A stretch of 64,000 bases of DNA, taken from sequence record PQ488502.1. One strand, written 5' to 3'. Below are positions 1 through 64,000 of the stretch, one piece after another (positions within the stretch are counted from its first letter, which is position 1; every line of letters starts with the position of its first letter). Made by a program: the position numbers and the translations under genes. This stretch comes from Escherichia phage BUCT632. The notes under the pieces were generated by a model. That model saw nothing but the letters and a program-made list of their open reading frames with translations, did no database searches and had not been told where the DNA came from.

Positions 1-2432
1 GAGCTCAAGAAAAAACTAATAGACAGATAGACCCTACCAACGTTGGTGCTGTTGCTTTAAGTTTAGCTGCTTCTGAAGAAGGCTATAATAAAGCTCTAGA
101 TATGTATAAGGAATCTCTTGATAAGCGTAATAAGCTAAAATCTGAGTTCGATAAACGAATGGAACAAGCAGATTTCTATACAAAACTAGCTATACGTCAA
201 GTTGGTGAAGGTATTCCTGTTGGTATTGCAGCAGCAGGTGCTTCGGAGGCCAATAAGCAATTTGTAGCAGAAACTGCAGCTATGGGTCTACAAGTAACTA
301 GACTTGGTAAGGAAGTAGAGGATTCTACAGAGAACCTCAATGCTTGGAAATCAGCGTATCAAGCTGCTGGAGCTGCTGCTGCAAAAGCTAATCCACAGTT
401 TCAGAAACAGATTAATCTACAGAGAGATTCTACAGATCCTGGCGCTGTATACGATTTTAACTCTACTGTATTAAAAGGACTAACTGAGCAGCAGAAAGCG
501 TACAATCAGACTAAGAAAACTGCTAGTGACTTAGCGAATGATATACAGAACGTTGCTCAGAATACAGATACTGCTGCTAAAACTAGTGCTACTTTAGCAG
601 ATGCTATAAAAAACATAGAATCTCTATCTCTAGGTACTGGTAAGAGTGCTGATGAATATGTTAAAAATCTTAACCTAGGCTACAACACTCTGTCTGAAAT
701 GAAAACTGCGTCTCAGGCCTTATCTGAGTACGTTAAACTAACTGGTAATGAGACTAAGAACCAGTTAGCAGTTCAACAGAAGATAGCTGACGTATACAAC
801 CAAACTAAAGATAAAGAAAAAGCACAGGAAGCCGGTAGGCGTTTAGAACTCCAACAGTTAGAAGAGCAAGAGGCTGCTTTACGCCGTGTTCTTCAAACAA
901 ACCAGGGAAATAAAGCTGTTGAGAAAGAGATTGAAAAAATTCAGCTGGAGAAACTTAAGCTTACCAATCAGGGTATGGAAGCTCAGAAGAAAGTTAAGGA
1001 TTATACAGATAAAATTCTGGGTGTAGACCGTGAGATAGCTCTCTTAAATAACCGTACTATGACAGATACTCAGTATCGTTTAGCACAGTTAAATCTTGAA
1101 TTGACCATTGAAAAAGAGAAGTACGAATGGTATACAAAACAAGCTGATAAACAGAAAGAGGCGGAACAGTCTAGACGTGCTCAAGCCCAAATTGAACGTG
1201 AAATCTGGAAATTCCGCCAAGATCAGATTGCTTCAATGGCTGCTGGTAGAGAGGAAGAACAGCAAAGACAATTTACCGCTAAACCATTAATGGGAAATGC
1301 GGAGCGCTTACAGGAACAGCTAAAATTATATGAAGACTTAAAGCAGAAAACATTAGGTAATGCTGCGGCACAAGCGGAATATAATAAAAAGATAGCTGAA
1401 ACTAGGGCACAACTAGCAGGTTTAAGGGCACAGAGAAATGCGGAGATGCAAGCTTCTGTTGGATCTTCTTTAGGTGCTGTGTACACTCCTACAACTGGAC
1501 TATCTGGAGAAGATAAAGATTTTGCTGATATGGGAAATAGAATGGCTTCTTATGATCAGGCAATTTCTAAACTATCTGAGTTAAATTCCGAAGCAACTGC
1601 TGTAGCTCAAAGCATGGGTAATTTAACCAATGCTATGATTCAGTTCTCTATGGGGTCTTTAGACACTACTTCCACGATCGCAGCAGGTATGCAGACTGTG
1701 GCCTCTATGATTCAATATAGTACTAGTCAACAGGTTAGTGCAATTGATCAGGCTATTGCAGCAGAGCAGAAACGTGATGGTAAATCAGAAGCATCTAAAG
1801 CTAAGTTGAAGAAACTAGAAGCTGAAAAGTTGAAGATTCAACAAGACGCAGCTAAGAAGCAGATCATCATCCAAACTGCAGTAGCTGTAATGCAAGCGGC
1901 GACAGCTGTACCGTACCCGTTCTCTATTCCTTTGATGGTGGCGGCAGGTTTGGCAGGTGCCTTAGCTCTTGCTCAAGCATCTTCTGCATCTGGTATGTCA
2001 AGTATTGCAGATTCTGGAGCGGATACAACTAGTTACCTAACCTTAGGAGAACGTCAGAAGAATATAGATGTGTCCATGTCTGCTAATGCAGGTGAACTGT
2101 CTTATATTCGTGGCGATCAAGGTATAGGTAGCGCTAACTCTTTCGTTCCTCGTGCTGAGGGTGGTAATATGTACCCTGGGGTTAGCTATCAAATGGGTGA
2201 GCATGGTACAGAAGTAGTTACCCCTATGGTTCCTATGAAAGCTACACCTAATGATGAGCTAAAAACTTCATCTAACTCAACTTCAGGAAGACCTATCATC
2301 TTGAATATTAGTGCTATGGATGCTGCAAGTTTTAGAGAGTTTGCTTCTAGTAATAGTAGTGCTCTAAGAGACGCAGTAGAATTAGCTCTGAATGAGAACG
2401 GTGCTAGTCTGAAAACATTAGGAAATTCTTAA
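1..2432 (+). CDS. Tail tape measure protein (pb2-like), C-terminal part; 5' end lies outside the window
   Basis: Frame is open from base 3; long coiled-coil-like sequence, a hydrophobic membrane segment (AVAVMQAATAVPYPFSIPLMVAAGLAGALALA) and a C-terminal domain; position directly upstream of Dit and hub genes. Confidence 0.8.
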   Translation, partial: AQEKTNRQIDPTNVGAVALSLAASEEGYNKALDMYKESLDKRNKLKSEFDKRMEQADFYTKLAIRQVGEGIPVGIAAAGASEANKQFVAETAAMGLQVTRLGKEVEDSTENLNAWKSAYQAAGAAAAKANPQFQKQINLQRDSTDPGAVYDFNSTVLKGLTEQQKAYNQTKKTASDLANDIQNVAQNTDTAAKTSATLADAIKNIESLSLGTGKSADEYVKNLNLGYNTLSEMKTASQALSEYVKLTGNETKNQLAVQQKIADVYNQTKDKEKAQEAGRRLELQQLEEQEAALRRVLQTNQGNKAVEKEIEKIQLEKLKLTNQGMEAQKKVKDYTDKILGVDREIALLNNRTMTDTQYRLAQLNLELTIEKEKYEWYTKQADKQKEAEQSRRAQAQIEREIWKFRQDQIASMAAGREEEQQRQFTAKPLMGNAERLQEQLKLYEDLKQKTLGNAAAQAEYNKKIAETRAQLAGLRAQRNAEMQASVGSSLGAVYTPTTGLSGEDKDFADMGNRMASYDQAISKLSELNSEATAVAQSMGNLTNAMIQFSMGSLDTTSTIAAGMQTVASMIQYSTSQQVSAIDQAIAAEQKRDGKSEASKAKLKKLEAEKLKIQQDAAKKQIIIQTAVAVMQAATAVPYPFSIPLMVAAGLAGALALAQASSASGMSSIADSGADTTSYLTLGERQKNIDVSMSANAGELSYIRGDQGIGSANSFVPRAEGGNMYPGVSYQMGEHGTEVVTPMVPMKATPNDELKTSSNSTSGRPIILNISAMDAASFREFASSNSSALRDAVELALNENGASLKTLGNS

Positions 2433-2436
2433 AACT

Positions 2437-2467
2437 GGAGGAGGACTTTGAGTCCTCCTTTTCTTTA
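2437..2467 (+). terminator. Rho-independent terminator-like hairpin after the tape measure gene
   Basis: AGGAGGACT-TTG-AGTCCTCC stem-loop followed by TTTTCTTTA. Confidence 0.6.
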
Positions 2468-2485
2468 TGGAAAAATAAAAATTTC

Positions 2486-2514
2486 TTGATAAAATTTTCT
2501 AATACTATTATAAT
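2486..2514 (+). promoter_or_regulatory. Sigma70-like promoter (TTGATA-N17-TATAAT)
   Basis: -35 at 2486-2491, 17-nt spacer, -10 at 2509-2514. Confidence 0.5.
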
Positions 2515-2522
2515 ATTGTTGA

Positions 2523-3131
2523 TTACCAGACCCATACACGAATCCAGAACTTTCAGGCTTAGGATTCGAAAGTGTTAACCTGATTGATAATGACCCAGTA
2601 ATTCGTGATGAGTTACCAAATGGTAAAGTTAACGAAGTTAAGGTATCTGCTCAATACTGGGGTATAAATATTTCTTATCCAGAATTATTTCCAGATGAAT
2701 ATAGTGTTCTAGATGCTTTTATTCTAGAATACAAAAGGACTGGTAGTTATATAGATGTTATATTGCCCCAATACGAAGCTTTTAGGGTTAGAGGTAATAC
2801 TAGTCTAGTAAATATACCTGCTGGACAGAAAGGTTCTAATATAACTATGGATACAAAAGGACTTCTTATCGGTACTCCAAAACCGGGGGATCTATTTAAG
2901 CTATCTAACCATCCAAAAGTATATAAAATAACATCATTCAATAAATCAGGCAATACGTGGTCTATAAACTTATATCCTGATTTATTTATAACTACTACTG
3001 GGGCTGAGAAACCCGTATTTAACGGAATACTATTTAGAACAAAACTCATGAATGGTGATGCTTTCGGATCTACATTAAATAATAACGGAACATATTCCGG
3101 CATCTCATTAAATTTACGGGAAAGTTTATGA
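2523..3131 (+). CDS. Distal tail protein (Dit, pb9-like)
   Basis: Open frame begins at 2523 right after an in-frame TGA; no ATG/GTG/TTG until the TTG at 2763 used by the ORF track, but the upstream 80 codons are protein-like; the stop overlaps the hub gene start (ATGA). Confidence 0.6.
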   Translation, partial: LPDPYTNPELSGLGFESVNLIDNDPVIRDELPNGKVNEVKVSAQYWGINISYPELFPDEYSVLDAFILEYKRTGSYIDVILPQYEAFRVRGNTSLVNIPAGQKGSNITMDTKGLLIGTPKPGDLFKLSNHPKVYKITSFNKSGNTWSINLYPDLFITTTGAEKPVFNGILFRTKLMNGDAFGSTLNNNGTYSGISLNLRESL

Positions 3132-5977
3132 AGAAAATACTAGATAGTGCTAGAAACTACTTAAAAAATAATAGCAGAATAAAAACTGCTAGTCTAATTT
3201 CCCTAGAATTACCTGGCTCTACTGGTACTAGTACTGCTTTTATTTATTTAACTGATTATTTTAGAGATGTACTATATAATGGTATTTTGTACCAGGCCGG
3301 TAAGGTTAAGTCCATTAGCACACATAAACAAAATAGAGATTTATCTATTGGCAGTCTATCTTTTACTATTACAGGTACAGCGCAGGATGAAGTACTTAAA
3401 TTAGTGCAGAATGGTGTGTCCTTTTTAGATAGAATAGTATCAATCCACCAAGCAATTATTACAGAGGATGGTTCTATTTTACCGGTAGACCCAGACACAA
3501 ATGGCCCTTTATTATATTTTAGAGGGAGAATTACCGGTGGGGGTATTAAGGACAACATTAGTACTTCTGGGGTTGGAACCTCCACAATTACTTGGAATTG
3601 TTCTAACCAATTCTATGATTTTGATAGGGTTAATGGTAGATTTACTGACGATGCTTCTCATAGAGGGCTTGAGGTTGTAGCAGGGCAATTAGTTCCATCT
3701 AACGGGGCTAAAAGACTTGAGTACCAAGAAGATTATGGGTTCTTTCACGCCAATAAAAGTATCTCTATTCTAGCAAAATATCAGGTACAGGAAGAAAGAT
3801 ACAAGCTAAAGTCTAAGAAAAAACTATTTGGTTTATCTAGAAGCTATAGTCTTAAAAAGTATTATGAGACTGTTACTAAAGAAGTAGATATAGATTTTAA
3901 CCTTGCTGCTAAGTATATACCAGTAGTTTATGGTGTACAGAAAATACCGGGAATACCTATTTTTGCGGATACAGAATTACACAATCCTAATATAGTTTAT
4001 GTAGTATATGCTTTTGCTGAAGGAGAGATAGACGGTTTTCTTGACTTTTCCTTCGGGGATAACCCTATGATTTGTATGGACTCTAATGATAGCTCTGCTA
4101 GAACCTGTTTCGGTGTTAAAAAAGTAGCCGGAGACACCATGCAAAGAATAGCATCAGGAGTATCTTCTAGTAGTCCTTCTGTGCATGGTCAGGAATATAA
4201 GTATAATGATGGTAATGGTGATATAAGGATTTGGACTTATCATGGAAAAGCAGATCAAACGGCTTCTGAAGTATTAGTAAATATAGCGAAGGAACGTGGA
4301 TTCTATCTTCAAAATATGAACGGTAATGGGCCTGAGTACTGGGATGCTAGATATAAACTATTAGATACTGCATACGCGGTAGTACGCTTTACTATTAATG
4401 AAAATAGAACTGAGATCCCCGAAGTTAGTGCTGAGATTCAGGGTAAGAAGATAAAAATCTATCATTCTGATGGTAGAGTAACTGCTAATAGCACTAGTTT
4501 AAATGGTATCTGGCAAACACTTGATTACTTAACTTCAGATAGATACGGAGCTAACATTACTATTGATCAGTTCCCTCTTCAACAATTGATACAGGAAGCT
4601 GCTATCCTAGATATTATAGATGAATCTTACCAAGTATCCTGGCAGCCATACTGGAGATACGTTGGGTGGACTGATCCATTAGCAGAAAATAGACAAATAG
4701 TACAAATGAATACTATTCTAGATACATCTGAATCAGTATTTAAAAACGTGCAAGGTTTGTTAGAGTCCTACGGTGGGGCTATTAACAACTTATCTGGTCA
4801 ATATAGGATTACTGTAGAAAAATATTCTAATACTCCATTAGAGATTAATTTTCTAGATACTTATGGAGACTTGGAACTATCAGATACTACTGGTAGAAAC
4901 AAATTCAACTCAGTTCAAGCATCTATTGTAGACCCAGCTCTTAGCTGGAAGACTAACTCTATTACCTTTTACAACTCTAAATATAAAGAGCAAGATAAAA
5001 ATCTAGACAAAAAATTACAGTTATCTTTTGCAAATATAACTAACTACTATACTGCTAGAAGTTTTGCAGACAGAGAGCTTAAAAAATCTAGGTATTCTAG
5101 AACCCTCTCATTTTCTTTACCTTATCAATTCATTGGTATTGAGCCTAATGATGCTATTGCATTTACATACGACCGTTATGGATGGGATAAGAAATACTTT
5201 TTAGTAGATGAAGTAGAAAACTCTAGAGAAGGAAAGATAAATGTCACCCTACAGGAGTATGGAGAAGATGTATTTATCAACTCTGATCAAGTAGATAATA
5301 GTGGTAATGATATACCAGATATTAGTAACAATGTTCTTCCTCCTAGAGATTTTAAATATACTCCTACACCTGGTGGTTTAGTTGGTTCTATAGGAAAAAA
5401 TGGTGAGTTATCTTGGCTTCCAAGTTTAACTAATAACGTAGTTTATTACTCTATCGTGCATTCCGGTCATGCTGAGCCTTATATTGTGCAGCAACTAGAA
5501 ACAAATCCCAATGAACGCATGATCCAAGAGATAATTGGAGAGCCTGCAGGTTTAGCAATATTTGAAATAAGGGCTGTGGATATAAACGGTAGAAGAAGTT
5601 CTCCAGTAACATTATCTATAGAACTTAACTCTGCTAAAAACCTAAGCGTAGTATCTAATTTTAGAGTAACTAATACGGCCTCTGGGGATGTAACTGAGTT
5701 TGTCGGCCCAGATGTAAAACTAGCTTGGGATAGGATACCGGAAGAAGATATAATAGAAAGTATATTCTATACTCTGGAGATCTATGATTCTCAGAATAGA
5801 ATGCTAAGAAGTGTACGCATTGAAAATCAGTATACTTATGACTATTTATTAACGTATAATAAGGCAGATTTTGCTCTTCATAACAGTGGTGCTCTAGGGA
5901 TCAATAGAAAACTATATTTTCGTATTAGAGCAGAAGGAGATGATGGAGAACAGTCTGTGGAGTGGGCATCCATTTAA
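3128..5977 (+). CDS. Baseplate hub / tail tip protein (pb3-like), 949 aa
   Basis: 949-aa ORF matching the T5 pb3 size; position between Dit and the central fibre gene. Confidence 0.8.
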   Translation: MKKILDSARNYLKNNSRIKTASLISLELPGSTGTSTAFIYLTDYFRDVLYNGILYQAGKVKSISTHKQNRDLSIGSLSFTITGTAQDEVLKLVQNGVSFLDRIVSIHQAIITEDGSILPVDPDTNGPLLYFRGRITGGGIKDNISTSGVGTSTITWNCSNQFYDFDRVNGRFTDDASHRGLEVVAGQLVPSNGAKRLEYQEDYGFFHANKSISILAKYQVQEERYKLKSKKKLFGLSRSYSLKKYYETVTKEVDIDFNLAAKYIPVVYGVQKIPGIPIFADTELHNPNIVYVVYAFAEGEIDGFLDFSFGDNPMICMDSNDSSARTCFGVKKVAGDTMQRIASGVSSSSPSVHGQEYKYNDGNGDIRIWTYHGKADQTASEVLVNIAKERGFYLQNMNGNGPEYWDARYKLLDTAYAVVRFTINENRTEIPEVSAEIQGKKIKIYHSDGRVTANSTSLNGIWQTLDYLTSDRYGANITIDQFPLQQLIQEAAILDIIDESYQVSWQPYWRYVGWTDPLAENRQIVQMNTILDTSESVFKNVQGLLESYGGAINNLSGQYRITVEKYSNTPLEINFLDTYGDLELSDTTGRNKFNSVQASIVDPALSWKTNSITFYNSKYKEQDKNLDKKLQLSFANITNYYTARSFADRELKKSRYSRTLSFSLPYQFIGIEPNDAIAFTYDRYGWDKKYFLVDEVENSREGKINVTLQEYGEDVFINSDQVDNSGNDIPDISNNVLPPRDFKYTPTPGGLVGSIGKNGELSWLPSLTNNVVYYSIVHSGHAEPYIVQQLETNPNERMIQEIIGEPAGLAIFEIRAVDINGRRSSPVTLSIELNSAKNLSVVSNFRVTNTASGDVTEFVGPDVKLAWDRIPEEDIIESIFYTLEIYDSQNRMLRSVRIENQYTYDYLLTYNKADFALHNSGALGINRKLYFRIRAEGDDGEQSVEWASI

Positions 5978-8034
5978 TGATTTCGAATAATGCACCAGCC
6001 AAAATGGTCTTAAATAGTATAATGACTGGATATACAATGGCGTATGTCCAGCACTCTATATATACTGACTATGACGTTATTGGTAGATCTTTTTGGCTAA
6101 AGACAGGAGAAAGTATAGATAGACGTGATTACACCGGTATAGATACTTTCTTCGTAATGATTAATAATCTAACCCCCTCTACCTCCTATGAGATTCAGGG
6201 GGCTTTCTATGACTCAATTATTGACTCAGAGTTATTGGAAGCTAAGATTGGTATAAACTTATCTAATAAAACCACTTTTAGTACCAAGAGAAAACCCACT
6301 ATTACCTCCGCTAGATCAGAAGCTGATCCAGTAGACGTGGGTGTCGGAGCTCCTATAGTAGTTATAGAAACTACAGGAGAAGCCAGTTATTGTACTATTG
6401 AGTTAAAAAGTACTCAACCTTCAAATAGTCCATGGATAAAATATTATGTAGGTCCATTATCTCCCATTATTAGATTTGGTGGCGTACCTATTGGAGATTA
6501 TAAAGTACGCATATCTGGACAAGTTACTATGCCTGATGGTGTAACGGTAGACTCTTCTGGATATTTTGAATTTTCCAAAGTTCTTACTGTAGAGTATAAC
6601 TTTGTGCCACCTACTGCTCCTAGTAATATTACCTTCAAAGCTGCAAGAATTGCTGATGGTAAAGAACGCTACGACCTACGTGTACAATGGGACTGGGATA
6701 GAGGAGCTGGAGCAAATGTTCGAGAGTTTGTTGTTTCTTACATAGATTCAGCAGAATTTAAAAAGACTGGGTGGACTAAAGCTCAAAAAATCAACGTTGG
6801 AGCTGCACAGGCGGCAACTATTATATCCTTTCCGTGGAAAATTGAGCATAAGTTTAAGGTCTCTTCAATAGCCTGGGGTCCGGATGCCCAAGACGTAACA
6901 GATTCCGCAGTACAGACTTTTATACTGAATGAGGATACTCCTCTTGACAATAGTTTTGTTAATGAAACTGGTATTGAAGTAAACTATGCGTACATTAAGG
7001 GTAAGATTAAAGATGGTTCTACCTGGAAACAAACATTTTTAATCGATGCTGCTACCGGTGCTATTAACATAGGTCTTCTAGATGCAGAAGGAAAAGCACC
7101 AATATCTTTCGATCCTGTTAAGAAGATAATTAACGTTGATGGTAGTGTAATCACTAAAACTATAAACGCGGCTAACTTTGTAATGACTAACCTGACCGGT
7201 CAAGATAACCCGGCAATTTATACTCAAGGTAAAACTTGGGGTGATACAAAATCTGGTATCTGGATGGGAATGGATAATACTTCCGCTAAACCAAAGTTAG
7301 ATATAGGTAATGCTACTCAGTGGATACGCTATGATGGTACTACACTTCGTATTTCTAGTGGTGTTGTTATAGGAACTCCTAATGGTGACGTGGATCTTGG
7401 TACAGGTATGCAAGGTAAGCAAACGGTATTTGTTTACAAACTCGGTAAAAGCTTGCCTGCTAAACCTCTAGAACAAGATTACCCACCTCCTGGATGGTCT
7501 AAAACACCACCAAATCGTACTGATATGACCCAAAATATCTATGCTACTACTGGTACTCTAGATCCTGTTACTAATAAGTTATTAGAGGGTACTAGCTGGG
7601 CAGATGTGGTTCAATGGAGCGGTACTGAAGGTACTATAGGGCATGATGGACAACGTGGTCCTGGGATGTATTCCGTAGGTATAGCAGGTTTAGGTGGTTG
7701 GGATGATGGACAAGCTAATTCCTTCTTTCAAAGTAACTTCGGTTCCCCCCCAGTTAAATATGATGTATTAACTGAATTTAATAGTAATGCCCCCCAATCA
7801 GCATTTACAAGGCAATGGAATGGGTCTGGTTGGGTTAACCCTGCAATGGTTCTCCATGGAAACATGATTGTTAATGGGACGGTGACGGCAGATAAAATTG
7901 TAGCAGGAAATGCTTTCTTATCTCAGATCGGTGTTAACATCATTTATGATAGGAATGCTGCATTATCGGGAAACCCTGAGGCATACTACAAGATGAAGAT
8001 AGACCTAAATAGTGGGTATATCCATATAAGGTAA
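5977..8034 (+). CDS. Central straight fibre protein (pb4-like)
   Basis: About 685 aa; ATG at 5977 overlaps the pb3 stop (TAATG); Gly/Thr-rich beta-type sequence. Confidence 0.7.
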   Translation: MISNNAPAKMVLNSIMTGYTMAYVQHSIYTDYDVIGRSFWLKTGESIDRRDYTGIDTFFVMINNLTPSTSYEIQGAFYDSIIDSELLEAKIGINLSNKTTFSTKRKPTITSARSEADPVDVGVGAPIVVIETTGEASYCTIELKSTQPSNSPWIKYYVGPLSPIIRFGGVPIGDYKVRISGQVTMPDGVTVDSSGYFEFSKVLTVEYNFVPPTAPSNITFKAARIADGKERYDLRVQWDWDRGAGANVREFVVSYIDSAEFKKTGWTKAQKINVGAAQAATIISFPWKIEHKFKVSSIAWGPDAQDVTDSAVQTFILNEDTPLDNSFVNETGIEVNYAYIKGKIKDGSTWKQTFLIDAATGAINIGLLDAEGKAPISFDPVKKIINVDGSVITKTINAANFVMTNLTGQDNPAIYTQGKTWGDTKSGIWMGMDNTSAKPKLDIGNATQWIRYDGTTLRISSGVVIGTPNGDVDLGTGMQGKQTVFVYKLGKSLPAKPLEQDYPPPGWSKTPPNRTDMTQNIYATTGTLDPVTNKLLEGTSWADVVQWSGTEGTIGHDGQRGPGMYSVGIAGLGGWDDGQANSFFQSNFGSPPVKYDVLTEFNSNAPQSAFTRQWNGSGWVNPAMVLHGNMIVNGTVTADKIVAGNAFLSQIGVNIIYDRNAALSGNPEAYYKMKIDLNSGYIHIR

Positions 8035-8040
8035 TAAATA

Positions 8041-8463
8041 ATGAGTACTGAAAATAGAGTTATAGACTTAGTGATAGATGAGAAAGTACCTTATGGTCTA
8101 ATGATGCAATTCTTAGATGTTGATGATAGTACTTATCCGCATACAAATACCCCTGTTAACTTAACAGGGTATTCTCTAAGAGGTACTATAAAGACCAGTC
8201 TTGATGAGAATGCGGAAACTTTGGCATCTTTTACTACTAAAATTATTGATGCTGCTCAAGGTGCTATAGCCATAAGTTTGCCCGTAGAGGCGGTAGAGAA
8301 TATTGGTGCCAAAGCCACCAAAGAAAGAGATAAATATAATCCTCGCCAACGTTTTGCAGGATACTATGACATAATTATGACACGAGATGTCATAGGATCA
8401 GCTATTAGCTCCTTTCGTATAATGGAGGGTAAAGTATTTATCAGTGATGGGGTAACTAAATAA
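8041..8463 (+). CDS. Collar protein (p132-like), 140 aa
   Basis: 140-aa ORF immediately upstream of the tail fibre gene, same size as T5 p132. Confidence 0.65.
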
Positions 8464-10856
8464 TGGCAGTAACTACTAAAATTATTGTGCAACAAATACT
8501 GAATATAGATGATACGAAAGCTACTGCTAGTAAATTTCCTAGATACACCGTAATTCTTGGAAATTCTATTAGTTCTATTACTGCTAGTGAGTTAGTATCT
8601 TCTATAGAAGCCGCTGCTAAATCTGCTGCAGCGGCTAAAGATTCTGAAATAGCAGCTAAGACTTCAGAGCTTAATGCTAAGAACTCTGAACAGGAAGCTG
8701 CTATTTCTGCTGGAGCTTCTGAAGCTTCTGCTACTCAGTCTGCTACCTCTGCTACTCAGTCTGTCACTTCTGCTACTAAATCCGCAGAATCAGCTGCAGC
8801 TGCAAAAACCTCTGAAACCAATGCTAAGTCTAGTGAAACAAAAGCTAAAACTAGCGAAACTAACGCAAAAACTAGTGAAACAAAAGCTAAAACTAGCGAA
8901 ACTAATGCAAAAGCTAGTGAGGATAATGCAAAGGTCAGTGAGACTAATGCTGCCGCTTCTGCTGCAGCGGCAAAACTTAGTGAGGATAATGCAAAGGTCA
9001 GTGAGACTAATGCTGCCGCTTCTGCTGCGGATTCCAGTGGTTTTAGGAATGAGGCGGAAACATTCTCTACACAAGCTGCTACATCAGCTTCTGCTGCAAA
9101 AACCTCCGAAACAAAGGCTAAAACTAGCGAAACTAATGCAAAAGCTAGTGAGACTAAAGCCAAAGCTAGTGAGACTAACGCAGCTAGTTCCGCAACTTCA
9201 GCTAGTCAGTCAGTAACTACTATCCAAGGCTTAAAATCAGATGTTGAGCAACTAAAATCAGATACTCAGGCCATTAAAAACAGTGCTGTAACAGAGACAA
9301 CAGCTATAAAGGCAGATGTTGCGCAGTTAAAAACAGACACACAAGGCATTAAGAATAGCGCGATAACAGAAACTACCACGCTAAAAAACCAAGCTGCTAA
9401 TTCTGCAACTAGTGCTGCTAATTCTGCTACTGAAGCAGGAAAACAAGCTACTAGTGCTGCCAATAGTGCTAAGACTGCTAAGACTGAGGCCGACCGCTCA
9501 AAAACTGAGGCTGATAGATCAGAAGCTGCTGCTAATTCTACCCCCGACATTCAACCTCTTCCAGATGTATGGATACCGTTTAATGATTCTCTAGATATGA
9601 TTACAGGATTTTCACCTTCATATAAAAAGATTGTTATTGGTGACGATGAAATCACGATGCCTGGAGACAAGATTGTTAAATTTAAGCGAGCTTCAACTGC
9701 GACATATATTAATAAGTCTGGGGTGCTTACTAATGCTGCTATTGATGAACCTAGATTTGAAAAGGATGGTCTGCTCATTGAGGGGCAAAGAACAAACCTT
9801 CTTATAAATAGCACCAATCCTTCAAAATGGAACAAGTCATCAAATATGATCTTAGATAGATCAGGTGTAGATGATTTCGGATTCCAGTACGCAAAATTTA
9901 CATTAAAACCAGAAATGGTAGGGCAAACTTCAGCGATTAACATAGTAACCGTTTCCGGCAGTAGAGGTTTTGATGTAACAGGAAATGAAAAGTATGTAAC
10001 CATATCATGCAGGGCGCAAAGTGGGACTCCAAATTTAAGATGCCGATTACGATTTGAAAACTACGATGGATCTGCTTATACATTTTTGGGTGATGCTTAC
10101 GTAAATCTGACAGATTTATCAATTGAAAAAACTGGCGGCGCTGCAAATCGTATTACTGCAAGGGCTGTTAAAGATGAAGCAAGCAAATGGATTTTCTTTG
10201 AGGCAACAATTAAAGCGCTTGATACAGAAAATATGATCGGTGCAATGGTGCAGTATGCACCAGCAAAAGAGGGAGGGGGCACTGGTGCAGATGATTATAT
10301 TTATATTGCTACCCCTCAAGTTGAAGGCGGGGTGTGCGCTTCATCGTTTATTATTACAGAAGCGACTCCAGTAACACGGGCAAGCGATATGGTCACATTG
10401 CCAATAAAAAACAACCTTTACAATTTGCCATTTACAGTACTTGTGGAAGCTCATAAAAACTGGAGTATAACGCCAAATGCAGCGCCACGTGTTTTTGATA
10501 CCAGCGGTCATCAAACCGGAGCGGCTATTATTCTTGCTTTCGGATCTGCCGAAGGCGATAATGATGGATTCCCTTATTGCGATATAGGTAAATCAAACAG
10601 AAGGGTTTACGAAAATGCAAAACTAAAAAAGATGATCATGGGAATGAGAGTAAAGAGTGATTACAATAATTGCTGTGTAAGTAATGCCAGAATATCAAGC
10701 GAAACAAAAACGGAATGGAGATACATACAATCAACGGCTATTATAAGGATTGGAGGACAAACAAATACTGGAGAACGACATTTATTTGGCCATATCCGAA
10801 ACTTTAGAATCTGGCATAAGGAACTAACTGATAGACAAATGAAGGAGTATGTATGA
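8463..10856 (+). CDS. L-shaped tail fibre protein, proximal part (pb1-like N-terminus with a divergent C-terminal domain)
   Basis: N-terminus with Ser/Ala/Thr/Glu/Asn/Lys heptad-like repeats (TSETNAK/TSETKAK); C-terminal 400 aa globular; no C-terminal chaperone domain. Confidence 0.7.
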   Translation: MAVTTKIIVQQILNIDDTKATASKFPRYTVILGNSISSITASELVSSIEAAAKSAAAAKDSEIAAKTSELNAKNSEQEAAISAGASEASATQSATSATQSVTSATKSAESAAAAKTSETNAKSSETKAKTSETNAKTSETKAKTSETNAKASEDNAKVSETNAAASAAAAKLSEDNAKVSETNAAASAADSSGFRNEAETFSTQAATSASAAKTSETKAKTSETNAKASETKAKASETNAASSATSASQSVTTIQGLKSDVEQLKSDTQAIKNSAVTETTAIKADVAQLKTDTQGIKNSAITETTTLKNQAANSATSAANSATEAGKQATSAANSAKTAKTEADRSKTEADRSEAAANSTPDIQPLPDVWIPFNDSLDMITGFSPSYKKIVIGDDEITMPGDKIVKFKRASTATYINKSGVLTNAAIDEPRFEKDGLLIEGQRTNLLINSTNPSKWNKSSNMILDRSGVDDFGFQYAKFTLKPEMVGQTSAINIVTVSGSRGFDVTGNEKYVTISCRAQSGTPNLRCRLRFENYDGSAYTFLGDAYVNLTDLSIEKTGGAANRITARAVKDEASKWIFFEATIKALDTENMIGAMVQYAPAKEGGGTGADDYIYIATPQVEGGVCASSFIITEATPVTRASDMVTLPIKNNLYNLPFTVLVEAHKNWSITPNAAPRVFDTSGHQTGAAIILAFGSAEGDNDGFPYCDIGKSNRRVYENAKLKKMIMGMRVKSDYNNCCVSNARISSETKTEWRYIQSTAIIRIGGQTNTGERHLFGHIRNFRIWHKELTDRQMKEYV
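8916..9028 (+). repeat. Tandem direct duplication (two 50-bp copies, 63-bp period) inside the fibre rod region
   Basis: AGTGAGGATAATGCAAAGGTCAGTGAGACTAATGCTGCCGCTTCTGCTGC at 8916-8965 and again at 8979-9028. Confidence 0.85.
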
Positions 10857-11131
10857 GAGATATAATCCTAAAATTCACGGATAAATCAGCGTATAAAGAT
10901 TTTCTCCTAGAAATAGAGTGGGATAGTAATGAAACTTTACAAAACCAAATAATGCTTGATGAAATTGGCTATACTTATACTGAAATCTCTCCGCTAGGAG
11001 ATGAGGAGCCTAGATGCATCCGTAATGAAGGATACTATGTTAACGTAAGGATTCTTGATGAATCCTTTACTTACGAATACTTTGAGCCTTTTATAGTTCA
11101 GTTGGAACAGCCTCTTAGAGAGTGGGCATAA
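10853..11131 (+). CDS. Hypothetical protein (92 aa) between the two fibre genes
   Basis: ORF with overlapping start (ATGA); acidic. Confidence 0.5.
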   Translation: MRDIILKFTDKSAYKDFLLEIEWDSNETLQNQIMLDEIGYTYTEISPLGDEEPRCIRNEGYYVNVRILDESFTYEYFEPFIVQLEQPLREWA

Positions 11132-11140
11132 GGTTTTATA

Positions 11141-12880
11141 ATGGTAACTAAAACAGTAATTCCTACGGATATTACAAAACTTAAAAATGAGTCTCTTAAC
11201 AAGAATAATAACTTAAGCGACTTAGCAGATCGCGCAGCTGCGTGGCTAAATGTTCGTCCTATTGGATCTACTCCCCTTGCGGGAGACCCCGTTAATGATT
11301 ATGATGCTGTAACTAAGCGTTGGGTGGAGAACAAAATTAATACTGGCACAGTAGGACCCACAATGAATGGTGTCATGAACTATGGTGTAGGTGATTTTCA
11401 CCTTCGCGATAGCCGTGCGTATATTCAACCTTACGAGGTAGTTTCTGATGGGCAGCTTCTTAACAGGGCTGACTGGCCGGAGCTTTGGGCTTACGCTCAA
11501 ATGGTGGGGGCTATAGAGGATTCTGAATGGCTGGCTGATAAATTTCAGCGCGGCAAATACTCTAAAGGGAATGGAACAACTACATTCCGCGTTCCAGATA
11601 AGAATGGTGTACAAGATGGGTCAATACGCGCTCTTTATGGTCGTGGGGATGGAGGAAATAGCGGTGCAAATGGCCAGCTATTTGAATCTGCTGCACCAAA
11701 TATTACAGGTTATTTTACCACTTATTCCCAGGGTAGTTACGCGCAGGCTATTGGCACATCTTATGGTGCATTCTTTTCTGATAATGCGATTTTTCCTAAT
11801 GGTGATGGGGATGCGATTCCAGGTACAGGAAATATTGCAATACCAGGCCGCTATAACACATGTAATTTCGACGCTTCACGCTCCAGTCCAATTTACGGGG
11901 CATCAACTGATGAGATTCTTACACGAAACTTTGTAGGTGTATGGGTAATCCGCGCATCAGGCGGGTTCGTTGCTGCGAATACGTCGTGGAGTGTTAAGAA
12001 TGCAGATAGTAGTACACCTCCACAGAATACCTCCGTTCGTGGTGGTGAAGTAGTATCGGAATACTCCAATCCAGCAGGTAAGCGGTTTGCTCGTCTATAC
12101 TCTGATATTATCTGGGGCTCCTCGGGGGCGGCGATTATTGAGGCTGAGGGCTCTGCTAAGCACTCCTATAAGTTTTACGAAGATGGTACAGTAGACTTCC
12201 GCCAGTCAGGGAAGATTAACACCTTTCATATGCACACTCCTATGGGTACATGGAATGGTATTACGGATGCAGGAGTGAACAACCTAAGTACCAACGGCAT
12301 GGATAGGATAGCCATTGCGAGCGGTTCCGACACACTCATTCGTGGTTATTCTATCGGTGGGTATCGCCCTAACGGATACCCCACCAAGGTTGGATACCAT
12401 ATGTATATTCCAGGCAATAATGCATTTGGTATAGGTTGCGTGGTAATCGGTGGAGATAACGGTAAATTCTGTCGATACTTCCTTGACATTGATGGTCAAA
12501 TATATGGTTCGACTGATTACGGGAACTTTAGTTATACAAAAAATGGTACTTCTGACTCACGTGTAAAACACGGCATCGCCCCTGTTGGAGTTGACAAATC
12601 ATACTCTAATATTAAAGGACTGGAATTTGTAGAGTTCATTTATGACAATGACGAACAAAATCGAGTTCGGCATGGCGTGATTGCACAGCAAGCAGAGGTT
12701 GTTGAGCCTTTGTATGTTAAGACGCGCAAATATGTTGGCAATAATCCAGGAGAGGTTGTGGAGCAGAAGGAGCTGGACACCACGCCGATGCTTCTGGATA
12801 CCATGCACGTTGTGCAGGTATTGATGCAGAGGATCGAAGCGATGGAAGCTGAGATTGCGGAATTAAAGGCAAGTAAGTAA
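11141..12880 (+). CDS. Tail fibre protein with phage tail-collar-like domain and C-terminal intramolecular chaperone (peptidase S74-like) domain
   Basis: LLNRADWPELWAYAQ motif typical of tail fibre collar domains; C-terminal ...GVIAQQAEVVEPLYV...EAMEAEIAELK resembles the autoproteolytic chaperone of T5 pb1 and endosialidases. Confidence 0.7.
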   Translation: MVTKTVIPTDITKLKNESLNKNNNLSDLADRAAAWLNVRPIGSTPLAGDPVNDYDAVTKRWVENKINTGTVGPTMNGVMNYGVGDFHLRDSRAYIQPYEVVSDGQLLNRADWPELWAYAQMVGAIEDSEWLADKFQRGKYSKGNGTTTFRVPDKNGVQDGSIRALYGRGDGGNSGANGQLFESAAPNITGYFTTYSQGSYAQAIGTSYGAFFSDNAIFPNGDGDAIPGTGNIAIPGRYNTCNFDASRSSPIYGASTDEILTRNFVGVWVIRASGGFVAANTSWSVKNADSSTPPQNTSVRGGEVVSEYSNPAGKRFARLYSDIIWGSSGAAIIEAEGSAKHSYKFYEDGTVDFRQSGKINTFHMHTPMGTWNGITDAGVNNLSTNGMDRIAIASGSDTLIRGYSIGGYRPNGYPTKVGYHMYIPGNNAFGIGCVVIGGDNGKFCRYFLDIDGQIYGSTDYGNFSYTKNGTSDSRVKHGIAPVGVDKSYSNIKGLEFVEFIYDNDEQNRVRHGVIAQQAEVVEPLYVKTRKYVGNNPGEVVEQKELDTTPMLLDTMHVVQVLMQRIEAMEAEIAELKASK

Positions 12881-12886
12881 ATAAAA

Positions 12887-12916
12887 ACCCCAATGGATTT
12901 TGTCCATTGGGGTTTT
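12887..12916. terminator. Bidirectional terminator hairpin between convergent tail fibre and dut genes
   Basis: CCCCAATGGA-TTTT-GTCCATTGGGG flanked by A-run and T-run. Confidence 0.75.
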
Positions 12917-12935
12917 TATTTATTTGATATGTAAA

Positions 12936-13382
12936 TTATTTACTTCCTGAGCTTCCAAATCCGCCTTCTCCACGATCGGTCTTTCCTAATTCGTCAACGA
13001 TTTCAAAGTTATGAGTTGAGTAGTGTGGTACTACTACTAGTTGACAAAGTCTTTCAAAATTTTCCAAAGTTTGAATTTCAGAACCGTAATTGAATAGGTT
13101 CATCTTAATAGTTCCACGGTAGTCTGAATCGATCACTCCTGCGGTATTTGCAATCATCAAATGACGTTTACCTAAAGAACTGCGAGGAACTACCAAACCG
13201 AACCAACCTCGCGGAATTTCCACCGCGACACCGGTGTCAATCATCAAGGATTTGCCTGGTGCAATAGCACGTAAATCTGCAGCAGGGTTAGTACCAAAGA
13301 ATGCTCGCAGATCCATACCTGCGGCATCTTCGGAACCAATCTTAGGCATACAATCTGGATGAGTTAATTTAATTTTAATCAT
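12936..13382 (-). CDS. dut: dUTP diphosphatase
   Basis: 148 aa; dUTPase motifs (AGxDL, GVIDSDYRG, C-terminal RGEGGFGSSG). Confidence 0.9.
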   Translation of the reverse strand: MIKIKLTHPDCMPKIGSEDAAGMDLRAFFGTNPAADLRAIAPGKSLMIDTGVAVEIPRGWFGLVVPRSSLGKRHLMIANTAGVIDSDYRGTIKMNLFNYGSEIQTLENFERLCQLVVVPHYSTHNFEIVDELGKTDRGEGGFGSSGSK

Positions 13383-14254
13383 TGTTCTGCGATCTCCAAA
13401 ATATCTTTTGTAAACTTATCTAATACATCTTGACCTACAGCAGCAATAGCATCCACACAGTAGGTAGGTAAATCAACCAGAATTAGGTTTCGATAAAGCA
13501 ATTCTTCCGAAGCATTTAAATTCTGTATATATTTCTGTTTTCCAGGCAATGGAAGCTGATCAATAATATCCAAAACGTTACCAAATTCACGAATAATATT
13601 ATACCCGCGTTTTGCCCCAATACCTTCAACACCTCGGATATTATCCCCTAAATCACCCATAATTGCTTTCAGAGAGATAAACTGCTCTACATCGTCAACA
13701 TTATGGTGCTCATACATATCACGAAGATGATATTCACGACGTGTTGTGAAAGAAAAGCGAGAAACTTTATCAGTTAATAAAGTATCCCAGTCACCGTCAG
13801 TAGAAATCAACCAAACGTGGTCATATAGATGCCCGATGAGCTTAACAATATAAGCTGCCATGTCGTCTGCTTCTACACCACGAATAGTGAAAGTTGGGAA
13901 TGTAGTTTCACATAACTCGAAAGCATCCCTCAGATATTCGAAGAATTGCTCATCTAACGCTTTCTCCTCTTCCGTACGCTGCGAGTATTTCTCATCTCGA
14001 TTACCCTTATACTCAGGTAAATGCTCTAAGCGGAATGCAGACTTCCCTTTATCTCCTAAAACTATTGTAGTTCTAGCAGAATAAGATTTTGCAAGAGATT
14101 GAATAGTGGAAACATAACTTGAGGCAAATGGTTTTTTACTATTGTTATGCTTGAAGCGAAAGCCTAAGTTAGTTCCATCGACAATCATTAGGTTACGACG
14201 GGAAGCCATTTCAGCTTCCTCTTCTTCAATAAATTTTCCCCAGGATTTACTCAT
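13379..14254 (-). CDS. 5'-3' flap endonuclease (T5 D15-like)
   Basis: 291 aa, same size as T5 exonuclease; N-terminal ...LMIVDGTNLGFRF... and H3TH-like region. Confidence 0.85.
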   Translation of the reverse strand: MSKSWGKFIEEEEAEMASRRNLMIVDGTNLGFRFKHNNSKKPFASSYVSTIQSLAKSYSARTTIVLGDKGKSAFRLEHLPEYKGNRDEKYSQRTEEEKALDEQFFEYLRDAFELCETTFPTFTIRGVEADDMAAYIVKLIGHLYDHVWLISTDGDWDTLLTDKVSRFSFTTRREYHLRDMYEHHNVDDVEQFISLKAIMGDLGDNIRGVEGIGAKRGYNIIREFGNVLDIIDQLPLPGKQKYIQNLNASEELLYRNLILVDLPTYCVDAIAAVGQDVLDKFTKDILEIAEQ

Positions 14255-14736
14255 TATTTAATTAAGTCCTCAACAGATGCATGATGTAGCCATGGCTCAA
14301 ATAAACCAATTACGATTTCCATGTCTTTCTTATTTAACACCATATGGGTACGACTCATTAAGTTGTCAACCATCGGGTCTGAGCTATCCAAAGCTATTAA
14401 CCACTGTCCTCTGTCTTTTTTGAATATTAATGCAGGTTTGGAGTTCATCTGCTCACCTTCACGTGAGCACTGCTGCCACCACTTCTCTAGAGTGGATTCA
14501 CCAACATTAAATAAATTACTTGATATATTATCATCTTTATACCACTTAACTTCGAAGCAGTATTTACTAATGTGTCCGCTTTGTGGTGGAAGGTAGATGT
14601 CACCCTTCAGTCCGTGGCTCTGGCCAAAAGCACCAGAGCCCGGAACACGTTCCCACTCAAGACCTGTACGATCACGTAGAATATCTCTTACCTGATATTC
14701 ACCACGTTTACCTTTTTCTCTACTATCTACGGCCAT
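14254..14736 (-). CDS. D14-like protein, function unknown
   Basis: 160-aa ORF in the conserved D15-D14-D13-D12 order. Confidence 0.5.
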   Translation of the reverse strand: MAVDSREKGKRGEYQVRDILRDRTGLEWERVPGSGAFGQSHGLKGDIYLPPQSGHISKYCFEVKWYKDDNISSNLFNVGESTLEKWWQQCSREGEQMNSKPALIFKKDRGQWLIALDSSDPMVDNLMSRTHMVLNKKDMEIVIGLFEPWLHHASVEDLIK

Positions 14737-14739
14737 GTT

Positions 14740-16578
14740 TTATTCTAAGTAGGAAAATCCTTCTGCATCTTTTTTGACAGTAATCTTATGAGCTAATGGA
14801 TGCGTATGCCCATGAGAAACAATGATAGAATTTAGACTTTCTTCCTCATTTAATAGTTCAACAAGGGTGTCAAGTCCTTTAGTATCAATAAAGCTAATTA
14901 CTTCATCAAGGAATAGAAGATTAATATTAACTTTACTAATAGATGTTAGTAGCATTCGAATAGCTAACAGAGTTGCTAGGTTGATTCGACTTTGCTGACC
15001 GGTAGAGCAGTTCTCCATACTAGTACGGTTTCCATCATTGAAGATTACTACTTGTAATTTTGTTTCATCAAGCTCAAATCCAAGTGCGAACTTACCACCA
15101 GTCATAATAGAAAGGTATTTATTAATTAATTCTTCAAATACTTTCACACTATGCTCTAGTTTATACCCAACCAGATTTTTCAATGCGGCGATCAGAATAT
15201 CTAGATCAGCAACAGCTTCTGATACTCCATCCAGTTTGGAAGTAATCTCAGACATTTCTGCCTCAGCTTTCTCAATCTGTTCTAGTTTCGCTTTATATTT
15301 TGCATTGGCTAATTCAACATTTGCATTATGCTCTTTGGCAATTGCAACCTTAGAACGTCCATCAGCGATTTCCTGTTCTAATTGTCGGATTTGCACCTGT
15401 AGGATTTGCACATTGAGTTCTTCAAAAGAAGCATCACTCATTGAGTTTTTGAACTCGTCTCTAGCTGCTACTGCCTTATCCAAAGCATCCTTTGCTCTAA
15501 TATACGTAGTGTACTCAAGTTGTTCTTTCTTCAACTGTTCTAGCTTAGCTTCAAGAGATTGCTTCTCTTTGAACAGGGGATCATATTCTGTTCTAGCCAT
15601 ATCCATTGCTTTTTGAGCAGCAGTTGTATCTAGATGAGTACCACAGGTAGGGCATTCAGTATTTGAAGCCTCTTGCTTGAACTTCTGATAACGTTTCTTA
15701 ACTTCGCCCGCACGTGAGGTCACAATCGTTAGGTCACGCGTAACACTTGAGATCTCTTCGTTTTGGTCAGTGGGCGCAGGCAAATTTTTGAAAGGCTCGA
15801 AAGATTGTTCGGCAACTTGTACAGCTTTGTCCAAATTACGCAATTTAGTAATATTAGCCTCTTGAGACTTGGCTAATGCCGCCTTAATTTTCGATTCAGT
15901 AAGTTCTTGTGCTAATGGCTCTTCATCAAACTCTGGTACTTCTACAGGTTCCTGCAAAGTTCCCAGATTATTCTTTCCATTAAGGATTTTCGTAATTACA
16001 GCCATTTGGCCCTGCAAATTATTTAAGGTATTTGCTATTTCTTTACGATCAGCCTTAATAGTTTCTGACATTTCTTTATACTGTTCTTGATTGAACAAGT
16101 TGACAAGAAAAGCCTTACGTGTTGCATCTGTTGCTTTTAGAAAGTCTAGATTGGAACCCACTGATTGATAAATTAGTTTGGTGAATGTTTGGAAGTCACC
16201 TCCCATAATCTCCTCAATCATCTTGTATGTTTGGGTTGCCGTGTGTCCACTAATATCTTCCCCATTCTTAATAAGGGTTACTTTAGCAGTTGATTTAACT
16301 ACTTTATGCAATTCATACTCATCTTCATCTTTTGAGAAGTAAGCGTGCATATCATACTCTTTTTTCGGAGAAGACCAAGAGAACAGAGCGTCCTTCTTAA
16401 TACCGCGTGAGTTCTTATTATAAAACAATTCCTCAATAACAGTAGCAATGGTGGATTTCCCTAGCCCATTGCCCCCAATTAGTTGGGTAACTGGATTCTT
16501 ATCGAAATGGATTACGATGTCCTTACCGTAAGACATAACGTTACTAAATTTTAGTGTCTTAATTGTAATCTTTGACAT
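14740..16578 (-). CDS. SbcC/Rad50-like recombination ATPase (D13-like)
   Basis: Walker A GNGLGKST, long coiled coil, C-terminal signature/Walker B region; start taken at MSKITIK after an RBS (ORF track extends to 16659). Confidence 0.8.
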   Translation of the reverse strand: MSKITIKTLKFSNVMSYGKDIVIHFDKNPVTQLIGGNGLGKSTIATVIEELFYNKNSRGIKKDALFSWSSPKKEYDMHAYFSKDEDEYELHKVVKSTAKVTLIKNGEDISGHTATQTYKMIEEIMGGDFQTFTKLIYQSVGSNLDFLKATDATRKAFLVNLFNQEQYKEMSETIKADRKEIANTLNNLQGQMAVITKILNGKNNLGTLQEPVEVPEFDEEPLAQELTESKIKAALAKSQEANITKLRNLDKAVQVAEQSFEPFKNLPAPTDQNEEISSVTRDLTIVTSRAGEVKKRYQKFKQEASNTECPTCGTHLDTTAAQKAMDMARTEYDPLFKEKQSLEAKLEQLKKEQLEYTTYIRAKDALDKAVAARDEFKNSMSDASFEELNVQILQVQIRQLEQEIADGRSKVAIAKEHNANVELANAKYKAKLEQIEKAEAEMSEITSKLDGVSEAVADLDILIAALKNLVGYKLEHSVKVFEELINKYLSIMTGGKFALGFELDETKLQVVIFNDGNRTSMENCSTGQQSRINLATLLAIRMLLTSISKVNINLLFLDEVISFIDTKGLDTLVELLNEEESLNSIIVSHGHTHPLAHKITVKKDAEGFSYLE

Positions 16579-17536
16579 ATTTCGCAGCTCTAGCCAAGAT
16601 TCTATCAATGTCGCCTTGAGATAGCTTCTCAACTTCACGGAAGTAAAGTTCAAGTTCACCTAACATATCAAGATCAACAAGATTTAACTTAGCGTCTTTA
16701 GTAACTCGATGGTTAATCTTCTTATCTAATAAATCAGAGTCTTTGATAGACTTTAATTGAACAACGTCACCAGTAACTTCATAAACTACACGATCATAAT
16801 CACTAGGTTCCATCTCTTCACCAACTCCGATTGTTTTACGAATCAGTTGTGGTAAATCACCTAGTTCAATCCATTCTACTTTTAATGTGTCGGTATCAAC
16901 GATAAAGCAACCGTTTGTACCTTTTGTGCGTTCTCTATGGAACGATGTAGTTAATGGAGACCCTGGGTAGAGGAGTCTGGTAGATCCGATAGTCTGGCTA
17001 TTAGTATAAGAGTGTAAATCGCCAGCAATTACAGTATCATAACAGTTGTACTTAGTTAGATCAATTTCTGGTTTTACATGTGGAGGGATTTCACCACGAA
17101 CATGCGTGAAACATAGTTTTGATTCAGATGGTTTCCACTTAGACTTATGGATTTCATCATACGGAACAATATCAAATTCAGGGGAACGATATGGTTTGGT
17201 AACTACCTCCCACTTCCCACTCGTTACTTTATTAATAACTCCTGCATAATGATATAGGCATGAAATGGTTTTCGTTAACATTTCATGATTTCCAGTAAAG
17301 ATTTTGCCTGGATGGTCAAGTCTTGACATGAACTGTTCAAGCAGTTCTATTTCTTCTGACGACGGGTCGGCAACATCAAGTATATCACCACCAGCAATAT
17401 GAAGATCACAGTTATGATTATGGAATATATCATTTAACCGTTCTCCTAGCATCAGGAAGCGACGCTTCTGCCATTCCTTTGGAATTTTATCTTGTCCTAG
17501 TTTGATATGATGATCAGCACTAAATAATATTCTCAT
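16559..17536 (-). CDS. SbcD/Mre11-like nuclease (D12-like)
   Basis: Calcineurin-like phosphoesterase motifs (DxH, GDxxD, GNHE); overlaps the SbcC start by 20 bp. Confidence 0.8.
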   Translation of the reverse strand: MRILFSADHHIKLGQDKIPKEWQKRRFLMLGERLNDIFHNHNCDLHIAGGDILDVADPSSEEIELLEQFMSRLDHPGKIFTGNHEMLTKTISCLYHYAGVINKVTSGKWEVVTKPYRSPEFDIVPYDEIHKSKWKPSESKLCFTHVRGEIPPHVKPEIDLTKYNCYDTVIAGDLHSYTNSQTIGSTRLLYPGSPLTTSFHRERTKGTNGCFIVDTDTLKVEWIELGDLPQLIRKTIGVGEEMEPSDYDRVVYEVTGDVVQLKSIKDSDLLDKKINHRVTKDAKLNLVDLDMLGELELYFREVEKLSQGDIDRILARAAKYVKDYN

Positions 17537-17540
17537 TGGT

Positions 17541-17570
17541 TAAAAAGAAAGGGGCCGAAGCCCCTCTATT
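17541..17570 (-). terminator. Terminator hairpin downstream of the D11-like gene
   Basis: AGGGGC-CGAA-GCCCCT with a T-run on the minus strand. Confidence 0.6.
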
Positions 17571-17572
17571 TA

Positions 17573-18346
17573 TTAGTCATCCAGATCGCTTGCAGCTTCT
17601 GTGTCAATACCTTTCTGGGAGCCTGCATTGCTATTACCAGATTTGGCATCATCATCTTTATTCTCACGACCCTCCATGAAGGCTAGAATTGCTTCTTTCT
17701 GCTCTTCATAGGTAGGAACCGGATAGGTTTGTTCCAGAGAAGGAACTTTTTCGAACTTAATGATGTCGCCATCTTCATCACACATAGCTTCACCGATCAG
17801 ATCGACATCCGCAGCATATTGCTTAGATTCTGCACTGTTAGGATCTTGCAGCTTAATCTGGAACTGCATAGCAGCAATCTGCTGTACGTCATACTCAGTG
17901 TCGAAACCTTTACCTTTTTTCTCGATAGAAATATCAATATCAAATGGGGTTGCCAGATTCAACTGCTTCATGATAGACTGGATGCCTTTCAGAATAGTAG
18001 CCTTGACTTCCATTACTTTCAGTTTGTTATCAGAACGGTCGATAACAAAAGCGATATAGTTTTTCTTCGGTTTCAGCGGAACACGATTACCATCTTTATC
18101 CAGCTCTTTCTCGAAGAAGCCCATCTCATGAACCGGATCAGCTTTACCGCGAACGAAGCTCTCTTTGTCACGATTAAAACGGAGACATTCGAAAGGAGCT
18201 ACGTTACCCTCTTTATTAGTCAGCCAATAGACATAACGTGGAAGAACACCAGAAACGATACGAACACGAGTGATACCGTTGTTGAACTTCAGGAATTCGA
18301 TTTTATCGTTAGAACCGCCAGTAGTTTCGCCCCAAGACTTAGCCAT
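17573..18346 (-). CDS. D11-like protein, function unknown
   Basis: 257-aa ORF with acidic C-terminus; conserved position beside SbcD. Confidence 0.5.
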   Translation of the reverse strand: MAKSWGETTGGSNDKIEFLKFNNGITRVRIVSGVLPRYVYWLTNKEGNVAPFECLRFNRDKESFVRGKADPVHEMGFFEKELDKDGNRVPLKPKKNYIAFVIDRSDNKLKVMEVKATILKGIQSIMKQLNLATPFDIDISIEKKGKGFDTEYDVQQIAAMQFQIKLQDPNSAESKQYAADVDLIGEAMCDEDGDIIKFEKVPSLEQTYPVPTYEEQKEAILAFMEGRENKDDDAKSGNSNAGSQKGIDTEAASDLDD

Positions 18347-18730
18347 ATTTTATTTCCTCTTTAAAGATTAATTTTGATTTGTTAATTGCGATTAGTGGGT
18401 TAGTGTCGATTACTAAACGTGGTATCCATACTGGGACATATTGTATGTCCAAACTAGGATCGTTTGTAAACTTGTATTCGGCATAATTTCGTAGACTTAA
18501 AATTCCTAGATATTCTGCCAGTTGTCTATTAGACAATTTATTTGGATTATCAACTATTGTTGATTCATTCAAAATGAATGAGGAACCGACCAATAATTGG
18601 TGAGCATCAGGCTCTGTAAGCATTCTTTTGAATAGCTTAACAATTAGGTCGGAATTTCCTCTAGCTAGTAAATATAGCTTTTCATAATCGAAGAATTTAA
18701 TTTTTGTTTTCTCCTCGAATTTATGTATAT

Positions 18731-18760
18731 ATTATACTAGATTTCGAGAGAATTTAGCAA
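18731..18760 (-). promoter_or_regulatory. Strong sigma70-type early promoter (TTGCTA-N18-TATAAT on minus strand)
   Basis: Reverse complement reads TTGCTAAATTCTCTCGAAATCTAGTATAAT; the 20-nt element AATTTATGTATATATTATAC recurs at 18811-18840. Confidence 0.65.
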
Positions 18761-18843
18761 CTAAAATTTTTATTTTTCTGCTTCGGACTTTCTTATCAAT
18801 CCGAAACTTTCTCTCTCAAATTTATGTATATATTATACATCAT

Positions 18844-20196
18844 TTATGAGCTGTTGCCAAATGCAATTTTAGCTAATTGAACTGCTTTCTCAGGAGTCAT
18901 GGTAATAGTTTTCCACCCGTTGTTACGATATACTGCCATACGTCCAGAAGCCTGTCTTAGTCCAGTGCCACCTTTCATAATTAGATCTACAACAATAGGG
19001 TCGAGTTTACCATCGACAATACGTTGAACACGTCCTGCAAGCTGTTCAATGAGAGATTCATTATTAATGAGACTCCCCATTATTAAACAAGATAGCTCAT
19101 TAAGGGAAATACCTTCAGAGAAGATACTTTGAGCTGCTGCAAGTACACAAGGCCCACCTTTTGCTATATTTTCCTGAATTTTTAATCGGTCATCCAAGTG
19201 GGTTGCCCCTATAATTTCATATGTTGTAACACCACGCTGTGCAAGAGCTTCTAGTACTGTTTGGATTAACTCTGTTCTGTCACTTACAATGAGTACTTTA
19301 TGTCCCATATTCACGTATAAATGTGCCAGGTTTATAATAGTCTCTCGATATTCAGGATGGTTATACACATCATTAGCACGTAATGCCCATGGCACATTCT
19401 GATTTCCTGATAACTCAACAGGTATGGAGTACCTATGGATTGTAGGTGCAACAGTATTATTAACCGGTGGGCTAAAAATCTTATATCCAAAGAAGTCTTT
19501 GAACATAACTTGTAGACCATCTTTACGTTTTAATGTTCCAGATAGCCCAATCTTATAGCGAGCACATGATATTTCTAGGAAGTTAGTGAAAGTTGTAGCC
19601 ACACAATGGTGAACTTCATCAACTATAACAGTACCGAATACTTTAGAAAGATTATTCGCATGTTTATTCACTGTTTGAATATTACTGACCACAATTGGTG
19701 GATCAATATTGTATTTCCCAGAACCTATGATACCCGGTTCAAACCCAAACCATTTACGAACTTCTGCCACCCACATTTCACGAATAGATGTATTCGTACA
19801 TATTACCAGAGTTTTCTGGCCAAATTTATATGCAAGTGCAAGAGCTAGTATAGTTTTGCCAAATCCGGGCTTACCATTAATAATACAGGTATCATCACAC
19901 TCTTCATATATTGGGAGCTGGTCTTCTTCACGCAGCTTGAACTTAGGTTTTGGTATATCTACCGGAGCTAATGTGCGTTTATCAACTAATTCGTATTTTA
20001 CTCCTTTAGCATCTAGTAAATCCAGACGCGTGATAGGAATCCACTTAATCTCTTTAGCAACAACACCACTATTCTTATACATAATAGGGTATTTACTAGT
20101 CATTGTCTCTATGTGATAAGTGGTTTGTTTACTACAGTAATCCCAAAGTTCATCATCGGGCTTGAAATAGGCTTTATTAGATATAACAACCTTCAT
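18844..20196 (-). CDS. SF2 DNA helicase (D10-like)
   Basis: 450 aa; Walker A GKPGFGKT, DEVHH box, helicase C-terminal motifs. Confidence 0.8.
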   Translation of the reverse strand: MKVVISNKAYFKPDDELWDYCSKQTTYHIETMTSKYPIMYKNSGVVAKEIKWIPITRLDLLDAKGVKYELVDKRTLAPVDIPKPKFKLREEDQLPIYEECDDTCIINGKPGFGKTILALALAYKFGQKTLVICTNTSIREMWVAEVRKWFGFEPGIIGSGKYNIDPPIVVSNIQTVNKHANNLSKVFGTVIVDEVHHCVATTFTNFLEISCARYKIGLSGTLKRKDGLQVMFKDFFGYKIFSPPVNNTVAPTIHRYSIPVELSGNQNVPWALRANDVYNHPEYRETIINLAHLYVNMGHKVLIVSDRTELIQTVLEALAQRGVTTYEIIGATHLDDRLKIQENIAKGGPCVLAAAQSIFSEGISLNELSCLIMGSLINNESLIEQLAGRVQRIVDGKLDPIVVDLIMKGGTGLRQASGRMAVYRNNGWKTITMTPEKAVQLAKIAFGNSS

Positions 20197-20690
20197 AATT
20201 TTATTCTAAGTCTAGGAATTTCAGGCTCCTCTTGATGGACTTGATAAATAACAGGGCTATTATTTACCAGAATATAGCTTATATAAGCTGGAACATAGGA
20301 TAATACAAATGGATATGGAACTTTAGCTACATAGCATTGGTATTTTCCGTTATAAATTCTAGCTGAATGCAAAACTTTAGAGGTGACAACATCATAGAAC
20401 GTAGTTTTCTTCCAGTTAATAAGATTTCCATCAGAATCTATAAATTGGCTACGCTTTGACCCAACTAATTGAGACAACATTGATATTCTACCTCTAATAG
20501 GATAGAGCTTGTATGGTAATTCTTTCCGTTTCTCAAATAGAATAAGCCTACGTTGAGAAAAAGTGCCAGGCAACTTCCTGTTATCTAGCACATATTTATT
20601 ATATCTTGTTGTAATTACGGAATAATCACCTTCTTGCTCAATTGATACAAACGCCCGTAAAGCATATACGGGCAATTTGAAATCAAGCAC
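20193..20690 (-). CDS. Hypothetical protein
   Basis: 165-aa ORF between the polymerase and helicase genes with overlapping starts and stops. Confidence 0.5.
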   Translation of the reverse strand: MLDFKLPVYALRAFVSIEQEGDYSVITTRYNKYVLDNRKLPGTFSQRRLILFEKRKELPYKLYPIRGRISMLSQLVGSKRSQFIDSDGNLINWKKTTFYDVVTSKVLHSARIYNGKYQCYVAKVPYPFVLSYVPAYISYILVNNSPVIYQVHQEEPEIPRLRIKL

Positions 20691-23250
20691 CGAGAATCCT
20701 TCTCACGTTATCCAAATCTTTACATATAGCAATAAACTTATCATCCTTGTATTTGCTATGATCTGGATGCTCTTTATCCATTGCAGCTAGTTTCTTATAC
20801 TCGAACTCTGCGTCAAGTAATACACCCTTGACATAACGAGTATATTCATCATCATCAATACAAGCGATTGATGGGTGCTGTTTCTTCATCTTACCACAAG
20901 AATAGTCACGAGAACCTCCAGCTTCAGAATCTGAATCAATACCAATCGGACAGCCAGGAATACTGATACCACGGTCTTTCTGGATATTACGAATCAGGAT
21001 TTCATTGTATTGGTCGATCAAATCCTCACGAACAATAGCAACCACGGAGTCGTGAACCAGCATAACAATCTTCATCTCTTGTTCTAGGCCAAGAGAAATG
21101 ATCTCATTATCTGCGTCTACAGCCCCTAAAAGGAGACTATCAGAAGAAGCAGACTGAATAATTGCGTTAAATCCAGAACGGATTTCTTCACCCTGAACAC
21201 CACGGTCTTCGGAGTGGATATTATGCAGACGACGTTTACGACCAAAGTGACTATAGATAAATCCATGATTCTTGATCTGATCGTGGCACTTATCAATCCA
21301 ACGCTTAAGCTGCGGGAACTGACCGAAGTAAGTTTCAATGTACTCTTTAGCATCTGCAACAGTACACTCTACAAACGGTTCACCTGTCTTAGCAGCCTGT
21401 TCCAGAAGAGCTTCGTTAACAGAATGAGCTACTTTAGCTGGGCCAGAACCATACAGAATACCAAAGGTGATTGCTTTAGCTGCTTGACGCAGAGCTGGGA
21501 ATAACTTTTTAACATCACGAGGCTCGCATTGGAGTTTAAATACCATGTGTGCGATGTTAGAGTGGAAGTCAGGGTATTTATCAGGTTCATTTCTCATGTT
21601 GATAAATACTTGTTGCATATTTCTATCACCCGATAGAACAGCAGCATAATAAACTTCCGCAGTTGTTAAGTCCCATGCAATTACACGGTATCCTACAGGG
21701 GCTACTACACAACCCTTGATAATAGATTCATCACGAGGTAACTGTTGCAGGTTCAGTTTACCAGAAGAACTCAGACGACCAGAAGTAGTCATATGCTCAT
21801 GGAAGCCAGTACGAATGCAACCATCAGCATCAATGCTCAGAAGAATCTTCTCAACGTAAGTAGAGATCAGCTTAGTCAGCTTACGAATCTCTAGTAGGGT
21901 CTTAGCAATTGGATGCTGCGTAGACAATTCGTTCAGAGCTTCTGCATCTGTAGAGTCTGCTCCAGTATCCGTCAATTTACCTGTTGGAGTTAAGCCAACA
22001 TAGTCAAATAGAAGAACACGGAGTTGTTTAACAGAGTTTGGGTTAAACGCTTCGTTCTGATCTTTCTCTAGCTGAACTACTTCTGGATAAGTATACAGCT
22101 TCTCACGAGCTTTATTCAGATTATGAGTTAACTGATACTGAGCTTCTTTCAAGCGATCAATAGAAATAGGTACACCACGATCCTCAACACGCTGGAGAAA
22201 TACACAACCAGGCATTAGAACATCATAATACAGACTGCAAAGTTTTTCGTTCTTCTCAATTTTTGGTAAGAAGAAGTTGTGCAAACGTATGGTGGCATCG
22301 GTATCTTTTGCAGCGTAAGGCCACATAATATCAAACGGAATTAAATCATAGGTGAAATCTTCTTTCTTGATTTTATGTGCTTTGCAGTAATCATCCTTGA
22401 ACTTATCTAGTTCAAAGTCATAGTCACCCATATCGGTATACTTCATTGCTAGAGATTTCAAGCCATGAGTACCACGACGTTCATCCAGAACATAATGCTG
22501 CAACATGGTATCATGGAGCCTACGTTCTTTATGTGCTTTATCAAAAGTAAGTCCCAGATGATACTTATAAAAGTGCATATCAAACTTCAGGTTGTGAAAA
22601 ACAATAGTGTGGTTTTCACTATCCAGAATTTTCTGGAGATAATATACTGCAACCTCTGTGAGACAATCAGAATCGATGTATACACCCTGATATTCTTGGT
22701 GAGACATAGAAACACCAAGCAGATAACCATCTCGACAGTATAGTGCTGAGGTTTCGGAGTCAAATGCGACAGGTCCGATAACCATATTATATACCATCTT
22801 GATATATTCTTCTGCCTCATCAGGATCAGTAATAGGACGGTAATCACCAGCTTTTGCAATCTTCTCACGACCATTGATAATATCGTGGATATTCTCTACT
22901 GTTGCATCAAAAACTGGTTTCATTTCAGGCTTAAAGTGTAGCTGGGCGGGGCTGATACTAGCAATCCAGTTAGCATATCCATTATACTCTACACGTTTAC
23001 CAGTATAGTCACCAATGCCTTTCTTACCTGCAAAGTACAGGAAAGGCTCGGCACCTACCAGTATAACAAAATCATAATCATTCGGGTCAAATGGGTTTTC
23101 CTGAGTCCCAATAGTAATATGCTTTTTGAGCAAACGACCGGATAACTTCTCGTTACACATATGGAATACATCAACTTCCTCGCCGTATAGCTGGAAATGT
23201 TTATCGTAACGAGTGTTATTTAGAGCTTTATCAACTACTGCGATTTTCAA
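20683..23250 (-). CDS. DNA polymerase, family A (T5-type, 855 aa)
   Basis: 855 aa, same size as T5 polymerase; 3'-5' exonuclease and PolA motifs; RBS AAGAGGAG upstream. Confidence 0.9.
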   Translation of the reverse strand: MKIAVVDKALNNTRYDKHFQLYGEEVDVFHMCNEKLSGRLLKKHITIGTQENPFDPNDYDFVILVGAEPFLYFAGKKGIGDYTGKRVEYNGYANWIASISPAQLHFKPEMKPVFDATVENIHDIINGREKIAKAGDYRPITDPDEAEEYIKMVYNMVIGPVAFDSETSALYCRDGYLLGVSMSHQEYQGVYIDSDCLTEVAVYYLQKILDSENHTIVFHNLKFDMHFYKYHLGLTFDKAHKERRLHDTMLQHYVLDERRGTHGLKSLAMKYTDMGDYDFELDKFKDDYCKAHKIKKEDFTYDLIPFDIMWPYAAKDTDATIRLHNFFLPKIEKNEKLCSLYYDVLMPGCVFLQRVEDRGVPISIDRLKEAQYQLTHNLNKAREKLYTYPEVVQLEKDQNEAFNPNSVKQLRVLLFDYVGLTPTGKLTDTGADSTDAEALNELSTQHPIAKTLLEIRKLTKLISTYVEKILLSIDADGCIRTGFHEHMTTSGRLSSSGKLNLQQLPRDESIIKGCVVAPVGYRVIAWDLTTAEVYYAAVLSGDRNMQQVFINMRNEPDKYPDFHSNIAHMVFKLQCEPRDVKKLFPALRQAAKAITFGILYGSGPAKVAHSVNEALLEQAAKTGEPFVECTVADAKEYIETYFGQFPQLKRWIDKCHDQIKNHGFIYSHFGRKRRLHNIHSEDRGVQGEEIRSGFNAIIQSASSDSLLLGAVDADNEIISLGLEQEMKIVMLVHDSVVAIVREDLIDQYNEILIRNIQKDRGISIPGCPIGIDSDSEAGGSRDYSCGKMKKQHPSIACIDDDEYTRYVKGVLLDAEFEYKKLAAMDKEHPDHSKYKDDKFIAICKDLDNVRRILGA

Positions 23251-23312
23251 ATTTAATCTCCTCTTGGTAAGTAAGTATAACTTCAGTGTTTCTTCTCTAA
23301 CTTACCAATATA

Positions 23313-24203
23313 TTATACCAAATCTTTAAGCGATTCAGCAACTAAAATTTCAATACGTTTTGCTAACATATCAATTTCTTCTTTATTTAAGTCACCAGGG
23401 TCTTTACCTTCAGGCAGAAGAAAGTTAGCAACTACAGGTGTTAAACGCGTTTTTGTACGAATTAATTTGGCCAATGCTTGTGCAGCTTTACTACCAGAAG
23501 CATCATTATCTAGTAAGATAACAACAACTTTAACACCAGCAATAATATAAGGACTGAACTTATCTGCAATGTTATCTGAGGTGAACTGATGTGTACCAAA
23601 GCAGCAAGAAGCATAGTCTATACCATTATCCTCTAGGTTCAGCATATCAAAGATACCTTCAACTAGAATAAGAACTGGAGTATTATATCGTACAGGAAAA
23701 ATCGGTGGTGAAACTTGTTTTGGTTTTACTAAGTATTTAGGAGGGGCAGAACTGTTTATAGAACGACCCAAAAATAGGATATTGCGTCCAACAGCATCTG
23801 TGATTGGGAATACAATTCTGCCTTCCCAGTCTGCTTGGTGTTGGAAAGCAAAATATTTCTTCAAGGTCTTAGAACTTATACCTCGGAAATCACCTTCAAA
23901 AAGGTAAGCAGATTCAGGAATTGCAAGATTTGTAGATCCATTCCTAATCTCTGAAATCTTTTTACGTACCTGCGATAGTCTTGGGGACTGTCGGTACTGA
24001 GTCTCATTAAAATAATGGTAAATGCTCGGTATACCTTTACCGAAGCCACAACTCAAGCAGTGCATAATACCTGTTTCAGGATCAATACGCAAACTTGGGT
24101 GTTTATCGTCATGATCTGGATTGAGACAACAGATGAGGATGTCCCCACCTGTGTCTTTATATTCAATGCCTTTCAGATCAAGTAGTTCTGTTATTCTACT
24201 CAT
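23313..24203 (-). CDS. DNA primase (DnaG-like zinc finger plus Toprim)
   Basis: CxxC...HxxC zinc-binding region (CCLNPDHDDKHPS...CLSCGFG); Toprim-like middle region. Confidence 0.8.
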   Translation of the reverse strand: MSRITELLDLKGIEYKDTGGDILICCLNPDHDDKHPSLRIDPETGIMHCLSCGFGKGIPSIYHYFNETQYRQSPRLSQVRKKISEIRNGSTNLAIPESAYLFEGDFRGISSKTLKKYFAFQHQADWEGRIVFPITDAVGRNILFLGRSINSSAPPKYLVKPKQVSPPIFPVRYNTPVLILVEGIFDMLNLEDNGIDYASCCFGTHQFTSDNIADKFSPYIIAGVKVVVILLDNDASGSKAAQALAKLIRTKTRLTPVVANFLLPEGKDPGDLNKEEIDMLAKRIEILVAESLKDLV

Positions 24204-25672
24204 ATATCGCTGGCCTGTTCACCTGTTGAATTTTCAGTTTTGTCTTTCTTAGCACGTTTAGGTTGAGCTGGCTTATCCTTCTCAATAGGGATAACGAACT
24301 CAGCTTCCATTTGAGATATATCTTCCATTGCTAGGTTGGTAGTGTTATCCATTCGCAGAGTTTCCCAGTTCATTTTAGGCATAAACTTCACGCTATCAGA
24401 AGAACGAGTCTTAACGAAGTCAAACATAATAGCACCTTGACCATTATCAGCTTTTGCAGCATTAAGATTAGCAGCCATGTCTGCGGAATCAAGAATCCCC
24501 TTTGACATACGTGTTCTACCATCTTGATCGATCTGGTAAGGAGCTACACCAGCCACGTTATGTTTCTGGCAGATAGATTTGAAAGATGAGCTAACAACCA
24601 TCTGTTCTTTCCAGTCATACATATCAATGGTTTTAGAGTCTGGAAGTCGGGTTTGGTTAATATAGTCCAGTAAAGCTACTGTAACTTTATCTCCATATCT
24701 AGCAACTAATTTATTTAATTCTACGTCAACTGTTGTAATAGACAGCTCAGGGTCATAAACAATAATCATAGGAGTATGCAGCTCATACCCTTCTATTAGC
24801 TTACTCTCCATATCGTAGAAATCACTCATCTTAGCCATTGTGTACTGTTTAACGAAGTTATCAAAAAGCTCTTCACCCCCATTAAACATTCTAGCTCTAG
24901 TTCTGGCTAATCTCAATAGAGCTGCACCTTCTAGAGTATTATTACGCATTGCTAGTGCTGATACACCTGCTAACATGGCTAGATTACGTCTAAATACTTC
25001 ATGTTCTTTCATCTCAATTGAGAAGTATGGAGCAATATCTCCATTCAAATATTGCTGAACCTGTATGTTTGAACAGATAATGGATTTACCAGTACCACGC
25101 CAACCACCAAGCAGTAACGTTTCTGTGCGAGCTAAACCAATTTGAGCGTCGAACTCATTACAAATACCAAGAGCGATTAAGTTCAGTTTGGTATCTTCTT
25201 CTCTCTGGAAAATACGCATGTTATCTGCGTTGAATACTTTTCCAGTATTCGTTACTTTCTCTTCTAATTTTAAGTGAAGGGAGGCAACTCGGTTGAGAAT
25301 TTCTCCCTGATCCAGCATTGTTAAATCTTGAAGCACGTCTGTTTCTAGAAGTTTCAGGAATAAATCCTGTGTATATTCGGCTTCTAGGACTTCAAGTGCC
25401 TGTTCCATGCTCACTTCTGGAATTTGAGTGTTAGCTAAGACGACTAGAGCTTGAGAAAGGCGGGCGTTCCTATTAGCTTCAAGCATAAGTGCGTCAATGG
25501 ACGGCATTGTGTTATATTTTTTATAATAATTCTGGACGGCTTGGTAAATTGAGGAGAAAGCGTCATTAAAATGATCTTTATGCAGTTTTGAGAATGTTTC
25601 CAATGCTATTTGCTTCTGTTCTGAAGCAAGAAGCATCTTCAACACTACAGCTTGCACGTTAAACAAGGTCAT
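24200..25672 (-). CDS. Replicative DNA helicase (DnaB-like)
   Basis: Walker A GGWRGTGKS; start taken at ATG 25672 after RBS AAAGGAGA (ORF track extends to 25723). Confidence 0.8.
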   Translation of the reverse strand: MTLFNVQAVVLKMLLASEQKQIALETFSKLHKDHFNDAFSSIYQAVQNYYKKYNTMPSIDALMLEANRNARLSQALVVLANTQIPEVSMEQALEVLEAEYTQDLFLKLLETDVLQDLTMLDQGEILNRVASLHLKLEEKVTNTGKVFNADNMRIFQREEDTKLNLIALGICNEFDAQIGLARTETLLLGGWRGTGKSIICSNIQVQQYLNGDIAPYFSIEMKEHEVFRRNLAMLAGVSALAMRNNTLEGAALLRLARTRARMFNGGEELFDNFVKQYTMAKMSDFYDMESKLIEGYELHTPMIIVYDPELSITTVDVELNKLVARYGDKVTVALLDYINQTRLPDSKTIDMYDWKEQMVVSSSFKSICQKHNVAGVAPYQIDQDGRTRMSKGILDSADMAANLNAAKADNGQGAIMFDFVKTRSSDSVKFMPKMNWETLRMDNTTNLAMEDISQMEAEFVIPIEKDKPAQPKRAKKDKTENSTGEQASDI

Positions 25673-25754
25673 TCTCCTTTGCACGCTTTCGTGCCTTCTA
25701 AATGCAAAAAGGGGAAGGAGCATAGCCCCCTCCCCTTAGGTTTAATTTACCAGA

Positions 25755-26522
25755 TTATTCAGCAGCCGCAGCTTTTGCATCCAGTTTAGCACGCTTAGCG
25801 GCACCATCATAGTCCTTAGCAACCAGACCACGACGAGACAGCATAGATTTAACACCACGCTCAGACTTACCAGTTTTCTCAGCGATCTCAGCAACAGTCA
25901 TGTTAACCAGATCCAGACCTTCTAACAGATCTTCACGAGTTTTAGCACTTGAAGTTTCCTGTACCGGCATAGCAGCGATACGACCTTCACGAAGCAGGCT
26001 TAGAGCTTTACCACGGATCTGCTTAATATTGCGACCGAAGTGAGCAGCGATAGCTTCAATAGTAGCACCAGCAACAACCTGATTAACAAAATCAGTTTCT
26101 TCATCAGGAGTGAAGGAACGAACAGCAGCAGCTTTTTCGGTTGGCTTAACAGAAGCGGTCATTTCCAGACTCAGAATCTTACCTTGTACCTGCTTAGCAC
26201 CGAACTGACCACCAGCTACAGCAGCAGCGATTTCAGCATAGGTATACTGACCAGCATGAGCATTCAGGAAATCAACCAGTTCAGCTTCCTGCTCAGGAGT
26301 CCACGGAGATTTCTGTACTTCGTTGGCTTTCTGTACTTCAAAACCTTCTTTACGCAGTTTAGAGCCAACAGAGCGAGCAGTAACATCTTTGCCAGTTTCA
26401 GCAGCCAGTTCAGCAGCAATAGCAGCTACTTGTTCTTGAGAGATTACAGCAACACCCAGAGCAGTGGCTTTTGCTTTCAGAGACTCGGTTACACCTTCTA
26501 CGTTCCAGTTCAGTTTAGACAT
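25755..26522 (-). CDS. DNA-binding protein (T5 D5-like)
   Basis: 255-aa Ala/Lys-rich protein at the D5 position between the helicase and ligase genes. Confidence 0.55.
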   Translation of the reverse strand: MSKLNWNVEGVTESLKAKATALGVAVISQEQVAAIAAELAAETGKDVTARSVGSKLRKEGFEVQKANEVQKSPWTPEQEAELVDFLNAHAGQYTYAEIAAAVAGGQFGAKQVQGKILSLEMTASVKPTEKAAAVRSFTPDEETDFVNQVVAGATIEAIAAHFGRNIKQIRGKALSLLREGRIAAMPVQETSSAKTREDLLEGLDLVNMTVAEIAEKTGKSERGVKSMLSRRGLVAKDYDGAAKRAKLDAKAAAAE

Positions 26523-27288
26523 TATTATTTTTCTCCAATAGTTCTTTAATCGACAGGATTTCTATCCCATTCGTTTCGGCTTTCTTATAAGATGAGGAAG
26601 AACGCTTCGATTCATCCTCACAGATTAGGTATTTGACGTCTTTGGTAACGGATTTCTTAACCGTATATCCTAGACCTTCTAAATAGTTTGTTGCATCCGT
26701 TCGATTTGCAAAATCTTGCAAAGATCCGGTAATACATACCGCGATTCCATTTGGCTGGGCAACTAATTCATCAGTAACGACGGTTTTAGCTTTAGCACCA
26801 GTTGAAAATTTCCACGGTAGTTCGATAACATCCTTGCCTTGTGGGGAATTTAGCCAGGCTTTATAATTTTCTCCAGCCTTGCCGTCAGCCTTCACATCGT
26901 GGAAGCTAGTGCAATTTTGGGATAATTTCTTTGCTGCAACCTCCCCAATTAGAGGGATTCCTAAAGAACCGAGAACTGAACCAAAGTCAATGTCTCCGCG
27001 AACTTTAGTATTTAATTCGCTAATTAACTTAGCGGCAACCTTGCTACCCACGGCTCTAACCAAATCTTCTTCGGTTAGGTAAAATAGTTCTGAAATCTTC
27101 GTCAGCTCCAGCTTCTCAATAGTTTTCGGACCAAAGCCCTTTAACTTCATTTTTGTACAGAAGTTCTCAATTAACTTACTTGATTGCGCTGGACAGTTGG
27201 ACTTATTCCGACAGAATAATTGTCCGTTGACAAGATCTAGCTTAGAACCACAAGAGGGACATTGTGTTGGAATTTCGATTTTCATCAA
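26515..27288 (-). CDS. NAD-dependent DNA ligase, C-terminal subunit (zinc finger, HhH, BRCT-like)
   Basis: CPSCGSKL...CRNKSNC zinc finger; helix-hairpin-helix region. Confidence 0.8.
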   Translation of the reverse strand: MMKIEIPTQCPSCGSKLDLVNGQLFCRNKSNCPAQSSKLIENFCTKMKLKGFGPKTIEKLELTKISELFYLTEEDLVRAVGSKVAAKLISELNTKVRGDIDFGSVLGSLGIPLIGEVAAKKLSQNCTSFHDVKADGKAGENYKAWLNSPQGKDVIELPWKFSTGAKAKTVVTDELVAQPNGIAVCITGSLQDFANRTDATNYLEGLGYTVKKSVTKDVKYLICEDESKRSSSSYKKAETNGIEILSIKELLEKNNNV

Positions 27289-27315
27289 ATTTCTTCCTTA
27301 TCAATTTATATAAAT

Positions 27316-27344
27316 ATTATAGCAAGTATTTAAGCATTTAGCAA
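27316..27344 (-). promoter_or_regulatory. Early promoter (TTGCTA-N17-TATAAT, minus strand) between the two ligase ORFs
   Basis: Reverse complement TTGCTAAATGCTTAAATACTTGCTATAAT. Confidence 0.65.
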
Positions 27345-27487
27345 CTACAATTTTAACTAACTTTGCCTACCCTCGCCATAACTTTCTATCCCTCAACTGA
27401 ATGATAATAGTATATACCTAAGCGGCGAAAATGTCAATAACCACTTTATAATTCCGATATGGTAGATGGGTAGCAAAGGGTTATGTA

Positions 27488-28459
27488 TTAATCGTATACT
27501 CGCTCTACTATACACGGGATTACACCACCAGCACGAATTACTCGAATCTGGCAACCGATCTCTAGATCGAGAGAGTTAATATAATCAACGTTATTAAGAG
27601 TCGCTTTAACAATTGTAGCATCATCAATAATTACCGGTTCGAAATAACCAACTGGAGTTACTTTACCAGAAGCCCCTACCTGCCACTCAACTTTAGTAAG
27701 AGTTGTAATCTCGCCTTCTTCATCCTCTTTAATAGCGAAGGCTCCACGAGGGAATTTATTAGTCCAGCCTTCTCGGAAGAATTTGTTGTTGTCATTAATA
27801 CGAACAACTTTACCATCCGTAGGAATCCATTTAAAGAAGGAACGCACATTAACAACTGTTAAGAAGTTCTCATTCTCTAGCCAAAGCATATCTTTTAAAT
27901 ACGTTTCTGTAATACCTACAGATTCAGCAGAACACTGGATACCATATGCAACGAAGATTAAACCACCTTCTCCAATACGTTGTACGAAATCATCGCTATC
28001 TTTGAGGTTAATAGCACCAGAGGCAAAGTTACGTTTATTTTCTACTTCTTTTGTAATTAGAACTTCACCAGTGATTTGAGTAGGTACTTTTTGGGAAATC
28101 TTTTTGGGGATGTTCAGCAATCTTACGTTGCTTGTGACATCATTCCCTAGAATACCATTGCCACGAGTTAGTGCTTGAACAAACTCGCCATTAATATATA
28201 ACAGAGAAATTGCACAACCATCTAACTTATCAGTTTCTACCTGACCTAACGGGTTAAATGGGGGTTTATCTCCACGATTATAATAAACTTTCTGTAAAGA
28301 ATACATACGATACAGATGTGGAATATCACCCTTAGGCCCAATCTCTTCCTCTAGTGGGAATCTTTTAATAAGACGATCATATTCTTCGTCAGAGATTAAA
28401 GACATGCCTTGATAATATGCTTCTTGACAGCGTTTAATAAATTCTTTTACATTAGTCAT
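27488..28459 (-). CDS. NAD-dependent DNA ligase, N-terminal adenylation subunit
   Basis: KLDG active-site lysine motif (TDKLDGCAISLLY); OB-fold region. Confidence 0.8.
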   Translation of the reverse strand: MTNVKEFIKRCQEAYYQGMSLISDEEYDRLIKRFPLEEEIGPKGDIPHLYRMYSLQKVYYNRGDKPPFNPLGQVETDKLDGCAISLLYINGEFVQALTRGNGILGNDVTSNVRLLNIPKKISQKVPTQITGEVLITKEVENKRNFASGAINLKDSDDFVQRIGEGGLIFVAYGIQCSAESVGITETYLKDMLWLENENFLTVVNVRSFFKWIPTDGKVVRINDNNKFFREGWTNKFPRGAFAIKEDEEGEITTLTKVEWQVGASGKVTPVGYFEPVIIDDATIVKATLNNVDYINSLDLEIGCQIRVIRAGGVIPCIVERVYD

Positions 28460-28490
28460 TTATTTATATCTCTCATCAATTTATATAAAT

Positions 28491-28519
28491 ATTATATAAC
28501 AAAACTGAGTTGAAAGCAA
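28491..28519 (-). promoter_or_regulatory. Early promoter (TTGCTT-N17-TATAAT, minus strand)
   Basis: Reverse complement TTGCTTTCAACTCAGTTTTGTTATATAAT upstream of the ligase N-terminal gene. Confidence 0.6.
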
Positions 28520-28546
28520 ATACATTTATAAAGAAAAAGCCAAGAA

Positions 28547-28855
28547 CTAGGCATTCTTGGCTTTGAGTTCTTCAGCTCGTTTCTGTACTTCATGTAAAAC
28601 CTCAGATTCGCTAAGAATCTGTGTAAACGCATAGAAAAGCTGTGATGTTGTTTCTAGGGTGTAAGGAAAAGAGAAGCCAGATTTCGTTGGAAACCATTCA
28701 TCATTAATATCAAGAAGCCAGTAACGAATACCCATGTATAGATTCCCACGAAATTCAGATACTGTTAATCTTACTTGTTCTCCCTCCTTCTCCCAAAGTA
28801 TGATGGACTGGTCATCAACGTGTCCTTCATAGTTTTGATTTACCTGTTCGCTCAT
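28547..28855 (-). CDS. Hypothetical protein
   Basis: 102-aa ORF. Confidence 0.5.
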   Translation of the reverse strand: MSEQVNQNYEGHVDDQSIILWEKEGEQVRLTVSEFRGNLYMGIRYWLLDINDEWFPTKSGFSFPYTLETTSQLFYAFTQILSESEVLHEVQKRAEELKAKNA

Positions 28856-28904
28856 TTACTATCCCAAATACACAAAAAGCCCCATATAGGGGCTAATTGG
28901 TTTC

Positions 28905-29201
28905 TTATCGGCCTACTGGAGAAGCACGATCTAACTCTGATTGGAGGCTAGTCACACGACGGACTTTCTCGACAGGAATAAAACGGAAGCTATCATTAGT
29001 ACGAGAGAAGACAAGGATCTCATCCTCTTTCGCTTTACGAATACGTTCACGTTTAATACGCTCAGCCAGATATTTATCTTGGGCTGGATCAAATTCCATC
29101 GTACCCTGAAGGTACGTGGTACCTTTCTGACGAAGTTTCTCGTAATGAAGATAAAACTCACCAAATTTTTCACATTGTGCGATAATTTCAGCTTTGGTCA
29201 T
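28905..29201 (-). CDS. Hypothetical protein
   Basis: 98-aa ORF. Confidence 0.5.
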   Translation of the reverse strand: MTKAEIIAQCEKFGEFYLHYEKLRQKGTTYLQGTMEFDPAQDKYLAERIKRERIRKAKEDEILVFSRTNDSFRFIPVEKVRRVTSLQSELDRASPVGR

Positions 29202-29238
29202 AACTGTAGTTCCTTTTGTTGGTGGATTTATCTAAAAA

Positions 29239-29649
29239 TTACTTAGTGATAGCTCGGATTGCTTCTGCCAGATGAGCGGCTGCTTTACCAGTCAGTTTGT
29301 CGATAATTGCATCATCCAGAAAATCTGGTGCTAGGCCAGCATCAGAGAATGCTGAACGAAGATCGGCATGAGCTTGGGCTTTGGAAGTACGAGAACCACC
29401 AGAAGCTTTTTCTCCAGTAGATGCGCTAGATTTAGAAGCAGAGCCAGCAGCTTTCTTGATATACAAACCTGCTTTAGTCAGCTTCATACGAAAACCGTTC
29501 GGAGTTACACCATTTTCCTGGGCAATTTCGCTAACAATTTCCATGCTAACACCCGGGCGTTCATCCTCTGGGAATTGCTCCATACGAGCAACGTATTCGG
29601 AAGACATTTTTTCGAACAGTTCATCAGTCCACTGAGTTGGAGTAGTCAT
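29239..29649 (-). CDS. Hypothetical protein
   Basis: 136-aa ORF preceded by a minus-strand TTGCTT-N17-TATAAT promoter near 29707-29740. Confidence 0.5.
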   Translation of the reverse strand: MTTPTQWTDELFEKMSSEYVARMEQFPEDERPGVSMEIVSEIAQENGVTPNGFRMKLTKAGLYIKKAAGSASKSSASTGEKASGGSRTSKAQAHADLRSAFSDAGLAPDFLDDAIIDKLTGKAAAHLAEAIRAITK

Positions 29650-29755
29650 ATTTTATATTTCCTTAATTAAGAATTAAACAGAATAGTTCTTTCAAACTAT
29701 GAGAATATTATATCAAGAATTATAGGATTAAGCAACTGAAATTTTTCAGTAATTG

Positions 29756-30043
29756 CTACACATCTAGCTCAACGATCTCCCAATCATCCGCCAGAGCTTC
29801 TTCTAGGGTTAGGGAGGAGGTTTTCCATGTTGCGTCTTTTATATCGAACTTGGTATACCCATCTTCATTGGGCCACCAGGTAAACTCGACAATATCATTA
29901 TTATCAACATCTACTTTTATAATAGTAGAGTAATAAGTACGAGCGTCCCAATTACCCCAGCTATCCCGCTGGAGATATTTTACATCTCCATCTTTCAGTA
30001 AATCTGTTAGTTTACTCACGGCGTTTTCCTTTTTCTTTATCAA
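29756..30043 (-). CDS. Hypothetical protein
   Basis: 95-aa ORF. Confidence 0.45.
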   Translation of the reverse strand: MIKKKENAVSKLTDLLKDGDVKYLQRDSWGNWDARTYYSTIIKVDVDNNDIVEFTWWPNEDGYTKFDIKDATWKTSSLTLEEALADDWEIVELDV

Positions 30044-30716
30044 GTTTCAGGGCAGCCTTAACAGCTTCGTTAATCAACGTAATAATTTCTTCACGAGTCC
30101 ATTTATATCCTAGAGATTTTACGTCAACCCCTAACTTTTCCAGATGTTTAACAGAGGCCAACTCGTAATTCATATAATGAACGTTCTGTTGTTTGCCTTC
30201 TGATAGAAGCCATACACGGTAACAACCAACAGGATTATCCATTGCTTTTTTGATTTCACCGATACACTGGTATCCAGGAACCCAAACAAGCTCACCAACT
30301 GCAAATTCTTCTGCTACAGCATCATCAGGAATAATTGGAGGATTCAATGGATCTACAATATCGTTCAAACGAAGTAGAGCACCATATCGTTCCAGAACAG
30401 ATTTAACCATTGCTACAGAGCGATAATTACGATCGGCAATTTCTTCAAAAGAATCACCAGATAAATACTGCTCAATAACGTTGGCTAACTCAATGCCTTC
30501 AATGAGAGTGCCACGTTTCTTTTTCTTCATTTCGGCAACCTGAATCTGGCGGTCTTGCCATTCTTCAATCATCCTTTCCATAGTTGGATTGGACGATACG
30601 CCGAGCATTTCACATGCTGCTTTCTTAGTACCACCGTTCTCCAGATGCTCTATAACCTTTTTAAAGACTTCATCCGGGATTTCATGGATATGTTTCTTTC
30701 TACGAGAACCAGCCAT
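30012..30716 (-). CDS. Hypothetical protein with helix-turn-helix-like N-terminal region
   Basis: 234 aa; GGTKKAACEMLGVSSNPTMERMIEEW resembles an HTH; RBS GAGGGAGGAG and a TTGCAT-N17-TATAAT promoter at 30747-30775 (minus). Confidence 0.5.
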   Translation of the reverse strand: MAGSRRKKHIHEIPDEVFKKVIEHLENGGTKKAACEMLGVSSNPTMERMIEEWQDRQIQVAEMKKKKRGTLIEGIELANVIEQYLSGDSFEEIADRNYRSVAMVKSVLERYGALLRLNDIVDPLNPPIIPDDAVAEEFAVGELVWVPGYQCIGEIKKAMDNPVGCYRVWLLSEGKQQNVHYMNYELASVKHLEKLGVDVKSLGYKWTREEIITLINEAVKAALKLDKEKGKRRE

Positions 30717-30784
30717 ATTTAAACTCCTCCCTCAAATTTATGAATCTATTATACAGAAATTTTTTGCACTATGCAAATAAATTT

Positions 30785-31027
30785 TTACGATTCCTTGAGC
30801 AAAGAAGCTAGTTCAGCATAGACTTTATCTAACTCAAAGCCGATGCGAAGAGACACGTTTGTTTTCCGTTGTTTAAGTAACCACTCGGATATGTTAGGGA
30901 TGCCAGCTAATCTGTGCGGTACCACCCTACATAGCTTTTCCGAAGTGTCGTAAACAGGAACTTTACGTTCTTTTACTGGGAACTTCCTTGTTTCCCATTT
31001 TTTATTCTTCACTGTCATTTCTAGCAC
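30785..31027 (-). CDS. Hypothetical protein
   Basis: 80-aa basic ORF. Confidence 0.45.
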   Translation of the reverse strand: MLEMTVKNKKWETRKFPVKERKVPVYDTSEKLCRVVPHRLAGIPNISEWLLKQRKTNVSLRIGFELDKVYAELASLLKES

Positions 31028-33791
31028 CTAGCTCTGCCATTGCTTCATCATGCATATGTTTCTCCTCATCAGTCATAAACTTATACGGGATTGGCATACA
31101 CTCGATTTTACAATAAGTTCTGTACCAGTCTACAATATTCTCCGTGTTCATATCCTTGCCAATACCCATCATACCAAGATACATTCTGGCATATTTTGGG
31201 TTAGCACTCTGACCTGTTTTAAGGAAGAAATCTTTCTTCTTACCTTTCAGAGCTTCTATAAATGGTTTGATAGTGACATTTGAACACTTCTTAATATCTT
31301 CCCAGAACATCTCGTGCATCTTATGGAAGAATGCCGCTCGATCATTAGGTTTATCCTTGATATACTGTTCAACATGCTCAACTGTTACATCTTTAATAGA
31401 CTCAAGATGATAATAGCGAACAAGAAGTAGTTTAGCTTCATACGCATCTGCATGGCGTGGAGCACAATAATCAGGAGTTGAATACAAAATAGCTTTGATT
31501 CGCTCTTCCGTATATTCTTTTCCTGCACCTTCGATAGTTCCCCAGCTTTCACTGAAAATATCAATAGTTGCACCCTGATCAAGCAAGTAGTAACGTAAAG
31601 TACTAGTATAGTTCCTAGATTCCAGCTCTCTACGACGTGCGTATAATTGCTGTGCTAACTCTAGCCAACCTTCATCAATGTTATATTGTTCAGAACCTGC
31701 GGAGAATCCACTCGTAGATTTATCAATAAAATAATAAATGTTCTGAGCGCCACGGTCGCGCCTGATTGCTTGAAAACGCATGTTTGGCGCTTGGTTTGAG
31801 GTTCTAGTAATAACGAATACGTTATCAAAATAGTTGAAGTCAACACCACTCGTTACGGATGGACTACATAATAAGCAATCAATTTGTTGGTCAATTAGCT
31901 CATTAGTTGTGTAATCCAGAATACGTCTAATATCTACATCAGACGTAGAGTTTGAGTGGATTTCCTTAACTAACGCACCCGTATTACGACGCAATGCCAT
32001 GCCCTTCTCATTCAGTTCATCCGGTCCACAGTCAGATACTAGGATAGATTTCTCACCCATCTCTAGAGAAGTCTGAAGTGCAACCCAAATACTGGATTCA
32101 TCCGGGAACTCATAAGCATGAGCTTTTGACAGCATCTTACGGTGATGATTATAAAATGCTACTGGTTTATCAAACTCAATCAAAGAACCATACGCTTCAA
32201 TTGTTTCTGCACTAATATCCCCATCAGATAATATAATAATTTTTGCAGTTGCAAGAATGTCCCGAAGAACCTGTATACATTCACGACGTTGTTTAACAAC
32301 CGGGGCGAATAATAGGTCATTCATTACAGCATCACATTCATCGATAAAGATTACATCAATTTGACCAATAAAACTCTTGAACTTATGCAAAGAGTGAATA
32401 GTTGTGGACATACGGTCAATAGCACCACGCTTAAAATTAAGCATATCTACGGACTTATCATATTGTCCTGCACTAAATTTCTTAGCATTTGAAGATACCA
32501 GTGCTCGAGTATTGGTAATTGCTAAGAAATTACCTTTAATAACTCCTGAATCTAACCAACGCACAACCGCCGTAGTTTTACCTGTACCTAGACTTGCTTT
32601 TACAAAAGTCATATAACCTTCTGGTGGTACAGTATTTAATTTCAAGAAGTTATCAGTTTCTAGAGAATTAGTTTCTAGCTTTTTAAGTGGAATACCTTTT
32701 AAAACATCAGGTATATCACGTTTAGAATTATTAACAAATGCTTTCAGAGCCTGTTTACGACCGTTATTAAAGTAATCTTGAATATTACGACTATTATCTT
32801 TAGTTGCAATATATTCTGATAAGGCTGGGCGGATTTCTTTTTCTAGCCATGCAAAATCAACACCATCCTCCAAAGCTCTGTGATAGAGTTTAGGTATAAT
32901 ACGTAGATACACTCCATCCTCAGCTTCTTCTAGTTCGCTGATAGTTTCCTCTACTTTATCAGAGGCAGCTTTTTTACCCTTAATTTGATCGAGTAAAGAG
33001 TAAAACTCCTCCTTAAACTCACCTCTAGTTGTTTCATAGTCAACCAGATTATTGGGTAAATTTACTTTAGAACCCTTAACAAATACCAGACGTGAAGCAC
33101 CCTCCGCCTTAAACGGATCTACTATACCATCGGTAAATAACGGATCTGCAAAATAGTGGAGCTGTACAGAAGAGTAATAAGCTAAGTCGGCAATATCAAA
33201 GCCATACTTTTGTCTACTACTTTCGTTGATAGATGTAAATAAGAATTTGATTTGACCCTGAGTTACTTTAACATTAGACTCTAGTATTAAGTGCATTCGG
33301 ATACCTGGTTTTAGCCCAGCCGAAGACGATGCATGAGCGATAAACCCTGCATCAAGAGGAAACATATCCTCACTAATACTATTTAACATCCTAATAATAT
33401 GTCGAGCCATGCCAACAAGATCAAACTTGTTACAACCACCTGTATCTACAATACCATCCACGTCCATTGCAATTATATGGCTTGGATTAGATACATTAAA
33501 GTTGCCCTTCTTACGCCGCACATTATTTTTAGGTGCAAGACATCGACCTCGTACCGCAACGATATGAGGGTCAGACGTTAAACGTCTCATAAGAGGAAGC
33601 ATTTCTACTAGGGTTTGAGGATCAACTTCATCAATTACATCAAACTTGAAGGGCATTGAAGCTGGTTTACCTTCAGGATGCTTTGAGGAAAATCTTTTAG
33701 CAAAAAGATAGTCTTCTGCTTTAACTTCTCGCCAATTGCCTGTGGCTAAATCGCGATGAAATCCTGCATGACCTTGTAGGATTGAGAACAC
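31002..33791 (-). CDS. P-loop NTPase / helicase-like replication protein (origin-binding or primase-helicase-like)
   Basis: Walker A ASLGTGKTTAV and Walker B-like FIDECDAV; start tentatively GTG at 33791 after AGGAG (ORF track extends to 33869). Confidence 0.6.
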   Translation of the reverse strand: MFSILQGHAGFHRDLATGNWREVKAEDYLFAKRFSSKHPEGKPASMPFKFDVIDEVDPQTLVEMLPLMRRLTSDPHIVAVRGRCLAPKNNVRRKKGNFNVSNPSHIIAMDVDGIVDTGGCNKFDLVGMARHIIRMLNSISEDMFPLDAGFIAHASSSAGLKPGIRMHLILESNVKVTQGQIKFLFTSINESSRQKYGFDIADLAYYSSVQLHYFADPLFTDGIVDPFKAEGASRLVFVKGSKVNLPNNLVDYETTRGEFKEEFYSLLDQIKGKKAASDKVEETISELEEAEDGVYLRIIPKLYHRALEDGVDFAWLEKEIRPALSEYIATKDNSRNIQDYFNNGRKQALKAFVNNSKRDIPDVLKGIPLKKLETNSLETDNFLKLNTVPPEGYMTFVKASLGTGKTTAVVRWLDSGVIKGNFLAITNTRALVSSNAKKFSAGQYDKSVDMLNFKRGAIDRMSTTIHSLHKFKSFIGQIDVIFIDECDAVMNDLLFAPVVKQRRECIQVLRDILATAKIIILSDGDISAETIEAYGSLIEFDKPVAFYNHHRKMLSKAHAYEFPDESSIWVALQTSLEMGEKSILVSDCGPDELNEKGMALRRNTGALVKEIHSNSTSDVDIRRILDYTTNELIDQQIDCLLCSPSVTSGVDFNYFDNVFVITRTSNQAPNMRFQAIRRDRGAQNIYYFIDKSTSGFSAGSEQYNIDEGWLELAQQLYARRRELESRNYTSTLRYYLLDQGATIDIFSESWGTIEGAGKEYTEERIKAILYSTPDYCAPRHADAYEAKLLLVRYYHLESIKDVTVEHVEQYIKDKPNDRAAFFHKMHEMFWEDIKKCSNVTIKPFIEALKGKKKDFFLKTGQSANPKYARMYLGMMGIGKDMNTENIVDWYRTYCKIECMPIPYKFMTDEEKHMHDEAMAELGARNDSEE

Positions 33792-34282
33792 AACAATACT
33801 CCTGTGTTGGAAATGAAATAAGTTTTCTTTAGGACTATTCAGAAAGAATAGAACAACTGTTACTGTCAATTTCTCAACAAATTAATTGCAAATACTGAAG
33901 TGGGGTGGCAACTTCCACTTTCACGCTGCGCTGCTGCCTCATTATACCGCACAAATCCTTGAGGATGGCCGCTAAGCCAGATTTGCTCACCTAATGCTTC
34001 ATATACTAGCTCATACTAGATGCAATATAACTTACAGAATCACGTCTCGGTAGTTTTTCACTCCTCCCATCTCACTTCACAACCACCTCATACTAGGTTG
34101 CTTCGAGGCCTTACCAGGGTTCCTATGGGACGCAGATCGCTAAGTATTCTATTAACTATTTGTTTAAAAACTAACACGTAACAGTTAAAACAACCCTTAA
34201 TGGGGCAGCCTAACTGTTCCGTATCGCGGATTGTAAACAAGAAAAATTAGCAAAATCAATTTTTACTAATGTCTCTCAATTC

Positions 34283-34320
34283 AATATAAATATTATATCA
34301 AGATTTTGGGCATCATGCAA
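34283..34320 (-). promoter_or_regulatory. Early promoter (TTGCAT-N17-TATAAT, minus strand) upstream of a 500-nt ORF-free leader
   Basis: Reverse complement TTGCATGATGCCCAAAATCTTGATATAAT. Confidence 0.55.
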
Positions 34321-34396
34321 GTAAATTTTTCCCAAAGGTGCTATCAGTGTCTTTGAGCATAGAGAAAACCGAGCCAAAATGACTCGGTTATATGGA

Positions 34397-34591
34397 TTAA
34401 TCATAAAAAAGACCACGAATAGTATTAGCAAATTTAAGTATAATAGCGCGGTTTGAGCTACTTAACTTTTTAATATCGAAAGTGGGATCGGTCAAATATC
34501 TTGCCATAAATTTTACTTGCTTAGCTGAAAGTTGGCCCTTATTCCACTTTTTAATCTTACCATAACATACCCAATATTCTTTATTCATCAT
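34397..34591 (-). CDS. Hypothetical protein
   Basis: 64-aa ORF. Confidence 0.4.
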   Translation of the reverse strand: MMNKEYWVCYGKIKKWNKGQLSAKQVKFMARYLTDPTFDIKKLSSSNRAIILKFANTIRGLFYD

Positions 34592-34973
34592 TTAATCCCG
34601 GAACATATATCCCAACACTATTTAATTGTTCTCTAGCTTCTTTGAGAATATCTGGAGTGTACTCCCAAATATCATCTTCCACCTGTAAAAGATGGGGCGA
34701 ACAACCATCATCCGGCACACGACATATGGCCAGACCACGTGGATGGAACAAAGAGAAATTTAGGGCAACAATCAAGCCCATAGCAGACAACTCATTCCAA
34801 TCCAATTCCCATTCCCCGGCGTATCCAGACAGGAAAACGCCAATGCACGGATCATCTGTTTGCTGCTCAGGAAAAGTGAAGGAGGCTTGTCTTACCCCCA
34901 ACCAACGTTGTAGCAGCTTTTCCGCACGCTTCACCAAACTAGGATCAATCTGACGCCAATATACTTGTTCCAT
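34581..34973 (-). CDS. Hypothetical protein (paralogue of the adjacent 142-aa ORF)
   Basis: Shares ...PCIG...W(K/N)ELDEMGL(V/I)(F/V)ALN... and a C-terminal ...G(Y/I)(Q/Y)(I/V)PGL motif with 34983..35411. Confidence 0.55.
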   Translation of the reverse strand: MEQVYWRQIDPSLVKRAEKLLQRWLGVRQASFTFPEQQTDDPCIGVFLSGYAGEWELDWNELSAMGLIVALNFSLFHPRGLAICRVPDDGCSPHLLQVEDDIWEYTPDILKEAREQLNSVGIYVPGLNDE

Positions 34974-34982
34974 TGTGCCCCC

Positions 34983-35411
34983 TTAGGCAGTTAAACCCGG
35001 AATTTGATAACCAAAACGGCGAAGTTTTTGGATACCATCATTTACTTCTTCCGGTGAGTAAGACCAACCATAACGTTCATTAACCTGGAAACCAGGAGAT
35101 TCACTAGTTTTATAGTTAACAACGAGGCGATGCTTAGCAGGCATAAACAGCTTATAGTTTAACGCAAAAACTAAGCCCATTTCATCTAACTCTTTCCAGC
35201 CTACAATCTCTTCAAGACCCTCCTCTACCTGAACAATTAAACCAATACAGGGAGCCTCATCAATATCATCTTTAAAAGCAAAGGAGATTTCATTATTCTC
35301 ACACCATATTTTCAAGGAGTTAATAGCCTCATTATACAGGCTAGCGGGGAGAGTACGCCAAAAGTTAACTAAAATTGGGTTAGCTTCTTTAGAGAATACA
35401 TTATTGAACAT
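34983..35411 (-). CDS. Hypothetical protein (paralogue of the adjacent 130-aa ORF)
   Basis: Tandem paralogue pair; see 34581..34973. Confidence 0.55.
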   Translation of the reverse strand: MFNNVFSKEANPILVNFWRTLPASLYNEAINSLKIWCENNEISFAFKDDIDEAPCIGLIVQVEEGLEEIVGWKELDEMGLVFALNYKLFMPAKHRLVVNYKTSESPGFQVNERYGWSYSPEEVNDGIQKLRRFGYQIPGLTA

Positions 35412-35413
35412 AT

Positions 35414-35926
35414 TTACACCTTAAATTGTTGCAAGGATTTACACATTTCAAGATCTGGGCTAAATTCTAGCATATAGCTAACAGCTTTTAAATCTTGAAG
35501 ATTTATCCCAGTCCTACCATTGACTATAACCGTTGGATACTGATACATCATAGCACCGGCATCATCCAGCACACACCAATGTTTAAGCTTATGCTTTTCC
35601 ACGAAGCGAAGAACAGAATTACCCCTAGATAATCCACCACCAGTAAAATCCGTTGTACCAAGAAAACGATCGATAAGACCTAATCCGGTCATAATCTGAA
35701 CGTTCTCCATCTCATTCCGGACAGAGAACCATGAGGATACCCCAACAATCATTATCGAGGAAGGACGAATAAAATCTTGAAAAGCCTTGAGAAGCGGTTT
35801 GAAAACCCAGTCACTCCCAAAGAAAATCTTTTCATCATCAGGTGCATGATGGTGGGAGATGCTCGAATTGAGCACCCCATCAATGTCCAGAAAAATAATT
35901 GGAGTATTACTTATTTCTTGACACAT
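35414..35926 (-). CDS. HAD-superfamily phosphatase-like protein
   Basis: N-terminal IFLDIDGVL (HAD motif I, DxDG). Confidence 0.55.
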   Translation of the reverse strand: MCQEISNTPIIFLDIDGVLNSSISHHHAPDDEKIFFGSDWVFKPLLKAFQDFIRPSSIMIVGVSSWFSVRNEMENVQIMTGLGLIDRFLGTTDFTGGGLSRGNSVLRFVEKHKLKHWCVLDDAGAMMYQYPTVIVNGRTGINLQDLKAVSYMLEFSPDLEMCKSLQQFKV

Positions 35927-36722
35927 AAGGTCTACCCTCTAAATGAGCTTCTACACGAGCAATAAAATCAGGGTCACTGAAAGCATCTACCGCACCCTTA
36001 CTCCAATAAGGAATACCACGTTCTTCCAGCTGGTACATCTCACTACGAGTCATACCTTGATAGCCTGGCTCTGCTGCTAGGGCACTATCATAGTAGTTAA
36101 CAACCATAAGTTTCGCAGCAGTCAAATTAAGAACAGGAAATAATTCCCAGTAGAAGTTAATTACTTGGTTAGAGCAACCAACCACAACGATCATATCTTG
36201 ACTGGTAATATCATCAAAAACATTGTACATTTCTGCGTATGCAGGAGCATGCTCTCCAAAGAAGATTACATTAGGTTTAACCCATTTATAATCATCTGGA
36301 TCAATAGAATTATATCCTACATCAATAATCCGTTTATTGCTACTATTGTAGCTATCAGATACAACAACCTCTTTTAAATATCCGTGAATGTGCAGAATGT
36401 CACTATGTGGAACGCCAGCACGCTCAATAAGGTCATCAACGTTGGTAGTTAAGTTTACTACTTGACCTGGATATTGTTTATACCATTCACCAATACGCAA
36501 ATGTGCAAGATTGGGTTCAACAGTTTTTAGCTCTTCACGACGCTTGTTGTAAAACATATGGGTTTTATGATAAAAATTACCACGAAAGGCATGAATATTA
36601 CATACTTCTTCTAGATCATAATCATCCCACAATGCTTTACCACTAGCAGTATCAGTACGAAAAGCTCGTACACCACTTTCAACACTCAAACCTGCACCGC
36701 TAATAATAATTAATCTACGCAT
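35907..36722 (-). CDS. Sir2 (sirtuin)-family NAD-dependent protein
   Basis: GAGLSVESGVRAFR (GAGIS-type motif), TTNVDDLIERAG (TQNID-type motif), HIHG. Confidence 0.65.
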   Translation of the reverse strand: MRRLIIISGAGLSVESGVRAFRTDTASGKALWDDYDLEEVCNIHAFRGNFYHKTHMFYNKRREELKTVEPNLAHLRIGEWYKQYPGQVVNLTTNVDDLIERAGVPHSDILHIHGYLKEVVVSDSYNSSNKRIIDVGYNSIDPDDYKWVKPNVIFFGEHAPAYAEMYNVFDDITSQDMIVVVGCSNQVINFYWELFPVLNLTAAKLMVVNYYDSALAAEPGYQGMTRSEMYQLEERGIPYWSKGAVDAFSDPDFIARVEAHLEGRPYVSRNK

Positions 36723-36936
36723 TTTTCACCTGTTCTCTGAAGTTTTGCCCAATACTATCTAACAGCTCAGCTAATTCTTTATTACCTTTCTCCATTAAGG
36801 TATTAGCAATAACTTCTAGCATAGTAGCGCAAGATTCAACACCATCCTTATAGCCAGTTTCCCAGTGCTGCATTAATGCGTTTTCCAAAGCGGCGTTTAA
36901 ACCCTTATCTGGTAGCATCGGCTTCGAGAATGCCAT
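36715..36936 (-). CDS. Hypothetical protein
   Basis: 73-aa ORF. Confidence 0.4.
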   Translation of the reverse strand: MAFSKPMLPDKGLNAALENALMQHWETGYKDGVESCATMLEVIANTLMEKGNKELAELLDSIGQNFREQVKNA

Positions 36937-37108
36937 AAAGTTTCTCCTCTAGTTCCATAACACGATTTTCATAAGAGGCACGCAACTTTTCAATTGCCAG
37001 CGCACGCACTGTAACCTCATTAGAATTAATAGCTAATTGGGCCAGGTCTTCTGTTTCCATACGTCCGTTGTAAATTAAGCGATATTTAAGATGTTTTACA
37101 TTTTTCAT
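36905..37108 (-). CDS. Hypothetical protein
   Basis: 67-aa ORF. Confidence 0.4.
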   Translation of the reverse strand: MKNVKHLKYRLIYNGRMETEDLAQLAINSNEVTVRALAIEKLRASYENRVMELEEKLYGILEADATR

Positions 37109-37317
37109 TCTCGTTCCTCAAACATTTCAATTTCTGCATTAGCAATAGAAAGGGCGGGCTCAGATAAGCACAATCCCATCCTAGGATCGATCTTCCCTTC
37201 GCCAATCCAAGTACTTACTAAACATAATTTAGTTATATCCTCACGGAGAATCGAACCATATGCCCCAGAATCCATAATAAAATAGATACGTTCTTTATCT
37301 ACCTTGTGAACTCTCAT
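37105..37317 (-). CDS. Hypothetical protein
   Basis: 70-aa ORF preceded by a minus-strand TTGCTT-N17-TATAAT promoter and RBS. Confidence 0.45.
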   Translation of the reverse strand: MRVHKVDKERIYFIMDSGAYGSILREDITKLCLVSTWIGEGKIDPRMGLCLSEPALSIANAEIEMFEERE

Positions 37318-37380
37318 AGCTTTCTCCTCTCAAATTTATAAATCAATTATACATAAGTTTTAGCTAGAAAGCAAATAAAA

Positions 37381-37410
37381 TAAAAGCCAGGTTGACTAGC
37401 AACCCGGCTG
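37381..37410 (-). terminator. Terminator hairpin downstream of nrdD
   Basis: Reverse complement AGCCGGGTTGCTAGTCAACCTGGCT followed by a T-run. Confidence 0.6.
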
Positions 37411-37416
37411 ATTAGC

Positions 37417-39291
37417 TTATTTAGCTCGAATATCCTGATGTTTCACTCTGCCCATCACCTCGTGCTGTTTGCCGGGGTTAAATGGACGAGCACCCGGATT
37501 TCCAAGATACCCACAAACTCGACGAGTTACTTCAAGAGTTTCGGGGTCATGATTACCACAGATAGGGCACTTAAATCCATCTTCGGATGCTATTGTTTCA
37601 CCTAAGAATCCGCATTTACCGCAAGAATCCACTGGAGTATTAATACCGAAGTAATGAACTTTACTAGCAGCATAATTAATAACCCATTCCAGTGCATCTG
37701 GGAATCGTTTCATATCCGGTAGTTCTACATAGGAAATGCATCCACCAGAAGCAATCGGAGTAAAGTTAGATTCATAATCAAATTTCACATTAGGAGCAAC
37801 TTTACGTTCCACATCAAGGTGGTGAGAGTTAGTGTAGTATCCTTTGGACAGAATATCTTCATGCTCTGGGAAATATTCACGGTCTAGACGACAAAAACGG
37901 TCACATAGGGATTCTGATGGTGTAGCATACAGGCTATAACCTAATTTAGTTTCTTCCTTCTTCTGATCGACTCTATCCCGCATGTACTGCAATACACGCT
38001 GAACAAACTTGATGCAGGTCTCGGACATTGTGTCTACATCTTTGCCAAACATGAACTGTAGCATTTCATGGCAGCCAATATACCCTAGAGATACAGAAGC
38101 ACGGTTATAGAAATGATCGAATACATACTCATCAGGCCCCAAGCGTAACCCAAAGGCTCCTGACATATAGAGGATGGGTGCAGCTTTAGCTTGAATGTAT
38201 TTTAAGCGATCAACTCTCCACTCCAATGCTTTTAACGCTGTATCCACACGTAGCTCAAGCAAATCAAAGAATAGATCAATATTTCCTTCAGCTTCGATAG
38301 CAATTCTAGGCAAGTTTACAGAAACAACACCTAAGTTATTACGACCAGCAGTTTCACCATCTTCTGTAGCAGCTAGGAATGAACGACAGCCCATAGAAAC
38401 TTTGTAGTCTCCAGTAACTTCTACAACTTTGTCATAGCTGATATAATCGGGATACATACGTTCAGCAGTACATTTCATAGCTAACTTCTTGATGTCATAA
38501 TTAACATCTCCTGGCTTCATATTTACGCCATCACGAAGTACAAATACCAGTTTCGGGAAGATAGCTGTACGTTTATTGATACCTAAACCATCCATGCGTA
38601 CTTTCAGTATTGCTTTCTGTACTAGACGTGCTTCCCAAGAAGTTCCTAGACCAAAACCAAAGGTAATAAATGGACTCTGACCGTTAGAGTTGAACATGGT
38701 ATTGATTTCATATTCTAAACCCTGACAAGCGTCATAGACTTCCTTTTCAGTCATCTCCGTAGCCATTACGGATGCTTTGGCTTCATCCTTAGTCCAACGT
38801 TTTGCAAACGCATGATTTTTGTCATATGATTTACGAACATAAGGGGCTAATACTTCATCAAGGCGGTCTACAGAAGTACCACCATACTGATGGGAGCTAA
38901 CCTGAGTGATAATCTGAGCAGTAATAGCCGCCGCAGTAGTGATAGAGTTTGGAGTGCTAATTTCAGCATTACCAACCTTCATACCATTCTTCAACATATC
39001 TTCCAGGGCTACCAGACAACAGTTAGTCATGCCTAATGCAGCATAATCAGCATCATGGAAATGAATATCCCCAATCATATGAGCATTTCGAATCTGAATT
39101 GGCATTTCTTCTAGAATTAGATACTTACTCAATTCACCTGCAAGCATATCCCTTTGTGTAGGGAAACGTTCTGAGGGTTTATTGGCATTATTAAACAGCA
39201 GCTCTTCATCTGCTGACCCTTCGATAATCTCTTTGCAGTTTCTAATTAGCGCCTGCATTTCTTTATACTTTAGTTCTTCATTGCGATTCAT
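37417..39291 (-). CDS. nrdD: Anaerobic ribonucleoside-triphosphate reductase
   Basis: 624 aa; C-terminal glycyl-radical motif TRRVCGYLG and CxxC zinc site (CGKCGF...CPICG). Confidence 0.85.
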   Translation of the reverse strand: MNRNEELKYKEMQALIRNCKEIIEGSADEELLFNNANKPSERFPTQRDMLAGELSKYLILEEMPIQIRNAHMIGDIHFHDADYAALGMTNCCLVALEDMLKNGMKVGNAEISTPNSITTAAAITAQIITQVSSHQYGGTSVDRLDEVLAPYVRKSYDKNHAFAKRWTKDEAKASVMATEMTEKEVYDACQGLEYEINTMFNSNGQSPFITFGFGLGTSWEARLVQKAILKVRMDGLGINKRTAIFPKLVFVLRDGVNMKPGDVNYDIKKLAMKCTAERMYPDYISYDKVVEVTGDYKVSMGCRSFLAATEDGETAGRNNLGVVSVNLPRIAIEAEGNIDLFFDLLELRVDTALKALEWRVDRLKYIQAKAAPILYMSGAFGLRLGPDEYVFDHFYNRASVSLGYIGCHEMLQFMFGKDVDTMSETCIKFVQRVLQYMRDRVDQKKEETKLGYSLYATPSESLCDRFCRLDREYFPEHEDILSKGYYTNSHHLDVERKVAPNVKFDYESNFTPIASGGCISYVELPDMKRFPDALEWVINYAASKVHYFGINTPVDSCGKCGFLGETIASEDGFKCPICGNHDPETLEVTRRVCGYLGNPGARPFNPGKQHEVMGRVKHQDIRAK

Positions 39292-39400
39292 TATACTCTC
39301 CTTCTCTAACTAAGACTACTATTATAACTCATTCGAGGGCGGATGTCAACAATATTTTACTATAAAGTTCTGTAACATGATCTGAGTCAAAAAATTTTAT

Positions 39401-39429
39401 TTGCCAACCTCTATTAAAAATTGTATAAT
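39401..39429 (+). promoter_or_regulatory. Promoter (TTGCCA-N17-TATAAT)
   Basis: -35 at 39401-39406, -10 at 39424-39429. Confidence 0.55.
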
Positions 39430-39541
39430 CACGCGCCTATGTACGCGGTATAAAATGATTATCTAGTATCACACATCTCCCGTTAAAAGCAAGCAAATTT
39501 TTTATTTAAATGCAATATCATAGGCTTATTTAAAATTGTAG

Positions 39542-39570
39542 TTGCTTTTTACTGTATATATTGGTATAAT
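39542..39570 (+). promoter_or_regulatory. Promoter (TTGCTT-N17-TATAAT) upstream of phoH
   Basis: -35 at 39542-39547, -10 at 39565-39570. Confidence 0.6.
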
Positions 39571-39643
39571 ATATTTGTAAGTTGATAAACAAGATCTTTT
39601 TGTTGATCCTCTGTTAGCGAAGTACACTATAGGAGTGTTATTT

Positions 39644-40396
39644 ATGGGAAAAGCACGTCAAAAAAGAGAGAACCGCAATGGTTCAAGAAAGCGTGGCAAC
39701 AAATATGAGAACAACGTAATTCAAGCTGATTTTTCTAATGATTACGCTAACCCAGTTGCTAAATCCCTAGTAGGTAAAAACCGCGAGCAAAAATCATATA
39801 TTAATATGATCAAGAACAACACAGTGACTGTGGGTATCGGTGAGCCAGGTACTGGTAAAACCTTTATTCCGTCCGTTCTTGCAGCTCAGGAACTCGTAGA
39901 CATTCACTCAGATATTGAGCAAGTGATTCTCGTACGTCCTAATGAACCTCTAGGTAAGTCTCTTGGTATGCTTCCTGGTGATCTAGCAGAAAAGCTAGAA
40001 CCTTGGTTAGAGCCAATAGCTGATGGTATGAAATGGGCCATCGGCGATCATGCCTATAAGGGATATGTCGAACGTCAGAAAATTAAATTTTTGGCTATCG
40101 AACATGCTCGTGGCAGAACTTTCAACAACTCCTATGTAATTGTCGATGAAGCTCAGAATATTTCCGTTGAGGCAATGATTTGTCTCCTAACTCGTGTAGG
40201 ACAAGACTGCCGTTTAATTATCTGCGGAGATATAGCTCAGAAAGACATTAAAGGTGACTCAGGTCTAGCACTCCTTATGGAAGTCTATGAAAAATACGAA
40301 AATGCCCCATTCTCAATGATCGAATTGATTGATAACGTTCGTTCTGTTGAGTCTAAAGCATTCTATGATATTTTTAAAGACATGGGGAAGGTGTAA
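39644..40396 (+). CDS. phoH: PhoH-like ATPase
   Basis: Walker A GEPGTGKT and Walker B VIVDEAQN; ATG at 39644 after RBS AGGAGTG. Confidence 0.8.
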   Translation: MGKARQKRENRNGSRKRGNKYENNVIQADFSNDYANPVAKSLVGKNREQKSYINMIKNNTVTVGIGEPGTGKTFIPSVLAAQELVDIHSDIEQVILVRPNEPLGKSLGMLPGDLAEKLEPWLEPIADGMKWAIGDHAYKGYVERQKIKFLAIEHARGRTFNNSYVIVDEAQNISVEAMICLLTRVGQDCRLIICGDIAQKDIKGDSGLALLMEVYEKYENAPFSMIELIDNVRSVESKAFYDIFKDMGKV

Positions 40397-40397
40397 T

Positions 40398-40619
40398 ATG
40401 GGAAACGTCGTTCATCTGAGCCGTAAAACTAAAATACATCGTACTTCACTGAGTGCTGCTAATATGATTACACGTAAGGAAGGGGAAGAAAGTCCTAAGA
40501 CAACCCTAGCGTGGAAAATTGTAACCTCAAATCCAAATAAACCATTCAATTATAACGAGCTGAGCACCTCCATAGATATTCTATTAAAAGAAGTAGCTAG
40601 AGCTAAAGTAATTGAATAA
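40398..40619 (+). CDS. Hypothetical protein
   Basis: About 73 aa from the ATG at 40398 (ORF track lists an upstream alternative start). Confidence 0.45.
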   Translation: MGNVVHLSRKTKIHRTSLSAANMITRKEGEESPKTTLAWKIVTSNPNKPFNYNELSTSIDILLKEVARAKVIE

Positions 40620-40761
40620 GCTAAAAAGCTAGACTGGTAATATACAGGGCCTGGGTATGAAAATACTCGGGCCTTTTCTATCAGAAAATTTTATTTGCCT
40701 AATGACCGATAATAAAGTAGAATATTCCTTAAATCCTGATAACTATAAAAAGGAAAGCCAA

Positions 40762-43092
40762 ATGAGCCATCGCATTGAAAAAGTAATTAAACGTGACGGT
40801 ACTGTAGAAGACTTTGCTCCTGAAAAACTCAATGGTTGGGCGGAGTATGGTTGCAAAACAGTTGATGTAAGTTGGTCAGCCATTACTATGGCTGCTCAAA
40901 AAACTCTGCCTAAAGGGGTTGTAGATTCCGACACTCTGATGGATGCATTAATTAAAGCTGCTGAAAGTCTTATCAAAGATAATCCAGCATATGATGTGCC
41001 AGCAAAGGAATTACGTCTTGCGCAAATGCGTAAACGCCTTTATGACTCTTTCGAACCACCTTCTCTACGCTTCTTCCATGACCACATGGTTAGCGTAGGT
41101 GCATGGGAAGACATGAGTGCGTGGATTACCGATGAGCAATTTGAAGCTCTGAATCAGGTTATTGACCATGATCGTGACCGTCTTTTTACTAGTGGTGGAC
41201 TGAAGCAGTTCTTTGATAAGTATTCCCGTCGTAACATAGCCACTGGTGAAATTTATGAAACTCCGCAGTTTGCCTACATGGGTATGGCAATGGCGATGTT
41301 ATCTCAACCTAACTGGACAATTCTAGATGCAATCGACCTCTACAACGCAATGTCACTCCACAAAATCAACGTTCCTACGCCGCCACTGGTTGGTCTGCGC
41401 TCTAGTGACCGTGGATTTGCTAGTTGCTGCCTCGTGGATTCCACTGACACGTTGGATTCAATCGACACCGCCGAGCACATCGTCTTCAAAATGGTCGCAG
41501 CCAGAGCGGGAATCGGGTATCATCTTGAAAGCCGATCAATTGCTGATCCGGTGCGAAATGGGGCATTCCCGCATTCCGGAAAACTGCCATATTATCGACA
41601 CATTGACCGCTCAGTAAAGGCCAATACTCAGCAAACTCGTGGTGGTTCTGCCACAGTGTCTTATCCATACTTCGACCCTGAAATCATTCAATTGATGCAG
41701 GTTAAGCAGCAACGTGCTACAGATGAGAATAAAATCGATAAGATGGATTATTCTCTGAGCTTTAACAATCTTTTGTTAAAACGTTATCTTAAAAACGAAG
41801 ATATTACGCTAATGTCATACTTCTATGCTCCAGAAGTTCATGAAGCGTTTTATAGTGATGACGAGGCTAAATTTGAAGAAATCTACGTGGCAGCGGAGAA
41901 ACGTGTGGCATCTCTTACAAAGATCGACCACGAAGGAAAAACAGTTCCAGCAGCTCCTAAAGTCTCTGCAAAAGAAATCCTAGATACTTGGCTACGTATC
42001 CGAATGGAAACAGGACGTATGTATGCGCATCACATCGGGGAATCTAACCGTCACGGTAACTTCCTTGATCCGATCCGTATGACAAACCTTTGTGTTGAAA
42101 TTACTCAGCCTACACGCCCGTTCCATCATATCACAGAACTGTATAAGACAAAAGAGCAGCTTGATCAAATGAAGCCGGAGGATATTGGTGAAGTATCTCT
42201 GTGTAACTTAGGTGGTGTTGTACTTGGACGCATGGAATCTCTGGCTGAGTGGGAAAAAACTTGCTACATCCTTCTGAAATTCGTTGATACAATTATTGAA
42301 ATTCAGGATTATCCGTTCCCAACTATGGAATACACAGCTAAGAAACGTCGTAACGTTGGTATTGGCCTGATGAACGCAGCAGGTGCAATGGCAGCAGAAG
42401 GTCTGGCTTATGAAGGTATTGAAGCCCGTAACTGGATCCACCGTGAGGCTGAAAAACTGTCTTACTTCCTGCATAAAGCCTCTGTACGCCTAGCTAAAGA
42501 ACAGGGTGCATGTGAGTGGTTTGATCGTACTAAACCGTCTAAAGGAATTCTGGTAATCGACACGTACAAGAAAACTGTTGATGAACTGGTATCTGTAGGT
42601 CTAGAAATGGATTGGGAGTCTCTGCGTGCAGATATTCTGAAATATGGTATGCGTAACTCTGTTCTGACTGCTCAGATGCCGGGAGAAAGTTCTTCTGTTC
42701 TGTTAGGTGTTACTAACTCTATCGAACCACCTCGTAAGATTGTATCTATCAAGGGTAGTGCAGTTAATAAAGTAATTGCAATTGCTCCAGGTGCAACTGA
42801 TTGGGAAACGTTAATGAGCTATAAACTGGCTTATGATGTAGATCGTATCGAGTGGATCAAATGGGTAGCAACTATGCAGAAATTCTTCAGTCAGTCTATC
42901 AGTACGAATATGTACTATGACTACACCAAGTTTGAGAATGAAATCATTCCTGGCCCAGTAGTAGTTCGTGATTTCATGACTGCTGTTAAGTATGGGTGGA
43001 AAACTTTCTACTATGCAAACTTCAATACCGCAAATGGTGGAGGTGCTGGAGAAGAAGCAGCCGGTTGTGCATCCGGTGGTTGTACTATTTAA
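40762..43092 (+). CDS. nrdA: Ribonucleoside-diphosphate reductase, large subunit (class Ia)
   Basis: About 776 aa from the ATG at 40762 (RBS AAAAAGGA); ATP-cone N-terminus, active-site region NLCVEI..., C-terminal CxxxxC pair. Confidence 0.85.
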   Translation: MSHRIEKVIKRDGTVEDFAPEKLNGWAEYGCKTVDVSWSAITMAAQKTLPKGVVDSDTLMDALIKAAESLIKDNPAYDVPAKELRLAQMRKRLYDSFEPPSLRFFHDHMVSVGAWEDMSAWITDEQFEALNQVIDHDRDRLFTSGGLKQFFDKYSRRNIATGEIYETPQFAYMGMAMAMLSQPNWTILDAIDLYNAMSLHKINVPTPPLVGLRSSDRGFASCCLVDSTDTLDSIDTAEHIVFKMVAARAGIGYHLESRSIADPVRNGAFPHSGKLPYYRHIDRSVKANTQQTRGGSATVSYPYFDPEIIQLMQVKQQRATDENKIDKMDYSLSFNNLLLKRYLKNEDITLMSYFYAPEVHEAFYSDDEAKFEEIYVAAEKRVASLTKIDHEGKTVPAAPKVSAKEILDTWLRIRMETGRMYAHHIGESNRHGNFLDPIRMTNLCVEITQPTRPFHHITELYKTKEQLDQMKPEDIGEVSLCNLGGVVLGRMESLAEWEKTCYILLKFVDTIIEIQDYPFPTMEYTAKKRRNVGIGLMNAAGAMAAEGLAYEGIEARNWIHREAEKLSYFLHKASVRLAKEQGACEWFDRTKPSKGILVIDTYKKTVDELVSVGLEMDWESLRADILKYGMRNSVLTAQMPGESSSVLLGVTNSIEPPRKIVSIKGSAVNKVIAIAPGATDWETLMSYKLAYDVDRIEWIKWVATMQKFFSQSISTNMYYDYTKFENEIIPGPVVVRDFMTAVKYGWKTFYYANFNTANGGGAGEEAAGCASGGCTI

Positions 43093-43100
43093 TAAAAACA

Positions 43101-43128
43101 AGGAGATCTTCGGGTCTCCTTTTTCTTT
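43101..43128 (+). terminator. Terminator hairpin after nrdA
   Basis: AGGAGATC-TTCG-GGTCTCCT followed by TTTTTCTTT. Confidence 0.7.
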
Positions 43129-43138
43129 GAAATTTTAC

Positions 43139-43167
43139 TTGCTAATCGCTACCAGATTTGCTATAAT
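43139..43167 (+). promoter_or_regulatory. Promoter (TTGCTA-N17-TATAAT) upstream of nrdB
   Basis: -35 at 43139-43144, -10 at 43162-43167. Confidence 0.65.
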
Positions 43168-43198
43168 ATTCCTGAAATAGTGAGAAAGAGGAAAATCA

Positions 43199-44344
43199 AT
43201 GACTACTTTACTAAACCTGAATTGGGATCATACTAACGCTGACCTTTTCCTGGGAGATTCTCTCGGTATCGCAGATTATGTACGTGTAGCACATCCAGAA
43301 CTAGAACGTCTGGCACTTCTGCAACGCTCTCAATTTTGGACTGAAACTGAAACCAGTCTGGAAGCAGATAAGAAACAATGGCCTAATCTCCCACGTGAAA
43401 TTCAGGAAATTACACTCCTGAACTTAGCATGGCAGACTCAAACTGATTCCTTTATCAGTCGTGCCCCGGAAGCAGCTATTATGCCGCTTGTAAGTCGTCC
43501 AGAACTAGAGGGTATGCTCAAACAGTGGAGCTACTTCGAAGATCTGCATAGTCGTGCTTATAGCAATATTATCCGTAATGTGCTAACTGATCCAGCAGAA
43601 TTTATTGATTCTGTAACCAAAAACCAAGAAGCATTCGCACGCATCGCTGATTCTGTTGAACTATTCGATGAACTGTACCAGTTAGGTCAGTATTTCATTG
43701 CAGTACGCGATCATCGTGGCGACAATACATATCCAGAAACTGAGTTCCCTGAAGTTAAACGTGAAACTCAGGCTAAGCTATTAGATGCTTACTTTGCAAT
43801 CTACGGTCTGGAAGCAATGCAGTTTTACGCATCCTTTGCATGTACCTTTGCATTAGCAGAGAACGATATTCTGCAAGGTATTGCTAAAAACCTACAATTA
43901 ATCGCTAAAGATGAAGCTCTGCACACTCAGATGTCCAAAGCAATCATCCAGATTATGTTTCAGCAATTTGACAAAGATCTGGTAGATGAAGCAGTGGCTA
44001 AAGCACCAGCACAGCTCTTAAAAACTCTGAAAACTGAAATTGAATGGGGTCATTTCATTTTCAAAGGTCGTAGTCTGATTGGTTTGAACGCAGAACTTCT
44101 AGAAGAGTACCTATATTTTGTGGGACGTAATGCGTTTATGCACATTGGTGTAGAATGGCCTAGTCATTTACCAGTAATCACCAAAAACCCTATTCCGTGG
44201 ATCATGAACTGGTTGGATACCACTTCTTTACAGCCTGCTCCACAAGAAATCCAGATTGGTGCAGCCTACCGTGTAGGTCAGGTAACTGAGACCTCTACGG
44301 ATACTCTGAAAGATCTGGGCAATGAATTTGGAGATTTCTTATGA
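43199..44344 (+). CDS. nrdB: Ribonucleoside-diphosphate reductase, small subunit
   Basis: 381 aa; di-iron ligand pattern and tyrosyl-radical region. Confidence 0.8.
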   Translation: MTTLLNLNWDHTNADLFLGDSLGIADYVRVAHPELERLALLQRSQFWTETETSLEADKKQWPNLPREIQEITLLNLAWQTQTDSFISRAPEAAIMPLVSRPELEGMLKQWSYFEDLHSRAYSNIIRNVLTDPAEFIDSVTKNQEAFARIADSVELFDELYQLGQYFIAVRDHRGDNTYPETEFPEVKRETQAKLLDAYFAIYGLEAMQFYASFACTFALAENDILQGIAKNLQLIAKDEALHTQMSKAIIQIMFQQFDKDLVDEAVAKAPAQLLKTLKTEIEWGHFIFKGRSLIGLNAELLEEYLYFVGRNAFMHIGVEWPSHLPVITKNPIPWIMNWLDTTSLQPAPQEIQIGAAYRVGQVTETSTDTLKDLGNEFGDFL

Positions 44345-44874
44345 TAACGGCATTATATGCAGTTGGGCCGAATGGGGAGTTCGGCCTCCGAGGTAAACTC
44401 CCCTGGGGTTCCTTCAAAGAAGAACTAGATGCTTTCTACTCTCAACTGGACGTGTTGAACCCAGATAACATCATCATTGGTGCGGGTACTTATTTAGCAC
44501 TTCCAGAAGTTGTTCGGCAACGTATGATTGGAGAATCTGACCTCTTTATTCGTGCGGATCGTCCTCTGCCTGATGATATTAAACATGGTATTTACACTCC
44601 AATTTCTAAGATTGGGGATACATTACCTACATTCTTAAAAGATCAACAGACAGTGGTTTTAGGTGGCGCAACATTACTGTACGAAATGTATATTCATGGA
44701 CATATTGAAAGTGCTTTTGTATCAACAATCTTTAGTAATCAAAAACTAGAGGCAGATGTACATCTGGATAATATGATTCTAGATTACAACTATGAATCTA
44801 CTCGTTTAGTTTACGCAACCGGCGCAAACAGTGATAACAGCCTGCGATTTGTACAGGAATTGGTTACTTATTAA
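44341..44874 (+). CDS. Dihydrofolate reductase-like protein
   Basis: 177 aa; N-terminal [22 protein letters not shown]; placed between nrdB and thyA as in T-even and T5 phages. Confidence 0.65.
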
Positions 44875-45728
44875 TGGATCAGTATATCGAAGTTGGAAAA
44901 CGTATTCTATCAGAAGGTCAGTGGGTAACGAACCCTAGAACAGGGGTTCGTTGCCTCACTATTATTGACGCAGACTTTACTTTTAACGTGGGTGCAGGGG
45001 AATTTCCACTTATTACTACTCGTAAGGCGTTTGCAAAACAAGCAATAATGGAAATGATTGGGTATCTACGTGGGTATGACTCAGCAGCACAATTCCGCGC
45101 TATTGGTGTTAACACATGGAATGCTAATGCAAATGAAAACTTAGCTTGGCTAGACAATCAATACCGTAAAGGTGAGGATGATATGGGACGAGTCTATGGT
45201 GTTCAAGGACGTCAGTGGACTAATTCCGATGGTCTTATGTTTGACCAACTAGCCAAGATTTATCATAACCTGAAGAAGGGCATTGATGATCGTGGGGAAA
45301 TTCTAACATTCTGGAATCCGGGAGAGTTCTCAAAGGGTTGCTTACGTCCATGTATGCACACTCATCAATTCTCTATTTTGGGAGATACATTATACCTGAA
45401 CTCTTTCCAGAGATCTAATGACTTCCTGTTAGGCCAAGTATTTAACATGGTTCAGTGCTATACGCTTCTAGCATTAATGGCACAGATTACAGGTCTTAAA
45501 CCAGGAATTGCACGCCAGAAGATTATCAATCTTCATATCTATGAGGATCAGTATAATGTTTTGATGGAGCATAAGCAATTCGATCGTGAACCTTTTGCGC
45601 ATCCTACTCTAGAAATCAATCCAAACATCCGAACTCTGGAGGATGTATTGACCTGGGTAAGTAAGGATGATTTTACTGTTCGTGGTTACGAACACCACCC
45701 TGCTATTGCATATCCATTCACTGTGTAA
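44874..45728 (+). CDS. thyA: Thymidylate synthase
   Basis: 284 aa; ThyA motifs (FWNPGEF, catalytic cysteine region [10 protein letters not shown]). Confidence 0.85.
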
Positions 45729-45734
45729 TTTAAA

Positions 45735-45750
45735 TAGCCCTTCGGGGCTA
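45735..45750 (+). terminator. Terminator hairpin after thyA
   Basis: TAGCCC-TTCG-GGGCTA followed by TTATATTT. Confidence 0.6.
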
Positions 45751-45768
45751 TTATATTTGAAATTGTAT

Positions 45769-45798
45769 TTGCTTATTAAGTACAATTTCAAATATAAT
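45769..45798 (+). promoter_or_regulatory. Promoter (TTGCTT-N18-TATAAT)
   Basis: -35 at 45769-45774, -10 at 45793-45798. Confidence 0.6.
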
Positions 45799-45827
45799 AT
45801 ACTCAATAAGTACAAAAGGATAATAAA

Positions 45828-46211
45828 ATGAGTAAAGAAATTGAATTAGAACAAGCCCTTCTGAGTTACTCCAATTACTTGCAGAGTGATAAAGAAACTA
45901 TTACTAAGGAACAGGTATTATTAATACTAGACTCTATCACTTCTAAATTCAGGACTTTAGAAGACTACTACTCTGTAGGCAATGGAGATGAGAAGGTAGA
46001 GTTACGTCTAAATCTTCTAGAAGATATGGGTTGGGACGAGGAAGATCAATTAGGACATTTAGGTATATCTACAGAAATTCTAGAAAATACAGAGTATGAA
46101 AATATACTTGAAGTAAAGAGCAGAAGTGCTATTCGATATAATACTTATGGTACAGGTATTACAGGAATAAAAGCATTACTTAGTATAGACATAGGATGGT
46201 TAGATGAATAA
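45828..46211 (+). CDS. Hypothetical acidic protein
   Basis: 127-aa ORF in an AT-rich insert. Confidence 0.5.
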   Translation: MSKEIELEQALLSYSNYLQSDKETITKEQVLLILDSITSKFRTLEDYYSVGNGDEKVELRLNLLEDMGWDEEDQLGHLGISTEILENTEYENILEVKSRSAIRYNTYGTGITGIKALLSIDIGWLDE

Positions 46212-46752
46212 AAAGTTACCTAGCCAAGAAAGATTAAAAGAATTATTAATCTATGATCCAGATACCGGTATATTTACTAATAAGGTAAGTCGTGGTAGGG
46301 GAGGAAAAGCAGGTTCACCCGCTGGATACCTAAGAAAAGATGGCTATATAACTATTAAGATAGATAAAATAGATTATTTAGCACATAGACTAGCCTTTCT
46401 ATACATGACAGGATCAATACCAGATTTAATAGACCACAAAAATAGGATTAGGTCAGATAATAGGTGGATAAACCTAAGAGAAGCTACAAGCCAGTCTAAT
46501 AATAGAAACTGTACCGCATCGAGTAAATCTGGATATCTAGGTGTACACTGGAACAAACAATTGCAGAAATGGCAAGTACAGGTGATTGATAATAATGGTA
46601 AAAATATTTACGGGGGTGTTTTTGACTACTTAGACCTAGAAAGTGCGGTCATAAAGGCTAATGAACTAAGAAAAACACTTCATGGTAGCGAAGCTGTTAT
46701 AGAAGATTTCTATACCAACTATTACCCACCAATAGAGGAACTTAATAAGTGA
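46204..46752 (+). mobile_element. HNH homing endonuclease gene with AP2-like DNA-binding domain
   Basis: HNH_3-type motif YLAHRLAFLY...DHKNRIRSDNRWINLREATSQSNNRN and AP2-like GYLGVHWNKQLQKWQVQVIDNNGKNIYGGVF; AT-rich codon usage; inserted between thyA and rnh. Confidence 0.75.
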
Positions 46753-47225
46753 GCGTTTTCCACATTTACACAGATGGTGCTTGTAAGTCTAACCCAGGTC
46801 CAGGTGCTTGGGGTTTTATTGTCTATGATGATAACGACGATCGTTTAGGTTCTAAATCTGGTTATAATCCTAAAACTACAAATAATGAGATGGAACTCAC
46901 AGCTATTGTAGAAGCTCTACGTTGGTCTGTTAAAAAAGATAATAGACCGATTGCTATCTATACTGACTCTGCTTATTGCAAAAATGGTATGGAAAGTTGG
47001 ATGTTTTCTTGGCAAAGGAAAGGTTGGAAGAAAGCAGATGGTGAAGTTCCTCTTAATCTAGAACTTTGGCAGGAAGCATTTAAATTAACACAGCAGTATA
47101 TCAACTTTCATAACACTAACCCTACCTTTATTAAGGTTAAAGGACATTCTGGTATTAGTGGTAATGAAGCTGTAGATGCCTTATGTAATACAGTTATTAC
47201 TGAAGCTGAAATGGCTGAGATGTGA
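46749..47225 (+). CDS. rnh: Ribonuclease H
   Basis: 158 aa; RNase H1 catalytic residues (YTDGAC, ELTAIVEAL, YTDSAY, HSGISGNEAVDAL). Confidence 0.85.
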   Translation: MSVFHIYTDGACKSNPGPGAWGFIVYDDNDDRLGSKSGYNPKTTNNEMELTAIVEALRWSVKKDNRPIAIYTDSAYCKNGMESWMFSWQRKGWKKADGEVPLNLELWQEAFKLTQQYINFHNTNPTFIKVKGHSGISGNEAVDALCNTVITEAEMAEM

Positions 47226-47245
47226 TAAATAAACTAAAAATTTTC

Positions 47246-47274
47246 TTGCTTAAAACCCTCTAATTTAGTATAAT
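47246..47274 (+). promoter_or_regulatory. Promoter (TTGCTT-N17-TATAAT)
   Basis: -35 at 47246-47251, -10 at 47269-47274. Confidence 0.65.
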
Positions 47275-47301
47275 ATTCGTATTGAAAGTGAGGAGGGCTT
47301 T

Positions 47302-47580
47302 ATGCGAATTTATAACTCAAATTCATTAGGGTTTAAACCATTGAGAAAACGTGCACAATCACCTCGTAAAATAAGAAAGGCTAATATTGGTGAGCCAGAA
47401 ACACGTCTTCCACCTCCACCAGAACAACGTTTAGTTTACCTGGATGAAGAATTAGCTGAACGCGAAAGAAAAGCTCAAGAAGAGATTGAGCGTAAGAAAA
47501 TGTGTACTGCTCCAGCGTATAATAAAGGGGCGTATCAATATGTCTCAGATGCCGAACAAGCTAAGATGGTTGGTAGATAA
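47302..47580 (+). CDS. Hypothetical protein
   Basis: 92-aa ORF after promoter and RBS GAGGAGGG. Confidence 0.55.
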   Translation: MRIYNSNSLGFKPLRKRAQSPRKIRKANIGEPETRLPPPPEQRLVYLDEELAERERKAQEEIERKKMCTAPAYNKGAYQYVSDAEQAKMVGR

Positions 47581-47596
47581 TTTTTAAAAAATTCAT

Positions 47597-47625
47597 TTGC
47601 TAAACGCTTCAAATTCTCGTATAAT
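47597..47625 (+). promoter_or_regulatory. Promoter (TTGCTA-N17-TATAAT)
   Basis: -35 at 47597-47602, -10 at 47620-47625. Confidence 0.65.
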
Positions 47626-47663
47626 ATACTTCATAAATTGATAAACAAAAAGGAAAATAAATA

Positions 47664-48179
47664 ATGGCTAAGCAGAAAACCGCAAAAACTCAAGCAGCTC
47701 CGGCAGTTAAAACTTTCCCGCAGACCGAGGCTAATCGCAAAGCTCGTCTGGAACGCCACCTGCGTAAGCATCCTACCGATGCTCAGGCTGCTCAAGCACT
47801 GAATAATCCGGCTCCGATTCGTCAGAAGCCTAAGGCTAAAAATGCCACACGTCAATTCTACAAAATGGTTATGTATGTAGAAAATTACGGCCACAAATCT
47901 GTCCCAGTTTCCCTGAGCTTCAACGCTGGGGCTGAATTGTTCTCTCGTAATGGTATGTCTATGAAAGACTATGAAAAGGCAGTTAACCAGAAGCGTAAAC
48001 CAACAGCAGATGTATTGCGTGATACTCGTGGACAGTTTGGCTCTGTTAAACCAAATATCTTTGGCGTAGAGTATAGTAAAGATAATGTTCGTGCTCTGTG
48101 TTACGGTGTAGGCATTAAGTTCACGGGTGATTCTGCTCGTAAATCTGCTAAACCAGCTCGTAAGCGTAAAGCGAAGTAA
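47664..48179 (+). CDS. Hypothetical basic protein (possible nucleic-acid-binding)
   Basis: 171 aa, Lys/Arg-rich at both termini. Confidence 0.5.
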   Translation: MAKQKTAKTQAAPAVKTFPQTEANRKARLERHLRKHPTDAQAAQALNNPAPIRQKPKAKNATRQFYKMVMYVENYGHKSVPVSLSFNAGAELFSRNGMSMKDYEKAVNQKRKPTADVLRDTRGQFGSVKPNIFGVEYSKDNVRALCYGVGIKFTGDSARKSAKPARKRKAK

Positions 48180-48187
48180 TAGATAAA

Positions 48188-48212
48188 TAGGGGCGAAAGC
48201 CCCTCTTATTTG
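48188..48212 (+). terminator. Terminator hairpin
   Basis: AGGGGCGAAAGCCCCT followed by CTTATTT. Confidence 0.6.
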
Positions 48213-48220
48213 GAGAGACT

Positions 48221-48457
48221 ATGCGTAATTTTGTAGCAAAGAATGATTTTAACCGTGCTAGCACTCATAAGTCCGCTAGAGATTACACGCGACTTTCTAG
48301 TCATGAGGTAATGGACACCTGTTATGAAGAGCTGGAAGGTAGCTGGAATGAATGGCCCGACTTCTCTATGGAAGAGAACTGGGATGTCAGTGAGGATATG
48401 CTTCCTGGTTTTAAAGACCCCAAGAAGTGGGAGTCTATTAAAGAGACAGCTCTTTAA
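48221..48457 (+). CDS. Hypothetical acidic protein
   Basis: 78-aa ORF. Confidence 0.45.
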   Translation: MRNFVAKNDFNRASTHKSARDYTRLSSHEVMDTCYEELEGSWNEWPDFSMEENWDVSEDMLPGFKDPKKWESIKETAL

Positions 48458-48485
48458 TAGTTTTCTACACAATAAAGGATAAGTT

Positions 48486-49187
48486 ATGAAAGTAAAACCA
48501 TTTGGTATGCTAGATATTGAATCTCTAGGAACTCCAGGAGATTGTGGTACTACTCATATCGCAATGCCTTCATTCGCTTTTGTAGCTATGCATGGAATTG
48601 ATAAAGACCCTGGTCTAGTATTTGTTACTTTGGATGTACAAGATCAGCTTAATTCTGGTGCTAAAGTTACAGCGTCTACTCTAGCATTCTGGATGGATCA
48701 AGCTAAGCATAGCCCGTCTGCTATCCACATTATGGAAGCTATGAACGAGCGTAATCCAAAGCTGATTGCATTCCAAAACGGTAAACATCATTGTACTAGT
48801 AAACTCGGCTCTAACTATGCTGCCTACTCTAAGGCCCAAAATATTATGGAGTTGGCTCTAGGCGATAATGCTTTGTATTATGGCAACGGCCCAGAGTTCG
48901 ATATGACTATCTACTCTGCAAACACTTTCCATGCTGGAACCAATGAAGAAATAGTTCCGTGGAAATTCTGGAACTTGGGTAATGTTCGATCTCTTCGTAA
49001 TCTCTGGATGCAAACTGGCTATAGTTATAAAGCTCTAGAAACCGAAGCTATTAGCTGGGCAATAGCTAAAATGGAGAAAATGGACACTATTCGTTATGGG
49101 ATCTATCCGGTTAAGCATGATCCAGCATTCGATGCCTTAGTTGAGAGCTATTGTGTTGCAGCTATGATCGAAAAAATGAAAATTTGA
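48486..49187 (+). CDS. DEDDh-type 3'-5' exonuclease-like protein
   Basis: N-terminal MLDIESLG (D-x-E) and C-terminal H-x4-D (KHDPAFDAL); about 233 aa, similar in size to T4 DexA. Confidence 0.5.
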   Translation: MKVKPFGMLDIESLGTPGDCGTTHIAMPSFAFVAMHGIDKDPGLVFVTLDVQDQLNSGAKVTASTLAFWMDQAKHSPSAIHIMEAMNERNPKLIAFQNGKHHCTSKLGSNYAAYSKAQNIMELALGDNALYYGNGPEFDMTIYSANTFHAGTNEEIVPWKFWNLGNVRSLRNLWMQTGYSYKALETEAISWAIAKMEKMDTIRYGIYPVKHDPAFDALVESYCVAAMIEKMKI

Positions 49188-49188
49188 T

Positions 49189-49217
49189 TTGCTTTCGGCT
49201 CCAAAATTCTGTATAAT
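49189..49217 (+). promoter_or_regulatory. Promoter (TTGCTT-N17-TATAAT)
   Basis: -35 at 49189-49194, -10 at 49212-49217. Confidence 0.65.
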
Positions 49218-49257
49218 ATATTCATAAATTTGAGAAAACAATAAAAGGAAAACAAAT

Positions 49258-49440
49258 ATGCCAGTATCTAAAAATGTTCGTAAAAATGGTAAGAAAGCTA
49301 CTCGTAATCTGGGTATCCGTCGTATGGCTGAACGTCAATCAGGTATCCAGAAAATCTTTGATCTGCTAAATCGTGCTAATCCTAAAATTGATAACAGTAA
49401 CGATACTGTTCTGCGCACTCTGCTGGCAATTGGTCTGTAA
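49258..49440 (+). CDS. Hypothetical small basic protein
   Basis: 60-aa ORF after promoter and RBS AAAAGGAAA. Confidence 0.5.
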   Translation: MPVSKNVRKNGKKATRNLGIRRMAERQSGIQKIFDLLNRANPKIDNSNDTVLRTLLAIGL

Positions 49441-49493
49441 TAGACCAAATTTAAACAAATTCAAATCTCAAACTTCATATAAGGAAGCAAATA

Positions 49494-50132
49494 ATGACTA
49501 CTCGTATTTCTAAAACTCGCGCTCTGGCAACTATCAAATCTCTGGAAGCTAAAATCCGTAAAGCTACTGAACAACAGCTTCTGATCGCTGTTGGTGAAGG
49601 TAAGGATAAAAATAAGGTTGTAGTTGGCGCTGCAATCGAAGTAGATGACCTGTCTACCCGTATTAAGACTGATTTCCAATCTCTGCTGGATATGATGTCC
49701 CAGCGTGATCGTATCAAAGCTGCTCTGATTAAGAGCAATGCAGAAACAATCGTTGAGATTGGTTCTCGTAAAATGACTGTTGCGGAAGCAATTGAAGCTA
49801 AGCGTTCTATGGAGCTTAAAGCTCAACTGCTGGCTAACATGCGTAAGCAGTTCCATGCCGCTACGGTTAAGTTTAATACGCAGAAAGCACAGTTTGATGC
49901 TAAATATGAGCGTTTGCAGGATAGCATGGCTACCCGCGATAAGAAAACTTCCGAAGATGAAGTTAAAATGCAGCTCAACCTGCTGGAACTCAAGAATACT
50001 CCATTCTTGATTGATCCTCTGGAACTGGAGAAGCTGATTAAGCAGCATGACGAGGAATACCAGGACTTTGCAACAAATGTTGACTTTGTTCTGTCCGAGT
50101 CTAACGCTTCTACCTTCATTGAAGTAGAGTAA
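49494..50132 (+). CDS. Hypothetical protein
   Basis: 212-aa ORF with RBS AAGGAAG; helical and coiled-coil-like. Confidence 0.55.
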   Translation: MTTRISKTRALATIKSLEAKIRKATEQQLLIAVGEGKDKNKVVVGAAIEVDDLSTRIKTDFQSLLDMMSQRDRIKAALIKSNAETIVEIGSRKMTVAEAIEAKRSMELKAQLLANMRKQFHAATVKFNTQKAQFDAKYERLQDSMATRDKKTSEDEVKMQLNLLELKNTPFLIDPLELEKLIKQHDEEYQDFATNVDFVLSESNASTFIEVE

Positions 50133-50515
50133 TAATTTAAAAGCTAGTAAATCGGTAGACGAAAGCCCAAGCATCTTACCTCGCAGCAGCGGTTGAAATA
50201 CGAGGTTAAATAAGACCGCTGACCATACTATAAAGTATAATCTATTGGAGATTATGTTTATTACACCAGCCTTTTAAGCTGACACGTAAGAACAAAGCGT
50301 CGTTGATATTACCGACACAACTTCAAAGATAAACATTTAAGTATGAAAGCTGAAAAGTTTAAAGAACTCAAACTTCTAAACTTCTAAAGCTAAAAGATGC
50401 AAAGTATTCGTTGATGATTCAAACCCTAGATCAAAGGTACATGGCTCATAAGATATGGCCTGTGGCGCCTCTAGGCTGTTTATCGGTTTACTAGTTTCAC
50501 AATTTAAAAATGTAT

Positions 50516-50544
50516 TTGCTAATTTACTAAGTTATCTGTATAAT
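50516..50544 (+). promoter_or_regulatory. Promoter (TTGCTA-N17-TATAAT)
   Basis: -35 at 50516-50521, -10 at 50539-50544. Confidence 0.65.
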
Positions 50545-50574
50545 ATATTTTTAAATTGATGAAACGAGGCTATT

Positions 50575-50892
50575 ATGACTTTTCATATTTTGATTGATGA
50601 TGTGCGTAATCTTCACGGAATGGACATTATCATTCGAACCCCAGAAGCCGCTGTAGAGTTTCTGAATAAAACTGATACCACAGGCCATTTCGTTTATATG
50701 GATAATGACTTGGCTGTAGATGGTATGGAAGGTTATCAAATTCTTCGTTTACTCTTAGAATTTGGGCAGAGACCAAAGAAAGTGGTACTAGTAACCTCGA
50801 ACCCAGTAGCTAAGCAAAATATGCGTAATGATTTGCTTGACTTAGGGTATAAAGAAAATCCCAATCGTGTTGAATATGATTGGCAGGAGTAA
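50575..50892 (+). CDS. Stand-alone CheY-like receiver (REC) domain-like protein
   Basis: 105 aa; ILIDDV..., FVYMDNDLAVDGMEGY..., VVLVTSNP...AKQ pattern resembles the Asp pocket / phospho-Asp / Thr / Lys layout of receiver domains. Confidence 0.4.
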   Translation: MTFHILIDDVRNLHGMDIIIRTPEAAVEFLNKTDTTGHFVYMDNDLAVDGMEGYQILRLLLEFGQRPKKVVLVTSNPVAKQNMRNDLLDLGYKENPNRVEYDWQE

Positions 50893-50897
50893 AAAGA

Positions 50898-51347
50898 ATG
50901 AAGGCAGCTTTGCTTTTAGTAGCTGCCCTTACCTTCAGCTTTAGTAGTCAGGCATCGCACGATGCAAAAGAAATAGATTGCATTGCTAAAAATATCTATT
51001 TCGAGAGTCGTGGTGAGGGCATAAAGGGAATGACGGCGATTGCACATGTTACTAAAAACCGTGTAAACTCCGGTAAATTCCCAGATTCCTACTGTAAAGT
51101 AGTATATCAGTCTAACCAGTTCTCTTGGGTATCTAAGAGACCAAAAGTTGATAAAACCGATGAGGCTTGGCAAACAGCCAAGAATTTAGCTAGAGTGATA
51201 TACTACGTTGATTTACCACAAGATCCTACACATGGAGCACTATACTTCCATAGTGGTAAAGATAAACCTTATTGGACAAAGAAGTTTAAGAAAACAACTA
51301 AGATTAAGGGACATACGTTTTATAAACCTGTTGTCACTAAAACTTAA
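50898..51347 (+). CDS. SleB-like cell-wall hydrolase with signal peptide
   Basis: Signal peptide MKAALLLVAALTFSFSSQA; hydrolase_2-type motifs NIYFESRGE, GMTAIAHVTKNRV, CKVVYQSNQFSW; start taken at ATG 50898. Confidence 0.6.
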   Translation: MKAALLLVAALTFSFSSQASHDAKEIDCIAKNIYFESRGEGIKGMTAIAHVTKNRVNSGKFPDSYCKVVYQSNQFSWVSKRPKVDKTDEAWQTAKNLARVIYYVDLPQDPTHGALYFHSGKDKPYWTKKFKKTTKIKGHTFYKPVVTKT

Positions 51348-51355
51348 AAATTTAC

Positions 51356-51384
51356 TTGCTTAAATACTTAAATTTCTGTATAAT
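51356..51384 (+). promoter_or_regulatory. Promoter (TTGCTT-N17-TATAAT)
   Basis: -35 at 51356-51361, -10 at 51379-51384. Confidence 0.65.
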
Positions 51385-51415
51385 ACTTCCATAAACTAAT
51401 GAGAGGAAGCGAAAT

Positions 51416-51586
51416 ATGAAATCAGTTGTAATTATTGGTGTTAACACTCGCGGTATTCGTACTACGAAAACTGTTAAAACATCTAACGTGGCTGAAATTA
51501 CTACTAACCCTAAAAAGTTTGATTTCGCCAAAGTCTCGGCAGTTATGACAGAACAATCTTTTAACCAAGCGTTAGGAATGAAATAA
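51416..51586 (+). CDS. Hypothetical small protein (56 aa), below the ORF-track cutoff
   Basis: ATG after RBS GAGAGGAAG; stop overlaps the next start (TAATG). Confidence 0.45.
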   Translation: MKSVVIIGVNTRGIRTTKTVKTSNVAEITTNPKKFDFAKVSAVMTEQSFNQALGMK

Positions 51587-52029
51587 TGGAAGAGAATATT
51601 TTAGATGTTTTGCGTAGAGCTTTGCAGGATTCTAAGTTTAATGGTTCTGATAAAGAAGTCGCTAAAAGCTACCAGACCATAATCGGGGATCTTCAGCGTA
51701 TTGATAAAGATTTCATCACTTCTGAACAATTTGTGTCTTATCTCAAAGCTCAACTAAAAAGCATTAACCAGATGAAAGCTAAACTTCATGGTCGAGATCT
51801 TGATAGCTATAGCTTACAGTCTGCTCAGTATGAATACATTCTAAATAAGTGGTTGCAGGAGTATCTGCCTCCTCAGTTATCTGATACTGAGATTCGTAAA
51901 TACTTTGCAGAATTAGTTAAGCTAAACCCTGGAATTACAAAGGGTATGCTGATGAAAGCGATTAAGGAAGAATTTCCTGGGCGTTATGATGGTGGTACTG
52001 CTGCTCAGATTGCTGGCGAATTTAATTAA
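51586..52029 (+). CDS. GatB/YqeY-domain protein
   Basis: 147 aa; ...LQEYLPPQLSDTEIRKYF...KGMLMKAIKEEFPGRYDGGTAAQIAGEF matches the YqeY-type pattern. Confidence 0.55.
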   Translation: MEENILDVLRRALQDSKFNGSDKEVAKSYQTIIGDLQRIDKDFITSEQFVSYLKAQLKSINQMKAKLHGRDLDSYSLQSAQYEYILNKWLQEYLPPQLSDTEIRKYFAELVKLNPGITKGMLMKAIKEEFPGRYDGGTAAQIAGEFN

Positions 52030-52037
52030 AAATTCAT

Positions 52038-52066
52038 TTGCTAAATGCTTATAAATTCTGTATAAT
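52038..52066 (+). promoter_or_regulatory. Promoter (TTGCTA-N17-TATAAT) driving an ORF-free region and the first tRNA
   Basis: -35 at 52038-52043, -10 at 52061-52066. Confidence 0.65.
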
Positions 52067-52074
52067 ATATTCAT

Positions 52075-52863
52075 AAATTAGGGAACAGCGAGCCGATTAC
52101 GCTGAGTGCAGAATCCCAACCGGAGCGCATTGAATAGAGTCGGTGGGTTAGTTGTAAAACTAGTACACAGGGGGCGGCAATCCCGGTTAGTGGCTAGAAC
52201 GTGTAAAATGAGGCGTCTGAAACCTCTCCCCTAAACTCTTCTCTAATTTATAAATAGTGGGGTGTGGAAATCACTTATGTAGTAACACTGCCGTCCTAGT
52301 ATAATTGGTATTATCAAGCCGTAACTGGTGGAAGATGTAGGTTCGAATCCTACGGTCGGTAAGAACTGGATAACTGATGCTTTTAACGTAAAAGCTTCCG
52401 AGGTTAGTTGCGCACTGCCTAAACCACGCGGTAGTTGGTTCCAGACTAACCAACCAGTCTGCTGAATAGTTTTATTACGATTTAACTATGTCCAGGCTAA
52501 AGAAGAACTTTAGAAGGTATTCTAGGATAGTGAAGTTCTTTCTCCATATCGGAGTAGTTTTTCAAGCTATCCACAAAGTGGGAAATGCTGACATGAGAGA
52601 TGTCACTAATGGTGCACAATAGCACAGGTAATTCGCGATAACTCCTGTTGAGTAGCAGCAAAAGGCGGGAAGTCATGACCCCAAGCCTAACCGAGTCCTC
52701 AATATACCGCAGGATATAACCACTAAGTCACCCTGACTTAAACTGGAAAATAATAGACGTTACCGTATTTTGTCTTGAAATACTTAATGAGTGAGACTTA
52801 TGACTCTCCCGGTATCGTCTGTATTTTTAAGAGTTTTTACGAGAGTTCTTAAAAATACTTAAA
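52075..52863 (+). ncRNA. ORF-free transcribed region with tRNA-like T-arm hairpin (candidate structured stable RNA or precursor leader)
   Basis: About 790 nt without an ORF of 60 aa or more, downstream of a strong promoter; canonical T-arm GTAGG-TTCGAAT-CCTAC at 52337-52353 without a foldable cloverleaf. Confidence 0.3.
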
Positions 52864-52938
52864 CGGGGTGTAGTCTAAGGGAGAGGCAGGAGTCTTCTAA
52901 ATTCCTTTATGCAGGTTCGAATCCTGTCACCTCGGCCA
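52864..52938 (+). tRNA. tRNA-Arg (anticodon TCT)
   Basis: Hand fold: acceptor CGGGGTG/CACCTCG, anticodon loop CTTCTAA, T-arm GCAGG-TTCGAAT-CCTGT, encoded CCA. Confidence 0.7.
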
Positions 52939-52972
52939 ATTTTATTAACTGTAACTAAAACAAAGGAAACAT

Positions 52973-53920
52973 ATGTTTAATACTAAAAATATGAAAGAAC
53001 TGACTTCTGAGCAGAAAGTAATTCGTACTATTAAACGTTGGGGTATTGGTGCTGTAGTTGGTTTAGCAGGCTTGATTCTAGCTTTTAATTCATATACTAT
53101 TGTTTCTGATGGTACGGTTAAAACCCAAACATTCCTGGGTAAAGTAGATCCTAATCCAGTATTGCCTGGTTTCCATCTTGTAAATCCGTTTGCATCTTTC
53201 GATACTTTTAGTACAAAAGATATTGCTGTAAAATTAGATAAACTTCAGGTTCCTAGCCAGGATAAGTTTAAATCCACTGTTGACCTGACTGTTATGTTGC
53301 AGTTTGATGGTTCTAAGGCACCGATTAACCGTATTAACGCAGGTACTCAGGATCAGGCACTAGACAAGTATGTAACTGAAAAATTATTGTCTACTATTCG
53401 TGAGTTTGGTAAGTCTGTACCTAAAGCACAAGATTTGTTTGATGCTAAAATTCAGGCTCAATTACAAACTGCAATTCAACAGGAAGTTGAAGAGTATGCA
53501 CGCCCATATGGTTACACAGTTAAGCAGGTGTTCCTTCAGGATATTACTCTGCCACCAGTAATCATGGAGCAGGTACAGAATACCAAAGTTCGTGAAGAGC
53601 AAGTTAATGCTGCGAAAGCTGAACTGGCTCGTGTTGAACAGGAAGCACAGCAGAAGGTTAAACAAGCAGAAGCAGATCGTGAAGCTCGTAATAACCAAGC
53701 TATTGCTAATGAACGTGACGCAGATGCTAAACTGTATGCAGCTAAGAAAGAAGCTGAAGCTAACGCCGCACTGCAACGTACCATTACTCCTGAGATGATT
53801 CGTTGGAAACAACTGGAAGTTGAAATGATTCGTGCTCAGAAATATCAAGGTGGTGTACCGCAGACTGTGGTTGGCACTGGCTATGATGGCCAAATGATTA
53901 TGGATATGCGTAATAAATAA
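52973..53920 (+). CDS. SPFH/band-7 (prohibitin/HflC-like) membrane protein
   Basis: N-terminal transmembrane segment (WGIGAVVGLAGLILAF), band-7-like core, C-terminal Ala/Glu/Gln-rich coiled coil. Confidence 0.6.
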   Translation: MFNTKNMKELTSEQKVIRTIKRWGIGAVVGLAGLILAFNSYTIVSDGTVKTQTFLGKVDPNPVLPGFHLVNPFASFDTFSTKDIAVKLDKLQVPSQDKFKSTVDLTVMLQFDGSKAPINRINAGTQDQALDKYVTEKLLSTIREFGKSVPKAQDLFDAKIQAQLQTAIQQEVEEYARPYGYTVKQVFLQDITLPPVIMEQVQNTKVREEQVNAAKAELARVEQEAQQKVKQAEADREARNNQAIANERDADAKLYAAKKEAEANAALQRTITPEMIRWKQLEVEMIRAQKYQGGVPQTVVGTGYDGQMIMDMRNK

Positions 53921-53938
53921 TACCCGCATGTAACATCT

Positions 53939-54035
53939 GAAGTAAGCCCTGCGTTCCCTGGAGAGCGCAGGGTTTTTCTGTATTTAAGATAAAAGAAAAG
54001 CCCCTAAGTCTTTCGACTAGGGGCTTTATTGTTTG
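53939..54035. terminator. Two terminator hairpins between convergent genes
   Basis: CCCTGCG...CGCAGGG+TTTTT and CCCCTAG...CTAGGGG+TTTATTGTTT. Confidence 0.6.
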
Positions 54036-54244
54036 GTTCTTTAGAACCATATACTCTTATTACAGCAACCACCCATACGGGAGGCCAATCTTGACTGAAA
54101 ATCTACTCTAGGGGGCAGGATAAGAGTAGGCTTAAAGGCAAACGGATTGAACGCCGGTATTTGCGTAAACATTGCTGGAGAGCAACAACGTGCTACAGGC
54201 ATTGGGCAGCACGAAACAGATTTTCTGCAACACATAATTCCTCC

Positions 54245-54661
54245 TTAGGAGTTATTACCACCATTTTGAGCTTTTGCAACTTGGCTTTGGCAGAAGCTAT
54301 TAAACTTACCCATAAGTGATACAAGCTGTTTCCCATCCTCTGTCTTTGCGAAGTCTTCGAAAAGGGCTAGTACTGCCTGTCCTTCCGCAGAAACCTGCGA
54401 TTGTTGGGTTTGTTGCTGAACTTGCTGCTGCGGCACCTGTTGCTGCATTTGTTGAGGCATTTGCGACTGCCCGCTCATTTGCTGCATCATTTGTATAGGA
54501 CTCACACTTCCAGGGTTTTGCTGGAGTTGTTGCTGCATCTGTTGCGCTTCTGCTAAACGCTGTTGCAATTGTTGTAAGTAGGGGTTATCCAGACCCGGAA
54601 TGGGCTGCTGGGAGCCCATACTTTGATTAAGTCCGTTATTTACAAAACCATATTTACTCAT
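54245..54661 (-). CDS. Gln-rich hypothetical protein
   Basis: 138 aa with long Q/M-rich low-complexity region; RBS GGAGGAG upstream. Confidence 0.5.
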   Translation of the reverse strand: MSKYGFVNNGLNQSMGSQQPIPGLDNPYLQQLQQRLAEAQQMQQQLQQNPGSVSPIQMMQQMSGQSQMPQQMQQQVPQQQVQQQTQQSQVSAEGQAVLALFEDFAKTEDGKQLVSLMGKFNSFCQSQVAKAQNGGNNS

Positions 54662-54682
54662 AATGGGCTCCTCCCCTTAATA

Positions 54683-55672
54683 TTAAGCCGGCAGTTTAGC
54701 CTGCAGACCAGCCAGAGTCTGAGTGATAGCACCAAGACTTAAAGCGATTTGATTAATTACCTGACCGTTAGCACCGCTACCTGCAGCGATTGCTTCACGT
54801 AGGCGACATGCATCTAACTCATCCTGGATACGCGCAGTAGTTACACCAGCGATCGCAGTCTGAAGTTCACAGCAACATTCAGCGATCTGACGTTCCAGAG
54901 AGTTCTGGTTAGCACACATCTGAGCCTGAACAGCGGCAAACTGGTTATTAGTTTGTAAAGTCTGCTGGAAAGCGATCTGTGCAGAATCAAACTTATCTTG
55001 TGCACGAGCTATCTGGTTAGCTGCGAAAGATTGATCAATCTGGCGAGAAAGATCGAACTGACCCTGAATAACGTTGCGAGTTTCCTGGCAGATCTGATTA
55101 GATAGATTAGCACCTGTACCATAGATCGTAGTTAGTACAGACTGAGTATCACGGCTCTGGTTTTGGGATGTCTGGCTAAAACCATTGTTAACTGCGCTTA
55201 AAACAGCTCCAGTACCCTGGTTAGCTTCTGTACGAGTAGTGTTAATAGCTGCTAGAATACTAGCGGTATCTTGGTTCTGAAGTACTGCATCAACTGCGGT
55301 ACCTTCACCAACTACACCACGTCCACCGAATCCACCGAAACCACCGAATCCGCCTGTTAATAGAGCACCGATTAGGATAGCTCCGAATAGTCCCATACCT
55401 TCACCACCGAAAGCACCTGCGTTTGCTGGGTAACCACCCAGTAGGCCAGGGAAGCCACTAGTGAATACGTTTACTGGTTCTTGCATTTTATGTTTTCCAT
55501 ATTTATGACAATGTTCATCATCATCTTCTTCATCATCTTCATCGTGTTCGCGATGTTTCTCTTCGTAGGCTCTGACCTTCTCCCACTTTTTCTTATCTGA
55601 TTCCTCGTGACGGTGCAGTTCTGCTGCAACGCTAGCGACGGTCTCAGGACTCTTAGCTACTTCTTCTGTCAT
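54683..55672 (-). CDS. Hypothetical protein with acidic His/Asp/Glu stretch, Gly-rich GGFGGFGGFGG segment and Gln/Asn-rich helical C-terminus
   Basis: Start taken at ATG 55672 after RBS AGGAGGTG (ORF track extends to 55732). Confidence 0.5.
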   Translation of the reverse strand: MTEEVAKSPETVASVAAELHRHEESDKKKWEKVRAYEEKHREHDEDDEEDDDEHCHKYGKHKMQEPVNVFTSGFPGLLGGYPANAGAFGGEGMGLFGAILIGALLTGGFGGFGGFGGRGVVGEGTAVDAVLQNQDTASILAAINTTRTEANQGTGAVLSAVNNGFSQTSQNQSRDTQSVLTTIYGTGANLSNQICQETRNVIQGQFDLSRQIDQSFAANQIARAQDKFDSAQIAFQQTLQTNNQFAAVQAQMCANQNSLERQIAECCCELQTAIAGVTTARIQDELDACRLREAIAAGSGANGQVINQIALSLGAITQTLAGLQAKLPA

Positions 55673-55879
55673 TTTTTGACACCTCCTAGTATATAGAAAA
55701 TGTGTGTCTCTTTGATCACTCATCCATAACATATACTTTACACTACCCCAGCGAAAATGTCAAGGGGTCTTTAAAAATTGCCCCCGGATTTTTAGTGGGG
55801 TCACAAATTTTGGTCCTCACCACTTATCTGCTACCCTTAAGTGCCCTATGATTTTCCTCTAAAAAGTTAAAAAATTTGA

Positions 55880-55908
55880 TTGCTTGAATGCTAAATTCTC
55901 TGTATAAT
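55880..55908 (+). promoter_or_regulatory. Promoter (TTGCTT-N17-TATAAT)
   Basis: -35 at 55880-55885, -10 at 55903-55908. Confidence 0.65.
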
Positions 55909-55938
55909 ATATCTATAAATTTGAGAGAGGAACCAAAT

Positions 55939-56457
55939 ATGAATGTTGATGAGCTAACACAGCACCTCTTATCTAGAGGATTTGATACAGATAAATATCA
56001 TTGCTGGTTAAGTCCGGAAGGGTGGCTAACAGTCCCGTTGTATGATTTCTCTGGAATGTTGAGGGGCTATCAAACTTATAATCCTTCTGCTCCAAAAGGT
56101 CATGGTAAGTGCCCATTTGAAGCTAAATACTTTACTTATTCTACTACACAGTGTGTATGGGGACTAGAAACTCTCAATGGAGATGAAAAAGTAGTATTGA
56201 TCGCTGAATCTGTATTTAAGGCAGTTGCGTTACATAATGCGGGTTATCCAGCCCTGGCAATGTTGGGTTCTTCTCCAGGAAAAGCGTTATTAAAGCAACT
56301 GAAATTACTACCTTTTAAATTGGTAGCTGTTGGAGACAATGATCCCGATGGTGAAAAATTTGCTAGACAATTAAATGGATTTGTTTCTCCTGTAGATGTA
56401 GATGAGATGTCTACCGAAAACTTGAAAAATTTTCTTGCTATGAAGCTAAATTTCTAA
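55939..56457 (+). CDS. Small Toprim-domain protein
   Basis: About 172 aa; ...VVLIAESVFKAVALHNAGYPALAMLGSS...LVAVGDNDPDGEKFARQL resembles a Toprim fold (conserved E and DxD). Confidence 0.5.
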   Translation: MNVDELTQHLLSRGFDTDKYHCWLSPEGWLTVPLYDFSGMLRGYQTYNPSAPKGHGKCPFEAKYFTYSTTQCVWGLETLNGDEKVVLIAESVFKAVALHNAGYPALAMLGSSPGKALLKQLKLLPFKLVAVGDNDPDGEKFARQLNGFVSPVDVDEMSTENLKNFLAMKLNF

Positions 56458-56463
56458 TATAAT
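56435..56463 (+). promoter_or_regulatory. Promoter (TTGCTA-N17-TATAAT) embedded in the 3' end of the Toprim ORF
   Basis: -35 at 56435-56440, -10 at 56458-56463. Confidence 0.6.
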
Positions 56464-56478
56464 ATATCTTATAAATTC

Positions 56479-56567
56479 GGAAGAATAGCATAACGGTATT
56501 GCAGCAGATTGCTAATCTGTCGGTTTGAAATATAGCCTTGTGGGTTCGATTCCCACTTCTTCCGCCA
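56479..56567 (+). tRNA. tRNA-Ser (anticodon GCT), type II
   Basis: Acceptor GGAAGAA/TTCTTCC, anticodon loop TTGCTAA, long variable arm, T-arm GTGGG-TTCGATT-CCCAC, CCA. Confidence 0.7.
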
Positions 56568-56573
56568 GATTTT

Positions 56574-56651
56574 GGTTCTCAAGCTCATATGGTATGAGCA
56601 CCCGGCTCATAACCGGAAGGTACGTAGGTTCGAATCCTCGGGGAGCCACCA
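56574..56651 (+). tRNA. tRNA with CAT anticodon (Met or Ile2), weak T-stem
   Basis: Acceptor GGTTCTC/GGGAGCC, D-arm GCTC...GAGC, anticodon loop CTCATAA, TTCGAAT T-loop with only 3 T-stem pairs, CCA. Confidence 0.45.
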
Positions 56652-56669
56652 ATTAAATAGAGGTCACAA

Positions 56670-56858
56670 ATGGATCTATATATAGTTTATGTTGTGTTTA
56701 TTCAAGATAGAGAATACCCGGGTGAATATAAAAAAGGATATAGGTTAGCCAGAGCTACCTCTGAAGCCCAAGCTATGGATAAAGTGGCGGATTATATGAT
56801 TACAGTAGAAAACGTACACTATATCGACTACCTTGAAGCCTCAAAAGTAATTGACTAA
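56670..56858 (+). CDS. Hypothetical small protein
   Basis: 62-aa ORF with RBS. Confidence 0.45.
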   Translation: MDLYIVYVVFIQDREYPGEYKKGYRLARATSEAQAMDKVADYMITVENVHYIDYLEASKVID

Positions 56859-56865
56859 ACTACAC

Positions 56866-56942
56866 GGGGGTGTAATCGAATTGGCATAGGTACTGGACTT
56901 AAAATTCAGGTTTTGTGGGTTCGAATCCCACCACCCCTACCA
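56866..56942 (+). tRNA. tRNA-Leu (anticodon TAA) with short variable loop
   Basis: Acceptor GGGGGTG/CACCCCT, Leu-type D-loop GAATTGGCATA, anticodon loop CTTAAAA, 5-nt variable loop, T-arm GTGGG-TTCGAAT-CCCAC, A73, CCA. Confidence 0.55.
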
Positions 56943-56957
56943 AATTAAGGAAATAAG

Positions 56958-57125
56958 ATGTATAGACATCCACCTCCGCCAACACGTCGTTCTAGGGAAG
57001 TCGTCCTTATGGAATTGACTAAAAACTTCAAGGCAACTCTTGAAGATAGAGATCTGGGCACGGATGAAGACATTGATTTTATTTGTAGACTATTAAAGAT
57101 GAAACTGGAGAAACAACATGGCTAA
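56958..57125 (+). CDS. Hypothetical small protein (55 aa), below the ORF-track cutoff
   Basis: ATG after RBS AAGGAAA. Confidence 0.4.
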   Translation: MYRHPPPPTRRSREVVLMELTKNFKATLEDRDLGTDEDIDFICRLLKMKLEKQHG

Positions 57126-57324
57126 TCCTGAAATTACCGCACAACGTTTCATGCTTAAAGGCATGATTGCTGAGGCAGGTATAACTCAAGAGGTTGCAGA
57201 TTTTCATAAGCAATTTCTTGACATTATAACTCTAGCTAAAGAGACTGGAGAAAAAGAACATGGAGCGGCAATTATGGCTATATCTCTTATTAGTCTAGAC
57301 TTGGCTGAAGAATCTGGAGTTTAG
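57118..57324 (+). CDS. Hypothetical small protein
   Basis: 68-aa ORF. Confidence 0.45.
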   Translation: MANPEITAQRFMLKGMIAEAGITQEVADFHKQFLDIITLAKETGEKEHGAAIMAISLISLDLAEESGV

Positions 57325-57354
57325 CTCCTCCAAACAGAATTTTTAAAAATGTAC

Positions 57355-57384
57355 TTGCCTTTTGCTTTAAATTTCTGATATAAT
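57355..57384 (+). promoter_or_regulatory. Promoter (TTGCCT-N18-TATAAT)
   Basis: -35 at 57355-57360, -10 at 57379-57384. Confidence 0.6.
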
Positions 57385-57414
57385 AGTTATATAAATTGAT
57401 GAAGGAGTTAACGA

Positions 57415-57690
57415 ATGCAAAATCGTGTTATAGCTGCTGGTATTGAAAGTGCAATCTGTAAATCCTGGGAAGGCTGGGAAGGTGAGATTGAATGGCTTTA
57501 TTTCTACGATGTAGAACTTCTGCCGGAAATTAAAGCTAAATGTATTGAAGCTGGCATGGCTCCAGATGCAAAAGCTGATATTGATATTTCAATGTCTGAA
57601 CTTAAAGGTCGTGTAATCACTGTTAGTGATGAGGGCGAAGAAGTTTTTGAACTTCCATTCTCCTTAACTGTCACTCCTAAGTTCGACTAA
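57415..57690 (+). CDS. Hypothetical small acidic protein
   Basis: 91-aa ORF with RBS GAAGGAG. Confidence 0.5.
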   Translation: MQNRVIAAGIESAICKSWEGWEGEIEWLYFYDVELLPEIKAKCIEAGMAPDAKADIDISMSELKGRVITVSDEGEEVFELPFSLTVTPKFD

Positions 57691-57726
57691 CTAATACAGC
57701 ATTGGGCAAGTTCTTTAAAATTTGAC

Positions 57727-57755
57727 TTGCTCAGTGCCTTAAAACTTGATATAAT
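57727..57755 (+). promoter_or_regulatory. Promoter (TTGCTC-N17-TATAAT)
   Basis: -35 at 57727-57732, -10 at 57750-57755. Confidence 0.6.
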
Positions 57756-57879
57756 AGTTATCTAATTTGGAAACATATCTGAATGAGAAGTAATTAGGCG
57801 AGTTGCTTTTAGGGGTAAAGTCAGGAAATCCTGAAATATTCCACCTTGAGTTTAACCGACTTACTTTTCATTCAAATAT

Positions 57880-57960
57880 GGGGGATTGGCTCAGCGGCGA
57901 CGGCGCCTGGCTGTAGACCGGGTATATCACGCGGAGGTTCGAGTCCTCCATCCCCCACCA
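57880..57960 (+). tRNA. tRNA-Tyr (anticodon GTA)
   Basis: Acceptor GGGGGAT/ATCCCCC, 3-bp D-stem, anticodon loop CTGTAGA, 10-nt variable region, T-arm GGAGG-TTCGAGT-CCTCC, CCA. Confidence 0.7.
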
Positions 57961-57978
57961 AATTACTAAGGAAGTAAT

Positions 57979-58524
57979 ATGCACAATAAGTTAATAAATG
58001 AGCTTCAAAAAAGACAGATAATAACAAAAACTAAGGAGTTTGATATAACTCCAGATTTAATAGTTGAATGCTCGAAAGTTTACTTAGAGTTAAGTAATAC
58101 AAAGGCTAAGAAAGTCTCCTTAGGAGATCTTAGATATAATGTTAAACTATTGTGCTTATCCTTAATTAAATTTAAGCAAAAAAATAAACTTCCCATAAAA
58201 GAAGGCTTCATATATTTTATAGCAAATAAGGCCTGGCCCAATTATTTTAAGATTGGTATGTCAGCTAACCCAAAGAAACGCTTAGCAAACTATCAAACAT
58301 ATAGCCCTTTTAGGGACTATACAATGCTACACTGGTCTTTCTGGTTTGATAGAAAGGAAGGCAAAAAGTTTGTCCATAGCCTCTATCAAGATAGGGATCA
58401 TGAATGGGTTAAGTTGCCTCGAAGAAAACTAAATAAAATATTTGAACAAATTAATAAACTTTCTGGCTTGGAACATTTAGTACAGAAAGTTAATAAAGAA
58501 ATAGTTAATGCACCTATCGTCTAA
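57979..58524 (+). mobile_element. T5orf172/GIY-YIG-like domain protein gene (putative homing-endonuclease-like element)
   Basis: GFIYFIANKAWPNYFKIGMSANPKKRLANYQT matches the T5orf172-type motif; AT-rich codon usage; 3' end overlaps the start of tRNA-Glu by 15 nt. Confidence 0.6.
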
Positions 58525-58584
58525 TGGTTAGGACATCAGGATTTCAATCTGAGAATCGGAGTTCAATTCTCCGTGGGTGTACCA
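58510..58584 (+). tRNA. tRNA-Glu (anticodon TTC)
   Basis: Acceptor GCACCTA/TGGGTGT, D-stem GTCT/GGAC, anticodon loop ATTTCAA, T-arm CGGAG-TTCAATT-CTCCG, CCA. Confidence 0.6.
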
Positions 58585-58592
58585 ATTTCTGC

Positions 58593-58669
58593 ATTCCTAG
58601 AGTGTTACTGGACAGCATGTCGGTCTCCAAAACCGTACGGTCTAGGTTCGAGTCCTAGTAGGTTTGCCA
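58593..58669 (+). tRNA. tRNA-Trp-like (anticodon CCA) with two U-U mismatches in the acceptor stem
   Basis: Anticodon arm TCGGT-CTCCAAA-ACCGT, T-arm CTAGG-TTCGAGT-CCTAG, acceptor ATTCCTA/TAGGTTT (5 of 7 pairs), CCA. Confidence 0.45.
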
Positions 58670-58675
58670 AAATTT

Positions 58676-58750
58676 GCACCTTTAGCTGAGATGGATTAGC
58701 GCTTGCCTGAAGAGCTTGAGAGGTTCGTTCGATACGAACAGGGTGCACCA
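58676..58750 (+). tRNA. tRNA-Phe-like (anticodon GAA), imperfect anticodon stem
   Basis: Acceptor GCACCTT/AGGGTGC, D-stem GCTG/TAGC, anticodon loop CTGAAGA, T-arm GTTCG-TTCGATA-CGAAC, CCA. Confidence 0.45.
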
Positions 58751-58767
58751 AATTGAAGGAGCTGCTG

Positions 58768-59040
58768 ATGCATCCTGAAAACTTCTTTATTTACTGCGCG
58801 GATAAGTCGCTGAAACGTAGAATTAACAAAGTCTATCATTATCGTGCTAGTCAACAGCCTTATGTATACGCTTTTGACGGTGATCACATTCCACTAGAAC
58901 AATTATCTTGTGATTACATGATATTGAAGAACTTTGACGAGACGAAGATCTCAAGCGTTCATAATCGACAGAATCCATTAACGTGGAAATATAAGAAGAA
59001 AAAGAAAGGCATCAAATTCTTAAAAAATGTAGTTGCTTAG
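58768..59040 (+). CDS. Hypothetical protein
   Basis: About 90 aa from ATG 58768 after RBS GAAGGAG. Confidence 0.5.
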   Translation: MHPENFFIYCADKSLKRRINKVYHYRASQQPYVYAFDGDHIPLEQLSCDYMILKNFDETKISSVHNRQNPLTWKYKKKKKGIKFLKNVVA

Positions 59041-59061
59041 TTTCCAAAAGTTCTGTATAAT
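59033..59061 (+). promoter_or_regulatory. Promoter (TTGCTT-N17-TATAAT)
   Basis: -35 at 59033-59038, -10 at 59056-59061. Confidence 0.6.
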
Positions 59062-59109
59062 AATTACATAAATTGAACTGGAGAAGCAACATGACAGAAC
59101 AAGATAAAT

Positions 59110-59185
59110 CGACCGTTGGCTGAATGGCTTAGGCGAAGGATTGCAAATCCTTTTTATGTGAGTTCAAATCTCATGCGGTCGTCCA
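59110..59185 (+). tRNA. tRNA-Cys (anticodon GCA)
   Basis: Acceptor CGACCGT/GCGGTCG, anticodon arm AAGGA-TTGCAAA-TCCTT, T-arm GTGAG-TTCAAAT-CTCAT, CCA. Confidence 0.65.
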
Positions 59186-59187
59186 AT

Positions 59188-59327
59188 TTGCTGAAAGAAT
59201 TGTTAAATCAATTCAGGCACGCGTAGGAACACTGTCTCCGTAATTGAAAGATGGGGCACGGTTTGGAGAGGTATGCCGCTACACGCTACGGTGCTAACTC
59301 CGTCTAGGTGAAAATCCTAGTCAGCAA
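59188..59327 (+). ncRNA. tRNA-like structured RNA candidate (about 140 nt)
   Basis: Perfect 7-bp terminal pairing TTGCTGA (59188-59194) with TCAGCAA (59321-59327) next to a T-arm-like hairpin CTAGG-TGAAAAT-CCTAG; no canonical cloverleaf. Confidence 0.3.
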
Positions 59328-59337
59328 TGTAAATTTA

Positions 59338-59420
59338 GGGTCGTTAGCCAAGCGGTTTGGCGGCGGATTGTTAATCCGTGTCGAAAGACAACGTAGGTTC
59401 GAATCCTACACGGCCCGCCA
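59338..59420 (+). tRNA. tRNA-Asn-like (anticodon GTT) with unusually long variable arm
   Basis: Acceptor GGGTCGT/ACGGCCC, 3-bp D-stem, anticodon arm GCGGA-TTGTTAA-TCCGT, 13-nt variable region, T-arm GTAGG-TTCGAAT-CCTAC, CCA. Confidence 0.55.
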
Positions 59421-59522
59421 AATTCTGTGTAGAGTTAAGTAAACCGGTAGCCAATCAGCTATCATTGCTGACATCGAATTCAGCCACAGATACCATTTTC
59501 ATTAATAACTGAGGAAACAAGC

Positions 59523-59708
59523 ATGTCCAAGAATGTAATTGCACAGTTAGAAGTTCATCGTGATAGCACTATCAACAATATTGAAGTTGAGAAGAAATAC
59601 ATCGAAGAACTTAAACATGATATACTAGTAAGTCTTAATCGTCTTAATGTACGAAAAGAGTTTCTTAAAGAACTTAATGCAGCTATTGAAAAACTCAAAG
59701 CTGAGTAA
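59523..59708 (+). CDS. Hypothetical small protein
   Basis: 61-aa coiled-coil-like ORF. Confidence 0.45.
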   Translation: MSKNVIAQLEVHRDSTINNIEVEKKYIEELKHDILVSLNRLNVRKEFLKELNAAIEKLKAE

Positions 59709-59717
59709 ATGAATTAT

Positions 59718-59794
59718 GCGACCGGGGCTGGCTTGGTAATGGTACTCCCCTGTCACGGGAGGGAATGTGGGTTCAAATCCCATCGGTCGCGCCA
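59718..59794 (+). tRNA. tRNA-Asp (anticodon GTC)
   Basis: Acceptor GCGACCG/CGGTCGC, anticodon arm CTCCC-CTGTCAC-GGGAG, T-arm GTGGG-TTCAAAT-CCCAT, CCA. Confidence 0.7.
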
Positions 59795-59820
59795 AACTAA
59801 ACTAGCACGAGAAAAATGCT

Positions 59821-60168
59821 ATGATTAATGCTAAAGAAGAATTGTTACTTGCCCTAAAGAATACTAATTCTGAAGTTAAGTGTATTAAGATAGAATTCGG
59901 TTATTATGGGGACAAAGAAGTTTGGGTATTACCCGTAGGTTATACAGAAAAAGATATTGAAGATTTTCTAAATAATCTAGACTTTAAATATGATTCTGGT
60001 TTCGGTGGACAATTGCTTTATGGTAACGTATGGTTTACTGATGGAACTTGGTTAGAACGTGGTGAATATGATGGTTCTGAATGGTGGGAGTATAAGACTA
60101 CACCAGCAATCCCTGAGGAATGCCGAACAATTAATGGTGAGGTAGATAATACTTTACGGTTAAACTAA
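59821..60168 (+). CDS. Hypothetical protein
   Basis: 115-aa ORF. Confidence 0.5.
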   Translation: MINAKEELLLALKNTNSEVKCIKIEFGYYGDKEVWVLPVGYTEKDIEDFLNNLDFKYDSGFGGQLLYGNVWFTDGTWLERGEYDGSEWWEYKTTPAIPEECRTINGEVDNTLRLN

Positions 60169-60289
60169 TAAAATTTCAGTGCAGAACACGGAGCTAGCAA
60201 TTCGGAAGTGCTGACTCATGATAAGCTGCCTATGTACTTGCGAAGCGGTCGTGTCCAAGACTCGGACTCTTGCACTGAAAACAATCAAA

Positions 60290-60411
60290 CATTCTAGCGT
60301 GGTTGATGGGGAAACCAGCTTGGCGAGGGCAGAAGCTCGTTCGATTCGAGTGAAAGAATGGTTCTCGTAAGTCCGCACAAGTGATAACAGGTTCGAGTCC
60401 TGTCTAGAATG
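60290..60411 (+). ncRNA. tRNA-like structured RNA candidate (about 120 nt)
   Basis: Perfect 7-bp pairing ATTCTAG (60290-60296) with CTAGAAT (60404-60410); canonical T-arm ACAGG-TTCGAGT-CCTGT at 60387-60403 and a second T-arm-like hairpin GCTCG-TTCGATT-CGAGT at 60334-60350; no foldable anticodon arm. Confidence 0.3.
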
Positions 60412-60560
60412 ACACTATAAAGTTTACTTATTATGTAGGTTCCGGTAGATCGGCGGGTCTATTCTGGCATTTAAGAGGGGTCTCGCAAACTTCTTTGTCA
60501 GCCGTGGGGTTGGTAGCCTCCAGGCGGCCTACACAATAAGTAAATTTATTAAAAATTCAT

Positions 60561-60589
60561 TTGCTATTCTGCTTAATTCTCTGTATAAT
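60561..60589 (+). promoter_or_regulatory. Promoter (TTGCTA-N17-TATAAT)
   Basis: -35 at 60561-60566, -10 at 60584-60589. Confidence 0.65.
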
Positions 60590-60621
60590 ATATTTTATAA
60601 AGTGAAGAGAAGGAAAGCAAA

Positions 60622-60780
60622 ATGAAACACAAGATAGCTCAAGTTTTTATGGCATTATGGTGTATGCCAATAGCTGTAACAGCTTTTAATCTAGATACTT
60701 TTACTATAGAAGAAAAATGTATCGGATTAGTTAGCGGCTTTAGTATGCTTGGCTTATCTTTGTTGTGGTTGAAGAAATAA
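60622..60780 (+). CDS. Hypothetical small hydrophobic protein (52 aa), below the ORF-track cutoff
   Basis: ATG after RBS GAAGGAAAG; two hydrophobic segments. Confidence 0.45.
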   Translation: MKHKIAQVFMALWCMPIAVTAFNLDTFTIEEKCIGLVSGFSMLGLSLLWLKK

Positions 60781-60784
60781 TATT

Positions 60785-60862
60785 CTCCGTGTAGCTCAGT
60801 TTGGCCAGAGCGTTTCGTTTGGGGCGATAGGGTCGGGGGTTCAAATCCTCCCACGGAGACCA
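60785..60862 (+). tRNA. tRNA-Pro (anticodon TGG)
   Basis: Acceptor CTCCGTG/CACGGAG, D-stem GCTC/GAGC, anticodon loop TTTGGGG, T-arm GGGGG-TTCAAAT-CCTCC, CCA. Confidence 0.65.
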
Positions 60863-60868
60863 AACAAT

Positions 60869-60946
60869 TGCGGGTTAGATCTCTGGTAGAGATCGCTAGT
60901 CTCATAAGCTAGAAAGAGGTAGGTTCGATTCCTGCACCCGCTTCCA
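60869..60946 (+). tRNA. tRNA with CAT anticodon (Met or Ile2), U1-U72 mismatch
   Basis: Acceptor TGCGGGT/ACCCGCT, D-stem GATC/GATC, anticodon arm CTAGT-CTCATAA-GCTAG, T-arm GTAGG-TTCGATT-CCTGC, CCA. Confidence 0.6.
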
Positions 60947-60966
60947 TTTTAATAGGGGATTTCGAA

Positions 60967-61134
60967 ATGAAAGTATTTCGATTAGTAGTAAGTGACAAAC
61001 GTTTAGGTAAGAATACCTCAAAATCATTACTTGCTCATTATGGTAAAAATTGGGATGAAGTAATGGTAGAGTTTAATACTAATCACCCTTACTTGAAAGT
61101 TCACTCTATTAAAGAAGTATACAATGGTTACTAA
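60967..61134 (+). CDS. Hypothetical small protein (55 aa), below the ORF-track cutoff
   Basis: ATG 60967; stop just before tRNA-Lys. Confidence 0.4.
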   Translation: MKVFRLVVSDKRLGKNTSKSLLAHYGKNWDEVMVEFNTNHPYLKVHSIKEVYNGY

Positions 61135-61135
61135 T

Positions 61136-61214
61136 AGATCGCTAGCTCAATAGGTTTAGTAGCATCCGACTTTTAATCGGAAGGTTCTGGGTTCGAGTCC
61201 CAGGCGATCTACCA
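61136..61214 (+). tRNA. tRNA-Lys (anticodon TTT)
   Basis: Acceptor AGATCGC/GCGATCT, anticodon arm TCCGA-CTTTTAA-TCGGA, T-arm CTGGG-TTCGAGT-CCCAG, CCA; long D-loop. Confidence 0.65.
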
Positions 61215-61232
61215 ATTTCAAGAAAAACGCAG

Positions 61233-61261
61233 TTGCTTGATGCTTAATTTCTTGTTATAAT
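61233..61261 (+). promoter_or_regulatory. Promoter (TTGCTT-N17-TATAAT) followed by a perfect hairpin
   Basis: -35 at 61233-61238, -10 at 61256-61261; GATGAGGA-GAAA-TCCTCATC at 61275-61298. Confidence 0.6.
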
Positions 61262-61499
61262 ATTTATATAAATTGATGAGGAGAAATCCTCATCATAGTT
61301 CACTAAGGTATTAGCTCGACCTAGGACTGGCTGCCAAAAAGCACGATCCCCATGATTCGGGAGAAGTTCTAGATTGGTCCACTAGATTCAGCGGCAACTG
61401 AATAGTGTATTGGGTTTGCGAGATGACGCAGTTCCTTCCGCTCGAAGCGAAGGTGCTGTAGTTACGCCGAGCTAATAGCCTTAGTAAACTAAAGAATTT

Positions 61500-61578
61500 G
61501 GGGAATGGGTCTGCATGGAGTGGACACCTCGCTTGCACCGAGGACATCAGAACGGTTCGATTCCGTTATTCTCCACCA
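61500..61578 (+). tRNA. tRNA-Ala (anticodon TGC) with G3-U70 pair
   Basis: Acceptor GGGGAAT/ATTCTCC with G3-U70 wobble, D-stem GTCT/GGAC, anticodon arm CCTCG-CTTGCAC-CGAGG, T-arm AACGG-TTCGATT-CCGTT, CCA. Confidence 0.65.
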
Positions 61579-61583
61579 AATAC

Positions 61584-61660
61584 GCGTGATTGATGGAATT
61601 GGCATACATACCGTCCTTAGAAGTCGGGTTTTGAGGGTTCGAATCCCTTGTCACGCACCA
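61584..61660 (+). tRNA. tRNA-Leu (anticodon TAG) with short variable loop
   Basis: Acceptor GCGTGAT/GTCACGC, Leu-type D-loop GAATTGGCATA, anticodon loop CTTAGAA, 5-nt variable loop, T-arm GAGGG-TTCGAAT-CCCTT, A73, CCA. Confidence 0.55.
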
Positions 61661-61772
61661 AATTTGATGGTCAGAGTAAATTAAACCTACTATCTCGGTT
61701 GAGCTGTTTTAATGGGTTCGAATCCCAGCGAGGCGTAACTGCCTGGTGTGATAGAGGCATCATCTTATTATT

Positions 61773-61863
61773 GGAAGAGCAAATCGAATTGGCGACGAAA
61801 ACCGCTTGGAAAGTGGCTGACTGGTAAAACGGCTTGAGAGTTCAAATCTCTCCTCTTCCGCCA
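61773..61863 (+). tRNA. tRNA-Ser (anticodon GGA), type II
   Basis: 91 nt; acceptor GGAAGAG/CTCTTCC, anticodon loop TTGGAAA, long variable arm, T-arm GAGAG-TTCAAAT-CTCTC, CCA. Confidence 0.6.
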
Positions 61864-61882
61864 AACACTTGAGGTAATAATA

Positions 61883-62230
61883 ATGCTAGCAAAAGATAAA
61901 GCTCTAGAGTTTTTAGCATCTTTAGATGAAGATAAGATTATAGATGCTGCTGAAAAAGCTGGAATGCCAGATTTAACATATCTGGAACGTGCTATTATTG
62001 CTCGTGATAAACTACAGAAAGAGTTTGCTATTGCTCAGGAGGAGTTTTATACTCGCTATAACGCTCTTACTAAGCAAATTGAAAATGAGTGTTCTCATAC
62101 TTGGGGAGTAACAGAAAACCTAGGTAATGATCACGATGGCTGGTCTAAAGTAAAAATTACCTACTACCATCGTAGGACTTGTAAAATTTGTGGAAAAGTA
62201 GAAAACTTCACTAGTACGAGTGACTATTAG
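61883..62230 (+). CDS. Hypothetical protein with C-terminal Cys/His pairs
   Basis: 115-aa ORF; CSHTW...CKICG. Confidence 0.5.
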   Translation: MLAKDKALEFLASLDEDKIIDAAEKAGMPDLTYLERAIIARDKLQKEFAIAQEEFYTRYNALTKQIENECSHTWGVTENLGNDHDGWSKVKITYYHRRTCKICGKVENFTSTSDY

Positions 62231-62243
62231 TATAATAAATACT

Positions 62244-62333
62244 AGAAGATAGGACGTAGTGGTATGTAACTGGTCTTGAAAACCAGCCCGCTGTAGTGAT
62301 ACGGTGATGGTTCGACTCCATTATCTTCTGCCA
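62244..62333 (+). tRNA. tRNA-Ser (anticodon TGA), type II
   Basis: 90 nt; acceptor AGAAGAT/ATCTTCT, anticodon arm CTGGT-CTTGAAA-ACCAG, long variable arm, T-arm GATGG-TTCGACT-CCATT, CCA. Confidence 0.7.
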
Positions 62334-62353
62334 ATTAACTATAAGGAAATCTT

Positions 62354-62527
62354 ATGAGCAAAACAGTTACTGTAACAATGAAGGATGGTAAAAAATTTAA
62401 AGCATGTCTTCATGAAACAGATAAGGGATGGATGGCTTATTTGCCACACCTAGATTCCACCGGGTACGGAATGACCCAACGTGAAGCTATTGTTGATGCT
62501 TTAAATGAGGCTTCTGCTGGTTTATAA
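62354..62527 (+). CDS. Hypothetical small protein (57 aa), below the ORF-track cutoff
   Basis: ATG after RBS AAGGAAA. Confidence 0.4.
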   Translation: MSKTVTVTMKDGKKFKACLHETDKGWMAYLPHLDSTGYGMTQREAIVDALNEASAGL

Positions 62528-62534
62528 AAATTCT

Positions 62535-62667
62535 TGAAGTATGCCGGAATTGGTAGACGGGGCTGCCTAAAAGGTTTATAGAGAACATCCACTCTCTACA
62601 ACATACCTCATAAAGCGGCTGAGATAAATGGTCTATCTCGTGAAGGTTCAAGTCCTTCTGCTTCTTG
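62535..62667 (+). ncRNA. tRNA-like structured RNA candidate (about 133 nt) with Leu-type D-arm
   Basis: 5' half TGAAGTA-TG-CCG-GAATTGGTAGA-CGG resembles a tRNA-Leu acceptor/D-arm; 3' half has T-arm GAAGG-TTCAAGT-CCTTC and acceptor strand TGCTTCT (6 of 7 pairs); about 60 extra nt between; no CCA. Confidence 0.3.
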
Positions 62668-62895
62668 ATACATCTATGGCTCAAAGTGTAACGGTGCTAT
62701 TTGATGCTCTTAGTAAGACTTCCCCGACATGCGTTCGGGAGTAAGCTGCTAAGGCTAGAGTAGAAGAGTTTCTGAGAGCCGCCACAATTGAAAATTCGTA
62801 CTCGTCTTGAGCTGCGTGCAATAGGAGATAACTTGATTAGTATTCTAGAACATGCTAATTGAGGAAGGTTTCGCTAACCCTGCGAGTTTTCAATT

Positions 62896-62972
62896 GTGGC
62901 TATATTATAATTGGTTAATGATCCTGATTGTGAATCAGGCCTATGTGGATTCGAATTCCACTAGCCACCCCA
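62896..62972 (+). tRNA. tRNA-His (anticodon GTG)
   Basis: Acceptor GTGGCTA/TAGCCAC, anticodon arm CCTGA-TTGTGAA-TCAGG, T-arm GTGGA-TTCGAAT-TCCAC, CCA. Confidence 0.75.
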
Positions 62973-62997
62973 AATTAACTTAAATAGGAAATAAAAT

Positions 62998-63198
62998 ATG
63001 GCTGATTTCTGCAAACAATGCTCTATTGATATGTGGGGTAAAGATACTGGTGATCTTTCTGGTTTGATTACAGAAGCTGAAGTTAAAGAAGGTTACGGTG
63101 CTGTTGTGCTTTGCGAGGGATGCGGAGTTATTCGTGTAGATCATGAAGGCAAACGTCTAGAAGAACCAGAACCAATAGCCACGGTTCCTGTAGAGTAA
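62998..63198 (+). CDS. Small zinc-ribbon-like protein
   Basis: 66 aa with CxxC (CKQC) and CxxC (CEGC) pairs. Confidence 0.5.
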   Translation: MADFCKQCSIDMWGKDTGDLSGLITEAEVKEGYGAVVLCEGCGVIRVDHEGKRLEEPEPIATVPVE

Positions 63199-63206
63199 AG
63201 AATTAT

Positions 63207-63282
63207 TGGAGTGTAGATCAATTGGCAGATCGTCGGCCTCTGACTCCGAAGGTTCCTGGTTCGATCCCAGGCACTCCAGCCA
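63207..63282 (+). tRNA. tRNA-Gln (anticodon CTG)
   Basis: U1-A72 acceptor TGGAGTG/CACTCCA, D-stem GATC/GATC, anticodon loop CTCTGAC, T-arm CCTGG-TTCGATC-CCAGG, CCA. Confidence 0.7.
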
Positions 63283-63288
63283 AACAAT

Positions 63289-63364
63289 TGGAGAGTAGTG
63301 TAACGGTTAGCACAACGGCCTTTGACCCCGTTAATGGTAGGTTCGATTCCTCCTTCTCCAGCCA
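63289..63364 (+). tRNA. tRNA-Gln (anticodon TTG)
   Basis: U1-A72 acceptor TGGAGAG/TTCTCCA, D-stem GTGT/GCAC, anticodon loop CTTTGAC, T-loop TTCGATT, CCA. Confidence 0.7.
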
Positions 63365-63372
63365 AATAATAA

Positions 63373-63448
63373 GCGGTTAAGCACACGGGTTGTGTCGCAG
63401 GCCTTCCAAGCCTCGCTGAGTAGGGTTCGATTCCCTCTAGCCGCTCCA
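63373..63448 (+). tRNA. tRNA-Gly (anticodon TCC)
   Basis: Acceptor GCGGTTA/TAGCCGC, anticodon loop CTTCCAA, T-loop TTCGATT, CCA. Confidence 0.65.
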
Positions 63449-63464
63449 ACTTTAAGGAAACATT

Positions 63465-63716
63465 ATGCACGTTTTTGAGTTTCGTAATAAAAGTACCGAT
63501 AAACGAGTTATTGTTATTGGAGAAACATACCGAGCATACGAACAAACTGACGGCTCTGTTATCCTGAATGATGAGAAAGGAGGTTTTAGCTTTTATCCAG
63601 AAGAACCTTATGAAGAGTTTCGAAAACAATTTAACCTAGACTGGAGAAAGCATTTAAACACTGTTGCTTCATCCGTAGTATTGCCAACTACCAGTACTGT
63701 ACTCTCTAATGGCTGA
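63465..63716 (+). CDS. Hypothetical protein
   Basis: 83-aa ORF after RBS AAGGAAA. Confidence 0.5.
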   Translation: MHVFEFRNKSTDKRVIVIGETYRAYEQTDGSVILNDEKGGFSFYPEEPYEEFRKQFNLDWRKHLNTVASSVVLPTTSTVLSNG

Positions 63717-63873
63717 TAACCTAAAAGTCAAGATCGATAAACAAAAGAAACGTGTAGAAGTAGAGATTGGTGAAGAACGTGTAGCCTTCACCTTTGAATT
63801 TCTACAACAAATGGCAATGACAGTTATGACTGACAAGTCTCTTGTTATTGAAAAAGAAATCCCGTTGAAATAA
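63709..63873 (+). CDS. Hypothetical small protein (54 aa), below the ORF-track cutoff
   Basis: ATG overlaps the upstream stop (ATGGCTGA); followed by a terminator hairpin. Confidence 0.4.
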   Translation: MADNLKVKIDKQKKRVEVEIGEERVAFTFEFLQQMAMTVMTDKSLVIEKEIPLK

Positions 63874-63882
63874 CGGGTTTTT
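63861..63882 (+). terminator. Terminator hairpin
   Basis: CCCGTTGAAATAACGGG followed by TTTTT. Confidence 0.65.
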
Positions 63883-63957
63883 GCTCCTAAAGCATTGTTG
63901 GCGATGCAGTTGCCTTGTAAGCATCTGAACCGGGTTCGATTCCTGGTGGGAGCACCA
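63883..63957 (+). tRNA. tRNA-Thr (anticodon TGT)
   Basis: Acceptor GCTCCTA/TGGGAGC, D-stem GCAT/ATGC, anticodon loop CTTGTAA, T-arm CCGGG-TTCGATT-CCTGG, CCA. Confidence 0.65.
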
Positions 63958-63972
63958 AATTTAAAAATTCAT

Positions 63973-64000
63973 TTGCTTTCTCTCTTATTTCTTGTTATAA
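63973..64000 (+). promoter_or_regulatory. Promoter (TTGCTT-N17-TATAA..., truncated by window end)
   Basis: -35 at 63973-63978; -10 begins at 63996. Confidence 0.5.

Follow-up and report, generated by a model that had tools for sequence, protein, structure and literature searches.

What do a sirtuin, a phosphatase and a pair of tandem paralogues do for a phage that carries them side by side? The four ORFs that raise this question lie back-to-back on the minus strand across positions 34581-36722 of a 64,000-nucleotide stretch of Escherichia phage BUCT632 (PQ488502.1), referred to here as the window. An earlier note, written from the letters of the DNA, had read them as one accessory module of the early region, likened the Sir2 protein to the NAD-consuming Sir2 proteins of bacterial immunity, and suggested a role in anti-defence or metabolic takeover. 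All four ORFs were found as that note had placed them, as were the motifs it had quoted from the translations: ISGAGLSVESGVRAFR, LTTNVDDL and HIHG in the sirtuin and IFLDIDGVL in the phosphatase.

The region was 93 to 96% identical in DNA to more than 160 T5-like phage genomes, and the cluster genes were approximately 95% identical to those of hundreds of T5-like phages, which placed the window in Tequintavirus. Because of these DNA and protein matches to T5 and its relatives, the Pfam matches and the invariant Sir2 and HAD catalytic residues given below, the cluster was identified as the T5.100-T5.107-type early operon of a Tequintavirus. Eight genes, the four cluster genes and four small ORFs, were packed between two terminator-like hairpins (Table 1), with overlaps of 20, 8 and 11 nt and gaps of 2 and 9 nt. 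In T5, a terminator and a promoter are annotated where the upstream hairpin lies here, and another terminator follows T5.107, comparable to the downstream hairpin. The operon is flanked by nrdD (anaerobic ribonucleotide reductase) upstream and by an origin-binding primase/helicase gene downstream, and its proposed early placement held, in the nucleotide-metabolism part of the phage genome. In T5 and the other Tequintavirus and Epseptimavirus orthologues, genes, order and flanks were the same as here, the proteins of the window being 94 to 98% identical to those of T5; in T5, however, two additional small ORFs (T5.103 and T5.104) separate the Sir2 gene from the HAD gene, which overlap by 20 nt here. 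The small ORFs upstream vary from strain to strain among T5-like phages, and the 64-aa ORF was identical in phage IrisVonRoten and absent from T5 and the other Demerecviridae loci compared. The cluster is already known: it has been annotated since the T5 genome, and a published RNA-repair prediction exists for the Sir2-HAD pair. The RefSeq label "Sir2" on T5.105 is wrong, as T5.105 is the HAD protein. A search of the literature on DUF7415, the T5 locus tags, HAD_SAK_2 and "phage sirtuin" found no experimental work.

Table 1. Features of the operon and its two limits (positions in the window)
Feature	Position	Strand	Remarks
Intrinsic-terminator-like hairpin	37385..37409	-	just 3' of nrdD; upstream limit of the operon; 10-bp stem, 6 GC pairs, T-run
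Small ORF, 70 aa, phrog_20147	37105..37317	-	kept in T5-like loci L001 and L002
Small ORF, 67 aa, phrog_5236, T5.101 equivalent	36905..37108	-	89% identity to T5 locus L003:4719-4910
Small ORF, 73 aa, phrog_5827	36715..36936	-	8-nt overlap with Sir2 start
Phage-clade sirtuin, T5.102 equivalent, 271 aa	35907..36722	-	Pfam SIR2 and family alignment
Predicted cap-less HAD_SAK_2 phosphatase, T5.105 equivalent, 170 aa	35414..35926	-	20-nt overlap with Sir2 stop
DUF7415 protein a, T5.106 equivalent, 142 aa	34983..35411	-	PF24187, E = 5.4e-36; phrog_2502
DUF7415 protein b, T5.107 equivalent, 130 aa	34581..34973	-	paralogue of DUF7415 protein a; PF24187, E = 1.4e-31
Small ORF, 64 aa, phrog_29527	34397..34591	-	final gene ahead of the terminator
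Intrinsic-terminator-like hairpin	34367..34389	-	downstream limit of the operon; 10-bp stem

The family assignments that had been made for the four proteins were all borne out by profile searches. The single-domain sirtuin had PF02146 SIR2 as its sole Pfam match, which was significant at profile level (89.9 bits, cut-off 24; E = 2.5e-25) and took in positions 1-178 of the 180 in the profile, and its best solved relative was Escherichia coli CobB (1s5p; E = 1.9e-17), the top matches being CobB, Sir2Af1/2 and SIRT5 at E values of 1e-17 to 1e-12. In an alignment of 28 clade members, G9, A10, G11, S16, G17, F21, R22, Y58, R62, N94, H113, G114, K149, P150 and E157 were invariant, including the catalytic His (H113) and Asn (N94), and D96 and R61 were each conserved in at least 90%. 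The TQN of sirtuins was TTN here, Gln being replaced by Thr93, in a register confirmed by the CobB alignment. The phage segment FY58NKR61R aligned to FYNARR of CobB, the class III Tyr/Arg pair. In CobB and SIRT5 this Tyr-x-x-Arg pair binds succinyl and malonyl carboxylates. PADLOC defence models gave no match to any of the four proteins at E <= 0.01. As judged from its sequence, the sirtuin is a phage-specific, zinc-less relative of CobB and SIRT5 and not a defence-type NADase, and its catalytic core looks intact. The likeness to immune Sir2 proteins was therefore not upheld, since the match was of the housekeeping CobB/SIRT5 type, with the class III Tyr/Arg pair kept and no PADLOC model matched. 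This clade is carried by 1007 sequence records, T5 included, together with therapy-relevant Salmonella, Escherichia and Klebsiella phages.

Kinship with CobB and SIRT5 raises the possibility that the sirtuin is an NAD-dependent lysine deacylase with a preference, like theirs, for acidic acyl groups (succinyl, malonyl). It would relieve host or phage proteins of inhibitory acylation and so redirect metabolism in the infected cell, and the HAD and DUF7415 genes would be unrelated neighbours within the nucleotide-metabolism block. Besides the best matches, which included NCBIfam CobB-type models, this possibility is favored by the retention of the catalytic residues, of KPxVVFFGE and of the class III Tyr/Arg pair across a clade whose members have drifted to about 35% identity, and by the presence of Sir2 without HAD in most phage groups. 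The zinc module points both ways: its length was kept, an argument already made for Vibrio-phage homologues (PMC5107563), but every zinc cysteine was lost; none of the clade members has a cysteine in the stretch from His113 to the KPNV motif, and the CobB cysteines aligned to other residues. Moreover, the scores fell far under the NCBIfam CobB-type cut-offs (101 bits versus 243 for NF001753; 90 versus 320 for NF040867), the VYP peptide-staple strand has become V-I-N, the host already has CobB, and the genes that recur nearby encode nucleic-acid or nucleotide enzymes, with no acetyltransferase and no known acyl-protein target among them. We regard a plain deacylase as possible but not probable.

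The neighbouring phosphatase matched PF18143 HAD_SAK_2 (E = 2.8e-20; 73.5 bits against a cut-off of 27.5). All four HAD motifs (DxD nucleophile, S/T, K/R and DD) were present; D14, D16, S64/S65, R101 and D121 were invariant among 26 aligned homologues, and D122 was conserved in at least 90%. The protein is thus predicted, from these four catalytic motifs, to be a HAD_SAK_2 phosphomonoesterase. Its architecture is cap-less (C0), and cap-less HADs typically act on macromolecules. The family profile had no match among PDB sequences. When 141 neighbours of remote HAD homologues (loci L035-L094) were sorted by Pfam family, none of the families occurred more than three times, so such homologues give no signal from context.

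Our best explanation, held tentatively and at rather less than even confidence, is that the sirtuin and the HAD of this T5-type operon act on RNA ends, according to the model of Iyer, Burroughs, Anantharaman and Aravind (2022; PMC9503650), who predicted KptA-like, NAD-dependent RNA-end repair for the Sir2-HAD pairing of T5-like phages. In this scheme, the sirtuin would use NAD+ to place ADP-ribose onto an anionic group of a damaged RNA end, namely, the 2'-phosphate remaining after a metal-independent ribonuclease cut. Its conserved His would activate the ribose 2''-OH, and the phosphate would be released as ADP-ribose cyclic phosphate, as with KptA/Tpt1. The cap-less HAD would then remove a terminal phosphate, whether that of the RNA end or that of the ADP-ribose-phosphate by-product, and ligation would be left to host enzymes.

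Several observations are consistent with action on RNA ends. [quoted passage not shown] The pairing occurred in all T5-like loci, with the order reversed in a divergent contig (L010). In Vequintavirinae-like phages, the orthologous sirtuin (56 to 63% identical) was embedded in one co-directional block of metallophosphoesterase, RNA ligase, cREC, polynucleotide kinase, Sir2, DNA ligase and MazG genes. The family to which the HAD belongs was itself defined on "Swiss-army-knife" RNA repair proteins, and the HAD lacks a cap, as do HADs directed at macromolecules. Some of its more distant relatives have Rnl, PNK and phosphoesterase genes close by (L047 and L048), and in Aeromonas phage PX29 the HAD gene is approximately 650 bp upstream of rnlA. 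Finally, the Tyr58/Arg61 pair marks a predicted anion-binding site beside the NAD ribose. A single family comprising the 116-aa linker ORFs between HAD and Sir2 or between HAD and Adps (L010 and L014) and the cREC that adjoins Sir2 in rV5-like phages was considered and rejected, as BLASTP found no similarity.

Other results count against action on RNA ends. Searches at E <= 1 of the window together with T5 1-50 kb, which jointly span roughly T5 1-93 kb, detected no homologue of three RNA-ligase types, of PNK or of cREC, and no 2H enzyme. Without a phage RNA ligase, 5'-kinase, 2H enzyme or cREC, the repair pathway would therefore be incomplete unless host enzymes took part. An Rnl1-type ligase matched just 14 Salmonella-phage records, versus about 270 T5-like Salmonella phages. 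T5-like phages counter tRNases with replacement tRNAs, and T5 relatives poor in tRNAs are protected against PARIS and OLD by tRNAs supplied on plasmids. In addition, the proteins closest to the sirtuin in sequence are genuine protein deacylases, its FGE peptide-binding motif is retained, Phapecoctavirus-like Sir2 homologues adjoin no repair gene, and the nearest non-T5 HADs are found in NAD-reconstitution rather than RNA-repair operons.

Those HADs bear on a further alternative, closer to the role first suggested, in which the pair would serve counter-defence on the soluble NAD/ADP-ribose pool, the HAD dephosphorylating an ADP-ribose phosphate and the sirtuin processing NAD-derived molecules or signals. 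Example substrates for the HAD are ADPR-1''P from aRES-type defence and 2'-phospho-ADPR, with the Macro-domain Adpp of NARP1-AP as the model. The closest non-T5 HAD_SAK_2 homologues (37 to 42% identical) were the first genes of operons with PRPP-synthetase-like and NAPRTase-like genes (Adps and Namat; NARP1), in Serratia phages ChuuTotoro and Kashira, ABPH49 and a JGI contig, the HAD gene overlapping the next; a phosphatase heading a NARP1 operon rescues NARP1 from aRES. Moreover, Namat-like genes lay 2 to 8 kb from Sir2 homologues in Vequintavirinae-like phages, jumbo phages and locus L158, and the T5-like phage Bas34, which has lost the pair (see below), was singled out as sensitive to the NAD-depleting PsAvs2 and Vesta systems. 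However, many other genes set Bas34 apart from its relatives, and Vesta escapers map to A1. The NARP1-linked HAD was found essentially in one phage lineage and therefore represents one evolutionary event. No Adps or Namat gene was present in the window plus T5 1-50 kb, so NARP1 could not recycle ADP-ribose here, and no NARP3 domains (PnuC and NadR; NARP3 has been described for Epseptimavirus TrudiRoth) were found among ten ORFs at 47.6-58.5 kb of the window. An NAD-consuming enzyme would also be an odd guard of the NAD pool, macromolecules are the usual targets of cap-less HADs, and no PADLOC or anti-defence family was matched. A counter-defence function on this pool thus appears unlikely; an anti-defence or NAD-pool role is unproven, one among three live hypotheses.

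Whether the two DUF7415 proteins belong with the pair is a separate question. Both matched PF24187 in two stretches each, and a shared identity of 31% over 124 aa (E = 2e-18) makes them true paralogues. That all four genes form one obligate module, in which the paralogues would regulate the Sir2 and HAD enzymes or give them specificity as subunits, could be argued from their common transcription unit and from the order NrdD..Sir2-HAD-DUF-DUF. This order did not vary among the closely related T5-like HAD loci, 19 in all, or among the Sir2 loci of Tequintavirus and Epseptimavirus, and even where HAD is missing, in Sugarlandviruses and the 106-kb phage L150, Sir2 still adjoins DUF7415. Yet synteny within a family may be mere inheritance, identity between genera was uneven (52% for Sir2 versus 90% for HAD), and outside Demerecviridae neither HAD nor DUF7415 genes were present near Sir2 homologues. 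Elsewhere, Klebsiella T4-like phages have the DUF7415 core between nrdD and nrdG, in Aeromonas phage PX29 it follows rnlA, and it also occurs fused to thymidylate kinase (dNMP kinase) or dNTP pyrophosphohydrolase. One obligate module is therefore very improbable, and the four-gene unit of the earlier note was not sustained. DUF7415 is probably not part of a Sir2 module; it is more likely that the two proteins serve the neighbouring deoxynucleotide-metabolism genes, as an adaptor or binding module, than that they partner the sirtuin. A diverged cREC or cyclic-phosphate enzyme was rejected as an identity for DUF7415 (hhalign probability, 0.9%).

A natural knock-out bears on the importance of the pair. 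In phage SelmaRatti (Bas34), a single deletion has fused Sir2 residues 1-103 to HAD residues 119-170 in a chimeric ORF, destroying both proteins and leaving both DUF7415 genes. SelmaRatti is viable on K-12, and the pair is therefore dispensable there, in agreement with the description of these genes as accessory. Our best guess is that the Sir2-HAD pair is conditionally useful and not required on laboratory K-12.

The cluster itself is ordinary, well conserved and annotated, and its value lies in the leads that it offers. New here are the lack of an RNA ligase or kinase partner in T5-like phages, the NARP1 operons headed by the nearest non-T5 HADs, the nucleotide-metabolism company of the DUF7415 core and the natural Sir2/HAD deletion of SelmaRatti. 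With this knock-out strain, the NARP1-linked HADs and the DUF7415 link, the question is cheap to test. It is conceivable, if doubtful, that the physiological acceptor of the sirtuin is a phosphate (RNA 2'-phosphate, or soluble ADP-ribose or nucleotide phosphate) and not acyl-lysine, which would make it the first such sirtuin; with the HAD it would make up a minimal module for NAD-dependent healing or salvage, directed against ribonuclease- or NAD-targeting immunity, and in NARP1 operons the HAD family would be the counterpart of Adpp without a Macro domain. If the sirtuin does act on RNA ends or ADP-ribose phosphates, sirtuin chemistry would reach beyond lysine deacylation, and the arms race that phages and bacteria wage over NAD would gain a new layer. 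A plain deacylase would instead offer a clear example of a virus reshaping the acyl-proteome of its host.

Comparison with known systems places the pair as follows. The phage sirtuin shares the GAGxSxxxGxxxFR loop, the Asn/Asp, the catalytic His and KPxVVFFGE with CobB and SIRT5, but differs in lacking zinc cysteines, in having TTN for TQN and VIN for VYP, in a clade-specific invariant Cys41, and in variable insertions after residue 49 and near residue 210. With the defence-type Sir2 NADases (ThsA, DSR1/2 and Sir2-HerA; "SIRim"), it has the superfamily fold and the NAD+ substrate in common; unlike them, it has no sensor or partner domain and keeps deacylase-type motifs that those NADases lack. 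In NARP1-AP (Adps, Namat and the Macro-domain phosphatase Adpp; Osterman et al., 2026 preprint), the phosphatase gene heads the Adps-Namat operon, a position taken by HAD_SAK_2 relatives in ChuuTotoro-like phages, although the fold differs (HAD versus Macro). KptA/Tpt1 has an unrelated ADP-ribosyltransferase fold, as opposed to the Rossmann-type sirtuin, with no sequence similarity; the reaction that we propose would nevertheless be alike, NAD+ and RNA 2'-phosphate yielding nicotinamide, ADP-ribose 1''-2'' cyclic phosphate and RNA 2'-OH. The closest precedent is the type 3 neighbourhood of Iyer et al. [quoted passage not shown] That work is a computational prediction and does not include DUF7415, the missing ligase and kinase, the NARP1-linked HADs or the natural knock-out; the KptA-like chemistry that it proposes would fit both the conserved His of the sirtuin and its putative anion-binding Tyr/Arg pair.

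In Escherichia phage BUCT632, four successive minus-strand ORFs were found at 34581-36722, overlapping or separated by gaps of no more than 9 nt, and their strong Pfam matches uphold the earlier note's identification of a Sir2 protein, a HAD phosphatase and two tandem small paralogues, with Sir2 significant at the profile level. The DUF7415 pair are true paralogues, since they share 31% identity across 124 residues (E = 2e-18). Because the four genes and four further small ORFs occupy the interval bounded by a pair of terminator-like hairpins, the transcription unit is an eight-gene operon and not a four-gene one.

Coordinates of features in the window and in comparison loci (L numbers) from other phages
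Feature	Position	Strand	Details
Sir2 protein	35907-36722	-	271 aa; Pfam SIR2, E 2.5e-25
HAD phosphatase	35414-35926	-	170 aa; Pfam HAD_SAK_2, E 2.8e-20
DUF7415 paralogue	34983-35411	-	142 aa; Pfam DUF7415, E 5e-36
DUF7415 paralogue	34581-34973	-	130 aa; Pfam DUF7415, E 1e-31
Four further small ORFs in unit			70, 67, 73, 64 aa; PHROG families without assigned function
Terminator-like hairpin	37409-37385		Directly after nrdD
Terminator-like hairpin	34389-34367		Other end of unit
Rfam tRNA match	52290-52361		35.5 bits
Rfam tRNA match	56574-56648		40.3 bits
SPFH/Band-7 domain protein	52973-53920
Rv2179c-like 3'-5' exoribonuclease-domain protein	48486-49187
T5.103, T5.104	L003 5797-6155		T5
T5.105	L003 6142-6648		T5
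Chimeric Sir2-HAD ORF	L180 2210-2659		SelmaRatti (Bas34, MZ501103.1); 149 aa
DUF7415 core protein	L178 3480-3713		Klebsiella T4-like phage phiA85
DUF7415 core	L096 7296-7535		Aeromonas phage PX29
HAD overlapping PRPP-synthetase-like + NAPRTase-like operon	L012 8001-11217		Serratia phage ChuuTotoro
HAD overlapping PRPP-synthetase-like + NAPRTase-like operon	L013 7001-10222		ABPH49
HAD overlapping PRPP-synthetase-like + NAPRTase-like operon	L014 7001-10569		JGI contig

Over 160 complete T5-like phage genomes matched the region at 93 to 96% identity. Its T5 counterparts are T5.102 (labelled Sir2-like since the T5 genome paper), T5.105, T5.106 and T5.107; nrdD lies on one side of them and the origin-binding primase/helicase T5.108 on the other, and promoters and terminators are annotated at matching places; PhoH, NrdA/B and a 20-gene tRNA array lie elsewhere in the window. 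Since T5 and its relatives share these genes, flanks and signals, the feature is a known, conserved piece of the Tequintavirus early region, where the earlier note had placed it. Sir2 and HAD overlap directly in the window (35907-35926), whereas T5.103 and T5.104 intervene in T5 and one small ORF does so in IrisVonRoten. In or near the tRNA array (20 genes by ARAGORN, 52.8-64 kb), two Rfam matches missed by ARAGORN may represent degenerate tRNAs or tRNA-like RNAs of the sort annotated in T5. By blastn synteny, the SPFH/Band-7 protein sits at about the position of T5.080 ("lipoprotein") and the exoribonuclease-domain protein at about that of T5.087. The cluster is not novel as a feature, since it has been annotated since 2005 and a functional prediction for Sir2-HAD was published by Iyer, Burroughs, Anantharaman and Aravind (Viruses 2022, PMC9503650). 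They assigned most viral sirtuins to a single clade and described three neighborhood types, including a jumbo-phage type (with 2H, Nudix, cREC and PIN) and a V5/Mydo type (with tRNA ligase, cREC, kinase, MazG and a calcineurin-like phosphoesterase). The V5/Mydo layout was reproduced here, in the form of phosphoesterase, RNA ligase, cREC, kinase, Sir2, DNA ligase and MazG. A literature search found no experimental paper on these genes.

The best solved relatives of the sirtuin were E. coli CobB (E = 1.9e-17), archaeal Sir2Af proteins and human SIRT5; NCBIfam CobB-type models matched with scores far under their cutoffs, and none of the PADLOC defense models matched. By sequence, therefore, the protein is much closer to housekeeping deacylases than to immune NADases, and the likeness to immune Sir2 domains drawn in the earlier note was not borne out. 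Database homologues came from phage-sized contigs only, and 1,007 records in a phage collection carried one, including T5-like, rV5-like, phAPEC8-like, Vibrio T4-like and jumbo phages. Across 28 aligned members reaching down to 35% identity, the NAD loop (G9, A10, G11, S16, G17, F21, R22), the catalytic Asn94 and His113 (with Asp96 and Gly114), the KPxVVFFGE strand and the FY58-N-K-R61-R62 motif were invariant or nearly so. Since the catalytic and NAD residues persist at such divergence, strong purifying selection acts on the sirtuin for NAD-dependent catalysis. The FY58 motif aligns with FYNARR of CobB; in SIRT5 and CobB, this class III Tyr/Arg pair binds the succinyl- or malonyl-lysine carboxylate. 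Its kinship by sequence and the peptide-strand motif that it keeps would fit a plain deacylase, a reading only a little less probable in our estimate than RNA-end processing. In contrast to cellular sirtuins, the phage clade lacks the four zinc cysteines throughout, with segment length unchanged, and has Thr for Gln in TQN and V-I-N for the VYP strand. Cys41 is invariant and specific to the clade, across which two stretches vary: an insertion of 26 residues that follows residue 49, and about 20 residues in the vicinity of residue 210.

All four HAD motifs were invariant across 26 homologues, and no solved relative was detectable by sequence. The AlphaFold model (pLDDT 95.2) shows a beta-hairpin flap as the sole addition after motif I, so the enzyme is predicted to lack a cap domain. 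Although labelled "Sir2 (NAD-dependent deacetylase)," phrog_18062 in fact corresponds to the HAD, over its C-terminal half; because of this mislabelling, T5.105 in RefSeq and the HAD gene of many T5-like genomes are listed as a second Sir2. Chimeric ORFs such as that of SelmaRatti probably seeded this family.

The order NrdD..Sir2-HAD-DUF(-DUF) held at all Tequintavirus and Epseptimavirus loci examined, as well as in a 122-kb relative. A real Sir2-HAD link is best indicated by a divergent T5-like contig with the reversed order HAD, 116-aa ORF, Sir2. The four genes as one module, as the earlier note proposed, were not supported: Sugarlandviruses and a 106-kb relative retain Sir2 and DUF7415 without HAD, and Sir2 loci outside Demerecviridae had neither partner within 6 to 10 kb. 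Compared with Epseptimaviruses, identity was 52% for Sir2 against 90% for HAD, 90% for primase and 98% for PhoH, with 74% and 70% for the DUF7415 proteins. Because of this uneven divergence, and because Tequintavirus Sir2 is nearer (61%) to rV5-like and My1-like alleles than to Epseptimavirus Sir2, the sirtuin has undergone horizontal exchange. Against loci L135 and L140, 35907-39291 was mosaic (Sir2 at 52%, flanking genes at 90 to 98%), which points to recombination there. Two NrdD alleles, 60% and 98% identical to that of the window, occur among Epseptimaviruses.

In SelmaRatti, a deletion of about 850 bp (equivalent window span, 35414-36722) leaves a chimera of Sir2 1-103 and HAD 119-170. 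Loss of His113 and every HAD motif is predicted to inactivate both enzymes; both DUF7415 genes are intact. Since this phage is viable, the Sir2-HAD pair is dispensable on E. coli K-12, and "accessory" was an apt label.

The 130-aa DUF7415 paralogue gave a confident two-lobed alpha+beta model (pLDDT 91.6). Searching 1.8 billion representatives with a profile returned 156 proteins, among which conservation centers on the C-terminal lobe, a core of about 55 residues. This core stands alone or is fused to thymidylate kinase, PF04447 dATP/dGTP pyrophosphohydrolase or unknown domains (P0242, P0256 and P0259 are proteins with the core in fusions or other contexts). It lies between nrdD and nrdG in phiA85 and immediately downstream of rnlA in PX29. 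These neighbors and fusions suggest a tie to nucleotide metabolism, and we read DUF7415 as a promiscuous module with a binding or adaptor role among phage genes of this kind. Kinship to cREC was considered and rejected, as no relationship was found.

For the Sir2-HAD pair, we tentatively favor RNA-end processing, in which the sirtuin would ADP-ribosylate RNA 2'-phosphates in the manner of KptA, as proposed in PMC9503650, and the conserved His would activate the ribose 2''-OH, matching the second KptA step. The rV5-type gene context, the family membership and cap-less build of the HAD, its relatives near Rnl/PNK and near rnlA, the putative anion-binding Tyr/Arg pair beside the reaction center and the His suited to that activation are consistent with this reading. 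However, no Rnl1-, Rnl2- or RnlA-type RNA ligase, PNK or cREC turned up at E ≤ 1 in window 1-64000 plus T5 1-50000, a scope corresponding to about T5 positions 1-93 kb, so T5-like phages appear to lack their own RNA-sealing set there. An Rnl1-type ligase was also essentially absent among about 270 Salmonella T5-like records, and it is known that T5-like phages overcome tRNases through tRNAs that they carry themselves. Adps and Namat were likewise missing at E ≤ 1 from window 1-64000 plus T5 1-50000, so T5-like phages appear to lack NARP1 there too.

NAD/ADPR counterdefense by the pair is improbable, and an anti-defense role of the cluster in general is a possibility. In favor of an NAD/ADPR-pool role are the NARP1-linked HADs described below, the Namat-like genes that lie 2 to 8 kb from Sir2 in several phage groups, and the PsAvs2 and Vesta sensitivity of SelmaRatti. 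In published screens, SelmaRatti was unusually sensitive to the OLD tRNase, PARIS and the NIR-type NADase systems PsAvs2 and Vesta; its tRNase sensitivity is put down by the authors to missing tRNAs, and its being the T5-like phage singled out for PsAvs2 and Vesta is confounded by many other differences. Remaining probability goes to other explanations. New and useful as leads are the absence of ligase and kinase from T5-like phages, the NARP1-linked HADs, the link between DUF7415 and nucleotide metabolism, the sirtuin's mosaic divergence and a phage naturally null for Sir2 and HAD. The nearest non-T5 HADs are HAD_SAK_2 phosphatases, 37 to 42% identical to that of the window and encoded by the first gene of Adps+Namat (NARP1) operons in ChuuTotoro, Kashira, ABPH49 and one JGI contig, an arrangement that goes unmentioned in the NARP1-AP preprint (Osterman et al., 2026). 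In NARP1-AP, the phosphatase Adpp enables NARP1 to overcome aRES; it is a Macro-domain protein, whereas the NARP1-linked HADs occupy the mirrored phosphatase position and, by analogy, may be its HAD counterpart.

Follow-up and report, generated by a model that had tools for sequence, protein, structure and literature searches.

In a window of 64,000 nucleotides of DNA from Escherichia phage BUCT632 (PQ488502.1), analysed here as a whole, a small gene encodes a protein of 105 amino acids that resembles the CheY-like receiver domains of two-component signalling, and the locus raises the question of what a phage does with a receiver that stands alone. A sequence-only reading had suggested that such an orphan receiver could act as a phosphate sink or as a decoy against host two-component signalling. 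The phage is T5-like (Demerecviridae, Tequintavirus) and is 98.6% identical over 4 kb to the Salmonella phages 8sent1748 and 3sent1.

The open reading frame has the start, stop and length that had been ascribed to it, and it is preceded by a strong promoter-like site of the sigma-70 type and a ribosome-binding site (Table 1), the T5 reference record carrying an annotated promoter at the equivalent place 5' of T5.084. The gap of ~440 bp upstream of the gene (50133-50574) contains no plus-strand ORF of at least 40 amino acids, no Rfam match at the gathering threshold and no terminator-like site, and the T5 record likewise has no annotated gene in the corresponding gap. The cREC gene, as we call it after its family (see below), is kept in 493 phage records, nearly all of them from T5-likes and KVP40-like Vibrio phages. 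Twelve synonymous and four non-synonymous codon differences separate it from its T5 orthologue (dN/dS = 0.020/0.229 = 0.09), a ratio that indicates purifying selection and that, together with the conservation of the gene in the 493 records, identifies it as a real, selected gene rather than a chance ORF. The orthologue is labelled in the T5 reference record as a hypothetical protein 'similar to KVP40.0304', and elsewhere the gene appears as 'hypothetical' or, in some phage records, as 'cell division response regulator'.

Table 1. Positions of the features discussed, in the window and (last three lines) in metagenomic loci of other cREC lineages. Codons are numbered by residue of the cREC protein; fractions give the family members that keep the residue.
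Feature	Position	Strand	Remarks
Two paralogous DUF7415 proteins	34983-35411, 34581-34973	-	After HAD_SAK_2
HAD_SAK_2 'Swiss-army-knife' RNA-repair phosphatase	35414-35926	-	PF18143, E 2.8e-20; overlaps Sir2 by 20 nt
Sir2	35907-36722	-	PF02146, E 2.5e-25; ~14 kb from cREC, other strand
Sigma-70-type promoter-like site, TTGCTA-17 nt-TATAAT	50516-50544	+	10/12 matches; ~30 nt 5' of cREC start codon
Ribosome-binding site, GAGG	50566-50569	+	5 nt 5' of cREC ATG; read from sequence
cREC gene	50575-50892	+	ATG at 50575, stop ends at 50892; 105 aa; PF20274; orthologue of T5.084 (YP_006912.1)
D8, D9 and R11 codons	50596-50607	+	D8 159/160, D9 159/160, R11 151/160; in the loop replacing alpha1
R21 codon	50635-50637	+	158/160; no counterpart among conserved receiver residues
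D43-N44-D45 codons	50701-50709	+	D43 160/160, D45 159/160; DxD motif
T74-S75-N76 codons	50794-50802	+	T or S at 74 in 160/160; N76 158/160, family-specific
SleB-like cell-wall hydrolase (T5.083 orthologue)	50898-51347	+	PF07486, E 2.2e-25; partial match to TIGR02869; 6 nt after cREC stop
DUF7616 ORF	51416-51586	+	E 4.7e-33
YqeY/GatB-like protein (T5.081 orthologue)	51586-52029	+	PF09424, E 1.7e-5, 25.4 bits, under cut-off of 27; T5 annotation
Array of 20 tRNA genes	52864-63957	+	Starts 1,972 bp 3' of cREC stop
L7/L12-like gene beside cREC, locus L018	5562-6119	+	C-terminal-domain match
L7/L12-like gene beside cREC, locus L025	7404-7766	-	C-terminal-domain match
L7/L12-like gene beside cREC, locus L003	8306-8659	+	C-terminal-domain match

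Compared with the Pfam models, the protein scored 56.8 bits against PF20274 (cREC_REC, 'cyclic-phosphate processing receiver domain'; cut-off 27, E 3.8e-15), the match spanning residues 4-87 of the protein and positions 2-86 of the 88 in the model, and 12.5 bits against the canonical receiver model PF00072, which lies below the cut-off of 30.2 (E 0.17). With CheY itself an hhalign profile alignment reached a probability of 38%. The protein also matched PHROG 1479, a group of unknown function (E 4e-30), and its best BFVD matches were named cREC. Identical or near-identical proteins are called 'cyclic-phosphate processing receiver domain-containing protein' in UniProt and NCBI, and the cyclic-phosphate processing receiver name is also used in one GenBank phage record (HMD-7). 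A search of NCBIfam with the protein gave no match, and a PDB sequence search returned only spurious matches to designed beta-trefoils and sub-threshold matches to CheY; none of the solved structures was a close match.

Searched with a profile, a set of 1.84 billion representative proteins yielded 431 relatives at E <= 0.001, almost all of which are stand-alone proteins of 95-125 amino acids (median length 106), and the lack of an output domain noticed at the outset is thus a trait of nearly the entire family. In a diverse subset of these relatives all 145 matched PF20274, while five of the 145 weakly matched PF00072. We have next to no doubt that the protein belongs to the cREC family and has a receiver-like fold. 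The family was defined by comparative genomics (Iyer, Anantharaman, Krishnan, Burroughs and Aravind, 2021, PMC7824862; see also Iyer et al., 2022, PMC9503650), and since both the family and its Pfam model are catalogued, with orthologues already so named, the protein is an already known member and no discovery. A literature search for experiments on T5.084, PF20274 or cREC retrieved nothing beyond these two papers from the Aravind group.

An AlphaFold2 model of the protein built on 41 homologues (mean pLDDT 93.3, pTM 0.85) has strands at residues 4-7, 18-20, 39-42, 69-72, 92-94 and 100-103, and helices at residues 23-32, 53-62 and 77-89. In the model the elements follow the order beta1-loop-beta2-alpha2-beta3-alpha3-beta4-alpha4-beta5-beta6, i.e. 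a truncated receiver fold in which a 10-residue loop replaces alpha1 of CheY, with no helix between strands 4-7 and 18-20, and a beta hairpin replaces alpha5. Structure prediction had been proposed as a check of the REC fold, and its outcome is receiver-like, minus these two helices. The loss of alpha1 extends beyond the present protein: among the 160 non-redundant cREC family members in which conservation was counted, the stretch between the DD pair and the position of R21 comprises 8-21 residues (median 11), too few in most members to accommodate alpha1.

The motifs picked out from the sequence are all present (DD at 8-9, YMDND at 41-45, VTSNP at 73-77 and AKQ at 79-81), and the greater part of the receiver set that they were thought to form is retained. 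In the hhalign profile alignment, from which all equivalences with CheY are taken, D8 and D9 pair with CheY D12 and D13, D43 with the phospho-acceptor D57 and T74 with T87, giving four of the five members of the receiver quintet Asp-Asp-Asp-Thr/Ser-Lys; the Lys is absent. The Lys of AKQ (K80) had been assigned this last part, which both the alignment and the spacing rule out: CheY K109 pairs with N95, a position that is variable in the family (Lys in 24/160), and K80, with which helix alpha4 begins, follows T74 by six residues, against the 22 residues that separate the Lys from the Thr in CheY. A basic residue occurs at the K80 position in 108/160 members. In the same alignment D45 (D+2) corresponds to CheY N59, and Y92, kept in 145/160 members, to the switch residue Y106.

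The invariants R11, R21, D45 and N76 are specific to the family, in which G47 (Ala in this protein), G53 and P67 are further near-invariant positions; the T5-like clade deviates from the family consensus in having Ala at G47 and Trp at a basic residue near the C-terminus. The published description of cREC covers the catalytic aspartates; to it we add the loss of alpha1 and alpha5, the lack of the Lys and the invariance of R11, R21 and N76.

In BUCT632 the cREC gene heads a plus-strand run comprising the SleB-like hydrolase, the DUF7616 ORF, the YqeY-like gene, a second promoter-like site, the RNAX region, a tRNA-Arg gene and 19 more tRNAs. The SleB family also neighbours cREC in one of the other loci that we recovered (L036). 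No RNA-repair gene lies directly beside cREC in this phage, the neighbours being the SleB-like hydrolase and small ORFs, and the link of cREC to RNA repair and NAD in the window is one at the level of the genome (i.e. Sir2 and HAD_SAK_2 at ~14 kb and the tRNA array at 2 kb). A pairing of Sir2 with HAD_SAK has been described for the T5-like phage SP15 (PMC9503650), and we regard the two genes as candidate pathway partners of cREC. RNA ligases of the Rnl1 type or the PF09414 type were not detected in T5-like phages by tblastn: the Rnl1 query found only 14 Salmonella-phage records, cREC itself being present in 269, and with the PF09414-type query neither Salmonella nor Escherichia was among the ten commonest organism names.

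Neighbourhoods in other phages were surveyed in 26 cREC lineages with a mutual identity below 70%, their loci being found by scans with the back-translated motif LVT[SA]NPVGR; two of the 26 recovered loci (L020 and L029) were without cREC. On the IMG/VR contig L019, cREC (2886-3191) is followed by an AAA_33 kinase, an Rnl1-type ligase (RNA_lig_T4_1) and a Metallophos_2 protein, all with overlapping gene ends, and further 3' by a second metallophosphoesterase and a PF09414 RNA ligase. The kinase is of the kinase-only type (149 amino acids), so that cREC and the metallophosphoesterases would fill the place of the Pnkp phosphatase domain. In Escherichia phage EF1-1 (L037) a cREC-like ORF (3152-3508, plus strand; E 1e-6 with the family HMM) is followed by one ORF, a phosphoesterase, an RNA ligase and an ATPase, and then by a ligase and MazG; the Rnl1 proteins of EF1-1 and L019 share ~46% identity. 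These two operons reproduce the 'type 2' neighbourhood published for the family (PMC9503650).

In Streptomyces phage BillNye a PF09414 ligase is encoded 3 kb 5' of cREC and a tRNA 1.7 kb 3' of it. Five lineages (T5-like, KVP40-like, L013/L015/L023, L012 and BillNye) have tRNA genes less than 2 kb from cREC; a universal linkage of cREC with tRNAs was considered and rejected, as many loci, several of them short, have no tRNA. A gene resembling the C-terminal domain of L7/L12 is found directly 3' of, and overlapping, cREC in three unrelated metagenomic lineages (E ~1e-8; Table 1). Most of the 26 lineages have only small unannotated ORFs, nucleotide-metabolism genes or L7/L12-like genes nearby, and the most recurrent neighbours (i.e. 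DHFR, thymidylate synthase, L7/L12-like, SprT-like and Metallophos) each occur in 2-3 lineages; PhoH is also recurrent, and L011 has an HD_4 hydrolase gene close to cREC. No single neighbour is conserved across the lineages, and neither a Nudix nor a Macro gene occurs among the annotated immediate neighbours.

Several known systems bear on what the pocket might do. With the cREC family as published, the protein shares the Asp pair and the DxD motif, the stand-alone length of ~100 amino acids, the presence in a phage and the lack of a nearby histidine kinase, and it differs in that the gene is not adjacent here to the RNA-ligase, Nudix or Sir2 partners that define the family. HAD phosphatases, including the 3'-phosphatase/cyclic phosphodiesterase domain of T4 Pnkp, carry a DxDxT motif. 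Like these enzymes, cREC would use one Asp as nucleophile and has another at +2, and an acyl-phosphate intermediate is proposed; unlike them, it has its DxD after beta3 of a receiver fold rather than after beta1, and it lacks both the Thr at +4 and a cap or flap. Membership in the HAD superfamily was rejected on motif position and fold, and it is a HAD-like way of working that may apply, by analogy. The 2H phosphoesterases (LigT/CPDase) share the predicted job of cREC, which is to open cyclic phosphates of the 2',3' or 1''-2'' kind in the pathways of RNA repair and of ADP-ribose (PMC9503650), but they have an unrelated fold and their HxT/S motifs are missing from cREC, and the analogy with them is functional only.

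That the protein is a cyclic-phosphate phosphoesterase, acting on RNA ends or on ADP-ribose, is a plausible assignment that we make tentatively; the same function was put forward by Iyer and co-authors, as a prediction only (PMC7824862, PMC9503650). The pocket residues kept in at least 158/160 members (R11 in 151/160), the RNA-repair operons of L019 and EF1-1, the nearby tRNAs and the presence of Sir2 and HAD_SAK_2 in the genome all point towards an enzyme. In the mechanism that we propose, cREC would be made early from its own sigma-70 promoter and would work as an enzyme and not as a signalling switch. D43, placed in a putative acidic Mg site like that of CheY, would be the nucleophile that attacks a cyclic phosphodiester. 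Likely substrates are tRNA or other RNA that has been cleaved to leave a 2',3'-cyclic phosphate end, or ADP-ribose 1''-2'' cyclic phosphate. By analogy with the second Asp of the HAD DxD motif, D45 (D+2) could serve as general acid/base and protonate the leaving ribose hydroxyl, while R11 and R21 may hold the phosphate or the backbone, and water would then free a linear phosphomonoester.

The product would be handled in this phage by the pair of Sir2 and HAD_SAK phosphatase or by host enzymes, and in other phages by the polynucleotide kinase, Rnl1-type ligase and metallophosphoesterases encoded beside cREC. The role during infection might thus be to heal tRNA or RNA damaged by nucleases, or to clear cyclic-phosphate by-products derived from NAD; as no RNA ligase was detected in T5-like phages, it would there be a healing step without an obvious sealing partner of phage origin. 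In its fullest form, which we rate as possible though on the doubtful side, the proposal is that cREC is the first true enzyme with a receiver fold to act on nucleic-acid or nucleotide substrates, using an Asp-phosphate intermediate to open the 2',3'-cyclic phosphates of nuclease-cut tRNAs or those derived from NAD, and that in T5-likes it works with the phage tRNAs, Sir2 and HAD_SAK to counter anticodon nucleases or NAD-based immunity.

The proposal that prompted the analysis, in which the orphan receiver is phosphorylated by host histidine kinases or acetyl phosphate and thereby serves as a sink or decoy against two-component signalling, appears highly improbable, even though the Asp-Asp-Asp-Thr part of the quintet is intact, the fold is receiver-like, five of the 145 relatives weakly match PF00072 and some records use the label 'cell division response regulator'. 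Canonical receivers (CheY, Spo0F; PF00072) do have an acidic pocket and a Thr at equivalent positions, but the Foldseek TM to them is only ~0.55, the protein has no alpha1, alpha5, conserved Lys or kinase partner and departs from their (beta-alpha)5 architecture of five strands and five helices, its PF00072 score stays under the threshold, and its family has an invariant Asp at D+2, an invariant Asn at T+2 and two invariant Arg (i.e. D45, N76, R11 and R21) that are not found in receivers. The residues that give response regulators their kinase specificity are carried mainly by alpha1 and the beta5-alpha5 loop (Capra et al., 2010, PMC2991266), and these docking elements are missing from the protein. 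The pocket residues are near-identical in phages of enterobacteria, Vibrio, Bacillus and Streptomyces, and a pocket so nearly constant across Gram-negative, Gram-positive and actinobacterial hosts is hard to reconcile with adaptation to the kinases of any one host. According to the literature, the family never occurs with histidine kinases and is associated instead with genes of RNA repair and of NAD/ADP-ribose processing (PMC7824862, PMC9503650); we saw no histidine kinase in the annotated T5-like, KVP40-like, BillNye and Eldridge contexts or in the Pfam tables of three metagenomic contigs. The sub-threshold PF00072 score, the missing alpha1, alpha5 and Lys and the linkage to RNA repair and NAD all speak against the decoy role, and phage 'orphan CheY-like' proteins of ~100 amino acids should be compared with PF20274 before a two-component role is proposed for them.

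Receivers are typically switches, and a non-catalytic cREC, the pocket of which would bind a phosphate-bearing ligand or become phosphorylated, could be a small regulator or adaptor, e.g. of the translation apparatus or of tRNA handling. The conservation of Y92 at the position of CheY Y106, the L7/L12-like ORF that adjoins or overlaps cREC in three unrelated lineages and the YqeY-like gene located 3' on the same strand here all favour such a role; nevertheless, the alpha4-beta5-alpha5 output face of receivers is truncated, the invariance of D45, N76, R11 and R21 around the pocket resembles that of an active site and no partner gene is conserved across lineages, and we consider this explanation improbable. 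Less so, though still unlikely in our estimation, is that cREC performs the proposed chemistry on a small molecule (i.e. ADP-ribose 1''-2'' cyclic phosphate, cADPR-type immune signals or 2',3'-cNMPs), either blunting host defence signalling or recycling nucleotides. Iyer et al. give this as an equal alternative, citing Nudix-cREC fusions and linkage to Sir2, Macro and NADAR (PMC7824862, PMC9503650), and it would suit a phage that has Sir2 and no detectable RNA ligase, the anti-Thoeris gene tad3 that lies ~700 bp 5' of cREC in L019, the HD_4 hydrolase of L011 and the recurrence of DHFR, thymidylate synthase and PhoH. Sir2 is, however, ~14 kb off and on the opposite strand in this phage, no Nudix or Macro gene is among the annotated immediate neighbours, and the tightest operons that we verified are classical sets for RNA end-healing and sealing.

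Should the phosphoesterase assignment prove true, catalysis by cREC would be a new enzymatic use of the receiver fold, and it would clarify how large tRNA-rich phages meet RNA-cleaving or NAD-consuming host defences. T5 gene 084 offers a clean single-domain representative of the family, of 105 residues, in a tractable model phage.

A number of smaller observations were made on the genes around cREC. The SleB-like hydrolase has a signal-like hydrophobic segment at its N-terminus, and its orthologue T5.083 is annotated as 'endolysin', even though T5 carries its lysis cassette separately (T5.040/041). The T5 record labels T5.105, the orthologue of the HAD_SAK protein, as a second 'Sir2'. The ORF at 49494-50132 (plus strand, 212 amino acids), without a Pfam match, is called 'tail fiber protein' in T5 (T5.085) and in many relatives although it lies among early genes, a label that is probably a propagated mis-annotation. 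Two plus-strand matches to the Rfam tRNA model were not called by ARAGORN. The first (52290-52361, 35.5 bits) falls in the stretch of the T5 'RNAX', listed in the T5 record as a stable RNA with no function assigned; the second (56574-56648, 40.3 bits) occupies the position of the T5 tRNA-Ile2(CAU), beside tRNA-Ser.

Others concern the loci of other phages. On contig L019 a gene for Tad3, an inhibitor of type I Thoeris, is encoded at 1719-2165 (plus strand; PF25185, E 2e-35), so that an anti-defence gene and RNA repair, in the form of the cREC-kinase-Rnl1-phosphoesterase operon, occupy the same island, with DUF2828/DUF7788 and a second RNA ligase further 3'. The adjacency of L7/L12-like genes and cREC is an unexplained, translation-related linkage. 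The cREC-like ORF of EF1-1 is annotated as 'putative RNA ligase and tail attachment protein' and a nearby coiled-coil ORF as 'hol-like chemotaxis protein', and both labels look wrong; the latter protein, beside the RNA ligase, was considered as the cREC of this phage and rejected, having no match to the family HMM. In one T5-like lineage the cREC domain forms the C-terminal part of a larger product (P0062, 273 amino acids), and in the GenBank record of Salmonella phage Kenya-K44 (H71) an 'HNH endonuclease' is annotated over the cREC match, which suggests the insertion or fusion of a homing endonuclease just 5' of cREC.

Follow-up and report, generated by a model that had tools for sequence, protein, structure and literature searches.

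A large, modular and probably highly structured non-coding RNA encoded upstream of tRNA-Arg in T5-like phages

What is encoded between a promoter and the tRNA-Arg gene in the 64,000-nt stretch of the Tequintavirus sequence PQ488502.1 analyzed here (the window), where about 790 nt (52075–52863) appear to be devoid of genes? The original prediction proposed that a strong promoter drives either a structured RNA or the remnant of a tRNA or an intron, in the position of an unusually long leader. Our analysis suggests, with a probability of about 0.8, that the interval encodes RNAX, a non-coding RNA (ncRNA) that is large, modular, highly structured and specific to T5-like phages (Demerecviridae). 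Large, intricately folded RNAs of bacteria and phages are rare, and neither Rfam nor the searchable papers contain a comparably large structured RNA of T5-like phages. The elements of the locus are listed in Table 1.

Both proposed boundaries are in place. The promoter is near-consensus (10 of 12 consensus positions matched), the same site is labeled "promoter P16-17" in the records AJ604531 and AY734508, and the promoter block is kept across all genera compared; the promoter scan, with 5 promoter-like sites against 4.5 expected by chance, is by itself not above chance. By recourse to the T5 PN25 promoter, we take A52073 to be the likely transcription start. At the other end, the region of ~790 nt stops exactly at tRNA-Arg. 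Comparison with AJ604531 (phage 5) revealed 99.6% identity over 841 nt, and the rnaX misc_RNA, the promoter and tRNA-Arg of that record all lie under the match. Taken together, the annotated RNAX records (T5, phage 5, DT57C and DT571/2; AY543070, AY734508, AJ604531, KM979355, NC_027356) are 93.6–99.6% identical to the window at the nucleotide level and share with it the locus, promoter P16-17 and the boundaries up to tRNA-Arg. The GenBank label in T5, phage 5 and DT571/2 reads "rnaX / RNAX, stable RNA with unknown functions"; the records state only the stability and the unknown functions, "stable RNA" being the depositors' GenBank note alone, and the fold is described in the present analysis. 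Neither Rfam 15 nor the searchable literature yielded a family, structure or function of RNAX, and a scan of the window region and of the longest homolog (1.3 kb, from a Klebsiella phage) against Rfam at E ≤ 10 matched the tRNA family alone, plus noise, with no known family of large RNAs.

The claim that the interval lacks ORFs of at least 60 aa is correct for the transcribed strand, where the longest ORF within 52075–52863 has 45 aa, but not for the other strand, which contains one borderline ORF of 60 aa (TTG start, 52271–52453) as well as one of 59 aa. Could the interval then encode one or more small proteins of less than 60 aa? ORFs of 42–45 aa (plus strand) and 59–60 aa (minus strand) do exist, and certain genome annotations list such ORFs as hypothetical proteins. 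However, all of them are frameshifted or stopped in close relatives, even between phages that are 97% identical: the ORF 52488–52622 is broken in T5 and HildyBeyeler, and the remaining ones in bastian and SB13. Moreover, one ORF overlaps the T arm of the tRNA-like element described below, and no Shine-Dalgarno sequence was seen ahead of the starts. With no conserved frame in the interval, a protein-coding function appears extremely improbable.

The evidence for the predicted structure of RNAX is comparative, not thermodynamic: the folding energy of the whole 789 nt does not differ significantly from that of shuffled sequences (z = -1.1 for the plus strand and -1.4 for the minus strand), while the alignments of relatives reveal compensatory changes in 31 base pairs. 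In domain A (29 sequences) 37 pairs are 93.4% paired, with 15 changed on both sides, and in the 3' domain (24 sequences) 45 pairs are 96.6% paired, with 16 changed on both sides; for each region and for both together none of 500 shuffles equaled the count and slid controls gave 1–3, with the proviso that these shuffle statistics are inflated by the kinship of the sequences and that the sequences had also served in part to derive the structures. In the consensus fold of the whole RNA, 30 of the 116 predicted pairs are compensatory; many helices of RNAX are invariant, and covariation therefore says nothing about those. G·U wobble pairs sit on the plus strand. The covariation and the matching GenBank annotation bear out the structured RNA that had been proposed to arise from the strong promoter. 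Decayed tRNA genes and non-functional spacer in a recombination-prone tRNA region, an already disfavored reading, would be in keeping with the defective anticodon arm of the tRNA-like element, with indels, module swaps and homing-endonuclease insertions, and with the dispensability of the region in T5 st0, but it is very improbable in view of the 31 or more compensated base pairs, the motifs invariant across subfamilies, the conserved mismatches in the acceptor stem, and an order of modules that is constant over genera only 70–75% identical.

On the plus strand, RNAX is predicted to be a chain of a 5' domain, domain I, central hairpins, domain II, a small hairpin, a three-way junction and a terminal hairpin. 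In TrudiGerster, both strands of helix P1 of the 5' domain carry 2 inserted nt. A possible pseudoknot between the P2 loop (52092–52098) and 52138–52144 is weakly supported, by one compensatory change against two disruptions (in bastian and STG2). The closing helix of domain I is invariant inside the T5-like set and reads ACGG/CCGU in DU_PP_V, i.e. with two compensatory changes, while hairpin S1 is represented by GGCAGU/ACUGCC in bastian and by GCUG...CAGC with a large insert in SuperGirl and DU_PP_V. An H-type pseudoknot around S1 was not counted, because an apparent compensatory change in it falls together with a module swap. Also rejected were the long-range pairings GGUGU/GCACU and GCGGUA (52428–52433)/UAUCGU (52813–52818) proposed by RNAalifold, which compete with S1 and the three-way junction and are absent from other module types. 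The inner central hairpin is UAGAA/UUCUA in the window, UAGUC/GACUA in SB13 and UAGGC/GCCUA in Kp127. Domain II contributes 14 pairs with changes on both sides; its closing helix is AUGG/CCGU in DU_PP_V and broken in one sequence (TrudiGerster). The small hairpin becomes AAGUC-UACGCAU-GACUU in DU_PP_V, and T5 has two copies of its motif, one on either side of an 87-nt insertion. For the three-way junction, independent folding of each sequence type gave the same topology despite differing sequence. The terminal hairpin, finally, is 98% paired, with U-A replaced by C-G in bux and SB13, and is kept in Klebsiella and Pectobacterium phages.

Table 1. Features of the predicted RNAX locus (positions in the window)
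Feature	Position	Strand	Evidence or remark
Early sigma-70 promoter	52038..52066	+	-35 TTGCTA, 17-nt spacer, -10 TATAAT
RNAX, predicted large structured ncRNA, ~791 nt	52073..52863	+	identity to rnaX, no conserved ORF, covariation
5' domain, closed by helix P1	52075..52249	+	sequence comparison across phages
Helix P1, AAAUUAGGGAA / UUCUCUAAUUU	52075-52085 / 52239-52249	+	G-C to A-U in Eos
Hairpin P2, loop AGCCGAUUA	52086-52090 / 52100-52104	+	CAGCG/CGCUG T5-like; CAGCA/UGCUG DU_PP_V
Hairpin P3	about 52105-52131	+	within 5' domain
Last hairpin of 5' domain	52210-52213 / 52223-52226	+	GAGG/CCUC window; GUGG/CCAC Sugarland
Domain I, closed by GUGG (52257-52260) / CCAC (52424-52427)	52257..52427	+	RNAalifold proposal
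12-bp stalk helix, leader 52270-52283 / trailer 52365-52378	52270..52378	+	encloses tRNA-like arm
tRNA-like arm	52290..52361	+	Rfam tRNA 35.5 bits; covariation
Hairpin GCUUUU-AACGU-AAAAGC	52379..52395	+	variants GCUUC/GAAGC, GGUUC/GAACC, GCUUAU/AUAAGC
Hairpin S1, AGGUUAGU / ACUGCCU	52401..52420	+	invariant UAAACCAC directly after
Central hairpins region	52434..52554	+	covarying consensus columns 190-202, 219-241, 223-237, 228-233
Central hairpin GUUGGUU/AACCAAC	52434-52440 / 52448-52454	+	
Central hairpin UAGUU/AACUA	52467-52471 / 52484-52488	+	
Central hairpin GAACUU/AAGUUC	52505-52510 / 52533-52538	+	inner UAGAA-GGUA-UUCUA at 52511-52524
Central hairpin CUCC/GGAG	52542-52545 / 52551-52554	+	
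Domain II, closed by GUGG (52578-52581) / CCAC (52720-52723)	52578..52723	+	four hairpins inside
Domain II hairpin 1	52589-52594 / 52600-52605	+	
Domain II hairpin 2, loop with UCGCGA	52624-52628 / 52644-52648	+	
Domain II hairpin 3, loop AGUCAUGA at 52671-52678	52664-52670 / 52679-52687	+	
Domain II hairpin 4	52695-52699 / 52711-52715	+	
Small invariant hairpin AGUCA-CCC-UGACU, then UAAACUGGAA	52726..52748	+	no variation among T5-like phages
Three-way junction, closing stem AGACG/CGUCU + UACC/GGUA, linker UUAAU	52755..52820	+	separate folding per type
Junction hairpin GUAUUU/AAAUAC	52765-52770 / 52778-52783	+	
Junction hairpin GAGU/ACUC	52789-52792 / 52803-52806	+	
Terminal hairpin, 17 bp, A/U-rich	52821..52858	+	5 nt upstream of tRNA-Arg
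tRNA-Arg(UCU)	52864..52938	+	ARAGORN + Rfam

The original prediction correctly located a T arm (GTAGG-TTCGAAT-CCTAC, 52337–52353), but its statement that this arm cannot be completed into a tRNA is true of the anticodon arm only, the acceptor, D and T arms being complete. RF00005 aligns with 52290–52361 end to end (model positions 1–71) at 35.5 bits, above the gathering score of 29, with these three arms present and the anticodon arm skipped. The element exhibits a 7-bp acceptor stem, a D arm with GG, the T arm GUAGG-UUCGAAU-CCUAC, and canonical T and D loops, while the "anticodon" part has a 3-bp stem and the 6-nt loop GUAACU instead of the 5-bp stem and 7-nt loop of a tRNA; Pectobacterium phages (DU_PP_V) have 5 bp and a 3-nt loop here, and Sugarland has an extra hairpin. 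The encoded 3' CCA, present in all 21 tRNAs of the window, is absent (AAGAAC comes next), and the flanks, free and single-stranded in a tRNA, pair as a 12-bp helix, the stalk. ARAGORN does not call the element in the window, and calls its homolog "tRNA-Ser(ACU)" in T5 and DT571/2 and "tRNA-SeC(UCA)" in bastian and S147.

The suggested "degenerate tRNA remnant" has to be abandoned, as selection acts on the element: there is covariation in its T, acceptor and D stems, and the non-canonical pairs of the acceptor stem, U5·U68 and position 1/72 (G1·U72 or G1·A72), are retained even in Pectobacterium phages. The 12 pairs of the stalk are 99.7% paired, 6 of them with changes on both sides, and in Pectobacterium phages this helix is almost fully rewritten with pairing retained. 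The element shows no likeness to any particular phage tRNA beyond generic positions. Since it tops a 12-bp helix made of its own flanks, it corresponds to an arm of a larger scaffold rather than to a decayed tRNA; in STG2 an unrelated stem-loop of ~45 nt stands in its place. We infer that the arm keeps the elbow and the acceptor stem of a tRNA, cannot decode, and is a structural or recognition module.

Such an arm on its stalk might bind a host factor that recognizes tRNAs (a defense nuclease, a modification or repair enzyme, Ro60/Rsr or the ribosome), the rest of RNAX being the scaffold of a tRNA-mimic decoy or of an adaptor resembling the Y RNAs. This proposal concerns function and is compatible with RNAX as a structured ncRNA. 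The preserved elbow (D-loop GG and T-loop UUCGAAU) and the 7-bp acceptor stem with its conserved non-canonical pairs are consistent with it, and counter-defense is a known role of elements in the T5 tRNA region, e.g. of tRNA-Lys against PARIS. In the YrlA bacterial Y RNAs, too, a stem is joined to a tRNA-like domain, and RNase P cleaves the YrlA of M. smegmatis (7-bp acceptor stem), to which CCA is added; RNAX shares with this family the T arm, D arm and acceptor stem placed on a stem of flanking sequence, an "anticodon" region that is shortened or departs from the standard and, by analogy, where the acceptor stem has 7 bp, possibly the ability to serve as an RNase P substrate. The strand topology is different, however: in YrlA a hairpin occupies the acceptor position, between the T and D arms, whereas the stalk of RNAX enters through the acceptor stem. 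RNAX is also 5–10 times larger than YrlA, and the YrlA model of Rfam matches neither the window region nor the longest homolog at E ≤ 10. The sequence GNCGAA adjoins the stalk in most relatives (GUCGAAAU), but the window and all Tequintavirus have GUGGAA (GUGGAAAU), without the trailing G of the YrlA motif GNCGAAN0-1G, which is missing elsewhere as well. YrlA has Ro60 (TROVE) as its partner, while none is known for RNAX and, to our knowledge, E. coli K-12, a host of these phages, has no Ro60. Finally, STG2, Sepoy and INF11 entirely lack the arm and retain the remainder of RNAX. We therefore regard the decoy or adaptor function as unlikely. A tmRNA was rejected: neither ARAGORN nor Rfam found one, and the tRNA-like element is contiguous and internal.

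Homologs of RNAX, 636 to about 1300 nt long, occur in at least 5 genera of Demerecviridae. The module order is conserved over these genera, with single modules swapped, deleted or invaded by homing endonucleases, and the succession of landmark motifs does not differ between Tequinta-, Epseptima- and Sugarlandvirus; the covariance model R1 finds the versions from Pectobacterium phages (88 bits, E = 4e-18). The 5' domain is a mere hairpin in T5 and DT571/2, and S147, bux and CitS1 have an HNH gene instead. This HNH_3 homing-endonuclease ORF, found in some relatives only, was inserted secondarily in place of the 5' domain, and Rfam yielded no match to group I or group II introns, which speaks against the "intron remnant" that had been envisaged. 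No counterpart of RNAX was detected in E. coli genomes or plasmids, a pattern of the tRNA-like arm gave 0 hits in GTDB genomes, and a pattern of the terminal hairpin gave 5 hits in metagenomes, all of them chance matches without other motifs. The SPFH protein was discarded as a locator of distant relatives, as it led mostly to unrelated phages, e.g. ~170-kb phages of Klebsiella, Cronobacter and Aeromonas.

Or perhaps RNAX is a cis-acting leader or processing scaffold solely for driving and maturing tRNA-Arg and the downstream genes, without any role as a free RNA? In Tequintavirus, Epseptimavirus and DU_PP_V it directly adjoins tRNA-Arg, and the promoter has no other obvious product. However, a 169-aa ORF lies between RNAX and tRNA-Arg in bux, S147 and CitS1, two ORFs do so in Klebsiella phages, and My1 has no tRNA-Arg at this locus, yet RNAX persists in all of them together with its own terminal hairpin; besides, a covarying structure of about 790–1300 nt far exceeds the needs of a leader. 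To call the region a leader of tRNA-Arg is thus a misdescription, and a purely cis-acting role is quite improbable.

RNAX is most likely a strongly transcribed early ncRNA that is freed by RNase P at tRNA-Arg. Transcription from the strong early promoter would proceed from near 52073 into tRNA-Arg, RNase P would then cut at the 5' end of tRNA-Arg, as in tRNA maturation in general, thereby freeing RNAX and setting its 3' end, and the terminal hairpin would shield this new end against exonucleases. Such protection would explain the annotators' label "stable RNA".

In kind, RNAX appears to resemble GOLLD and ROOL, which are encoded by phages and prophages, often near tRNA islands. Its size class is the same (about 600–800 nt and more), phages carry it beside tRNA genes, and its fold comprises numerous covarying helices, multi-stem junctions and possible pseudoknots. 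GOLLD exhibits a less conserved 5' region and a linker that sometimes carries tRNAs; similarly, the 5' part of RNAX is variable and its 3' part more conserved, and its tRNA-like unit varies in position. ROOL is abundant yet non-essential in the one strain examined, and RNAX, which is taken out by the T5 st0 deletion, is dispensable in that phage. The hosts differ, RNAX being confined to enterobacterial T5-like lytic phages and GOLLD/ROOL occurring in prophages, phages and metagenomes. The Rfam models of GOLLD and ROOL match neither the window region nor the 1.3-kb Klebsiella phage homolog at E ≤ 10, and hence there is no evidence of homology with RNAX. We know of no function of GOLLD and ROOL more than a decade after their discovery.

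GOLLD and ROOL form RNA-only homo-oligomers, cages held in part by symmetric kissing loops, whereas self-association of RNAX is hinted at only by hairpin loops with self-complementary sequence, for which a post hoc test gave a modest signal (Fisher p about 0.004), with exceptions: the L020 type retains only CGCG, and the AGUCAUGA loop is shortened in My1. It is a speculation that RNAX acts as an RNA-only scaffold, possibly self-associating through these loops; alternatively or additionally, it might, also speculatively, be a tRNA-mimicking decoy for an accessory anti-host role of the T5 tRNA region. A bolder and rather doubtful idea is that RNAX constitutes a third class of self-assembling "ornate" RNA in phages, independent of GOLLD and ROOL, a kissing-loop homo-dimer or oligomer that displays the tRNA-like arm and acts early on the host translation, tRNA or defense machinery. 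Kissing would then involve the invariant AGUCAUGA loop and a neighboring loop that is, depending on the lineage, UCGCGA, CUCGAG, GUGCGCAC or CCGCGG. If RNAX does self-assemble, the function of a giant phage RNA would become directly testable, as T5 is classical, tractable and available with natural deletion mutants (st0).

T5-like phages are model organisms and common candidates for therapy and food safety, with hundreds of sequenced genomes, and the system is experimentally easy (E. coli K-12 as the host, an existing st0 deletion). The natural module swaps, deletions and endonuclease insertions amount to ready-made mutants and thus provide a rich comparative data set. A family model would also mend the annotation of the locus, with its misnamed tRNAs and spurious hypothetical proteins: other genome annotations list tRNA-OTHER, tRNA-Sec, tRNA-Ser or tRNA-Leu here, and some place up to six spurious "hypothetical proteins" at the RNAX locus.

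The interval 52073–52863 (+ strand) coincides exactly with a misc_RNA, 'rnaX / RNAX: stable RNA with unknown functions', in five GenBank records (AJ604531 from phage 5, AY734508 and AY543070 from T5, KM979355 from DT571/2 and NC_027356 from DT57C), where it lies 3' of 'promoter P16-17' and extends to tRNA-Arg. The locus is a member of annotated RNAX; the original prediction of a structured RNA was right in its primary interpretation, however the locus had already been annotated. The interval is blank in most other GenBank records, and the remaining ones carry either the tRNA-like piece, labelled tRNA-OTHER, -Sec, -Ser or -Leu, or up to six small hypothetical proteins. A literature search found no paper discussing RNAX. 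The 2 kb around it show 97–99% identity to many Tequintavirus (T5-like) genomes. AY734508 comprises 8208 bp, i.e. 41891 - 33684 + 1, the segment absent from T5 st0 according to its own annotation; RNAX lies inside this deletion and is therefore dispensable for laboratory growth.

Features of the RNAX locus (window coordinates, + strand); landmarks are listed in their common order
Feature	Coordinates	Sequence or remark
Promoter-like site	52038–52066	TTGCTA-17-TATAAT; sequence scan
5' domain	52075–52249	closing helix AAAUUAGGGAA / UUCUCUAAUUU
Long-range helix 1	52257–52260 with 52424–52427	GUGG with CCAC; closes multi-helix domain
Stalk of tRNA-like element	52270–52283 with 52365–52378	12-bp helix
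tRNA-like element	52290–52361	Rfam tRNA model
Long-range helix 2	52578–52581 with 52720–52723	GUGG with CCAC; closes multi-helix domain (domain II)
Terminal hairpin	52821–52858	17 bp
tRNA-Arg(UCU)	52864–52938	first of 20 tRNA genes from 52864 onward (ARAGORN)
Landmarks 1–5		GUGGGGUG, AACACU, GAUAACU, AAACCAC, AGUGGGAAA
Landmark 6		AGUCAUGA hairpin loop
Landmark 7		AGUCACCYUGACU then UAAACUGGAA (UAUAACUGGAA in Klebsiella phages)
Landmark 8 (last)		terminal hairpin

The region between the promoter and tRNA-Arg had been described as free of ORFs of 60 aa or more, which holds for the + strand (longest ORF at most 45 aa) but not for the opposite strand, with one borderline ORF of 60 aa and another of 59 aa. 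The suggested check for short ORFs was carried out by mapping each of them onto an alignment of ten homologues, and all are broken in relatives: the 44-aa ORF (52488–52622) is frameshifted in T5 and HildyBeyeler, both ~97% identical overall, in Epseptimavirus the 45-aa ORF over the T arm has no start and is interrupted by stops or frameshifts, and both ORFs on the - strand are likewise disrupted. As judged from this alignment, the RNAX locus is not protein-coding. The Rfam scan, also proposed at the outset, identified only tRNA matches in the window region and in the longest homologue, even at E <= 10, and membership in GOLLD, ROOL, YrlA, tmRNA or introns was not detectable with ARAGORN and Rfam.

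The T-arm sequence is present at 52337–52353, as originally reported, but the claim that it cannot be completed into a tRNA did not survive, as the Rfam tRNA model aligns across the whole element, apart from the anticodon arm alone, at 35.5 bits (threshold 29). This 'anticodon' arm has 3–4 bp and a 6-nt loop, GUAACU; it is tipped by a 3-nt loop in Pectobacterium phages, and Sugarland-type phages carry an extra hairpin inside the anticodon loop. CCA ends all 21 of the 21 genuine tRNAs in the window and is not encoded in the element, the flanks of which pair as a 12-bp helix (99.7% paired, 6 pairs compensated), which places the tRNA-like element at the end of an arm within a larger RNA. Identity as a tRNA was rejected on the anticodon arm, the CCA and the free ends alike. 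Domain A, which includes the element and its stalk, was aligned in 29 distinct sequences (Tequinta-, Epseptima-, Sugarlandvirus and phage Eos) and scored against a hand-drawn structure. The covariation in related genomes, proposed as a check, is evident: among 37 pairs, with 93.4% of cells paired, 15 exhibit two-sided changes, a score equalled by 0 of 500 shuffles, while sliding the partners by 1–3 columns leaves 1–3 two-sided pairs. Within the element, the T, acceptor and D stems covary. Two acceptor-stem mismatches, U5.U68 and G1.A72, are kept in the distant Pectobacterium versions amid altered neighbouring pairs, which favours selection over decay and argues against the degenerate tRNA originally suggested. 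STG2, Sepoy and INF11 carry an unrelated stem-loop of ~45 nt in place of the entire cloverleaf but retain the stalk and all other parts of the RNA; the STG2 version (L049, 1340–1385) reads GCCAGAUGCUCA...UGAGC...UCUGG and is also found in the other two. The evidence for selection on the tRNA-like element as a structural arm appears to be new.

The rest of the RNA is also extensively paired. Seven helices of the 3' domain, scored in 24 sequences, comprise 45 pairs (96.6% paired), 16 of them with two-sided changes (0/500 shuffles, slid controls 1–3), and RNAalifold predicted 116 pairs over the full length, with 30 compensated, the central hairpins among them. By minimum free energy, the full-length RNA does not outperform shuffled sequences. 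The closing helix of the 5' domain shows a compensatory change of G-C to A-U in Eos and a 2-nt insertion on both strands in TrudiGerster; in T5 and DT571/2 the interior of the domain is gone and the closing helix remains as a simple hairpin. In four genomes, S147, bux, CitS1 and one more, the domain has given way to an HNH_3 homing endonuclease gene (Pfam E = 1.2e-11). Both GUGG/CCAC helices are invariant within T5-like phages, the second being disrupted in TrudiGerster, and the homologous positions in the Pectobacterium phage DU_PP_V read ACGG/CCGU and AUGG/CCGU, i.e. compensatory changes. The three-way junction ahead of the terminal hairpin differs completely in sequence between Tequintavirus, Epseptimavirus and most Klebsiella-phage versions; folded singly, most of these show the same topology, STG2, Sugarland, Eos and DU_PP_V being the exceptions. 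G.U wobble pairs on the + strand fix the strand of the RNA as +. On the + strand, RNAX forms a conserved non-coding RNA structure of several domains close to the promoter, with tRNA-Arg immediately 3'.

Among the T5-like phages examined, the landmark order is common to Tequinta-, Epseptima-, Sugarlandvirus and Eos, and the modules between landmarks are swapped, gained or lost whole, with lengths of 636 nt (DT571/2), 719 nt (T5), ~790 nt (window) and ~1300 nt (Klebsiella phage Kp127). The domain A covariance model found a single copy in the window and identified (88 bits, E = 4e-18) a ~1-kb version at the same place in the Pectobacterium phages DU_PP_V and My1, which are members of a different subfamily (Mccorquodalevirinae). 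There appears to be new evidence for RNAX as an extensively structured modular family of 0.6–1.3 kb, conserved across Demerecviridae, and for its place among the handful of giant, functionally enigmatic phage RNAs. Searches of 5,426 E. coli genomes and of PLSDB plasmids gave no RNAX-like sequence, nor did a strict pattern applied to GTDB (one genome per species); pattern matches in metagenomes were rejected as chance.

In T5 (L005, AY734508, ~795–905; window ~52727–52749) RNAX carries an insertion of ~87 nt between direct repeats of the invariant AGTCACCTTGAC(T/A)TAAACTGGAA, suggestive of a duplication or insertion at an invariant hairpin. Some Epseptimavirus carry two invading ORFs at the locus (817–1299 and 1930–2439 in bux; same in S147, CitS1 and STG2): the 160-aa HNH_3 homing endonuclease, which replaces the 5' domain, and a 169-aa protein with no Pfam match, between the terminal hairpin and tRNA-Arg.

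Any function of RNAX is speculative; its closest analogues in kind are GOLLD and ROOL. These are large phage or prophage RNAs, often close to tRNA islands, which form RNA-only cages partly stabilised by symmetric kissing loops; GOLLD sometimes has tRNAs in its linker, and ROOL is abundant but non-essential in one strain. RNAX resembles them in size, phage and tRNA context, architecture and dispensability, whereas its likeness to YrlA is limited to a tRNA-like module on a stem, the strand topology being different. Two adjacent hairpins of domain II have self-complementary loops, the first invariant AGUCAUGA (AGUCAUG in My1), the second UCGCGA or CGCGCG, CUCGAG, GUGCGCAC, or CCGCGG across four otherwise unrelated module versions; one loop 2 type retains CGCG only. 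Composition-preserving shuffles gave p = 0.24, 0.07, 0.007 and 0.12 for the four versions, or ~0.004 when combined by hand (Fisher's method) in a comparison made post hoc. These loop sequences give at most a hint that RNAX self-associates. Equally, RNAX could be a tRNA mimic or decoy within the T5 tRNA region, which is accessory and serves counter-defence.

The RNAX promoter, which we take to be of the strong T5 early type, would start transcription at A52073, the initial transcribed sequence AUAAAUU resembling that of PN25. RNase P cleavage at the 5' end of tRNA-Arg would then generate the RNAX 3' end at 52863, and the terminal hairpin, retained even where ORFs intervene before tRNA-Arg, could shield this end against 3' exonucleases, and its length also suffices for a substrate of RNase III. 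Since its acceptor stem has 7 bp and position -1 is a U, the tRNA-like arm may itself be an RNase P substrate, like M. smegmatis YrlA, for which such cleavage is reported; the stalk would then keep the pieces together.

The promoter block occurs a second time ~680 nt upstream (~51348–51398, 81–87% identity to 52030–52080, -10 ending at 51384), ahead of a 56-aa ORF and a YqeY-like gene, and the label 'P16-17' may denote this pair. In phage Lindwurm (L003, 587–1141) the annotated YqeY-like product, encoded upstream of the promoter, has 185 aa versus 147 aa, and the region exceeds its window counterpart by 111 nt. Further downstream, the Rfam tRNA model identifies a tRNA at 56574–56648 (40.3 bits, anticodon loop CUCAUAA, i.e. 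CAU) absent from the ARAGORN list, while the ARAGORN tRNA-Ala at 61500–61578 scores below the Rfam gathering score. An exact match to AGTCACCNTGACTNNAACTGGAA in an unrelated metagenomic viral contig from IMG/VR (L053, 4366–4388, and L056, 4414–4436), directly 5' of a ribosome-binding site and ATG, is accompanied by no other RNAX motif and is probably due to chance (~0.2 such matches expected). T5-like records labelled Listeria (OR847649 and OR847704, 'Listeria phage LM 4-11-1', RNAX match at 90–99% identity) or Campylobacter (MG065642, 'Campylobacter phage A148', with 91.7% amino-acid identity in the SPFH gene next to RNAX) are likely to reflect contamination or mislabelling.
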